Of a DNA stretch of 64,000 bases, positions 1 through 64,000 are shown piece by piece. Each line of letters opens with the position of its first letter. Position 1 is the stretch's first letter. The stretch is from Hormiphora californensis (lineage: Eukaryota > Animalia > Ctenophora), in contig CM035362.1 in assembly GCA_020137815.1 (NCBI GenBank), positions 1,364,001 through 1,428,000 of the forward strand, given 5' to 3'. The notes under the pieces are model-generated. The model did not search any database, had not been told where the DNA came from, and saw only the letters and a program-made list of their open reading frames with translations. Both the position numbers and the translations under genes were made by a program.

Positions 1-547
1 TTACTTACTGTATATTAGCGAACCGTAAATTATCACTTCTAAAATTAACACGGTCGCTTGTAGTGGGAAAACGGTAATGGAAAACGAAGATACAGTAAGA
101 CGACGCGCAACCGTGACCAATCAGGGCGCTAGTACGTGCTGACACATGAACTTTTTGCCGCGCGTTATGCACCGTGCGTGTCTCCTTACTGTATTTTCAT
201 TACGGTAATTTGACTACAAGCAGCACTGTAAGAATAACAAAATTAAGAATTTTCTAGCGAAGAATATGACCAAAATTTGGATAAAAAGGCTAAAATACAA
301 TCTATACTTGTTTCAAATTGCCATTGAAGCAAAGGGGTCAACCAAATCATTTACAACACTGTCACTACGTGCACTCTTCAACGCATCAATGATGCCAGCT
401 GCTCTCCAGCCACTCTCCATGATACGCTTTCCCTTATCAGAGTGGAAGAAGTTGTAAAAAAAGGAACTCTAAAATTAAGAATAACAAAATTAAGAATATT
501 TTTTGGCCATATTCTTAATTTTAGGTTCGCTAATATACAGTAAGTAA
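1..547. mobile_element. Non-autonomous TIR element (MITE) in kelch-gene intron; left end may extend beyond the window
   Basis: ttacttactgtatattagcgaacc (1-24) is the exact reverse complement of 524-547; internal direct repeat taagaataacaaaattaagaat; no coding capacity. Confidence 0.65.
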
Positions 548-602
548 GGTATCCTATTTATAACTCCCTCATTCCCGCACTTTTATAATTTCCTTCCCAC
601 AG

Positions 603-7066
<6,464 letters not shown>

Positions 7067-8194
7067 CCTTTATATACTGTTCCAATGAGATATGGTAAGG
7101 AACGTAGCATGCTATTATAAACCATCTCTGTTTGAATCTTGAGTGTTTTTAATAAATCAACTGAATGTCCTTTTCTGGCTGTTAACTTTCCAAAAAAAAA
7201 CCCAAGCGTTACTGTGATTTGTTATAAATTTATTATTTTTTTTTGCGTGGGGGGAAAAATTTTGTTGGCCATGGAGTTTGACGGTGATTACCTGTGGGGG
7301 GACGGGAACCCCTCATTTTGGGCTCCCCAAACTATTATTTTGGGCTAAAGTTGTTAAAATTACACTACCTGATTTGTGAGGAGCTTATTAAAAAATAATA
7401 GGGGTCTGATTTTCCTTAACATGTTTTTGCCGGGGTTTTTAGTTTAAACGTTTTTTTCAAATAGGAGGGCGTGAACCACGGTTTAAAAGGGCCTCCTCCT
7501 TGTCTCAAAACCAGTGGCATTTTGGGAAATTTCCCCAGCCACTGGACCGTTTCTTGGTACACAGGGGCGGGGGAAACCTCCTTTGCCAAAATGCGCCGCC
7601 ACCGGTACCCCAACCAAAAACGACTCAAAATCCCCCGGCTTACTGATGTTTACCGATGAGGTGTTTTGTGGGAAATGTTGGGGACATTGGAGTTCACCAC
7701 TTTTGACCGTGGACCCCGGCCCAATCAAAATTTTCTTGTGTTGGGTCAGGTCCCCCGCCCAAAGTGGCGGGTCCTAACCCCACTTTTTTGGGGCCCCCCC
7801 TTTGTATGGCCCCAAAAGGGTTTTAAGGGTAAAAATTTGAAAATTTCGGGTCTGTTTCCTACAAATGGTGAAATGGCTATTGATTTTTAGGGAGTTTAAT
7901 AATGAAAGTAATATCGGCCAGAGTAATCAACAGATAGATAACCTGGTACCCCTCCATGATAAAATTTAAAAATTTTACCACCCCTTTGAATTTCTATCAG
8001 GGGGGTCGGATGTAGTGATTTTTTAAGTGAGGAAATAAATGAAGCATTTTGTACTGAAATTGCAGGTTCTTTTTATGGTAATAATTATTTTTTTTTAGTA
8101 AAAAGAAAACAGGATATTAACCAAAAAATTTTAAAACTTGATTAAAAAATTAAAATTTTAAAAAAACATTAAATTAGATCTCACACCACCAACT

Positions 8195-9813
8195 ATGATC
8201 CACCTTTTACAGTTTCTGCAGTGGAGACCCCTTCCCCCTTTCTTCCCCTTCCTTCCCAGTGTCCAAAAGTTTCCCCCTGTTTCGCAGAAGGTCTCTTTTT
8301 TAAAAAACAGGCCAGGTTGGTCCCTAATTTTTGTTCCAAGGGTTTCCTTTCCCAAAGTTGCCAGTGTTCCTTTCTGGAATCACAAAAACCAAATTTTTTT
8401 TTCCCACTTAAATTTTTTTTTTATTTTTCACATCTTTTTCCTCCCTTTCATTTTTGAGTTCCATGAATTTGAGCAGATCCACTTTTGTCCCGTCGACAGC
8501 TCGCAAAACAAGGTAAAATTCCTGTCAAAAGGGGGGAAAAAATTGAGTTTCAAAGCAAAAATTAAGAGGGATTGGAATTTTCCCATCATAACGAAGAATT
8601 TTTTAAAAAACTTACGACCGTCAAATAAACAACCATCGCCAAAAAAAATCCAATGGGACCGTTTGTTGTTTTGCTAAATTCGAAAAGCGGAAACTGGAAT
8701 TTGGAAGGTTTTTCCCGGGTTTTTTTTTTGAAGATCCAGAAAAATTGTTTCCATATTTTCACCCCGAGTCAAGGGAAAAAGAAATAATCCCAGTAGCTAG
8801 AAAAAATTATGAGGTTTTTGGGAGCTGTTCTGAAAATGAAAACATCCGCCTTTGGGCCCCTCAAATTTTAAAACGCAACCATTTGACAAAGTCGCGGAAA
8901 AAAACCCGGAATGGGGGCACCCCGTAAACTAAAAAACTCCCCGGGGTAAAAAAGCGTCACAAAATTTCACGCCTCCATCAAGTCAGAAACTCAGATCAGC
9001 CCCCGACCTCCTCAATTTGTTTGTTTAAACTGGAAGTTGTGGGCCGAAAAGTAGGGTTCAGAGGAACCCTTTTCCCCTTGAGATAAAAATAACATTTTCC
9101 ATGGGAGGGGAAGAAAGTTTCTCTCTCCCCCAAAAATTAATCCTTGGAGCCTTTGGTCCATAAAACTGGCAGTCGTGGTCAAAAATGGAGACTGACTGTC
9201 TTTTTGGATTTTGAAGCAGATCTCTTTTCCCCAAATCCCCCTGAAATTTTTTCCACTGATTCGGGCCTCGAAAGGATTCGTGACTGCCCCCTTTTGGTAG
9301 ACCTTATCAGTTTCCTTGGACCGACTTTCTTCCAAATAGACCCTTTCAGTTTTTTTCCTCCCCCAATCCAAGTGAACCATTGGTTTTATACTGCGGGTTG
9401 TGTTGTCACCTTGGAAAATCTTGCATCGGTGGAAAGTAAACCGGGGTTTGGTTTTTTCTTTAGCAAAGTTGGGGGGGTCCAAGGTAGCTCTTCAAAAAAT
9501 TTCAGCTTTAAAAAAATTTTTTCCTTTATTTGGTTTTCTAGGGTCGCTTTAAAACCCAAACCCAGTATATTTTGGGAAAAATTTCCCCAAAAAACCTCAC
9601 CTTCGTTTCCCGTTGTAACGTTGGTAAAAAAAAGAAATTTTAGCACCCCCTCTTGTGGAACATGGTTTTCAAAAAGAAAGGCAGACAAAACCACCGTGGG
9701 CCCCCCCCCTCAATACCATGAAAAAAACCTTTTAAAATATAAATCCTGATAACAACAGTGCCTTTGCAGATTGAAGATGTTGTGAACTCTGCTGAGATGG
9801 TGGTGGTAGTCAT
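8195..9813 (-). pseudogene. MATH-BTB paralog copy A, unreadable (garbled consensus or pseudogene)
   Basis: Collinear with 12406-14138 from the ATG context (catactggacctagctgaaaagg) to the 3' end, but full of homopolymer-type errors. Confidence 0.7.
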
Positions 9814-10292
9814 ACTGGACCTAGCTGAAAAGGGGATAAGTGAGTGAGAACTGAGAAACTCATTTAGGGAGGGGGAGAATGGAGATGGGGGATGTGGGGG
9901 CGTCTACAAGAAAAAGAGATCATTAGAAACAAGAAGTTCATTTAGAAGGAGAGGTAGGGAAGTTTAGGGGTATGGAGTGAGTACTGAGTACAATAAACAA
10001 CTTTAAAACGTGTAATAATAAAAAGTATACTTGGAATATTTCTACGTTTGAGACCCCTCAAAATAGAATCCCTTGGATATCTTTGGCTGTATCACAAATT
10101 TGACAACTGACTGTTCTTCGATTGGATTCCTAAGTAGGATATTCTTTCCTAAGTCCCCTGATACACGCTCCGCTGAGTATGGGGTTTGGAGAGTAATTGA
10201 AACTGCCATATTGGTAAGACTACTGTCAAGTTTTCCATTCGGGCCGTACTTTCTTACCACAAATTCTAGACCCTTGTGAGCCTTTCTACCCT

Positions 10293-11586
10293 GGGGGGGG
10301 GGGTGACACGTAACACTTTGTAACACTTTGTAACATGTAACGTACACAAAAAGTTTTCTGCACATGTTACAAAGTGTTACATAGTGTTACAAAGTGTTAC
10401 ATAGTGTTACAAAGTGTTACGAAGTGTTACATAGTGTTACAAAGTGTTACATAGTGTTACATAGTGTTACAAAGTGTTACATAGTGTTACAAAGTGTTAC
10501 ATAGTGTTACACAGTGTTACAAAGTGTTACATAGTGTTACATAGTGTTACAAAGTGTTACATAGTGTCACAAAGTGTTACAAATTGTTACAAAGTGTTAC
10601 AAATTGTTACAAAATATTTACAAAATATATAAGACGGTTGGTGAATAAGTAATTTGAACGACTTTGGTGTCTTTCTAGAACACATCTAAAAGTTTTAAAT
10701 TATTTCTAGGGTTAAAACATACACTTTTTTACTAATTTGCGGATGTTTTGAGCCTCCGATGTCATCGACTATATATGGAAATCAGGGCTGAAATAGTCCA
10801 TTTGGTAAAGAAAAATATGAACTTTAGACAACGGTAAAGTTTTTAGAGTGATATTAAAAGTATTGTGCCTCTCAGAGGCCCCCAATGTGCTGAGTCACCT
10901 GTGAGTTGTGACCCAATCGACTTTTTTTTCATTGGTAATCGATTCTTTGTACTTAATAAGATGATATACAGTCGGACCCCGATTTAACGGCCCCCGATTT
11001 AGCGGCACCCCGATTTAACGGCAGCATAATCTTCCCCCGATATAGAAAATTAACAGTATTTGACCCCGATTTAGCGGACACCCCGATTTAACGGACAAAA
11101 CCCTTTCCCCCAAGGGTGCCGTTAAATCGGGGTCCGACTGTACAACGTTTCTGTTGGAAAAAGAAATAAAATTTTTCCAAAATCAATTTTTTGGTCAAAG
11201 ATTGAAAATTTGCTTCGCTACAAATCCTTGTGTTTTTGTAAATATTTTGTAACAATTTGTAACACTTTGTAACAATTTGTAACACTTTGTGACACTATGT
11301 AACACTTTGTGACACTTTGTAACACTATGTAACACTTTGTAACACTTTGTAACACTTTGTAACACTATGTAACACTTTGTAACACTATGTAACACTTTGT
11401 AACACTATGTAACACTATGTAACACTTTGTAACACTTTGTAACACTATGTAACACTTTGTAACACTATGTAACACTTTGTAACACTATGTAACACTTTGT
11501 AACACTTTGTAACATGTAACGTGCACAAAAAGTTTTCTGCACATGTTACAAAGTGTTACAAAGTGTTACGTGTCACCCCCCCCCCC
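10293..11586. mobile_element. TIR element with G11/C11 termini, 10-bp subterminal satellites and TSD TACCCT
   Basis: taccct|G11tgacacgtaacac ... gtgttacgtgtcaC11|taccct; inverted arrays of tgttacaaag/tgttacatag; empty site visible in paralog C (tttttaccctccacaatcc). Confidence 0.9.
10969..11140. mobile_element. Short MITE, TIR CAGTCGGACCCCGATTTA, TA TSD, nested in the previous element
   Basis: TA|cagtcggaccccgattta ... taaatcggggtccgactg|TA; same family at 19129, 51915 and 58866. Confidence 0.9.
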
Positions 11587-12405
11587 TACCCTCCACAATC
11601 CAAGTAGAATCGTTTACTTGATGACTGCTGGTTTGTGTTCCGAATTCCGTGGCAAAATCCTTTGCTAATCGGTGGAAAGTAACCTGGTTCGGTTTTATTT
11701 CGGTAACAGTTGGAGGTCCAAGGTAGCTATCTTCAATCGTAATCTCAGCTTCAATAGTGTATTTTTCCATTTCATTCAGATTTGCTAAGGGCTCCATCAT
11801 TTCAAGCATTTCTTGATCTGTATGAATGTTTGAAAACCTTGCTTCAATTTTTTTATACCTTGCTCCCGTTGTAACATTAGTCAAGTTAATTGAAGTTGAG
11901 CACATCCACTCCTTTGTGGAATATATTGAATCACACCAAATAAAGGCATCCACTAACCCACCATTCAGTTCCAATTCAAGAGTCCATGAAAACCCCAGAA
12001 AAATCGTTTTATCACTGAATACAGAACGGCTTTTGGAGATTGAAGATGCTGTAAAATCTGCGGAGATGGTGGTAGTATTCATACTGGACCTAGCTGAAAA
12101 GGCAATTATACGTGTTTGAGAACTGAAAAACTCATTTAGGGAGGGAGAGACGGGGGACTGGGGGCTTCTACAAGAAAAAGAGATCATTAGAAACAAGAAG
12201 TTCATTCAGAAGGAGAGGTGGGGAATTTGGGGGCATGGAGTGAATACTGAGTACAACAAACAACTTTAAAAGATGTAATAATAAAAAGTACACTTTACAA
12301 ATTTAAAAATTGTAAGATTTTCGTATTCGAAATAGTGCTCTCCCCTAAAAAATCGATTATAACATTAATAATTAATGGTACTATCATATTGATTCCTGCT
12401 AGCAG

Positions 12406-14138
12406 CTAGGCACCATCTTTAACAGTTTCTACAATGGAGACCCCTTCCATCATCTCACTCTTACTATCTTCCTCAGTGTCCCAAAGTTTCCTCCTGTTTC
12501 GACAAGAAAGGTCTATCGAGAGAACAAGGCCAGGTTGATCCCTCAATTTTGTTCCAATGGTTCCTTGCCACTGTTGCCAGTGTTCCGTCTTCTGGAATGA
12601 CAGTAATCTCTAATTCGACAACCTTATTTTCACCACTGTTTGCTTCCTCTTTCTCAGCTTTAAGAGTCTCCATGAACTTGCAGCAGATCTCAGCATTTGT
12701 ACTTCGTTCAACGGCTTCTGCTAGCAGAGACAAAGTGTCCTCGTCGCATAGGGAGAAGTTGAAGTTTTCTAGCCAATAGTTCAAGAGAGGGATACTACAC
12801 TTAAACATCATCAAAGCGAGAATCTGTTTCATAAACTCGTCCACAAGTTTAAACTCAACAACCATCGCCAAAAATAAATCCAGATGGGGGCGTTTCGCTG
12901 TGTTTGCTAACAAGTCAGAGAAACGGAATTGGAATTTGAGAAGATTTTCCGGCGTTTTTGAAATAAGATGATCCAGAAAGAATGTGTTTCCATATTTCAC
13001 CACTGAGTCAAGTGCAAGTAGAGCATACTCCCAGTAGCTAGCGAAGTTATCCGATGGTTTGGGTAAATGTTCCTTGTAAAACTGAATACATCCAGCCTTG
13101 GCCCAGTCAACTTTAAATACAGCAATCATTTTGACGAAGTCGCTGAAAACCTTGAATTTAGTATCATCTGTAAGCATGTCAACACTCCCGGAGTAGCAAG
13201 CGTCAACAAAGATCCTCACAGCATCAGCATCAAAGTCAGACACATCATGATCTAGCTCCCCGACCTCCTCAATTAGATTTGTTAAGACTGGAGAGTTGTG
13301 GGTCAGAATGTAGGAGTTCAGAGGAACCTTGCTTCCATCTTGTAGAATAAAACTAACATTTCCATGGGCAGGGCAAGCAAGTTTCTCTCTCCCAAAATCA
13401 AATCCTTTGGAAGTCTTTGGCTCGCATAAAGCTGGCTGATCGTGGATCAAAAATGTAACGACTGACTGATCTTCAATTGGATTCCGAAGCATGATCTCTT
13501 TTCCCAAGTCTCCTGATCTAGTTTCCACTGAGTTTTGGCCTCGTATGGATATCGTGACTGCCCATCTAGGTAGACTCTTATCAGGTTTTCCATTTGGACT
13601 GTACTTTCTTACCATAAACTGTAGACCCTTCTCAGCCTTTTTACCCTCCACAATCCAAGTAGATCCATTGACTTGATGACTGCTGGTTTGTGTTGTCACC
13701 TTGGCGAAATTCCTTGCTACTCGGTGGAAAATTACCTGACTGGAATTAGCTTCAGCAACAATTGGTGGTCCGAGGTAGCTATCTTCAATCGTAATCTCAG
13801 CTTCAATTGTAAACTTTTCTACTTTTTTTAGGTTTGCTAGGGGCTCGAACTTTAGTTTACCCCATCCATCATGATCACTGTAACTTGAAAACTTTTTTAC
13901 AAAACCCGTCGACTTTTTTCCTGTTGTAACGTTGGTTATGGAAAATGAAGTTGAGCACATCCAATCTATTGTGGAACGCATAGGTGTACAGCAAAAGAAA
14001 AGCAGCGACAAACTCACCATCCAGCGCCAATTGAATAGTCCATGAAAACCCTTGAAATATAGTGATATCACTGAAAACATCAGTGTCTTTGCAGATTGAA
14101 GATGTTGTGAACTCTGCAGAGATGGTGGTAGTAGTCAT
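12406..14138 (-). CDS. MATH(-MATH-like)-BTB/POZ protein, copy C, intronless CDS with two 1-bp frameshifts
   Basis: MATH-like FQGFSWTIQL...WMCSTSFSITN...DGWGKLKF...FTIEAEITI; BTB GNVSFILQDGSKVPLNSYILTHNSPVLTNLI...SDFDADAVRIFVDACYSG; frameshifts near 13995 and 12503 by comparison with copies B and D. Confidence 0.8.
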
Positions 14139-14446
14139 ACTGGACCTAGCTGAAAAGGGAATAAGTGTGTGAGAACTGAGAAAGTAATTAAGAAGGAGAG
14201 ATAGAGATTCGGGGGGTATTGCTATGTTCTAGTACTCCTTTACAATATATGTGTAGAAGAGCCTTCACAGAGGGTCGAGTAAGGCAAGAGGGAGGCATGG
14301 AGTGAGCAAACAAACAATATTTCAAATATGTTATGTTAAAAATATACAAATTTCAAAAATTGTAAGATTTTTGTACTCGAAAAAGTTCTCTCCCCTTAAA
14401 AACTCATTCGGTTATATGTACTTACATAACAAATTATATTAATTAA

Positions 14447-15054
14447 CTAGTAGGCCCGTTCGCCCTACGGGCGAATTTCGGGGAAATGGTAGCTGGATTA
14501 GGGAACGCTGACATCACCTGCACCATCCGTTCCTAGCCTATCTCTCACTTTCTCCCTATACTACGTTGTTTTACGCTATGTTGTTGTACGCTCTGGGCTT
14601 CCTGACAATGTCAAGGTGCGAATTTAAAAAATCGATGTCAGGGAGGTTCAGTGCTGTTACAGAAACTCATCACGTGAAAACTTGGCCGCTATGTAGCCAA
14701 TTCAGAGATTTCTATATTCGATTGGAGTAATCACCCTTGGGCGACGTTGGGTAAAGCTATCAGTAGTCGTTGATTGGCTCGCTTGAACATGTTGGCGTAA
14801 TCTGTCATATTCTCTGGCCTGCTCTCTGACAGCAGCAGATCTTCCGGACCCAGATGACCGTTGCCGAATAGCGCTTGGGGTTGAAGAGTTAGACATCAGG
14901 ACAAAAGTAAAAGAATGCACGTGCAGAATTGAATTTCCCTTAGTACCCAAAACTGCAACTGGGAGTGAGGTTTCTAAGTTGCTCTAATAATTGCACGTGC
15001 AGGTGTAGTTGCTAGGTGATGTAGCACTGACAATTTGAATAGTAAGTAGTATGA
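14447..15054 (-). mobile_element. Non-autonomous Helitron
   Basis: A|TC start, hairpin ttcgcccgtagggcgaa before CTAG|T end, no TSD; near-identical copy at 56648-57240. Confidence 0.9.
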
Positions 15055-15087
15055 TACTACATATTAACATATCACATTCATTCCCCG

Positions 15088-16292
15088 CTAGGCACCATCT
15101 TTTACAGTTTCTGCAGTGGAGACCCCTTCCATCTCACTCTTATGAACTTCCTCAGTGTCCCAAAGTTTCCTCCTGTTTCGACAGAAAGGTCTCTTGTTAG
15201 AACAGGGCCAGGTTGATCCTTCAATTTTGTTCCAATGGTTCCTTGCCACTGTTGCCAGTGTTCCATCTTCTGGAATCACATCAGTCTCCAGCTTGAAAAC
15301 CTTATTTTCACCACTGTCCGGTTCATGTTTCTCAGTTTTAAGAGTCGCCATAAACTTGCAGCAGACCTCAGCATTTGTATTCTTTTCGACGGCCAAAGCT
15401 AAAAGATGCAGAGGCAGGGAGTTATTTTCGCACAAGGAGAAGTTAAAGTTTTCAAGCCAGTAGTTTAGCAGCGGGATATGGAACTTAACCATCAACAACC
15501 CGAGAATCTGTTTTGTAAACTCGTCGATCAGATCAAATTCAACAATCATCGTCAAAAGCAAGTCCAGATGAGACCGTTTCGTTGTGTTTGCTAATAATTC
15601 AGAGAAACGGAACTGGAATTCTAATTTAGTGCCAGGGATATTTGAAAGTAGGTAGTTTAGGAAATCAGTATCACCATATTTCACCGCTGAGTCGAGTGCG
15701 AGTAGGGCATAGTCCCAGTAGCAAGCAAAGTTTTCTGAAAGTTCGGGTAAATGTTCCTTGTAAAACTGAAGACATCCATCCTTTGCCCAGTCAACTTTAA
15801 ATACAGCAACCATTTTGACAAAGTCGCTGAAAACCTTAAACTCGGTTCCATCTGTAAGCATTTCAACACTCCCGGAAGTAGCAAGCGTCGACAAAGATCC
15901 TCACAGCCTCAGCATCAAAGTCAGAAACATCATGATCGAGCACCCGGACCTCCTCAATTAGATTTGTTAAGACTGGAGAGTTGTGGGTCAGAATGTAGGA
16001 GTTCAGAGGAATCTTGCTTCCGTCTTGTAGAATAAAGTTAACATTTCCATGGGCAGGGCAGGAAAGTTTCGCTCTCCCAAAATTGAATCCATTTGTAGCA
16101 TTTGGCTCGCATAAAGCTGGCAGATCGTGGATCAGAAATGTGATGACTGACTGATCTTCAAATGGATTCCGAAGCATGATCTCTTTTCCCAAGTCTCCTG
16201 ATCTAGTTTCCACTGAGTTTGGGCCTCGTACGGATATCGTGACTGCCCATTTAGGTAGACTTTTATCAGGTTTTCCATTAGGACCGTACTTC
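15088..16292 (-). CDS. MATH-BTB paralog copy D, 5'-truncated in this assembly
   Basis: ORFs 15863-16213 and 15088-15894 join via a 1-bp frameshift near 15878; highly similar to copy C; homology breaks into GA-rich garble near 16295. Confidence 0.7.
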
Positions 16293-16354
16293 TTACAGTT
16301 AGAGACGTAGAGAGATGGAGAGAAGGAGGAGAAAGAAGATAGAGCACGAGGAGA

Positions 16355-16393
<39 letters not shown>

Positions 16394-16722
16394 TTAGTGA
16401 GGAAGAAATTCAGAAGTTGCGAATGAGAGAGGGCAGTTCTCACGCAACTCACAGTTTGCACCTATTCACAGCTTGATTCCTCATCCCATCAACCATGTCC
16501 AACTGTTTATTCATCAATCGTCAAATGATCCAGTATGTGTTTCCCGAGAAAGACCCTCTCTCACGTGTATATCATTATATATTTTTCCCATACTAAGTTA
16601 AGCTGTCAGCATCGTGCAGGTGAGTCGTAAAAACCTTTTAACTTCCATAAACCACTGCCTGCACGAGAAGAAGGAGGAGGAGATAGAGAGGTGGAGACGA
16701 GAAGTACTCTTTATCTAGCTCG

Positions 16723-16787
<65 letters not shown>

Positions 16788-17461
16788 CGTATTGTTGGAT
16801 TTTCATCACTTCCGATCAGCGTGATGCATTATTTCTCTTTATTGAAGTTGCGGTCACCGACCGTTGATCTGTATAATATAAGATATAAAATGTTTCAAAC
16901 TCTGATCCTCCCTCTCTCTCTCTCTCTCACACACACAATATCACTCTTTTCCATCATCTTTTTCTAGATTTCCTCTCTATCGTTTGATAACACTTTCTTA
17001 CTCCATTGTCTTTCCAGTTAGTGCATGGGAAATATAGATCATAGGGGGACGCTATCAAGTCTCTGTGGTCTGTCCATACTAGGGAATTGCTTCTTTACTC
17101 ACGCTCTATTGTGTATCAGTATCAGCTGTGTTAATAGGAGCTTGTCACACAACTGAGCCTGTATAGATTATCTATGATTTGTGATATGCGTTGGTTTGTA
17201 TAGTTGGGATACGAAATGTTTTGCTCTCTCAATTATTTTACATGGTAGCTATTACTTTCCAATTACACCAATTAATTCAAAATCCAACGTTTTATGGTGC
17301 TTTGTTTGCAGAATACCTTCCTGCCACCTGAGATGCAGACTCGTAATGGCATGAAGAGACAACGTTGTCTGCCTGCTTGATTGTTGTAGCTGCGGCTCAG
17401 CTTTGACAAGAAACCGACAGCTAATTCTTCAATCTCACTAATTCCTACTCTTTTTCACTCA

Positions 17462-17965
<504 letters not shown>

Positions 17966-18375
17966 CTACAGACTAGCCTGTCTTGTCAGACTGTCGGCAC
18001 AAGCAAGCTTGGCAACCAAGACTGATGTTTGTATGCAGACAGAGAAAAAACAAAACATATACATGGACATATTTTCCACATGCGCCAGTGAACGTGTCAC
18101 CAATCATATTTCACAGTAAACAATACGAAATAGCTGAAGACGTGATACACAGTGATCTCGAAAGCTTCTTTCAATTTATTTGATTTAGTACCATTATATC
18201 GTTGTCTATCTTGTAAACAATACGAAATTCATTTCTCCATATTGTCTCTCTTCTCCTTTTTGCTTTGTTTGCGTTGTTTAACAACTCACTTTCAAGTCGA
18301 AAGTGTACTAGTATTACTTTCTGAACATGTATGCCCATAATAATTCTATTTAGTCGACATATATATTTCCCATAG

Positions 18376-19703
18376 AAACACGATGTCTGAGAAGCGGAGA
18401 GGTAACGGAGGAGGAGGTTCCTCAACCTTCCAGCAGTATGGCAGAGGTATGGTAGTATATCCTCTAAAGTTCATCCCAGTCATAATAATTAAACTTTGAG
18501 CTAACAGTCTGAAATTTTGTTCAACCTATATATTCATGATTTGTCTCATAGGGCCATTTATAGCCCTATGAGACAAAACTCTATAGAGTAACTGTGCCAA
18601 ATTTTAGCGCTCTATGATATATCGGGAACCATGCTAGGACATTTGCCCATCACTGGTATAACTCTCGTCATGATTCCGTTACAGTATTTTAATCTGTTAG
18701 TTTGTTTAGGTGGTGTCGGAGGTGCAGAATCGAGCATTGGAAGAATACCGAAGAAGGATGAGGGGAGGGCCAGCGGGAAAGAAGCAGCTCTCCAAGAAAC
18801 CATCGTATAACGGATCGTCCAGCCGTCGAGATGTAATGCATTAGGATTGGAGCCATGGTCCCTTGATAGTTTTAATTTATTTAGAGTTAGGAGTGAACAT
18901 TTGCATAGTTCATGGAAACGAGAGTGTCTGAAAAAGTCAAGATATGAGTGGAGCCATGGCAAAGTTGGCAGAGATTTATAGTGAAAGTCTCAGCATTTAA
19001 TTATTGTTAATTGCCACTTTTATTATCTTCGAGATTCTTGCAGATAACCAGCGGAGAGAACGACACCTCCCGAGGAACATCTGATCTGACCCGGGAGACA
19101 TCTCGTGGTGCTCTCGGAATAGGTAATACAGTCGGACCCCGATTTAGTGGAACTCTGATTTAGTGGCAGGAGGATGCCACTAAATCGGGGTCCGCCTATA
19201 TAATGTTGTGCCTAATTTACACGGCACACGCTTGACTTGATTTTAAATTTTAGTTTGTCAAGCAGTTTCAGTTGCTAAGTGATAACTGGAAAAAACGATC
19301 CCTCTGTTCGTGAATTTTAACATCGATACTGTTAAATTATCGGTAACTCCGAATCTTCTATCTAACGTTTTTTGTACTCTCTTCTTAATCTTCTTCTATG
19401 TCTCTCCTTTTCTCTCTGTTTTTCTTTCTTCCTCCATTTCTCACTCACTTTCTTTCTCTCTTTCTCTGACCAATCTCTCTCTGGGCTTATTTTCAAAACA
19501 AAGAGACTATTAAAATGCTGTGGTTAGACATATGATGATCGTTAAAATACCACAGGAAAATTGACCTGATGTTAAAGTACCACAGATCATATCACATCTG
19601 AATCATATTATAAACTTTTAGTCACCACTATAAATGAAATGACAGCTGTACTTCTTTAACCGTTTAACCGTTCATATAGGGTCAAGAGGAGTTGGTGACC
19701 AAG
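18376..19703 (+). CDS. Candidate alternative N-terminal module 1 of CCDC40 (4 small exons)
   Basis: Phase-consistent exons 18376-18446, 18710-18832, 19044-19122, 19680-19703 encoding ...SSSMAE|VVSEVQNRALEEYRRR...|ITSGEND...|GSRGVGDQ; ends in a phase-1 donor. Confidence 0.5.
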
Positions 19704-21026
19704 GTTAGTATAACCTAACAAGCATTCTTTGTAGCATTACTTTTTCGCATCACATCTCTATCTATGGCCGGATACTGGCTGATGTATCTCCCTCCATCTC
19801 TTCTCTGAAGCCACTTTTCGGCGTTATCCTTTATCTATTTGCATCACAACACTAGCTTATTACGTGCATCAGTTTTAACGTCCGATAACTTTCAGTCAAG
19901 CGTATCTCTCTCTCTCCCCTCTCTCTATATCTCTTTCTATCTCTCTCCATTCTCTATATCTCTCTCTCCCCTCTCTCTGTCTCTCTGTGTGTCCCTCTCC
20001 CTTCTCTCGCTATATATCTCTCTCCGTCCCTTTCTCCTTCTTTCATATCAATTCTCCTGCAATATTCGTCCACGACCAATTAAAGTTGTAAAACCGTGTG
20101 TGTGGTTTTAGATAGGACCCAAGATTTGTTAACATGCACGCTCTTCCAGCCTTGTTCTATTCCTTTTGTGCTTTTTAACAGCTCCTTTTGCACAAATCGT
20201 GATGCCATGCACATTGTCCATTAGCTTGTAGTTGCCATAGAAACAAAATTATGCTTTCGGCAGAATGAATTACATGCCCTCGAGTATTATCGCACGTGAG
20301 TCAAAGTGTCACAATCTTGAATTCAATTAAATCACCATGTAATACGGAAAATAATCTTTAACATCGAATTAACGAACAATCATCGAGTTATAATGAACAC
20401 ACATGATGGGTACCATAGTAACAAAGTAGGTACAACGTTACTTCCAGTGCACGGTAACCATGGCAACAAAGAGAGTACAACGCACACTTACCCAATTACC
20501 TCTCATTCTCTCTCTCTGAATTTGGTCTCTACGTTACTCTATTGTGCTATACCTCTGGCTCTTGTTACCTCTTGTTAAAAAGTATCTACGGCAAAATCCC
20601 CTGATTCTCTTGAACATGTTCCATCGCCACAGCTTACTTGTCACCTGTCTTTGACCGGACTATGTAATAATGCAGACAACATCTTGTTGCTCAATAAATC
20701 CAGTGTACAGGAATGTATTGGAGTCTTCTAGAACACCTTATTTCGGTTGATCTTCATACGTTCATTGATTAATGAGAGAACATATATCGCCAAAATATCC
20801 TCACTGCTCGTACTTGCTAGATATATATTTTGTCATCATTCATCTCCTTAAATCTCTCTGAAAGTGTGCAGTTTAATCAGCGCTATTGTAATTTCATCAT
20901 CTAGTCAACTTGTTGAATCCCCCGCTTTCCCTTACTAGTTCCTCTTCATTGTTTATTTCTCCCACTTTTCTCCCCTCTTCATTGATTATTTCTCCCTTTT
21001 TTCTCCCTTCTTCTCCTCCCTACAGC

Positions 21027-22059
21027 ATGGATTCAGAGCATAGCAGCAGCTCAATGAGCAACGTCGTGTCAGAGGTTAAAAGGAGAGCTCTTTCTGCGTA
21101 CCGGAAGCGTCTGCCTCCCATGTCCCCTTCAGCAGCTTCCGCTCGTCCATCAAGCTCCAAAAGTGATGAGCCTGAGGCTGTGAGGGCGCTGGTTAAAGCT
21201 CCATCAAAAGCAGAACTAATAGCACCAATTTTGCGGGCTGAAACCAAGAAACGACTAGAAACTTCTGTTCCCAAACTGAGCGAAGCCAGCTCAGACCTAT
21301 CTCCTGGTAAAAATCCCACACTTCCGGGAGCTGCTGATCAGGAATCACACCAAGAAGGAAACAAGGAAGGATTACAGGAGCAGTATATACCATCATCAGA
21401 AGGTGAATGGTCTAGTAAGGGCGTGGGAGAGAAATCTCCTCGTGCAACTGATGGTGAGAAACAGCGACCTAAAAGCAGGAAATCGAGTGGTAAAACAGGC
21501 AAAACATCCGGTAGAAGAGATCTAAAAGCAACTCCTGATAAACCAAAGCACATTTCTAAGCAGGGAAAATCATCCACACAACGAACCGGTTCACCTACTG
21601 CAAACACCAAAAGCGACGCCTCTTTCCCTGCCGGTGTGGGTTTAACTAGTCTTACCAGTGACGCGACATCATCTTCAGCATATCCTTCGAGCACGAACCT
21701 ATCTTTGCAAAAGCACAACTCTACTACTACAGCACGTTTATCAGAGCAGCAGCCACAGCAGGAGCAACCCGTAACTGTTTCCACAGGGGTTAATGGTGTC
21801 GGTGCCAGGGCACCCAATGCTAGTCGGGAGAGCACGAAACGGGACGATATGGCGCCTGGGGTTGCAGAGGGTCCCCAGGGTGAGTTCAGAAGGGTTAACA
21901 CACGGGACATGCTCGGTATAAACAACAGTGGTGGAGCTGGTGGTAGTAATGACGCATCAAGTAAGGATACGGGGAAGGTTGCCGTAGTAGAGGCTGATGA
22001 TACTGCTGCTGGTGGTCTCTCTGGCGAGAGTAGGGGAGCAATTACAACTACTACAACAG
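21027..22059 (+). CDS. Candidate alternative N-terminal module 2 of CCDC40 (long S/T/K-rich exon)
   Basis: Part of the 385-aa ORF; polypyrimidine-CAG directly before the ATG; contains SSSMSNVVSEVKRRALSAYRKR; phase-1 donor ACAG|GTAATT compatible with the exon at 23175. Confidence 0.6.
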
Positions 22060-22675
22060 GTAATTGAATCCTTTGTAGAAAACAGCCCGCCCCGTTAGCA
22101 AATGATAAGTTTGTAGAATTTGGGTGTCCCAGAATGATTGATTTTGGTCAAACTTAGCTTCAACCCGGTTTTAGCTATTTGAAAACAAAGCATTTATCGA
22201 TATCATCTATCAGTCTATAAATTCAATCCAACTTTACGCACTTTTGAACCCTCTTTTTAGGCCACAAATCGGCAGTTTCTCATCATACTGAGACACCCTT
22301 TAGTTTACTGAATATATCTGCATCTTTTTCACTTTCTAGCACTTGCATAAAAAGTACAATGTGCATAAACAACTTCTTGGAACCGTTCCAAAACATGCAA
22401 CTTTTTAAAAACAAAACCGCTCGGTTGGAAATTTTTCGAAAGTTGGATTTTTCGAAAGTTGGAATTTTATGATCAACGCGCGCGTTATGTAACGCGCAAA
22501 TAGCATGCGCGTCATATCTCGGTATATTCGTTTCGTTTATATTATCCAAAATGTTTGCGGAGGAAAGGAGGTTGCTATGCATGTCACACCCTAGGCAGTA
22601 AACACCGTTCGCTAGCACATGTACTATCGTTCTTCTTTGTGATTGGTTGATAAGGATCACGTGACATAAGCCAGC

Positions 22676-25600
22676 ATGAGCAAAGCTGAGGAGGACGATC
22701 AACCGATGAGCTCTACTGCAGTAGAACAAAAAGACGGTAGTTCTCATTTATTTGACCTCTTTCAATCTGTGAAACTTCGTGCTCTTGACGAATATCGTTT
22801 TAAAACTAAGAAAACTATGGCCCCGGGTGATCCCTCTAAGGCCATTTCCTCTGATACCGAGGGCCTTGCTAGTCGCGTTGCTGATACCCTTAAATCCAGT
22901 GAAGGTATTTGTCTGTAATTTTATTGTGGTTAAATGTTCAAGGCACCAACGGCAACATCAAGGCACGCTGACATCTGTAAACCGAGATTTGACGCCCCGA
23001 AATAAAAAGATGGCTAAATTTGGCAAATTATCAGCAACAAAATCATAGCATCGAATCGATATAAATCTAAAAGCACATGTTATCTCATTTTGAAAATATT
23101 GTTCCAAATATCGTTTCCATGCCCTAAAAAAGTATCCCATCTCTGATCCCATCCTAACACATCCCTCCCACCAGAGTCCCGTGAGATGACGGCCGATTCG
23201 GAATCCAACGTGGTGTACCGTTACACAGATGAGGTCCTCCCAGAGGAAGAAGAAGAGGATGAGGAGGAGGAAGAGATGGTGGTGCTGGACCCTGAGCATC
23301 CCCTTATGGCCAGGATGCAGGATGCTCTAACCAAATATCTAACGAAACAAATCGAGAAACTCGATCTTGAACTGAAAGAAAAGGTAATAGGTTATTAACA
23401 AGATAAACAACGATATAATGGTACTAAGGTAATATAAGTGTCAATGAAAGAGCTGTCAACCCAATTTTATAATTTTCATTGTAAAATTTTGAGATATAAT
23501 ATAATTCTTTAGGTAGCACTGCTTGTACAACTTATAACACTGGGCAGTGTTATAAGTTTTCACTTATAACACCCCCCAGTGTTATAAGTTTTCACTTATA
23601 ACACTCCCCAGTGATACATGAAAACTTATAACACTGCTGCACTTCGAACTCCACTGTTTCTGTCACGTTTAAAAACCGTTAGAAAGATAAACGTGTACGA
23701 ACTCCCTCTCTCTCTTTCTTTATGTCACACTCTCACGCCGTTGCAGCATCGAGATCAAGATAACGGTTACGAACTCCCGGACCCACACATTCTTTATCTC
23801 TCTCACTCTCACTAATCTCTCACTCTCTTTACCTATCTCAGGCGTTATCTTATCTTATACTGATTTCTCTGCCTGCTACCTTATCATGAATTTGTTCTAT
23901 TGTTACGCCCTAATATAAAGTGTCTCTCACTCTTGTTTAAAAAATTTTACAATGCAATTTTATTATGCCTGTTTTCGTTGTACCTGACGTCAACAATAAT
24001 GTCCCAGATTCGTACACTTTTAGACCTCGCAGGCTCGGTCAAAAAGTAAAACTACATCACTCGCAGGCTCGTGAGGTAGTCACACTTAGTGGCACTCGCA
24101 GGCTCGTGCACTAAAGTACAAGAATCTGCCTCGACCTGTGGTCTCGGATCATTATTGTTGCACTTATAACACTCGACCTTCGGTCTCGTGTTATAAGTTT
24201 TCAGGTACAACTTATAGGCATAATAAAATCCTACACAATTCCTCACCATGTGATTTATCCCCAGATGGCAGAGCTGAAGAAGCAGACAGTAGACAGGGAG
24301 GAGCTAGGAGTTAACCTGTATGGTATTCAGCAACAACTTGCCAAACAACAGGTCAGTTAACAGATATAGTCAGTTGTCACATATTTTACAGTCAAATATT
24401 CATGTGGCAGAATGGGTACTATGTCTTGTGGCAGAATGATTATTATGTCTTGTTTTTTCAGGTTAGTTTGGCAAATAAATTGTTTTACCTCTCACACGCT
24501 ATCACTACAAAATTCCCCAAATTTTGTAGCGATTAGTTAGATCTCACTTCTTAAAATGTTTACCTTGTTTTACACATGCTGGAGCACCATTCCCCCAAGT
24601 TCCCTTGTCAGTACAGATTCTCTGATTGCCTACCAGCATGTGTTTACTCTGACATGATATTGTGACATTTTGTCCAGGTTCCGTTACATCCCATTTTCCT
24701 TGCACTGAACCGGCTACAGTAAATGATGGACACACTGAGGGGGGAGATTAGATTTAGGGCACCTCGCCACGTCATAAACCCTACTTTTGGTAAAATGTAG
24801 AATTAACTTGCTTAAAACTTTTTGCAACTCTGCAGTAATAGAATACGATATGTGGTATCTTTAGTGGTATCTTTTCTACTTACTTTTTCGAAAGTAGTTA
24901 GACGCTGTATCATCACTCGTGCAGAGAACTTCATCAACCTTATCACCTGACCACTGTCCGTCACAATTGCTACCGATATCAAAATTAAACTGCAGGACTT
25001 CAACCCCATTACACGTTATTGACAGGGATGTGTTGGTTTTGGTAAAAGTCCATATTTGGTCAATGTCCGAGGGCGGTTGAACGGGTAGATTTGTGTAACT
25101 TTTCACACAATCGGAGATGTAGTATTTGACTGGAATACTAAATAACACCTTTACCACACCGATCTTGTTTTCACTGGGAAGACTGCCGACATAACTTGAT
25201 TTTAGCATTAGGTATGCATCAAAAGAGATCAGATCGTTGCTCCCCGCCGTTGAATTTGTTTTGACTTGGAGAGCAGATTTCTCTAGATCAATTGAAGCGA
25301 GTTTATTGCGTCGAACTGCTATCCACCCTGAAAAAAGCACAAAATAATTTATACAATACATTGTGTACCAGTATGTATACAATCCATAGTTCAAGTTTAA
25401 GTTAAATGATTTGAATTCTAAGTTCCACTCACCCGAGACCACGTTCAGTTTTAGAACCGCTAAGATCAAACACAGCTGCTTAGAAAACATCTCAAAATGG
25501 AGCATTAGAGGCAGGCTCCTTGAATTATATATCGTCCCCAAATGACACGATCATTTGCATAATTCATACCCTCCCCCTCTACTGTCGCTCCCATTATGTC

Positions 25601-28600
25601 TATGATGATCTACTCCACCTGCACTCGTTTATAACTTGTGTTCTCTGATCGCGTCTTGTTCTCTGGGAATGTTAGTCATTGGCAGCACGTGTGACATCCA
25701 CCGGCCGTTTAGTTTCTCAGAAATTCTCCAACCCAACAACTGTTTAGTTTCTCAGAAGTTCTAAATGCTTCTTGAGTCCCTAAAACCATGTGTAGTTGGT
25801 GGGTTAGAAGAAAAAAAACAACAACATATAAATCCCCACTAAAAACCACTACAAACAACTACTAACCCCCCTCCCTCTTCTCAGATGCAACTTGAGACGG
25901 AACACGACTCTTTTGCTGTTGCCAGGGAGACCAGAATGCAGGCGGAGGATGTTGCAAAACAGACGGAACAACTTCACAAGGCTACAGAGGCTGAGCTGAA
26001 ACTGCACCAGGAAAAGGGTAAGGGAGGGGGAGGATATTTTGGAACACAGTCTCACAGACCGTACTGTGTTAGTGAGAAAATATATGTATGATAAAAGCAA
26101 CTATTATATTTCGCTGAGAGAGTTCTGTCTCTAATAACTCGGTCTCTCTCTCTACAGATGAGAAACTGCGAGCGGACGTGGAAGCTCTGGACAACACGTT
26201 GTTTTACCTAACTCAGCTTGAGAAGAATCTTCATGCTGATATTAATATCACCAAACGGGCTGCTAACAAAGCATTGGAGGATATCAACAAGGCTGAGAAC
26301 AAGAAGTATCTTCAGGTTAGAATGGGGACACTCTGAGTCACACCGGATTAGTTTGAGCTGAGTGTGGAATATTTCATCATCATACGCTTTTATAACTACT
26401 TGTGTAGCTCAGCCCCCCTTTTCTAGAGGAGGGTTAGAACAAAACAAGGCACAAGTAACTACCATGATTCTTGCAGGATTTGTTTGTGGATCGGACAGTG
26501 GAGCAGGTTGACAAGCTGACTCAGGAGATTACTATGTATGATGCCCAGTTCCTTGCACAGAAGGAGGAGACTGAGGGAATGCAGGGTACATAAACTCCAC
26601 CCCCTCTAACATGCATATATTGCCTCTCTTACCCCCATTTCCACACCCCCATTCCATACCCTATTTCCACACCCCCCCCCCCTCTAACATGCCTCCCCTA
26701 CCCCAGAACTCCTATCGGAGGCTGCGTTGGAGCTGGAAGCTGTGCTCCTAGAAAAGAAGAAACTGTTGCAGCAGTGGCAGGCCAGTCTCATTGGTATGCA
26801 GAGAAGAGATGAAGCAAAGGCTGCAATGACTAAAGCTGTCGAGTGAGTTGTTGAAAATATACTTTAGCCCCTTTATAGCCAGGGCTGACTAAAAAAATGA
26901 CAAACAGTACCGACTGTTGGCTTTGTTCCAACAGAAATTATGCCCGTCCTTAAGCGATTACCCTAACGACATCTCTCTCCCCAGTCTACAGAGAGAGAAG
27001 ATAAGGTCAATGGAGACAGAGCTAACAGGATTCAAGAAGAACATTGTGACGGAACAACAGCGGAACGAACAGTTAACAATGCTTCACAACAAACTGCTCA
27101 TGGATATCTGTACCGTGAAGAAGCACGTGCAGAGCAGTGTTCAGAAGAGAGAAGTTCTGAAAACTGAGTACAGCAAGGTAGGCATGATAGTATCATGATG
27201 ATACATATTACATCAGATACGGTCTCTACTTCAATTGGTTTCGGTCAAACTCAATTCATGGGACGACTAGGCCCTAGACTCTAGGGGACAAATAATGATA
27301 TCCACTCAGGAGTTGAAATTTGAAAATCACCAACTGAAACAATCATTCCAGTAACGTTGCAAACCTCTATAACAGTCCTCTATAACACCTCTTATCTCCC
27401 TCAGTTCACCAAGATTCTACAAGAGTCAGAGGTTCATCTTTCTAAAGCCACCACCGAGAGAAACGTGAAGATGAACCAGATAACGGCCCTAAGGCAGCAG
27501 ACAGAGAGGGAGGCCCAGGAGCTCCAGAGACTCCAGGAGTGCATGTACGAGTACCACCAGAAGGGTAGGTTATCCAGAGTTAACATAGATGGTTATCTTA
27601 GGATTTGTGTTAACATTTAGGTTAACATCTACGCAGCTGTACCAAGCTAATTTGAAATCATAGCGGGTTAGTAAAATTATTATTTGTCAGGTTTGACCAT
27701 GGATAAATCGGCTCAGTACAGTGAGAAGAGCGCGACAAGGACCCGCCGACAGGCCCAGGAACTCGAGTTTGAGGTTGCAAATGTGGAGAATGACATCAGG
27801 TAAAATTACATGTGGGGGATTCAACCGGATGTGATGATAAACTTGGTAATATACTTGATGATTCGACAGAGCTGAGCTAATGTATACCTCAAACAATTAC
27901 ATATTGTTCTAAAATGGGGGGCTGCGAGTTGAATGAACGGGATCAGCAAAGTAATACTGGGAAACAAGGCTAACTTACCCCCCCCCCAGTTTGAAGCTGT
28001 TGGAGGTCAGCAAGTTGGAGACAAGGATCAAGGGACTAAATGATGATTTGGTGCATCTTGATCAGGACATTCGGGAGAAAGTAAGTTAACTAGCTGCCTA
28101 ACTTAGTTCTAACTTAGTTCTTAAACTCAGCTGTTCTAACTTAGTTCTAACTTATTATAGTTTCAGTACAATTATTGGATAACACAAACTCTCCTCCTCT
28201 CTAGAATGATTTGATATCCCACTGCTGAGAGTGAAGCTATAAGGAAGAATGCCATCATTGAGAGGAAACAGGGTCAGATTGACCAGTTTAATAAAAAGAT
28301 AGACCAGCTCAACCAGAAGGATGGCGGTGAAGAGGTAATTGTGTTTCGTTTGGAAAATGAATAAATTAGTTACTGTTTGGTTGGTACCATTGCCACCTAT
28401 TCTTTGTGTCACCAAATTGTTTGGTAGTTTCTTATCTCTAGCACTATAATGTTCTTCATCGTGTTGTATCAATACCATGATCAATTAATCAAACATTCAA
28501 GATTATAATAAATAATTACATCTTAATTACCATCAGGTTGGACCCCTGGAACTCCAGATATCCACCCTCCAAAAACAACTCAAGGACACGGGAGCAGAGA

Positions 28601-29607
28601 AAGAACAACTGGAACAATACTGGCTAAAGAAACAGTCTCACTTGGTACAGCTGACCAGTCAGGCAGAGATGCAGTGGGCTGACGTCACCAAGATGAAGAA
28701 ACAAGCATACAATCCTGCAACAGAAGAAGATTAGGATTGACAAGGAGTTAGAGACAACTTCTAGGGAGACAAAGGAACAGCAGGCCAACATCAGGTATGT
28801 GATCAAACTGTTAGGACATTGGTGGTGAAACTAACATCGACGTTACAGTAGTGCTAGATGTATGAATCTTTACATTCAGTCCAATCACCACGCTAATTCA
28901 GATGCAACTTATCATATTTTATAACGGTCCAGTTTCAAGTAGAGGTTCGATTTGGTCATGATCATAAAGTCGGGACACTTTTACAATGTTTAAAAAAATG
29001 TGGATTTTGAGTTTTAAATTTGGTTTTTTCACATGGTTGAGTAATCTGATCCACCAAAAATTGTCACTAGATAAAAATTGTGAAAACTAGAATTTTAAAG
29101 CTTAATTATGCTTTGTTTTATAAGGCTTTAAAGTATGTGGATCAGAAACGTGTGGATTAGCATACTCAACCGAGTTAGGTTGATGTTACGTCCTTGAAAC
29201 TTTGTGGGATGATAGATGGTATAGTAACAAATTGATTGGCATGGGTAAATGTACAAAATATGCTCAACCAATGTGGATTTTTTTCAATTTTCTCATAAAA
29301 TGCGACTCAACCGGAGGTTTATGACGGAGTTTCGGGTCCCGATTATTCTCAAAAGTTTCGTAAATCGATCCGACATTAGACTATATCGGTCCAGTTTCAA
29401 GTAGAGGTTCGATTTAAACTAATCGTGATGACCCCCAGGACGCTCCAGAACGACATGACAAAGTTGAATGTTCTAATCAACAAGAAGAACGGAGAGAAAG
29501 AGGACAAAGAACAGGATACTATCCTGATGGAAAACGATTTTATTGAAACTCTAAAAGAACACGAACAGGAGAGCATAACCATGCAGGTACAGAGCATATC
29601 TCTCTCG

Positions 29608-29645
<38 letters not shown>

Positions 29646-29713
29646 GGTCTTCTCTCGCTGACGATCTAATCGTCTATCTCTCTGATCTCTCTCCTCTACG
29701 TCGATATCTCTAA

Positions 29714-29796
<83 letters not shown>

Positions 29797-32340
29797 CTCT
29801 CTCAGCTCTCTCTCCCCTCCCAGAACCAAGTTGACAGCCTTACTGAGGAAAAGGAAAGACTATTGGGATCCCTGGTGGACAGTGAACGGCAAATAATGTT
29901 GTGGGAGAAGAAGATTCAGTTGGCCAAGGAGACAAGGAAGACAGTTGATAGCGAGTACGGACAAGGTAACTGCTGTAATGTCGGCACCCGGTGCTTTACA
30001 ACTGTAACTGCTGTAGTGCTGTAATCACATTCAGAATATACTGTCTCACATTCAGAGTATACTGCAGCTCACATTCAGAATATACTGTCTCACATTCAGA
30101 GTATACTGCAGCTCACATTCAGAATATACTGTCTCACATTCAGAGTATACTGCAGCTCACATTCAGAATATACTGTCTCACATTCATAACTCTTGGTTAA
30201 AAGTTTTTATATCCTATATATACTGAACTTATAACCCGGTGTGAGACAAACTCACAAACATTACTAATCTCATATTGTATTACTTCTCATCACGGTAAAC
30301 CCCCTGCAGGTGAGCTGAAAGCGATGAAGTGTGAGATTCACAGAATGCAGGTCCGTTACAACCAGCTGATTAGAAACCAGGAGCAGCTGATACAGGAGAT
30401 GGAGAAGGCCGTGGGAAGGAGGGAAACTATTTCAACACGGTATGTATTGAGAGCATGTGACAGGGGCTGTACTGTCCTATCCAGCAGCGGCAGTGAGATT
30501 TAGTGAAGGACAGTACAGTATAAATAGTCAACATGTTTCACGTTGTCTCATATAAGACCGTCCTCTTCGCATCGGGTTACGCGATGTACAGTCAGTGACT
30601 GACAAGTTTCACGTCTCTCATGGGACTGAAACATAGCTTAGATCTCGTGCACAAGTTCTGAATTCATCATTTCATTTTGAATCTAATCCATTGTCAACAC
30701 ACAGGGGTGATGCTATGGTGAAACAGGGCAAGAAAGCCGAGACTAAAGGAACTCTGAAGAAGAAAGTGGCTGAACTGAGAAAGAAAGTTAAATCTCTGAC
30801 GGTTGAGGCGAGTGGATGTGATACGGAGATTAAGAAGCTAAGAGAGCACCAATCAGCACTAGCCCAGACTCTAGAAGACAAGAATATTAGTTGTAAGGAG
30901 CAACAACAGACCGTGGATGATCTGAGTGCACAACATGAGAAAATCATGTTGGAAAAGGATAAGGTAATTGTGATTTAGTTGATTCTTGTTTCCACTGAGG
31001 TTTGGGGGTTTCCACTGAGGTTTAGGGGCGTGCTATTAAAATTTAACCCGTTTGTCATGCAAGGCCGACCGTATCATGTTGTGATATTATACCCCATTCC
31101 ATTCCTTACATGTCACCCTATTCTGACACCCATGTTTGCTCGAGGTCACCCATTAACCAGTTTGCCCCACTTCCAGGTCACCCATTAACCAGTTTGCCCC
31201 ACTCCCAGGTCACCCATTAACCAGTCTGCCCCACCTCCAGGTCACCCATTAACCAGTTTGCCCCACCTCCAGGTCACCCATTAACCAGTTTGTCCCACTT
31301 CCAGGTCACCCATTAACCAGTTTGTCCCACTTCCAGGTCACCCATTAACCAGTTTGTCCCACTTCCAGGTCACCCATTAACCAGTTTGTCCCACTTCCAG
31401 GTCACCCATTAACCAGTTTGCCCCACCTCCAGGTCACCCATTAACCAGTTTGCCCCACCTCCAGGTCACCCATTAACCAGTTTGCCCCACCTCCAGGTCA
31501 CCCATTATCCAGTTTGCCCCACTTCCAGGTCACCCATTAACCAGTTTGTCCCACTTCCAGGTCACCCATTAACCAGTTTGTCCCACTTCCAGGTCACCCA
31601 TTAACCAGTTTGTCCCACTTTCAGGTCACCCATTAACCAGTTTGTCCCACTTCCAGGTCACCCATTAACCAGTTTGTCCCACTTCCAGGTGACCCATTAA
31701 CCAGTTTGCCCCACTTCCAGGTCACCCATTAACCAGTTTGCCCCACTTCCAGGTCACCCAAGATCTCCTGTCTAAGCAGAAGAAGGTGAAGTATCTGGAC
31801 CAAGTGAAAAACAACACCTACAAAATGATGTGTAAAACGGAGGATTCTATAGATAAAGTCAGGAACCGGGAGGTATGTGTTACTTTTTAATGCAATTACT
31901 CAGTAACGTGCATACCTATATAAATCGACCTACACGCATGCTGTGCTGTACGAATCACAATCTTAAATCTCACATCTCTGATCAAGCTTTACTAAAAAGC
32001 TGCAGCGGCTTAACATTTCTAAGCGTCGCGCGCGCAGATTCTCTTAAAGTGAAACTACGAATTGTCAGCATCTTTTGTTCCTGCAGTGCTTCACAACACT
32101 GTGTAATACACTCAGGACGGCGCTGACAAGCGCATCAGGAACAGAATTATCAAGCCATATCACTGCAGTGTTGGTACCTTCAATGCCCCGATTTAACACC
32201 CCTCTGTTTTTCAGACTGAGCGACTACAAGCCCTGGTTAACATAGTTGACCACATGAACAGGGAGTACCCACACCTCAAACCAGCCCTGCACAGGGCCAC
32301 CCTTCTGCTTAACTGGAGGGCTGTCCCTGAACAGATGTGA
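22676..32340 (+). CDS. CCDC40: Coiled-coil domain-containing protein 40 (axonemal 96-nm ruler subunit)
   Basis: Signatures [76 protein letters not shown]. About 18 exons from 22676-22904 and 23175-23383 to 32215-32340; one apparent 1-bp insertion near 28699. Confidence 0.93.
23480..24235. mobile_element. Dispersed 760-bp non-autonomous element with several CTTATAACAC/GTGTTATAAG hairpins
   Basis: Near-identical direct copy at 60148-60916; TGTA...TACA ends; class unresolved. Confidence 0.8.
24544..25490 (-). CDS. Secreted protein (signal peptide + beta-rich domain + Sushi/CCP-like module) nested antisense in a CCDC40 intron
   Basis: Exons 25490-25433 ([19 protein letters not shown]), 25327-24884 (WIAV...LQVKTNS...IWTFTKT...ITCNGVEVL...DTASNYFR), 24734-24564 (C...VTISC...ICTDKGTW...PAC); lies in intron 24352-25884; 3' end uncertain. 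Confidence 0.8.
30027..30186. repeat. Intronic minisatellite, alternating 21/23-bp units
   Basis: cacattcagaatatactgtct / cacattcagagtatactgcagct. Confidence 0.9.
31143..31760. repeat. 32-bp minisatellite (about 19 units) built from the CCDC40 splice acceptor
   Basis: Unit aggtcacccattaaccagtttgccccacttcc; the last unit supplies the true AG (31751-31752) and the first exon bases. Confidence 0.95.
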
Positions 32341-33642
32341 CGGGTTCCAGACCAACCGGACACAGTAGATGATGATGTGAAGAGGAAGAAAGTTGTGTTT
32401 GTGATAGTGGAAGTGGTGGTTTTCGACAGTGGTCCCAGGTGTGGATCACACTTTTGGGCCACTGGTACTTTGGAAGTTGACTGCCGTGTCTAGGGGCCAC
32501 AGTGTTGCTAACATTGTGGCCCCGAGAGATAGGACTGTGTGTGAGAGTGTTCGGTTGGTCGCCCGAAACTAAATTCAATGATGTCAGAGGTTGACCCTTT
32601 CTTTGAATAGAGAGAGATGGTGGTGAGTTAGATGTTATTCCTTTGAAAGAGAACAGAGTTATGATTTGCCATGCATGATTGGGACTTTATGAAATAGTAT
32701 TGCAAGTATATTGTGTGCACTTCTATTCAAATTTGCCAAAAAAAACACACGTATTCCGGTTATAAAATTACACACAGTACACACAGCTGTGTTTGTGCAC
32801 AAACCTCTGCAGACTCGGCTTCCCTGTACTAGCCAACGAAACTGGGGTTTGCCTAGCTCGACCTGTATGGCGGCGCCATACCCCATTTGATTGACAGTGC
32901 GCTCAGATGGGGTCGCGGCACCAGACAGTGCTCGACCCTCTTTGAACAAAACAGATTGGGGTCTGGGCGGTAACTTGTAACATATTAACGTTTGTGAGAG
33001 GATGGAAGATGATAAGGTGACAAAATAACGATTGTCTTGTTTAAAATGTCATTTGAAGTGTAATCGTCTTGTCAATTTACAATTTTTATTGCACAGCAAA
33101 AATCTCTCTCAAAAAAACTATGGCACACACTTTTAATGTCGTAGTGGGAGGAGTATAAACACAAAACATCATATAATATGGGGCCATAACAAAAGTCGGT
33201 TTAAGATATATTTAAAAAGAATTGATCATCATGATGCAGATTGTGATTTACTCCCAAACTCAAACTGGAATCACTCTTGAAAATTATGGGATATCAATAT
33301 CATGTGAAAAGGCTCTGGCTAGGGTTAAAAACTGTGTCTTCTCTGATCTCTCTTCTTTTGTCATATTTCATTGTCCTCACATTTATTCTGAAAAACACAC
33401 ATTCTACCACTGTAAGCAGTGATATAAACCTCTCCATAATAAAACAGCTCTTCTACAACACTATCCAAACACGCTTTTAGTTCTGAACAACCTGTCTGGC
33501 GGCGCTGACCCGATCTGAAAATCAAAACGGGGTCTGGTACCGCCAGACAGTGAACAACCACCATCTGAGAACCTAGGTGTGGTCTTCTGTCAGTGTGATC
33601 TGTGTTATGTCATGCAACCTATGTACTAAATCAACATCATGA

Positions 33643-36600
33643 TCATCTTGAGTCCCTCATTGTCCGCTTACTAAATCTCACAGTCCCGCCAGATCCAGGA
33701 TGGCCCCCTCCCGATGGGGAGGGTGGGCCCATTAACCCACCATCCCCACCCAACCCCCCTGAGCCACCTAGGTACATCTGACTCTGAGTCTTTCGAAGGG
33801 AGTGCATTTTGTTTTTCGTCGAGAAAGCTCGTGACATGCTTCGTTTGGCAAAGTTGAAGATGTTTGGTTTTGATGAGCTGCTTCCTCCACCGCCCGATAG
33901 ATGTTTTGATGAAGGAGCAGGGATCTTGGGGTGAACCTGGAGTGATTCCTCCAGTTGAGCTTGGCAAATTTGCACGTCTTCATCGATGGTTTTGAGGGTA
34001 AAACACCGTTTACTGAGGTTAACTGCTTCCACAAGGGCCTGATGCCACTCTGAGCGTCGCACCTCAATGTCTTGGGATGGCTCCTCGCTGAGGATTTTAA
34101 ACCTGGGGAAATGCAGATCGTTAGTAAGGGTTATATTTTTGATAGGGTGACAGTTAAAACGCTAAATGTACTAAAATGTACTGCATAATAAAATGTATAA
34201 CTCACGCTATAGTGTATTCCAGTTTAGCATCAGTAGAACTCTTCCCCTTTTCATCTCCCTTCTTGGCTTCACACATCCTAGCGTTATAAGTTAGACCCAT
34301 TACATCACCTGAAAAGGAGAGTGTCAGCAGAAATATCGGTCTTATCGTTGGGTACTTGATCGTTTAGGGTACTTTGGTAGTGGTAAAACCACTAAAATGT
34401 CACAAGTTTTTGAATTGTCACTCTTCACACTCACAGAGTGTGTATTTGAAAGGGAGTGGGATAGGTTCATGAGTATTATTAGCTAGATCAACATACCATT
34501 ATCGAATACTGAGAACACATGTGTTACAGCTCTCAGAGGAATGTGAAGGACGTGTTTGTATGTGGTCCTTTTCAAGGCCTTGTCTAGACCCCCACCACCA
34601 CTCACACTACCAGTCTTTATCTTCGGTCTTGTTATCTGGGAAATGTGGTCTGGTTAATAAGTTGAGTGATTTGTACAGAAGAAAAGAAAGAAACGGTTGA
34701 ATATAAAATGGAAAAAAGAATGATGGGAAAAGAGCTAAAGAAATAAAGTCATCGTTACCTCCAAGACAGAATCCTCAGTAGGGGCGAGATTCTCCTTGGC
34801 CCCATCAATCACCATGAGAAAGAGAGACGCATACCCGTCCTGTTGTAGAGTATGGATCTCACATAGGGATAGGGCATTGCAACGTTGTGTTAGTTGGAGT
34901 CTATTGACGGATATCTGGTGCATCTGGAAATGGAGTTTAGTGTGATAGAGAGGGAGGGAATGTAAGACAACATTTGGAATGAATTCTCCATGCAAGGAGA
35001 TCAGGAATAGTAAATACAGAAAATTGGGGGAATTAAGAAACTATCTGGGAAATTGACACGCACCGGTAATCCTGAGATATCTTTCAGGGTTTCCAAAAAT
35101 GAATATTTGTCATCGATAATCTTCTTTTTCTCATTCAAATGAGTGGTCCGTGCTTTGAATTCATCTTGAACTAATCGCAGCATTTTGTAATCCGGGTGGG
35201 CACTGTCTGTTTTAGCTAAAATCGCATCTGGAGGAGAGTTTGTGTAAAGATACAATTATGCAAACTATATGGTGGTTATCTAAAATGTGAGGTACCAGGC
35301 AATTCAAAGGAAAAAAAACACCAATAAATTGGAAATTGTAATATTGTACTGGGTGTTCATTTTGGATCTTTACAAGCGTTGGCCGTTGGCCTTCACCCAG
35401 AAAAAAGTTGACAAGATCAGGTCATGAAACTTCATACTTGGACTATTCTATACCCTCATTCAAGGTTCCTGGGGTTTTTGGACTTTAGGACCCCAGGAAG
35501 TGTGTTTTTGGCATCAAAACTACCAGAAGGAATTTTTTGCTGGTGCTGAGACGTTGCTAAAATGTTTTTTGGGTATTTTATATGACAATCCTAAAGTTTC
35601 ATAGAGATTGGATGTGTTTTTCGGACTCAAAATTTCGATAAAAGTGGCTGGAAAGGCTCGAAAATAGCTCAAAAACGGCTAAAATTGAGTCTTTCCAGCC
35701 ACTTTTTACGAAATTTTGAGTCTGAAAAACACATCCAATCTCTATGAAACTTTAGGATTGACATAGAAAATACCCAAAAAACATTTTAGCAAAGTCTCCG
35801 CACCAGCAAAAAATTCCTTCTGGTAGTTTTGATGCCAAAAACACACTTCCAGGGGTCCTAAAGCTCCAAAAACCCCAGGAACCTTGAATGAGGGTATAGA
35901 ATAGTCCAAGTATGAAGTTTCATGACCTAATCGTGTCAACTTTTTTCTGGGTGAAGCCCAACGCTTGTAAAGATCCAAAATGAACACCCTGTACAAGGGA
36001 GGGGAAAGGGGTACAGTTATTTGTTTAAACTCTATCTCGCTTACCTAGAAGAAGAATCATACGCGGTAATCGCTGGACTGGCTCAATCATAAGATCTCGT
36101 AGGCTCAACCTGTGGTTCTCTCGCTTTGATCCCTCAACCTTCAACAACGCCTTGAACCTGGATGGGCAAATTAGGAAAGTGGGGTTCTAAATTACAGGCC
36201 CAGGGGAGTACGTAATTGCAGATCTGTAGGTTAAGGTAAGCATTTGAACATCAGAGAGTTTGAAAGATATTTAAGGAGGATCTTATACATAACATACCGG
36301 TAGTTGCTTGCCTCAAATCGACCAATCATTGAACTGATATCCTCTTTAGCTGTCAGATACGAGGTGTAGACTTTCTGAAAACATGATAAAACTTAGTTCA
36401 ACCTCTACTTTATATTGTACGAGTCCTAACAACTTGAGAATAAGATGGGGTACCCTTATATTTTACTTCATCATCACTCATTTAAATTAATCACTTACCA
36501 AAACATCGATTTGTGTGTTCCTATCTCCTGATGCCTCCCCACTAGGTTTTCGTGCCCCGGCTGTGCTGTCTCGCTGTTGTTTCGTCATGTGGTAATCCTT

Positions 36601-39600
36601 GTACTCGTTCCTTCCGTAACTGGGGAGAATGTAGTGGAAGAAGAGGAGGAATGAAGGGTGTGGGGGGAAGAAGAGAAGAGGAAGAGGAGGAAGAGTGAGG
36701 GAGGGGAAGGGTGAGTGGTTGAGAGTCTCTCAAAGTCAACCACTCACCCTCCTCCTCAGTGAGAGAGGAGAGGGAATGGAGGAGTGAGAGGATGAGATGG
36801 AGATGTTCACATTTCCTAAACTCTTTTGACTTCATTATCTTTGATCTACTACCAGGATGTCACCCCACAATGACCCTCCATCTTCCCAGTAACTCACCTA
36901 AATCCCTCTAGGATCCTGTCCCGGTGTGCAGCGCTCATCTCCCTAATCTCCACCAATCTTCCATCACTGCTCAACTCCCTTCCCACCCAGTTCAGGAGTA
37001 TCCTTCCAAAACTGAGCTGGGCAGGTGAGGTTGAGATACTTTGCCGGGTTTTACTTGCCCTAATCTCCTCTATCTTTTGTTCTTCTTGCCGCTTCTCGTA
37101 GAGACCTGAAAGGGGAGGGTGGAGATTGGAATGGGTTGTTTCAACTTGCACACCGTACTGGTAGGGAGGGAATAAGGGAAAACGAGAGATACTCGTTGTC
37201 TCACAAAAGACTTCCCTTTCCGAACCGGGTCGAAGAAACAGGAATGTAGTATGACAACCATTTAGTAACTATGGTAACCATTTAGTAACTATGGCAACCA
37301 TTTAGTAAGTCACTTACGAAGATGCTGAACCAATGCCTCGTGTGCAATTCTAATAGGAGGAATCTTGTTGAAAATACGATAGTTATCCAGGATAGAAATA
37401 TGGTTGTGAGCGGGGGCTGTTTCATCCCAGACAGCCTTGTAGATTTGGGTGTAGTAGTTCTGGGAGGAGAGGGGCAGGTTAAAAGATAGTTTAGTTGGAG
37501 AGGGACAAAAATATTTTATAAAGGTAAGGGTATGAACTTGGGAGTATCAACAAGAGAATCAATACTATCAAAATCCTATTTCCGTCTTGCCTCTTTCACC
37601 ACTGCACCAATCTAAGGCCCTTAGGTTAGTAAGGGTTAGAACAACTTGGACTCCAGCTTGGAGTCTTCTTTCACCACACCAAGAAGGAGTTAGAACAGTT
37701 TGGAGCCACAAATTACCTTTTCTATGATTCGTAAATGTTCAACATAACTTTCCTCCGTTCGAATGAATTCAGAGATTATCATGTCTCTCTTCTCTGGGAC
37801 CTGCAAAATTGTAATCAATTGTTATGTAGCTGAGTAGAGCGGGAGTAGAGCCCAATTAGGTCCAATTTAAGATATCTAAATCATACTATTATTAAAGCAA
37901 ATAGGGAAATGATGGGTGATGGTTTTTTTACCAAATATGGCACAAAATTCCTGGAAATGGCCTTTTGCACGTGTTGTCCCTAGAGGGACCCTGGCAGCCT
38001 GCCAGCTTGAGCCTTAAACTGCACGTGCATCCTTGATTCATCTCTCTGCCGGTTGTGTGATTGATCGTTTGCTCGATTTGATCTGTTCACCCCCTGTTTA
38101 CCACGTTTCGTGAACATGACTACTCAACTTCAACACAATCGCCAGCGAGTTTGGAGGAGCCATATGTCCCAAACTGACGCTGACGCCTATAGACTACGTG
38201 ATAGAATCCTACAAAAGAGGTGATTATTATTCAAACAAGAATTATTGCATTATGTATTCATAATGCGGTGTTTCCCTGCCCTCCGTCGACAGGATCAGTA
38301 TCACACTATCAGTATCACAATATCAAGGCTTGGTCACAATGTGAGATGCATGCGTCCTGTATGTATGCAGTTACACAGCTGTTTTACTCTACCCTCACCC
38401 CTTCAGCAACAGTGTTGTGAGCGCCGCGCACAGCTTTGAAAAATAAGCGTCCTGACATCATATTTCATCAAAACAGTTATTTGATTTTATGAAGGAGCAG
38501 TTACTATGCTGCTACCGTGACACACGCGATTTTGACCACGCTCGAGTTACTATTTCAAATCCGAGATTTCTAAACCCTTTATGATCTTTTTAGCACACGT
38601 GCTAAAACGATCATCCGGGTGGATGCCCTTCGGGCATCCACCCGGGCAGGGAAAAAATGTTGTCAACACACGTAATAACAAAGTATCAATGGCACTAATA
38701 AGAAATGGCAGTAATACGTGAAAGTATTTTGCAAATGTGCTCCTTCATAAAATACTTCAGGACCTGGCAAAAGAGGACCCGTGGTTTTTCTGTCGAAAGA
38801 ATCGCTGTGGTTAATTTACTGATTTAAAAAATTTCAAATGATACTACACTATTTGCTTAGTTTACTGTATGACCATTGACCATCCCCGACATTCGCCCGT
38901 AGGGCGAGCGGGCTTACTAGTGTAATCAATTGTAGCTGAGTAGATAGATAGATATAATTGATAGAGTTGGATTCCCATTGACCGGGATCAGCGGGATGCT
39001 CGGGGGGGGGGGGGGGAAGAACTTTCCCGGTAAATCGAGGTGCCCGGTATATGGGTAACTGTAAGCATTGCTGTACTTATTGCTTTGCTGTTTTTTTCTG
39101 CTTCTTTTTTTCTACATCTCTCTATCTAAACTGTCCTCTATCCCGATTCCCACCAGCTAAATCTAGCTAAATCAGCTGAGTCCCGTTAGCTCTCGCTCTC
39201 ATCTGCTGATTCAGTCTGCTCTCTTTCATTTTCACTCTCTTATTGTCTGTATTCCCATATGATCTAGATCTATATACTTCGCTGATTTCTCTCCCTTCCT
39301 TTAACACTTAGAATGCAAGGACACACATTTGGGCGCCCCTATATTTACTACTCCGTTCCTAAGATGATTTACGATTTTGGATTCATGGCTGTAACCAATA
39401 AGGCCCAATTAAGAATGCTCTTGTCAACTAACTCTTGTCAGACCCCGATTGACAAGGATGCTCGGCCGATCGGGGAAACAGTTTCCCCCGGTAAATTGAG
39501 GTGCCCGGTATTATATGGGGGTTGGGGGTGCCGGGTGAAGCATTTTAACCCACTAGACGTGCATGACAATTACAGTGATCATGCGACATAATTGTCACAG

Positions 39601-42600
39601 CTCGACGTGGGATTCGACGTGGAATTTGAAGTGCGCATTCGTCGTGAGAGAGACGTAAAGACTAAGGAGAACGAAGAGTTGAAGCGCAACAGCATTTGCT
39701 AAGTGCAGCGGGTCTCTCTCATCTGGTCGAATCCTACGTCGGATTATATCGGATGACCACTGTTTCTCTTCACGATAATTTTATTTATTCCAAAGGAGTT
39801 AAGTGGTTAGATGGGAAGAGAGGGAAGAGTAATTATATAAGCTTTGGGGTTATCAGTCATTGGTTCGGGAGAGAAGGGAAGCTAGAGAGAGAGAAGAATC
39901 TTCTAACTGAGAGGTACAGCTTACTACACGCTCAGCACAAAAATGGGAAACAGCACGGGGGAGAGGATCAGAGAACATGTTACTCTTGATAGGGAGAAAA
40001 CTGGGAGGACCGATAAGCTCAAAAAGAGCTAGAGAGGGCAAGCTATGTGTAGTGATTTATTGTAGCTTGGAGCTCTCTAAAAATCGTGCTTAGAATAGCA
40101 ATAACACTTTTTGTTTGCTCCATCCTTTTGCTCTCCAAAGTGCTACGAACTGCCATCGAGAGATCTCTTTCTCCAAGATCAGCTAGTGTTTTTACCAGTG
40201 GCATATTTTATTTTTGAAGTAATACCAGATACTGAATTCAGAATTATATCAATAACATTTTAGTGTACATTTTCATTTCTAAATCCCTTAGGGCTTAACT
40301 TTGTTTTTTATATTAGAGAAAACGTTATCCAAGAGCAATCAGAAAAATGATTTATACCATACTCTTTCTCCTCATTTTCTGTCGGACAGGTATGAGATAT
40401 TCATCATTTGAATTTTACTTAGAATGTTATTTATAGCCTGTTAGAACGTAGTTTATTGATTTCACTATTTCAGATTGTAGCTCTCTGCCAGACCTTGGAG
40501 TTGAACAAAATGAAAAGGATCCCATCGAGCCAAATATAGTTGATCCTGATCCTGTGGTTGATCCTGATCCTGTGGTTGATCCTGATCCAGTGGTTGACCC
40601 TGATCCTGTGGTTGATCCTGATCCTGTGGTTGATCCTGATCCTGTGGTTGATCCTGATCCTGTGGTTGATCCTGATCCTGTGGTTGATCCTGAACATGTG
40701 GTTGATCCTGATCCTGTGGTTGATCCTGATCCTGTGGTTGATCCTGATCCAGTGGTTGATCCTGAACCTGTGGTTGATCCTGAGCCTGTGGTTGATCCTG
40801 ATCCTGTGGTTGATCCTGAGCCTGTGGTTGATCCTGATCCTGTAGTTGATCCTGATCCTGTGTTTGATCCTGATCCTGTGGTTGATCCTGATCCTGTGGT
40901 TGATCCTGATCCAGTGGTTGATCCTGAGCCTGTGGTTAATCCTGAACCTGTGGTTGATCCTGAACCTGTGGTTGATCCTGATCCTGTGGTTGATCCTGAT
41001 CCTGTGGTTGACCCTGATCCTGTGGTTGATCCTGATCCTGTGGTTGATCCTGAACCTGTGGTTGATCCTGAGCCTGTGGTTGATCCTGATCCTGTGGTTG
41101 ATCCTGATCCTGTGGTTGATCCTGAGCCTGTGGTTGATCCTGATCCTGTGGTTGATCCTGAGCCTGTGGTTGATCCTGATCCTGTGGTTGATCCTGATCC
41201 TGTGGTTGATCCTGATCCTGTGGTTGACCCTGATCCTGTGGTTGATCCTGAACCTGTGGTTGATCCTGAACCTGTGGTTGATCCTGATCCTGTGGTTGAT
41301 CCTGATCCAGTGGTTGATCCTGATCCTGTGGTTGATCCTGATCCTGTGGTTGATCCTGATCCTGTGGTTGATCCTGATCATGTGGTTGATCCTGATCCTG
41401 TGGTTGATCCTGATCCTGTGGTTGATCCTGATCCATGTGGTTGATCCTGATCCTGTGGTTGATCCTGATCCTGTGGTTGATCCTGATCCTGTGGTTGATC
41501 CTGATCCTGTGGTTGATCCTGATCCTGTGGTTGATCCTGATCCTGTGGTTGATCCTGATCCTGTGGTTGATCCTGATCCTGTGGTTGATCCTGATCCTGT
41601 GGTTGATCCTGATCCTGTGGTTGATCCTGATCCTGTGGTTGATCCTGATCCTGTGGTTGATCCCTGAACCTGTGGTTGATCCTGATCCTGTGGTTGATCC
41701 TGATCCTGTGGTTGATCCTGATCCTGTGGTTGATCCTGATCCTGTGGTTGATCCTGATCCTGTGGTTGATCCTGATCCTGTGGTTGATCCTGATCCTGTG
41801 GTTGATCCTGATCCTGTGGTTGATCCTGATCCTGTGGTTGATCCTGATCCTGTGGTTGATCCTGATCCTGTGGTTGATCCTGATCCTGTGGTTGATCCTG
41901 ATCCTGTGGTTGATCCTGATCCTGTGGTTGATCCTGATCCTGTGGTTGATCCTGATCCTGTGGTTGATCCTGATCCTGTGGTTGATCCTAATCCTGTGGT
42001 TGATCCTGATCCTGTGGTTGATCCTGATCCTATAGTTGATCCTGATCCTGATCCTGTAGTTGATCCTGATCCTGTGGTTGATCCTGATCCTGTGGTTGAT
42101 CCTGATCCTGTGGTTGATCCTGATCCTGTGGTTGATCCTGATCCTGTGGTTGATCCTGATCCTGTGGTTGATCCTGATCCTGTGGTTGATCCTGATCCTG
42201 TGGTTGATCCTGATCCTGTGGTTGATCCTGATCCTGTGGTTGATCCTGATCCTGTGGTTGATCCTGATCCTGTGGTTGATCCTGATCCTGTGGTTGATCC
42301 TGATCCTGTGGTTGATCCTGATCCTGTGGTTGATCCTGATCCTGTGGTTGATCCTGATCCTGTGGTTGATCCTGATCCTGTGGTTGATCCTGATCCTGTG
42401 GTTGATCCTGATCCTGTGGTTGATCCTGATCCTGTGGTTGATCCTGATCCTGTGGTTGATCCTGATCCTGTGGTTGATCCTGACCTGTGGTTGATCCTGA
42501 TCCTGTGGTTGATCCTGATCCTGTGGTTGATCCTGATCCTGTGGTTGATCCTGATCCTGTGGTTGATCCTGATCCTGTGGTTGATCCTGATCCTGTGGTT

Positions 42601-45600
42601 GATCCTGATCCTGTGGTTGATCCTGATCCTGTGGTTGATCCTGATCCTGTGGTTGATCCTGATCCTGTGGTTGATCCTGATCCTGTGGTTGATCCTGATC
42701 CTGTGGTTGATCCTGATCCTGTGGTTGATCCTGATCCTGTGGTTGATCCTGATCCTGTGGTTGATCCTGACTCTGTGGTTGATCCTGAGCCTGTGGTTGA
42801 TCCTGATCCTGTGGTTGATCCTGATCCTGTGGTTGATCCTGATCCTGTGGTTGATCCTGATCCTGTGGTTGATCCTGATCCTGTGGTTGATCCTGATCCT
42901 GTGGTTGATCCTGATCCTGTGGTTGATCCTGATCCTGTGGTTGATCCTGATCCTGTGGTTGATCCTGAGCCTGTAGTTGATCCTGATCCTGTGGTTGACC
43001 CTGATCCTGTGGTTGACCCTGATCCTGATCCTGTGGTTGATCCTGATCCTGTGGTTGATCCTGATCCTGTGGTTGATCCTGATCCTGTGGTTGATCCTGA
43101 TCCTGTGGTTGATCCTGATCCTGTGGTTGATCCTGAACCTGTGGTTGATCCTGATCCTGTGGTTGATCCTGATCCTGTGGTTGATCCTGATCCTGTGGTT
43201 GATCCTGATCCTGTGGTTGATCCTGATCCTGTGGTTGATCCTGATCCTGTGGTTGATCCTGATCCTGTGGTTGATCCTGATCCTGTGGTTGATCCTGATC
43301 CTGTGGTTGATCCTGATCCTGTGGTTGATCCTGATCCTGTGGTTGATCCTGATCCTGTGGTTGATCCTGATCCTGTGGTTGATCCTGATCCTGTGGTTGA
43401 TCCTGATCCTGTGGTTGATCCTGATCCTGTGGTTGATCCTGATCCTGTGGTTGATCCTGAATCCTGTGGTTGATCCTGAACCTGTGGTTGATCCTGATCC
43501 TGTGGTTGATCCTGATCCTGTGGTTGATCCTGATCCTGTGGTTGATCCTGATCCTGTGGTTGATCCTGATCCTGTGGTTGATCCCTGATCCTGTGGTTGA
43601 TCCTGACCTGTGGTTGATCCTGAACCTGTGGTTGATCCTGAGCCTGTGGTTGATCCTGATCCTGTAGTTGATCCTGACTCTGTGGTTGATCCTGAGCCTG
43701 TGGTTGATCCTGATCCTGTGGTTGATCCTGATCCTGTGGTTGATCCTGATCCAGTGGTTGATCCTGATCCTGTGGTTGATCCTGATCCTGTGGTTGATCC
43801 TGAACCTGTGGTTGATCCTGAGCCTGTGGTTGATCCTGAGCCTGTGGTTGATCCTGATCCTGTGGTTGATCCTGATCCTGTGGTTGATCCTGAACCTGTG
43901 GTTGATCCTGATCCTGTGGTTGATCCTGACCCAGTGGTTGATCCCTGATCCTGTGGTTAATCCTGAACCTGTGGTTGATCCTGAACCTGTGGTTGATCCT
44001 GAACCTGTGGTTGATCCTGAATCCTGTGGTTGATCCTGATCCCTGTGGTTGATCCTGATCCTGTGGTTGATCCTGATCCTGTGGTTGATCCTGATCCTGT
44101 GGTTGATCCTGATCCTGTGGTTGATCCTGATCCTGTGGTTGATCCTGATCCTGTGGTTGATCCTGATCCTGTGGTTGATCCTGATCCTGTGGTTGATCCT
44201 GATCCTGTGGTTGATCCTGATCCTGTGGTTGATCCTGATCCTGTGGTTGATCCTGATCCTGTGGTTGATCCTGATCCTGTGGTTGATCCTGATCCTGTGG
44301 TTGATCCTGATCCTGTGGTTGATCCTGATCCTGTGGTTGATCCTGATCCTGTGGTTGATCCTGATCCTGTGGTTGATCCTGAGCCTGTGGTTGATCCTGA
44401 TCCTGTGGTTGATCCTGATCCTGTGGTTGATCCTGATCCTGTGGTTGATCCTGAACCTGTGGTTGATCCTGATCCTGTGGTTGATCCTGATCCTGTGGTT
44501 GATCCTGATCCTGTGGTTGATCCTGACCTGTGGTTGATCCTGAACCTGTGGTTGATCCTGATCCTGTGGTTGACCCTGATCCTGTGGTTGATCCTGAACC
44601 TGTGGTTGACCCTGATCCTGTGGTTGATCCTGATCCTGTGGTTGATCCTGATCCTGTGGTTGATCCTGAACCTGTGGTTGATCCTGATCCTGTGGTTGAT
44701 CCTGATCCTGTGGTTGATCCTGATCCTGTGGTTGATCCTGATCCTGTGGTTGATCCTGATCCTGTGGTTGATCCTGATCCTGTGGTTGATCCTGATCCTG
44801 TGGTTGATCCTGATCCTGTGGTTGATCCTGATCCTGTGGTTGATCCTGAACCTGTGGTTGATCCTGATCCTGTGGTTGATCCTGATCCTGTGGTTGATCC
44901 TGATCCTGTGGTTGATCCTGATCCTGTGGTTGATCCTGACCTTGTGGTTGATCCTGATCCTGTGGTTGATCCTGATCCTGTGGTTGATCCTGATCCTGTG
45001 GTTGATCCTGAACCTGTGGTTGATCCTGATCCTGTGGTTGATCCTGATCCTGTGGTTGATCCTGATCCTGTGGTTGATCCTGATCCTGTGGTTGATCCTG
45101 ATCCATGTGGTTGATCCTGATCCTGTGGTTGATCCTGATCCTGTGGTTGATCCCTGGTTGATCCTGATCCTGTGGTTGATCCTGATCCTGTGGTTGATCC
45201 TGATCCTGTGGTTGATCCTGATCCTGTGGTTGATCCTGATCCTGTGGTTGACCCTGATCCTGTGGTTGATCCTGAACCTGTGGTTGATCCTGAACCTGTG
45301 GTTGATCCTGAACCTGTGGTTGACCCTGATCCTGTGGTTGATCCTGAACCTGTGGTTGATCCTGATCATGTGGTTGATCCTGATCCTGTGGTTGATCCTG
45401 ATCCAGTGGTTGATCCTGATCCTGTGGTTGATCCTGATCCTGTGGTTGATCCTGATCCAGTGGTTGACCCTGATCCTGTGGTTGACCCTGATCCTGTGGT
45501 TGATCCTGATCCTGTGGTTGATCCTGATCCTGTAGTTGATCCTGATCATGTGGTTGATCCTGATCCTGTGGTTGATCCTGATCCTGTGGTTGATCCTGAT

Positions 45601-48600
45601 CCAGTGGTTGATCCTGAACCTGTGGTTGATCCTGAGCCTGTGGTTGATCCTGAACCTGTGGTTGATCCTGAGCCTGTGGTTGACCCTGATCCTGTGGTTG
45701 ATCCTGAACCTGTGGTTAATCCTGAACCTGTGGTTGATCCTGATCCAGTGGTTGATCCTGAACCTGTGGTTGATCCTGAGCCTGTGGTTGATCCTGATCC
45801 TGTAGTTGATCCTGATCCTGTGGTTGATCCTGAGCCTGTGGTTGATCCTGAGCCTGTGGTTGATCCTGAACCTGTGGTTGATCCTGAGCCTGTGGTTGAT
45901 CCTGATCCTGTAGTTGATCCTGATCCTGTGGTTGATCCTGAGCCTGTGGTTGATCCTGAGCCTGTGGTTGATCCTGATCCAGTGGTTGATCCTGATCCTG
46001 TGGTTGATCCTGATCCTGTGGTTGATCCTGATCCTGTGGTTGATCCTGATCCTGTGGTTGATCCTGACCCTGTGGTTGAATCCTGATCCTGTGGTTGATC
46101 CTGATCCAGTGGTTGATCCTGAGCCTGTGGTTAATCCTGAACCTGTGGTTGATCCTGAACCTGTGGTTGACCCTGACCTTGTGGTTGATCCTGATCCTGT
46201 GGTTGAACCTGATCCTGTCGTTGACCCTGATCCTGTGGTTGATCCTGATCCAGTGGTTGACCCTGATCCTGTGGTTGATCCTGTGGTTGATCCTGAACCT
46301 GTGGTTGATCCTGATCCTGTGGTTGACCCTGATCCTGTGGTTGACCCTGATCCTGTGGTTGATCCTGATCCTGTGGTTGATCCTGAACCTGTGGTTGACC
46401 CTGAACCTGTGGTTGATCCTGATCCTGTGGTTGATCCTGATCCTGTGGTTGATCCTGACCCAGTGGTTGGTCCTGAGCCTGTGGTTAATCCTGAACCTGT
46501 GGTTGATCCTGAACCTGTGGTTAATCCTGAACCTGTGGTTGATCCTGAACCTGTGGTTAATCCTGAACCTGTGGTTGACCCTGATCCTGTGGTTGATCCT
46601 GATCCTGTGGTTGATCCTGATCCAGTGGTTGATCCTGAACCTGTGGTTGACCCTGATCATTATGTTGATCCTGATCCTGTGGTTGATCCTGAGCCTGTGG
46701 TTGATCCTGATCCTGTGGTTAACTCACAGCCAGTAGTCAGAACAGCAACTTCTTTCACTAATCTAGCTCGGACAGAACATGCTATATTCTCATCTAGCTC
46801 ATTGTGGGATCTAAATAACAACCCTTTAACCCATCTTTATGATGGAATCAAGTAGGTTTACTTCATGAATCAAGCTGATTTATTTGTATCCGAGATCTAG
46901 CGTTGCTTCAAGGCCTTTTTGAGTGTCGGCCGTGATGTTCTATCTAACCACCTACCCCGCAGGACAAGTAATCCTGATAAATGGTGCTCAACACACAAAC
47001 TAGGAGTCCTATCCTGGTTTATCATTACCCTTGACAAGGACTACTATCTGGAGAAAACTGTCATAACAAATAGGGGGAATGAGGGACAGGGTTATGATTC
47101 TAGGGCTATTGGTTGTGAGATTCTAGTTGATTCCGTGGCGGTGTACAAGATTCCAAATATCCAAGTGGAGTACGATATACCAATTGACAAGGTAAGAAAT
47201 GCGCTCTTGGTCTCCACATTTCAGTGTTGCATTACTATTAAACACCTCTCCTTTTACAGATAGGAAAGACGTTCACCATTCAAAAGATGAATGAGTTCAT
47301 CAATCTTTTAGAGATTGAATTGTACGGGACTGATACCTCCTTCACTAATCTAGCTCGGACAGAACATGCTGTATTCTCTTATAGCTCATTGTGGGATCCA
47401 ACAAACAACCCTCTAACCCATCTTTATGATGGAATAAAGTAGGTCTAGTTGATTGATCGATCTTTCAAACTTATTTGTATCCGAGATCTAGCGTTGCTCT
47501 AGCGTTGCTCTAGCGAGATCTAGCGATGTTCTATAACTAGATCCACCCATGCACCCCACTGACCTCTCATCCCGCTAACCACCCACCCCGCTAACCACCC
47601 ACCCCGCAGAACAAGTAATCCTGATAAGTGGTGCTCAACTCGCAAACTAGGAGACCTATCCTGGTTTATCATTACCCTTGATAAGAACTACTATCTGGAG
47701 AAAACTGTCATAACAAATAGGGAGAATGAGGGACATGGTTATGATTCTAGGGCTATTGGTTGTGAGATTCTGGTTGATTCAATAGCGGTGTACACGATTC
47801 CAAACATCCAAGTAGAGTACGATATAGCAATTAACAAGGTAGGAAATTCGCTCTTGGTCTCTAAATAACCTCCACATTTCAGTGTTGCATTACTACTGAA
47901 CACCTTTGATCCTTTTACACTTTACAGATGGGAAAGACGTTCACCATTCAAAAGATGAATGAGTGGATCAACCTTTTAGAGATTGAATTGTACGGGATAG
48001 ATTCTACCATTAGTAAGTTGGTTCATGGGAAAATCATTGAGGGCACGTTTTTATGTTTGGGTAAACTCCGGTTGGGCTCGGGTAATTTTCTAGTAAACAA
48101 AATGGGGTCAATATGATGGCAAATATTGACACCCATTGATTCGGGGGGGGGGGGGGATTCCCATTGACCGGGATGCACGGGTGAAAGGATTTTCCCGGTA
48201 AATCGAGGTACCCGGTATATGGGCAACTGTAAGCATTGCTGTACTTATTGCACTGCTGTACTTTTTCAGCTTCTTTTTTTCTACAACTCTACTTAAACTG
48301 TCCTCTTTCACCCTCTAGACGCGCATATGCTGTTCTAAGCTAATGACACACTTATCTTTCATCACTTATCTTTCACGAGAATTTTTCCCAGAAGAGTTAA
48401 GTGGGGTAAGTGGTTAGATAAACTTTATCTAACCACTTACCCCACTTAAAGGCAAGAGTAAGCTTAGGGGTTGAATCATCAGTAATTGGTTTGGGAGAGT
48501 CTTAAGGATATAGAGAGAGAGAAGAGTCCTCTGAGGGGTACAGCTTACTGCACGCTGGGCACAAAAAGGGTAAGGCACGGGGGAGAGGATCAGAGAACTT

Positions 48601-51600
48601 GTTACTCTTGATAGGGAGAGAACGGGGAGTCACGAGATGACGGTCATCATGACCGATTAGCTCTCCTTGAGCTAATCGGTCCTCTCGTGACTCCCAGTTT
48701 TTAGAGATATAATTTTAGCTCTCTAAGTATCCTGCCGTAACACATAACTTTTTTCTGCTCCATCCTTTTGCTCGGCTAGTGTTTTTACCAGATACTGAAT
48801 TCAGAATCAAGAACGTTTTAATGCAGTTTTTCATCTCTGAATCCCCTGACTTTTAGCGGATACGACATCCAAGAGCAATCAGGAAAATGATTTATGCCAT
48901 ACTCTTTCTCCTCATTTTCTGTCAGATAGGTATATGAGTTATTCATCATTTGACTTTAGTTTGGAATGTTGTTTATACATGTTATAGTCTGTTAGAACGT
49001 ATTTTAGTCATTTTACTATTTCAGATTGTAACCCTCTGCCAGATTCTGGAGTTTTCTCCACTAATCTAGCTCGGACAGAACATGCTGTATTCTCTTCTAG
49101 CTCATTGTGGGATACAACAAACAAACCTCTAACCCATCTTTATGATGGAATAAAGTAGGTCAATTTGATTGATCGATCTTTTAAACTTATTTGTATCTGA
49201 GATCTAGCGTTGCTCTAGCGAGATCTAGCGATGTTCTATAACTAGATCCACTCATGCATCCCGCTAACCACTCATCCCGCTAACCACCCACCCCGCAGAA
49301 CAAGTAATCCTGATAAATGGTGCTCAACACACAAACTAGGAGTCCTATCCTGGTTTATCATTACCCTTGACAAGGACTACTATCTAGAGAAAACTGTCAT
49401 AACAAATAGGGGAAATGAGGGATGGGGTCATGATTCTAGGGCTATTGGTTGTGAGATTCTAGTTGATTCAGTAGCGGTGTACAAGATTCCAAATATCCAA
49501 GTGGAGTACGATATACCAATTGACAAGGTAAGAAATGCGCTCTTGGTCTCCACATTACTATTAAACACCTTTGATCCTTTTACAGATAGGAAAGACGTTC
49601 ACCATTCAAAAGATGGATGAGTTCATCAATCTTTTAGAGATTGAATTGTACGGGACTGATATCTCCTCCACTAATCTAGCTCGACGACACTTATTCTCAC
49701 TACCAGCATCATAATCAGTAGTAGGTGTCACCAACACAACACACGCCCCGCTACACCACCTCAAGTGAGACAACCATAACACTAAAAACCCCCCCCTACA
49801 TACAACCCGACCTTACCCCGAAACCACCACCCGATACCAAACCGCACTTTCCAATCCCCTGATACGGCCCATCAGCCAACTAACCTACTTCTGACATTTA
49901 TCACACTGTATATCACATTTTTTAAGACGTTTTATCATTCACTATCAGATTTAACCCCACCATAATTCTAGTTTCCCCTACCATCCAGACTCGACAAACC
50001 ACTGCTATCCCCTTCCTAACCCCTGACCACACACCACACAACACACCTACCCCCTTAACGACCACCTAAACCACTCCTACACTCGTACACACACCGCTTT
50101 ACACTTAGTCCTCTGAACTACGTTTCTCCGCTCAGCGACACCAGCCGACTTATAACTAGATCCACCCATGCACCCCACTAACCACCCACACCACTAACCA
50201 CCCACCCCGCTAACCACCCACCCCGCACACCACCCACCCCGCTAACCACCCACCCCACTAACCACCCACCCCGCACACCACCCACCCCGCACACCACCCA
50301 CCCCGCTAACCACCCACCCCGCTAACCACCCACCCCGTAGGACAAGTAATCCTGATAAATGGTGCTCAACACACAAACTAGGAGTCCCACACCACTAACC
50401 ACTCACCCCGCTAACCACCCACCCCGCACACCACCCACCCCGCTAACCACCCACCCCGCTAACCACCCACCCCGCACACCACCCACCCCGCTAACCACCC
50501 ACACCACTAACCACCCACACCACTAACCACCCACCCCGCTAACCACCCACCCCGCTAACCACCCACCCCGCACACCACCCAACCACTAACCACCCACCCC
50601 GCTAACCACCCACCCCGCTAACCACCCACACCACTAACCACCCACCCCGCTAACCACCCTACCCCGCTAACCACCCACCCCGCACTAACCACCCACCCCG
50701 CACACCACCCACCCCGCTAACCACCCACCCCGCACACCACCCACCCCGCACACCACCCACCCCGCACTACCACCCACCCCGCTAACCACCCACCCCGCTA
50801 ACCACCCACCCCGCTAACCACCTACCCCGCAGGACAAGTAATCCTGATAAGTGGTGCGCAACTGACAAACTAGGATACCTATCCTGGTTTATCATTACCC
50901 TTGACAAGGACTACTATCTGGAGAAAACTGTCATAACAAATAGGGGGAATGAGGGATGGGATTTTGACTCTAGGGCTATTGGTTGTGAGATTCTAGTTGA
51001 TTCAGTAGCGGTGTACACGATTCCAAATATCCAAGTAGAGTACGATATACCAATTGACAAGGTAGGAAATGCGCTCTTGGTCTCTAAATAACCTCCACAT
51101 TTCAGTGTTACATTACTATTAAACACCTCTCCTTTTACAGATAGGAAAGACGTTTACCATTCAAAAGATGAATGAGTACATTAATCTTTTGGAGATTGAA
51201 TTGTACGGGAAAGATTCTACCAGTAAGTTGGTTTATGGGAAAATCATTGAGGGCACGTTTGTATGTTTTGATAAAATCCATTTGGGCTTGGGTAATTTTT
51301 TTAGTAAACAAAATGGGGTCAATATGATGGCAAATATTGACACCCATTGATTCGGGGGGGGGGGGATACAATGTTTACACTGCTGTCCTCCTCTAACAAT
51401 TCTCATCCAATTAATCAATTACCAATTAACCAATTAACTAATCACTAATTACTACGTACTGGCGAGGAAGAGAGGTCAATGTTATCAATGGATTTGTTGG
51501 CGATTATCGAACCATTCATCAGCTCCGCTGCCCTGCAAATAGAGACACTGTTAAACAAGAGACATGATTATATGAACACTTTTGAATGAATGGTTTTGAG

Positions 51601-54600
51601 TAATTTTAAATTGAATCATTTTTAATGAAACATAACTCATATTATTTTGCTAATTAATAATCAAAGATACTGATTACCTCTTATTAGGTGGTAGTCCTGG
51701 TTCCGCTTTCCGTTTTCTAGCCAGCATTGCTGGGTCCACCAGATAGGACTTGGTACAGATGTAAGTGTGTGCGGAGAGGCACTCCCATACCCACTGAAGG
51801 TTGTTATACTATTAGTTTTGGGGAGTTCGAGTCATTACAATGTTGTCTCACAAAAAAGAAGAAATATTAGTGAGTGCCTAGTAAGCACTGCCTACTACCT
51901 AACAATAACAATTACAGTCGGACCCCGATTTAGTGGCATCCTCGGGGGAAAAAAATCCTGCCACTAAATCGGGGTGCCACTAAATCGGGGAGATCCATAT
52001 TTGGCCCATAAAAACATATTTTATGCCCAAAATGCTATACTAAGACTAAAGACACCTCTAACTGTTATATGCAATATTCATGTATTGATGACATGATCAT
52101 TTCTGATTAGAAATAGAAAACTATAAAATAATGTTTTCAAAAAAATTGTGAAAAATTTTCTAAGTTATACTAGCCCGTCCGATTTGTGTTTCGAATCGGT
52201 GCAGCTTACTGGATGTCCTGTCTAATTAGCGGGTTCGAAACGAACGGGGGGGCCGGCTGAAGTTTTTGAAGTCGACTTCAAAAACTTCAAACAAAAACTT
52301 AAGGTGGAAAACTTCAAAAACTTCAAAAACTCATATCTCCTCAACCGTTGGAGATAGGTATGTTGCTTCATAACTCTTATATAAACTTGCATATTCCGAA
52401 CAAGATACACCCCTTTAAAAATCCTATAGACACTCAGAAACCATCAAAACTGGTCTAGCCCAAAAATAAGTCATGCGCACACACACAATTATGAAAATAT
52501 CCCATTATCCCTCGAATTAGATGAGGTGGAGACTTCATTTTGGCACGTACCCCCACTAACTCGAGGCCGCTGATGATTTTAGTGTCCATAGTTTTTTCAC
52601 TACTCCCTACATAAAAAATTTGCATTTTGTGAAATTGGCAAAAAGGGTGTGGCCCCAAAAAAAAATTTGAAAATTTACATCATAATTTTTACACTTTCTT
52701 AGCATTTTCTAGGCAATTTTTTGAGTTATAGAATGAAAATTAAATTTGTTTTTACAAAAAAATTAAATTTTTTACACCAAATTGTGCCTTGGATTTCATG
52801 GCTAGGAATCATTGTAAATATCCTAATTTGTGGTAGAAAAAGGGCAGACAAGGCCGGATAACTTTGTCACAATATGTATTAAGCATGAAACTAACCTAAA
52901 CAAGTGTAATAAAAGTCACTGATAGCATATAAAAGTAGTTTAGAGTTTTTGAAGTTTTTGAAGTTTTTGAAGTCAACTTCAAAAACTCAAAAAGTAGGGT
53001 GGAAAACTTCAAACTTCAAAAACTTCAGCCGCCCCCCCCCCCCCCCAAACGAACCGATACGTGATACCATGCCAAATCGAGGCACCCTAAGCGGGTGAGG
53101 AAGTATCAAAATTTCAAAATATCTTTTTCTCTCAAAATTTATGGGGAGCGCCGATCAAAGCATTGACAATCGTACTGTAAAATTTTGCAAAAAAAAGTTT
53201 TAAAATTTTTTTGAAAGGTATACCAGCCACGTCCGAATCGTGTTTCGAATCGGTGCATCTTATCGCAATATGTCCTCATCCTGCTGCTAATTAGACGGTT
53301 CGGAACGAATCGAAACGTGATCCCCATCGAATCGAAATTTTGACGCTTGGTGAACTTGTGATTCAATGGCCCCATGGGGATCACGTATCGGTTCGTTCCG
53401 AACCGTCTAATTAGCAGCAGGACATACGATAAGATTCACTGATTCGAAACACGATTCGGACGTGGCAAGTATTCCTTTGAAAAATTTTCAAAAAAATTTC
53501 ACAAAAAAATCAAAAAAATTTTTGGGGGAAAAAAATCGTGCCACTAAATCGGGGTGCCACTAAATCGGGGGCCACTAAATCGGGGTCCGACTGTATAAAG
53601 TGGTCTTGAATTAGTCACCCCTCAGGGTACTTGGCAAAGTGAAATATAAACGAATTGTAATCCTAGTAAATCATCTCTTACCCCATCAGTGACCAATTCA
53701 GCTGTCAGTCCTCCGTCTCTCTTGACCCTCCCAGACACCTTAGCTCGTTCAATAATGGGTAAAAGATCGTAGATGCTCTCCCCGGTGCATTTTACTGAGC
53801 TGATGACAACGTGGGTTATCACGGTTTTACCAACGTCCGCGATACTCGCTACTTCAGCACCTGTAATCAATGGTAACCAAGGTAACGGGATGGTAACCAA
53901 GGTAACGGGATGGTAACCAAGGTAACGGGGTGGTAATAAGTGAGATCAACCACATACCGTATTGTTTACAACAGCATGCCAGTTCGTTGATCTCTCCTTC
54001 ACTATCGAACCCCACTAGAAGTATACTAATCCGATAAAACATGGGGCATACATAGACATGGGACTGCTCCTGGAATAGCTGCACCGCGTCCAACAATCTG
54101 AATCAGGGGGAGGTTTGTGAGTCTCAGTACTAGCCTTAATATATCAGTTATTGTGGTGACTTGGTTTGTACTTCATGATACTGGTGCGAGAGACAAAGTT
54201 GAATTATTGCTCTCAGGCCAATGCTCTGACCACTGTTCTCGTACAATCCATTTGAAAGAAATACTAATAAGGTCAGCTGTCAATGCCCTGACAGAGATAT
54301 TGAGGAGACATGGTTGTGGTATAAAAACCCTAAAAAGAGCAAATGCCTTTATACCTGTCATCTTTCCTGGCGTAGCAGTCTTTGATCCAGTCGGGTTTAA
54401 TTGCCCTACTTTGGCGTCCTAGTGCCAAGTGTGTCTGGAATGAAGGGAATAATATTAGAAGTGCGATGAAACTTTATTGAAAACTGAGCTGAACAACTAG
54501 ATGTCTTGTAAATGTAATGACTCCTGAAGTCCAAGTATCATTTATTTTCGAAACTTATAATCCCGTATTTCCCGTGATTTACCTCATATTTCTCCTGCCC

Positions 54601-57454
54601 CGCTCTCATTGGTATCAGAATTATATCATCGTTATTAGTTGGGTATTTGGACATAACATGTGCCCCCATGAACTTGGCCATACGACACAACCGCGACTGG
54701 AAATAACCAGGGTTACAAACTACCTTCAATTGCAAATAATTGAAAACTAAATTAAACTAATGTATTCACGTATTTCTGCATGTTAGTGTTACAATTGCAT
54801 CGGTATGGATACAAGATCAGTTGTAAAAACTGATAAAACTGAAGCACTGCTTCAGAAGCAGCGGTTAAATAAAAACAAATCAAAAGGTGGGAAAGTGGGC
54901 AGTAAAACCCACATCTCACGTACTAACAACTACCCTTATTGAGTATAGTGCTGTTACTCAACAACTCCTACCCTGAATGATTACAGAAGGGAGGATTTCT
55001 CTGTTTGACAAGGCTAGTAACTAAGTCGCCTACATACCGCACCCAAAGAGCTACTTATAACTCAACAGAGGAGGAGGGATTATAATAGCTCTCCTCCCTT
55101 GTTCTAGGGAGCTCGAGACATTCCAAACATACCAAGAGTTCCCTGTCGCCAAAATGGGAGAAGCACAGGGAGAGACCCCTCATTGACATATTGTAAAGTT
55201 TGTGTCCCTTTATCGATGCCAAGCCCTGGAAGTGAGAGAATGATAGGAGTTTGTTAAGGGGGGTAGGAGGAGGATTGTGGAATAATGCCTGACTGAAGAT
55301 CTTAGCCTTTTTTTCCCCCTAGACGTCAAGTTATGTTTGAAGCGTTTTTATTAAGAAATAAGGGTAGTTACTTGTTTGTGTGACCAGTATAATAATAAAA
55401 CGGGATGATAACTGATAAATGTTTCAGTACTCACAATGTCGTGCTGCACACAGTACTCAATAACCGGTGGTCCTCTGAACCTGGTGGGAAACAGATAAGT
55501 ACCAAATTAGTGGAACCCAATCATTAGATCATTAACATGCAAAATAAAACATGCATGTGAGGAGACCCATATTTTCATTTCAAAGCGAGGGAGCGGGGTT
55601 TGTTGGGGGCCTCTGCGCGTCATATCGCGCCACCAACTCTCTCTACCGTGATCCGCGCGTTACAAACATAACACGACGGTGAAATTCAGAACAAGTGAAT
55701 GAGGCTGGTACATCGACTGAGTGTGATACTTGCAGACAACAAATATAACAAGGGACGGATGAATAGGGGCGACCAGGAAACGAACATAGACACAAATAAC
55801 AACGAGATCTTACTTGAGTTTTATCTCCTTGCTAAGATGTGAGATTGTATCAAAATCTCGGGTAATGTAGTAATTTTGGGCAGTTGAAGAACGTTCCTCA
55901 TCTTGAAGCCGGGAATAGAAGTGGAAAATGTCAGTACACGGGGGCTCCTCGTGGCAGACATAGATGTAGGGTGTAGATGTCTGGTAGGGGGGAAAAGGAG
56001 GTAAGAGCGTTGTCGAGGGTAACAACTTGGTATTGAATACTGAAATTCGTCTGCTTTGTGCCTTTGTGCCCCAAAACAAAAATATTTCACATTATTCACT
56101 AAACTAGTAAACCCGTTCGCCCTACGGGCGAATTTCTGGGAAATGGTAGCTGGATTAGGGAATACTGACATCACCAGTCGAACTGTTGACATGCACCGTA
56201 AAAGGAGCTCAGGTGGGATCGCTGCGAGTTTTAAAACTCCTCGCGTTTCATCTGTTTGCAGTATTCATCTGGGATTGATCACCGGTTCTGTCTAACCTCC
56301 AACGTCTTTTTCGTTGTCTCTGCACTTCTCAGTTCTCTTGGTGTTGCTGTATTTAAACCCCTCAGTGTATGGAAAAGTAGAGAATGGCGGTGAGATCTCC
56401 AATTGTCGCTTTCGTAATCGTATATCAACGGTTGTTGAAGAGAGCATAATATAGCTGGAACAGTGACACAAAAACAACGCAAGAACAGCTGCACGTGCAG
56501 CTGCAGTACATTAGTAACAATCCTTGGCAACGGCTCCCACCCCTGGCCCAACTCCAGCTATAGTACTCCACCTCTAAACCTGCACGTGCAAAATGCCATA
56601 TTTGGTTAAAAAAACGGGACATGGGATTTCCCTATTTGCTTTAATAATCATACTACTTACTATTCAAATTGTCAGTGCTACATCACCTAGCAACTACACC
56701 TGCACGTGCAATTATTAGAGCAACTTAGAAACCTCACTCCCAGTTGCAGTTTTGGGTACTAAGGGGAAATTCAATTCTGCACGTGCATTCTTTTACTTTT
56801 GTCCTGATGTCTAACTCTTCAACCCCAAGCGCTATTCGGCAACAGTCATCTGGGTCCGGAAGATCTGCTGCTGTCAGAGAGCAGGCTAGAGAATATGACA
56901 GATTACGCCAACGTGTTCAAGCGAGCCAATCAACGACTACGGATAGCTTTACCCAACGTCGCCCAAGGGTGATTACTCCAGTCGAATATAGAAATCTCCG
57001 AATCGGCTACATAGCGGCCAAGTTTTCACGCGATGAATTTCTGGAACAGCACTGCACCTCCATGACATTGATCTCTTAAATTCGCACCTTGACATTGTCA
57101 GGAATCCCAGAGCGTACAACAACATGGGTAGGGAGAAAGTGAGAGATAGGCTAGGAACGGATGGTGCAGGTGATGTCAGCGTTCCCTAATCCAGCTACCA
57201 TTTCCCCGAAATTCGCCCGTAGGGCGAACGGGCCTACTAGTACATAGTATGATTAATATTATGATTCGGTTTTCAGCTCAAAAATAAGACGAAAGACTGA
57301 GTATCTTAAACGTAATTTAGAAAATCTTCCTTAAATCTCAAAAATCAAAAAATAGGGTAGTAGCTGATATGATTTTTGCGACAGACACCCTCCCCCCCCC
57401 TCAGCTAGGTCAGGGATGTAGCGTGTGTAGGTACATACTGTCGTAAACATGCAT
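33643..57454 (-). CDS. ECT2: ECT2/pebble-like RhoGEF (BRCT repeats, DH, PH)
   Basis: BRCT exons FRGPPVIEYC (55480-55435), LYNMSMRGLSLCFSHF (55225-55133), RLCRMAKFMGA (54696-54583), KPDWIKDCY (54434-54355), WVWECL (51793-51678). DH exons KRDMIISEFIRTEESYVEHL (37800-37717), LRDLMIEPVQRLPRMILLL, HPDY; last exon ends at 33643. First exon 57454-57439 is tentative. Confidence 0.85.
35349..35991. mobile_element. Palindromic MITE with about 300-bp arms and TA TSD (mariner-like)
   Basis: TA|ctgggtgttcattttggatctttacaagcgttgg ... ccaacgcttgtaaagatccaaaatgaacaccctg|TA. Confidence 0.9.
37881..38920 (+). mobile_element. Non-autonomous Helitron
   Basis: A|TCatactattattaaagc start; ttcgcccgtagggcgagcgggcttaCTAG|T end; additional internal GC hairpin near 38615-38645. 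Confidence 0.85.
40347..48116 (+). CDS. Secreted protein: signal peptide + about 340 VVDPDP repeats + two F-type-lectin/F5-8C-like domains; nested antisense in the ECT2 intron
   Basis: Exons 40347-40389 (MIYTILFLLIFCRT), 40474-46851 (enters and leaves the repeat in the VVDPDP frame), 46963-47191, 47260-47438, 47610-47838, 47928 onward. Domain TNLAR...SSSLWD..HLYDG..WCST..WFIITLD..VITNR..R..INLLEIELYG; several 1-bp indels inside the repeat; C-terminus uncertain. Confidence 0.8.
40539..46720 (+). repeat. 18-bp tandem repeat (gttgatcctgatcctgtg)n, about 6.2 kb
   Basis: Seen directly; homogeneous centre, variant-rich flanks. Confidence 0.99.
48887..49683 (+). CDS. Tandem paralog: signal peptide + F-type-lectin-like domain, no VVDPDP repeat
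   Basis: Exons 48887-48929 (MIYAILFLLIFCQI), 49025-49154 (DCNPLPDSGVFSTNLAR...), 49299-49527, 49586 onward; upstream region duplicates about 38960-40470; sequence garbled after about 49685. Confidence 0.75.
50160..50830. repeat. C-rich about 16-bp minisatellite (ccgctaaccacccacc) upstream of a splice acceptor
   Basis: Same motif in 1-2 copies before acceptors at 46962, 47609 and 49298; contains a partial exon copy at 50341-50387. Confidence 0.9.
50833..51350 (+). CDS. Fourth F-type-lectin-like domain (3' exons of paralog 2 or of a third paralog)
   Basis: Exons 50833-51061 and 51141 onward; WCATDKLGYLSW...NRGNEGWDFDSR...YINLLEIELYG. Confidence 0.7.
51915..53593. mobile_element. Longer CAGTCGGACCCCG-family TIR element with TA TSD, carrying a nested insertion
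   Basis: TA|cagtcggaccccgatttagtggc ... gccactaaatcggggtccgactg|TA; internal palindrome shared with 58866-59479. Confidence 0.88.
52246..53046. mobile_element. G-run-terminated TIR element with 8-bp TSD AAACGAAC
   Basis: aaacgaac|gggggggccggctgaagtttttgaag ... cttcaaaaacttcagccgcccc|aaacgaac; 9-bp subterminal repeats. Confidence 0.8.
56104..57252 (-). mobile_element. Helitron interrupted near its 5' end by a second Helitron
   Basis: CTAG end with hairpin at 56104-56131; 5' motif (tcatact...ttattaaagcaaatagggaaat, as at 37881) is split around 56648-57240. Confidence 0.75.
56648..57240 (+). mobile_element. Non-autonomous Helitron (copy of 14447-15054)
   Basis: A|TCatactacttac ... ttcgcccgtagggcgaacgggcctaCTAG|T. 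Confidence 0.9.
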
Positions 57455-57786
57455 TGTAGATTACTGCATTATAGATTACTTGTCATAAGCTTGGTATTGG
57501 GTAACCGACATAATTCTAAAAACTTCTAAAACCTCTAAAACCCCTAAAAACTTCTAAACATTTCTAAAAGTTTCCAAAATAAAATTTCCATTTTCCAAAA
57601 AGTGGGTATCATGATCAATGCACATTTTTAGGGTTGACAGACAGACCGACATACAGACAGACTGCAGACTACAGACTGCATCTCAACAAGACCATTAGCA
57701 ATAGCTATAAGGCACTCCAAAAAAGTGAGAGACATGGCGAAGATTATTGAAGATAAAAAGTTAAAAAAACACGTGGATAGTGTGTG

Positions 57787-58330
<544 letters not shown>

Positions 58331-58496
58331 CCTCCCATCCCTCCTCCCCCCCTCCTCTAGGCAAAGTTAGTGTTCGTTAAACAAGCTCTAGCTCTTGCTC
58401 TTTGAGGTACGAATTAATTTACATCTCTATCTCTAAGCACTTCTTTTTGTAGCTTGTAAGATTGGAGCTTCACGAAGAATAGTTTGCGGGGCTATT

Positions 58497-60049
58497 ATGG
58501 CAAGAAGAAGGAGTATCATTGCTATCGTTTTCATTGCATCAGGTAAAATTCAATAAATACCACACATTCTTTGAATACGGATTTCTGTACATAACTTTTT
58601 CAGTATTTACCGCTGCTTCATTGAGAGAATCGGTAAATCTAGCTTTGGAAAATGCAACGTTATTTAATAGTAGTTCAACTTACGACGCAGAAAATCCCAT
58701 ATCTTATCTACACGATGGAAATACGTGAGTATAGCCTTATAAAATAATAAAAAAATGCTTTTAATAACGATTTTAATTTAGACTACATGTAACATTAAAT
58801 AAATTAATGAAGCACTGTCTAGATAAATTAATATCCTTTCTCGTTTCTTCCTATCTCTAGTACTACAGTCGGACCCCGATTTAACGGCCCCCGATTTAGC
58901 GGCACCCCGATTTAACGGCAGGATAAATTTCCCCCAAAAATTTTTTGAACATTTTTTTTTGAAAATTTTTTGAATTTTTTTTCAAAGGTATATCAACCAC
59001 GTCCGAATCGTGTTACGAATCGATGCATCTTATTGCATGTCTTGCCGGTAATTAGACGGTTCAAAACGAACAGATATGTGATCCCCATGGGGCCATCGAA
59101 TCGCAAGTTTATCAAGCGTCAAAATTGCGATTCGATGGGGATCACGTATCGGTTCGTTTCGAACCGTCTAATTAGCGACAGGATGTGCGATAAGATGCAC
59201 TGATTCGAAAAACGATTCGGACGTGGTCGATATACCTTAGAAAATTTTTCATAACTTTTTTTAAATATTTTTAAAATTATTTTCTTTTTCTAATCAGAAA
59301 TGATCATATAAACAATACATGGACATTGCATTTAACACTTAAAGGTGTTTTAGTACAGCATTTTGGACAAAAATAGGGGTTTATTTGCCAAATATGCTCT
59401 ACGCCGATTTAACGGACACCCCGATTTAACGGACAAAACCCTTTCCCCCCGAGGGTGCCGTTAAATCGGGGCCCGACTGTACATAGTAACAATACTTTCT
59501 TAGTACGCCCACTGGTTCTCACTGGTTCTCAACAAATAAGACAGCTCTATCCTGGATTTCTGTTACCCTCGCCAAGCCCTATCTGATTGAAAGAGTTATG
59601 ATCTACAACCGGATGGATAACGGTTGCCCAGATCGGGCTATTGGTTGTGATATCTACATGGATGGGGTGAACTGGCATCACATTTCAGATCGACGGACGG
59701 TTTATAGCATCTCGGTTAACAAGGTAAGTAATCTACCATTTTGGTAAAATACAGATTGTTTGTCTAGATCATGTCGGATTCTATTTCGCAAAGGAAAGGA
59801 TTTATTGATATGATTGTGTGTTATCTTCAGGTCGTCCAAGAGATTAAGATTCAGAAAATGAAGGAGTACATCAACCTGGTTGAAATAGAAATACACAGCA
59901 AAGCAACAAGTAATTATCAGGGTTGTTGTGTTTTGGTTTTGGCCATAGAATCCTATAGAGTATAATTATACTGGTGAGGGGGTATACATGCACTTTTTAA
60001 TTTCTCTAAATAATACTGTTGTAATTTGTTATCAGATGCTAATTGTTAA
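58497..60049 (+). CDS. Secreted single-domain F-type-lectin-like protein, divergent paralog of the nested genes
   Basis: Exons 58497-58542, 58604-58724, 59504-59723, 59831-59909, 60036-60049; VNLA...SSTYD..YLHDGNT..HWFST..WISVTL..VMIYNRMDNGCPDRAIGC..YINLVEIEIH; intron positions match the nested copies. Confidence 0.8.
58866..59479. mobile_element. CAGTCGGACCCCG-family MITE, TA TSD
   Basis: Ends match 10969-11140; internal long palindrome. Confidence 0.9.
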
Positions 60050-60147
60050 GGGAGCAATTTGTATCTGATTTAGGATATAATATCCTTGTACAATATCATA
60101 AGTTATTGTACAAGTAATGGTTGTTTAAAATCAAAACACTTCAACAT

Positions 60148-60916
60148 TGTAAAATTTTGAGATATAATATAATTCTTTAGGTAGCACTGCTTGTACAACT
60201 TATAACACTGCCCAGTGTTATAAGTTTTCACTTATAACACCCCCCAGTGTTATAAGTTTTCACTTATAACACCCCCAGTGATACATGAAAACTTATAACA
60301 CTGCTGCACTTCGAACTCCATACTCCACTGTTTCTGTCACACTTAAAAACCGTTGGAAAGATAAGCGTGTACGAACTCTCTCCCTCTCACTCTTTCTTCT
60401 CTCACACTGTCAAGCCGTTGCAGCACCGAGATCAAGATAACAGTTACGAACTCCCGGACCCACGTCCCACACATTCTTTATCTCTCTCACTCTCACTAAT
60501 CTCTCACTCTCTTTACCTATCTCAGGCGTTATCTTATCTTATACTGATATCTCTATTCTCTGCCTGCTACCATATCATGAATTCGCTCTATTGTTACGCC
60601 CTAAAGTGTCTCTCACTCTTGTTTTTTTTACAATGCAATTTTATTATGCATATTTTCGTTGTACCTGACGTCAACAATAATGTCCCAGATTCTTACACTT
60701 TTAGACCTCGCAGGCTCGGTCAAAAAGTAAAACTACATCACTCGCAGGCTCGTGAGGTAGTTACACTTAGTGGCACTCGCAGGCTCGTGCACTAAAGTAC
60801 AAGAATCTGCCTCGACCTGTGGTCTCGGATCATTATTGTTGCACTTATAACACTCGACCTTCGGTCTCGTGTTATAAGTTTTCAGGTACAACTTATAGGC
60901 ATAATAAAATCCTACA
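60148..60916. mobile_element. Second copy of the 760-bp hairpin-rich element
   Basis: Matches 23480-24235. Confidence 0.8.
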
Positions 60917-61113
60917 ATATATTGGTGTGAAGTAGGGACACACATGCAGAGTACTACTCTACCGGTAGTAGTCTGCTCCAACAAGTTTTGTTGTTTTATT
61001 TGTTTTATTTGTTTTATTGTTTATTTTTATTCATAGCGTGACTAATTCTATATAACTGCCATAAAAGCGGCGACCCCTCCATGAGAGGTTCTTTGATTGA
61101 TTGATTGATTGTT

Positions 61114-61585
61114 TCATTGGCCCTTAGCTCGGAAGCCCTACAGACACTTTTGATAACAACATAAAACCAGGTTTAAAGCAACTGAAAGCACTGGTAAAAC
61201 AGATGATAATATTTGCATTATATGTACCTTGATAGTGTTCAATAACTGTTGGTCGTTATAAACATCCTGTCCAATCAGGTGGAGAATTCCTGAAACAGAG
61301 ATATATCAACCTCCTTTAGTCTTTTTGGGGTATATTCAAACAGGTACAGTACCAACTCATTGTATATTGTTTTATGCAAACCAAATCACATACTTTTAAT
61401 ACTCAGCAAGAGTTTTGCAACATAATAATCGATAATTAATATTGATATTTAATTACAGTACCTGTGTCTTGACTCAGTAGGATGTCCTCCTCTCTATGCT
61501 CAGTAAACAGGGTACTATTGAGTGTCCAGGTAGTGTTGAAGCTCTGTGGACTGCTACAGGACCTCTCAAGAGCACTTTCATTCAT
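61114..61585 (-). CDS. Small 3-exon ORF (about 69 aa) or alternative 3' exons of the upstream gene
   Basis: Phase-consistent exons 61586-61462, 61289-61228, 61137-61114: MNESALERSC...LLSQDT|GILHLIGQ...NTIK|GFRAKGQ*. Confidence 0.35.
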
Positions 61586-61923
61586 GCTAAAGTATTGGGG
61601 GTTAAAGTTAACATAGTGTAGGGGGAGATATTAAAATAGGTAGCTGTAAAAACGGACAACTTTCGGCAGTTTTATCTCTCAAATATTTTTCTCTGATTTT
61701 CTCAATCGCATTAAATAAATTACTAAACACATCATCAAAACTGTAACTATTTTGTAACCAAACTCGCCTAATTAGTCACACCTCTAACCAGTCACATCTA
61801 TTATAGGTTAAACACCTCTAGACTCAAAGTTCAGAGAACTAAATAAGATCATATTGTGTGTGTTATAAGTGTAAAGTGTCCCCCAATATCTGAGCTCTTC
61901 AAAACATTATATTTCCATCATCA

Positions 61924-62137
61924 TCAGATATTCTCCCTTCTTCTTCCTTCTCTTCCTCTTTCTTCACAAACACCTCATCTTCCTCTTCCTCATCATCTTC
62001 ATCATCATCGAGGATGATCTCATCTGGATCGGTAACTAGGGGGTCCGATATCAGTTTCTGTTGACCTGAGAATTGGATAAATGTGGGTGTTAGTGATACA
62101 TTCCGTCAGTGTAAAGCATAAAAGGGAGAGGCAGAGA

Positions 62138-62181
<44 letters not shown>

Positions 62182-63513
62182 GAGAGGGAGAAAGATGCCA
62201 AAAACAAACATCCCTCCCATTATGTGTGACTTCCCAATAAGTTTCCCTCACACACACGCCACCATTCCGACAAACAGACGTATAACTAGCAAAGTGTTAC
62301 AATGACCTGTTACACAAATCTTGCACACACACAAATTCACAAAACAATAAATGTTTCACAGCTTGGAAGTTTGAATGGAACCGGACAATGCACAAAATAA
62401 AGCTGCTATATATTGGGAAATGGAATTGAGTTTAGACATTCTTTGCGTAGGGTACATGTCGAGTTGGCCGTGTGGCCAAAATCTTTATTATTATTATTAT
62501 TATATGTACCGGGGAAGGTAGGTGAATCTTTAGGAGGTTCAGGGGTTGTTAGATTTGAACTTGGTCGACTGTTACGAGGTTTACCCTGTAGTTTAGCACA
62601 GTATCCCGCAAACGCTTCACTCACATAAATATGGGACCTGAAAATACGGAGATCAATAAGAGATATACAGGGTGTCTCATATATTCTCTGTGTCGGTTGT
62701 ACATGGTTATTACATAGTTTCGGCTAGTACATTTTATTAGCACCAATACTTGAGTCCTTGTTCCACAAACCTATACGTGTGTTTATCCTCCACGTTGATT
62801 CCCTGCCAGGGGTCAGACAACATGCCGTAATTGAAATACCCTCCCTTTCCTCCCCCGGATCTTGGTCCAGATCGGGCCATAGATCCACCACGGTGATTGT
62901 TACCGCCACGACCACCTCCGCCACCCCACCCACCACCGCCACCGCCTCGGCCGCCACCACCACCTCGGCCGCTGTCACATCTCTGTGTGGGGATGTGTGC
63001 TTGTAAAAAGGTGTGAATGGGACAGATTACATTTTACAATATAATACCGCACGTATATATAAGTATAGTTAGTTAATAGTACTTTGTCAAACTTGATATA
63101 TCTCTATTAACTCACCCCCATTCCACCGTTCCGATGATTATTATTCTGGTGTTGAGGGGGTCCTCTACCGGCCATACCAGGTGGTCCTCCAATACCCATC
63201 ATCATCATCACTCCCCCTTCTCGTCCCCCTCCTTCTCTTCCTCCCCCTTCACCACTTCTGGGTCTGAAACGGCAGGAAATGTCTTACACGAGAGTAATGT
63301 TATACACAGTTTACCAGCGTTTAAATGGTGATTTCTTCTACATGACGTGCCATTCACATCATTGAATAATTTTATCTACTGAACAATATACCTGCTAGGA
63401 TCGTGTGGTACTCCGGGTGGGTATGGTTGGAAGTTATTGTTCCCTCGGCGCATAAACTTCTTTCCCCGGCCACCCGATCGGAAGTTTGGATCATACATTG
63501 GCGTATTTGACAT
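61924..63513 (-). CDS. RGG/Gly-rich protein with MPLKIP(TTDN1)-like motif and acidic tail
   Basis: Exons 63513-63392, 63263-63116, 62982-62777, 62637-62510, 62065-61924; GGYFNYGMLSDPWQGI resembles the YF-x3-MLEDPW motif; tail DPDEIILDDDEDDEEEEDE. Confidence 0.65.
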
Positions 63514-64000
63514 GGTGCTGTGGGATTCAAAGTTGTTATACAATTACACAAATCCTCTGTTATTTGCGACACATACCAGACCACGGTAGCGACGGAACGA
63601 AGACAGTGAAAATCCGCTGGCAAGCTGTTATAGTCAGATGTTTAGTGAGTCAGTGCACTGGGCGCCGTAACGATCTGTACTGGGCGTTTACAGGTGCCGG
63701 GTGCGTGCCACCAAAATTACCATACACTAAAATGGCTCTAACCTCCAAACGGTCCAAACGGCTCAACTGGTTTGGCTAATCCAAAGTTCATCTCATAGCA
63801 AGTCTAAAGCCCTGAAGCGGTAAAACCAGACCGAACCGCAGCCCTAACCCTAAAAATCCGTGAGTGCTGACACAGAAAACACAAATACAAATACAAAAAC
63901 AATTATAATTTATATCCCGCTTTTGGGCCTATGCATTGTTAGTGCTAGGAGGACGCCGTTTCAATCAGTCGATTGAAGCAACGCACCCACTTTAACGTTT

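Follow-up and report, generated by a model that had tools for sequence, protein, structure and literature searches.

Organization of the gene cluster

The DNA analysed here (the window) is a single stretch of 64,000 nucleotides. It contains three paralogous genes on the forward strand, referred to as A, B, and D, that are nested on the opposite strand of a RhoGEF host gene. Gene A comprises seven exons that encode a signal-peptide-like segment, (VVDPDP)n, and then two domains of 131 aa each (A1 and A2). The features of the locus are as follows.

40347..40389, + strand, gene A exon 1: Met and a hydrophobic stretch, signal-peptide-like, phase-1 donor
40474..46851, + strand, gene A exon 2: assembled length 6,378 bp; short leader, array, short linker, first third of domain A1
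40539..46720, + strand, 18-bp array: 343 units, read as (VVDPDP)n in which D and E vary, inside gene A exon 2
46963..47191, + strand, gene A exon 3: A1 core
47260..47438, + strand, gene A exon 4: last part of A1 and first part of A2
47610..47838, + strand, gene A exon 5: A2 core; weak match to PF22633 (E 0.082)
47928..48012, + strand, gene A exon 6: end of A2, phase-1 GTAAGT donor
48094..48116, + strand, gene A predicted terminal exon: has the stop, common to gene B
48887..49683, + strand, gene B, repeat-free paralog: domain B1 and first B2 residues; exons 48887-48929, 49025-49154, 49299-49527, and 49586 onward
49684..50830, no strand, garbled stretch: G-poor to about 50150, then a 16-bp array at 50171-50830
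50833-51061 and 51141-51222, + strand, gene B second domain; terminal exon 51305-51327
58497..60049, + strand, gene D, the third paralog, divergent and with one domain: repeat-free, introns at matching positions and in matching phases; exons 58497-58542, 58604-58724, 59504-59723, 59831-59909, and predicted 60036-60049
36028..37800, - strand, host RhoGEF (DH) exons, downstream of the cluster: PF00621, E 5.2e-7 and 0.0012
51678-51793, 54583-54696, 55435-55480, and 55814-55980, - strand, candidate upstream host exons with AG/GT ends

The first-pass annotation had proposed that a signal-peptide exon is spliced in phase into the array exon and that the array exits in the same register into a lectin-like domain. 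Both proposals hold: the first intron of gene A is GT-AG, has a length of 84 bp, and ends at the acceptor at 40474, from which the frame enters the array as VVDPDP, and at the 3' end the array leaves in the same register and runs into the lectin domain, and further GT-AG introns follow (46852-46962, 47192-47259, 47439-47609, 47839-47927, and 48013-48093). Both ends of exon 2 are homologous to gene B exon 2, intron phases are identical across the three paralogs, and the unique exons of gene A contain no stops and no frameshifts. All 15 donors checked at the locus begin GTA or GTGAGT, with the third donor of gene D read one base to the left. The signal peptide was called from hydropathy alone (9-residue values of 2.6-3.1 over the first windows), and no membrane anchor was seen in gene A up to its terminal exon. 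A read-through splice from gene A to gene B (phase-1 donor at 48013 to acceptor at 49025) would be in frame; it was rejected as superfluous because gene A has its own terminal exon.

In gene B, as noted at first reading, the same leader is joined to the domain with zero repeats. The end then assigned to this gene, 49683, was not upheld, as a second domain and a terminal exon of the gene A type lie beyond the garbled stretch. This stretch occupies the expected site of the remainder of the first B2 exon; a partial exon copy within its 16-bp array, near 50336-50387, has an alignment score of 57 against a shuffle maximum of 58. The stretch is likely an assembly fault. We infer that a lectin gene with two domains was duplicated in tandem within an intron of an ECT2-like gene to give the cluster, and that one copy gained the repeat directly behind its leader.

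The claim that the cluster lies within an ECT2 intron stands for the downstream side. The best match of a host DH exon in the PDB is human ECT2 (6l30, E 1.4e-4; next match 0.032), and these matches make the host a RhoGEF whose nearest counterpart is ECT2. The upstream exons are open, spliceable, and on the same strand as the DH exons; by their motifs they may be BRCT-like, and BRCT family and structure searches with the single exons gave no match and so did not confirm this part of the claim. One ctenophore genome has 2,357 nested genes, and intron nesting is common there (PMC8527503, in excerpt).

The repeat array and its reading frame

The array has a period of 18 bp, 343.2 copies, and 95% matches, with a homogenised centre and more variable ends. 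Its translation consists of 33% V, 33% P, 29.5% D, and 3.4% E, in agreement with the stalk of about 2000 aa, one-third acidic and one-third proline, that had been predicted. Ser accounts for 0.1% and Thr is absent, unlike the Ser/Thr-rich repeats of PTS mucins, and with D+E at 33% the translation resembles the acidic low-complexity secreted chains of biomineral matrix proteins, secretion being predicted from hydropathy. Whole-dipeptide length variants also occur (+6, +6, and -6) and were set aside because the inner 6-bp period of the unit produces them. Read depth suggests that the repeat may be 7-12 times more abundant in the reads than in the assembly, which would point to several genes of this kind or to an array much longer than the assembled one.

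The view of this 6-kb satellite as a giant coding exon is borne out insofar as the array lies within exon 2, but as assembled the exon carries 13 one-base register changes (9 insertions and 4 deletions, net +2), and the first stop falls at residue 338. These changes are mostly homopolymer-type insertions, and all are interior to the array (about 41420-46090), leaving the outer 882 and 640 bp free of indels, for which the chance probability is about 0.025. Short-read contigs were used to check the indels at one of the 13 sites, with 32 of 925 contig pieces listed. The extra C at 43943 is absent from all ten listed pieces that cross it (4 DNA runs, 2 samples), one of which is otherwise an exact match, and among the array joints listed at a depth of at least 100, 9/9 keep the frame. 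Among the listed joints, four break the frame: run X1 has three of them (depth 14-29) and X5 has one (depth 14). The X1 joints have a depth about equal to the unique depth of that run; they may be errors, because X1 also has indels in unique DNA that the deeper run of the same sample lacks. Taken together, the frameshifts in exon 2 look like assembly errors, and the 12 other than that at 43943 would be errors of the long-read consensus. It is quite unlikely that they are mostly real, in which case gene A would be a null allele or a copy in decay whose repeat goes on expanding, and the function would lie with gene B or other copies. The assembled register changes with their early stop, the out-of-frame variants of run X1 near unique depth, and the reach of the contig test to one of 13 indels would fit such decay, but the indel at 43943 is missing from every listed crossing piece, the indels avoid both array ends, the unique exons are intact, and pN is below pS in A1 and A2.

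Unit variants had been said to fall mostly at third codon positions of the VVDPDP frame and thereby to argue for protein-level constraint. Counted by copies, the excess is present (117/141 changes). Counted by distinct variant type, it is not significant (9/19, p=0.15); recurrent types alone give 6/8 (p=0.02). Read in antisense, the frame (TTGSGS)n shares the same positions and has 115/139 silent changes vs 48/139 in the VVDPDP frame. The codon-position bias by itself therefore fails to show protein constraint in the VVDPDP frame. The absence of stop-creating substitutions was likewise discarded as evidence for this frame, because no single change from these codons yields a stop. The case for a coding exon rests instead on gene structure and the short-read indel test. 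No RNA support for translation turned up: the single run that may be RNA had no coverage of 46680-49700, a result that counts neither for nor against the coding exon.

Alternatively, the array could be a minisatellite without coding function that splicing removes from gene A, leaving a protein like that of gene B. AG dinucleotides right after the array could serve such splicing, and few mutational events underlie the codon bias; yet there is no donor of the locus type at the 5' edge, where the GT words are GTTGAA, GTTGAT, and GTGGTT, the flanks on both sides are open in the same register, array entry and exit are in frame with GT-AG introns, and the variants of high-depth short-read contigs stay in frame. 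We regard splicing out as very unlikely. Most improbable of all is constraint on the antisense product, a mucin-like Ser/Thr/Gly repeat read from the minus strand, which is also that of the host gene, since, even though every third-position change is silent there, a recurrent substitution makes five new stops (40692, 41376, 45364, 45544, and 46655), minus frames are closed just beyond the end at 46720, and plus-strand gene structure explains the position of the array and both its flanks.

Identity of the lectin domains

The lectin-like heads noted at first reading can be named: homology over the whole domain identifies the heads of genes A, B, and D as F-type lectin domains of the fucolectin fold, in divergent form. 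With the domain as query, the top clusters in the ESM Atlas are F5/8 type C (0.95), and six of the seven HMMER matches are multi-F5/8-type-C proteins, the best being a Xenopus fucolectin. The remaining match, P0005, is a DUF7507 repeat protein; it probably matched by chance and was not used for the profile. An F-type profile of 13 domains cut from the HMMER matches matches the whole domains with E values of 1.5e-9 to 3e-7 (Z=1000), with no match reported for the reversed control, a result that is partly circular because the profile was drawn from those matches. Gene D matches PF00754 (E 1e-6) and passes the cut-off (29.3 vs 28.2 bits). In the PDB, the domain alignment matches only SP2159 and FBP32, both weakly.

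Each domain is split over three exons, and some searches used pieces of it. Pieces of gene A and gene B exons alone reached a best E value of 0.082 in the family search, the A1 core exon alone had 0 matches in the PDB sequence search, and a folded single-exon piece of 76 residues had low confidence (pLDDT 60) and no Foldseek match at E 0.001. Word-index protein searches with three single exons found no close relative among longer proteins, and exact look-up of five ORFs from the window gave 0 matches. In a metagenome scan, 166 pattern matches came down to 19 loci; each is a distant F-type domain in an ORF of between 190 and 409 aa, and none of the 19 has the repeat.

The fucose motif of F-type lectins is His...Arg-x-Asp-x4-Arg/Lys (PMC5712786, in the part available). 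Here both sugar-pocket arginines are kept, but Thr occupies the His column in all five domains, and a His follows one residue after it in A1 and B1 only. Behind the first Arg, gene D alone has the acidic Asp, A1, A2, B1, and B2 having Asn there, and the second Arg is preceded by 2-3 extra residues relative to the motif. In the cation motif h2DGx, the DG and the last-strand Glu align, with flanking residues that are larger, as in some Xenopus domains. The disulfides of eel AAA (Cys50-Cys146, Cys108-Cys124, and Cys82-Cys83) are not kept: the last-strand Cys is replaced, the 108-124 region is shortened, and there is no CC pair. The heads likely bind a glycan, and probably bind fucose non-canonically, if at all. 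The domain copies have pN/pS values of 0.29-0.56 (Fisher p 0.004, 0.02, 0.12, and 0.007 for four of six non-independent pairs), which indicates that the domains are under purifying selection.

Predicted product and comparison with known systems

On balance, we consider it probable that the array is part of a spliced exon and is translated, giving a secreted stalk whose F-type-lectin heads would tether a hydrated acidic chain. The predicted protein would be about 2,390 residues long. Behind its signal peptide would come a stalk of about 2,060 residues, made up of valine, proline, and acidic residues at one third each, and its C terminus would hold two domains of the F-type-lectin fold. The stalk would be an unfolded, extended polyanion; because it lacks Ser/Thr, it would not be an O-glycosylated mucin, and because the protein lacks an anchor, it would be held by its lectin heads, which would tether the chain to glycans of the cell surface or extracellular matrix. 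Such a long acidic chain would act as a hydrated, cation-binding spacer or gel former, most likely, from its composition and architecture, in a secreted coat, mucus, or glue. The gene A product is thus probably a component of a matrix or glue, tethered through sugars. Candidate genes for colloblasts show no enrichment for low-complexity regions, as far as the available part of PMC6278862 describes them.

Beyond this single gene, we offer as a tentative and rather unlikely proposal that the locus represents an undescribed family of giant, glycan-free "mucin analogues", that is, Asp/Pro/Val polyanions thousands of residues long that are tethered by re-specified F-type lectin heads, have stalk-less twins, and would form, in a comb jelly or another animal that branched off similarly early, a glue set by cations or the matrix of a statolith.

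A mineral-matrix role in the narrower sense, with a calcium-binding, mineral-shaping chain (e.g., of a statolith) anchored to a polysaccharide scaffold by its lectin-fold domains, appears unlikely. One third of the residues are acidic, and the sea urchin tooth matrix is rich in secreted Pro-rich/acidic-repeat and lectin-like proteins (PMC2614417, in excerpt), but here the acidic residues are separated by Pro and Val, there is no phosphorylatable Ser, and a gel role and a mineral role cannot be told apart by composition alone. Decidedly improbable is a lectin of gamete or self/non-self recognition, comparable to oyster bindin or eel fucolectin isoforms, with diversified heads on a stalk that is a mere spacer. 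The four close copies do differ repeatedly at domain columns 43, 47, 74-76, and 121, beside pocket residues, and oyster and eel isoforms vary around the pocket (PMC5712786, same part), but pN is below pS overall.

If translated, the sugar-tethered stalk protein is a testable candidate for a component of a secreted gel, glue, or mineral matrix, with repeat-free gene B next to it as a natural control. Annotation would miss gene A because satellite masking hides its exon and apparent assembly errors interrupt it. A layout of signal peptide, giant repeat exon, and small binding domains is already well known and intron nesting is common in at least one ctenophore genome; the surprise is therefore moderate for now.

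MUC2 and MUC5AC are mucin-type genes with one giant tandem-repeat exon. Gene A resembles them, at the level of DNA, in its signal peptide, its multi-kilobase repeat exon with a homogenised centre and more variable ends, and its folded domains in small exons. In contrast to mucins, the repeat is almost without Ser/Thr, its charge would come from Asp/Glu rather than O-glycans, and there are no VWD or cystine-knot domains and no anchor. The EP procyclin of trypanosomes is an acidic-proline rod similar to the stalk in acid-proline composition; it is cell-anchored and unrelated in sequence, and the likeness is one of analogy only.

Sea urchin SM50, PM27, and the Ala/Pro-rich and acidic tooth proteins also combine secreted repeats with small folded domains, and the simple repeats of the skeletal matrix are described as extended and disordered; these proteins differ in having C-type lectin or Kazal domains, another repeat family, and far shorter repeats, and a mineral role has been shown for them (PMC2614417, in excerpt). 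Aap, SasG, and Pls, which are Periscope proteins of staphylococci, present a lectin-like head on a length-variable repeat stalk, but they are cell-anchored and unrelated in sequence and their stalks are folded domains, so that this is again analogy only (PMC9999234, in excerpt).

A word search of the available text of two reviews (PMC5712786 and PMC12221842) returned no F-type lectin that has a stalk, a mucin region, or a stretch rich in proline, and none from a ctenophore, and we did not find in the literature a protein of this fold with a very long acidic polyproline-like chain free of glycosylation sites. Compared with eel AAA, striped bass FBP32, the multi-domain fucolectins of Xenopus and fish, and oyster bindin, the domains described here have Thr in place of His and Leu or Val in place of the last-strand Cys, and they lack about 12-15 residues before the last strand. 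They share with these lectins a tandem arrangement of same-family domains in a secreted (here predicted) protein, and the positions that align include both arginines of the pocket, the Glu of the last strand, and the DG of the cation motif.

Gene A and its neighbours

Tandem Repeats Finder reports a single array at 40539–46720 (period 18, 343.2 copies, 95% matches), and its repeat words occur nowhere else within the window. The array lies in exon 2 of gene A (40347–48116, plus strand), beside the repeat-free paralog gene B (from 48887) and probably inside a minus-strand RhoGEF gene, the host gene. The main features are:

40347–40389, plus strand: gene A exon 1 (43 bp), encoding Met and a hydrophobic stretch
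48094–48116 (gene A) and 51305–51327 (gene B), plus strand: short terminal exon common to both genes
49684–50830, within gene B: garbled stretch and 16-bp array (40 copies) with a partial exon copy inside
58497–60049, plus strand: gene D, a divergent single-domain paralog without the repeat that passes the PF00754 cut-off
37693–37821 and 36028–36186, minus strand: exons of the host RhoGEF gene

Exon 1 is joined by a GT-AG intron to an acceptor at 40474, whereby the array is entered in the frame VVDPDP; its 3′ end leads into a globular domain with the register unchanged, and once four more GT-AG introns are removed, the frame runs through two tandem 131-residue domains and meets no stop. The first-pass annotation had placed the array within an in-frame coding exon, and this structure bears it out at both ends of the array. 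If the register is kept, the predicted product has ~2,390 residues, of which ~2,060 are repeat (Val 33%, Pro 33%, Asp 29.5%, Glu 3.4%, and almost no Ser/Thr), matching the annotated stalk of about 2000 aa, one-third acidic and one-third proline, and the predicted protein has no evident anchor. The second Asp is changed to Glu in 66 units and the first in one, and substitutions per unit range from a minimum of 0.09–0.18 in the first half of the array interior to a maximum of 1.23 at the 3′ end.

Gene B shares its upstream region, leader, and intron positions with gene A and lacks the repeat, as had been described for a twin with the same leader. It does not end at 49683 as annotated but continues through a G-poor garbled stretch and the 16-bp array into a second domain, of which the core and the end are present, and, farther downstream, the terminal exon. 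The 16-bp array has expanded from a short repeat that the matching introns carry (47552–47607 and 49257–49296), and the gap at 49684–50830 may be an assembly fault. The core exon of gene D is 40% identical, its intron phases are those of its paralogs, and each of the three genes has a phase-1 donor after its last domain. Because both B and D are repeat-free, the simpler reading is that gene A gained the repeat. Separately, the last donor of gene A (48013) and the exon-2 acceptor of gene B (49025) have phase 1 in common, which would allow a four-domain A–B read-through form.

The gene A/B cluster is likely nested in an ECT2 intron. The 36028–36186 exon has human ECT2 as its best match (E 1.4e-4; the following match has 0.032), which upholds that part of the earlier assignment; the far side of the cluster carries open, spliceable exons of the candidate host gene that resemble BRCT repeats by motif, but this identity was not confirmed in any search made. 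Elsewhere, long ORFs that match MATH and BTB are duplicated at 11573–15900 on the minus strand (PF00917, E 2.7e-6 at 11573–12202), and a short Gly/Pro-rich minus-strand gene at 62740–63543, without a Pfam match, is presumably MPLKIP/TTDN1-like, judging by a motif. On the plus strand, a coiled-coil gene of several exons (about 20900–31900), putatively CCDC40-like, lies opposite a minus-strand Sushi-domain exon (24547–25550; PF00084, E 2.3e-6) that is probably another nested gene. Nesting of this kind is commonplace in one ctenophore genome at least (PMC8527503).

Lectin-fold heads

The annotated lectin-like domain is corroborated by homology to the F5/8 type C and F-type lectin families. In the ESM Atlas, the core exon matched F5/8 type C clusters with a score of 0.95, and a HMMER search of 1.84 billion proteins gave seven matches at E 0.001, six of them multi-F5/8-type-C proteins and the best a Xenopus fucolectin (34% identity). 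A profile of 13 domains matched the spliced domains from the first strand on (E 1.5e-9 to 3e-7, Z=1000), a partly circular test because the 13 were excised from the HMMER matches themselves. In the PDB, the domain alignment matched two F-type lectins, weakly, and no other sequence. Against the motifs in PMC5712786, the spliced domains retain the two arginines as well as the cation motif's DG, most disulfide cysteines are missing, and the fucose motif fails, with Thr in the His column and Asp replaced by Asn in genes A and B; gene D alone among the five domains has its Arg-x-Asp part. By fold family, the heads are thus predicted F-type lectin domains without the fucose motif.

Among four close domain copies, pN/pS is 0.29–0.56 (Fisher p 0.004–0.12 for four pairs), so they are coding and constrained; their replacements fall repeatedly in a small number of columns close to the pocket.

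In the ORF stretches examined at metagenome loci L001–L019 (e.g., L002:864-935 and its surrounding ORF), a domain-ending segment precedes the usual F-type domain start, an order also found in single-domain ORFs of about 200 aa. These metagenome domains are apparently circularly permuted, which could explain the two C-terminal strands described as missing from algal-virus F-type domains (PMC5712786, section 16).

Reading frame and amount of the repeat

We consider it very probable that the array is translated. As assembled, exon 2 contains 13 register changes (nine insertions, four deletions, net +2) and its frame first stops at residue 338, as would be expected if gene A were a decayed copy. 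All 13 indels are interior, none within the outer 882 and 640 bp of the array (chance about 0.025), and most are one additional C or A beside an identical base. At the one of the 13 sites checked (43905–43990; four DNA runs, two samples), the extra C at 43943 is absent from all ten crossing pieces among 32 listed of 925; one of the ten has no other difference from the window, and one covers the whole interval. This counts against decay, which we regard as improbable. Among 15 joints (variant joins in short-read contigs) listed within the array, frame is kept in all nine at depth at least 100 and in two at low depth; four are out of frame, of which sequencing run X1 has three (depth 14–29, near the depth of its unique sequence) and X5 the fourth (depth 14). 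Since X1 indels in unique DNA are absent from a deeper run of the same sample, the out-of-frame joints may be read errors.

Splicing out of the array as a minisatellite is slightly less credible still, because the GT words at its 5′ edge are unlike the donors in use at the locus.

Third positions take 117 of 141 substitutions by copy (three from one mis-parsed unit), a tally to be read beside that by type, the copies being non-independent: 9 of 19 distinct types (p=0.15) and 6 of 8 recurrent types (p=0.02). The antisense frame, (TTGSGS)n, has identical third positions, and 115 of 139 counted changes are silent there; the VVDPDP frame has 48 silent changes and 67 that turn Asp into Glu. The bias therefore gives no choice of strand. 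The codon-position excess proposed as a sign of protein-level constraint holds by copy but is not significant by distinct type, and it favors neither strand. An antisense product, which those silent changes would favor, is nevertheless highly improbable because a variant occurring five times puts a stop into its frame and the plus-strand gene explains both flanks.

A 31-letter-word simulation of the window array correlates with depth over 43905–43990 (r 0.98 in run X3, 0.95 in X5) with fully overlapping words, the fit being poor with looser overlaps. It corresponds to about 2,100-fold per assembled copy, against 173–293 in unique flanking contigs, and suggests a genome repeat content 7–12 times the window's, whether through a longer array, additional loci, or the two together, a figure that is a lead because summed depth is not copy number. 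Loose ends in contigs mark further exits from the repeat, and X3 contigs at 47268–47373 and 47966–48130 reach a depth of about 710, compared with about 215 for those upstream of gene B, a hint that the domain exons may have additional copies beyond the window.

Proposed role and known systems

We lean toward a secreted, unanchored chain that two lectin-fold heads would tether to glycans. Its long acidic, proline-rich stalk would be extended and hydrated and would bind cations, serving as a spacer or forming a gel in a coat, mucus, or glue. Colloblast and statolith roles are guesses; in the available text of PMC6278862, lectin is among the over-represented categories of colloblast candidates and low-complexity regions are not enriched. 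A mineral matrix protein is an unlikely alternative, and a recognition lectin with a passive spacer is about as doubtful as a spliced-out array.

Giant repeat exons are known from mucins, and gene A has one as well. Tandem F-type domains, as in gene A, are likewise a known kind among F-type lectins. Acidic and proline-rich repeats were known before from sea urchin matrix proteins (PMC2614417), and lectins on stalks, comparable to the heads and stalk here, are also a known kind of part (PMC9999234). The words "ctenophor" and "mucin" are absent from the available text of the F-type lectin reviews PMC5712786 and PMC12221842, and the combination in gene A was not found in literature searches that excluded most subscription papers and all supplements. 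The feature is real and likely coding, built from parts known in other systems in a combination new to the literature searched.
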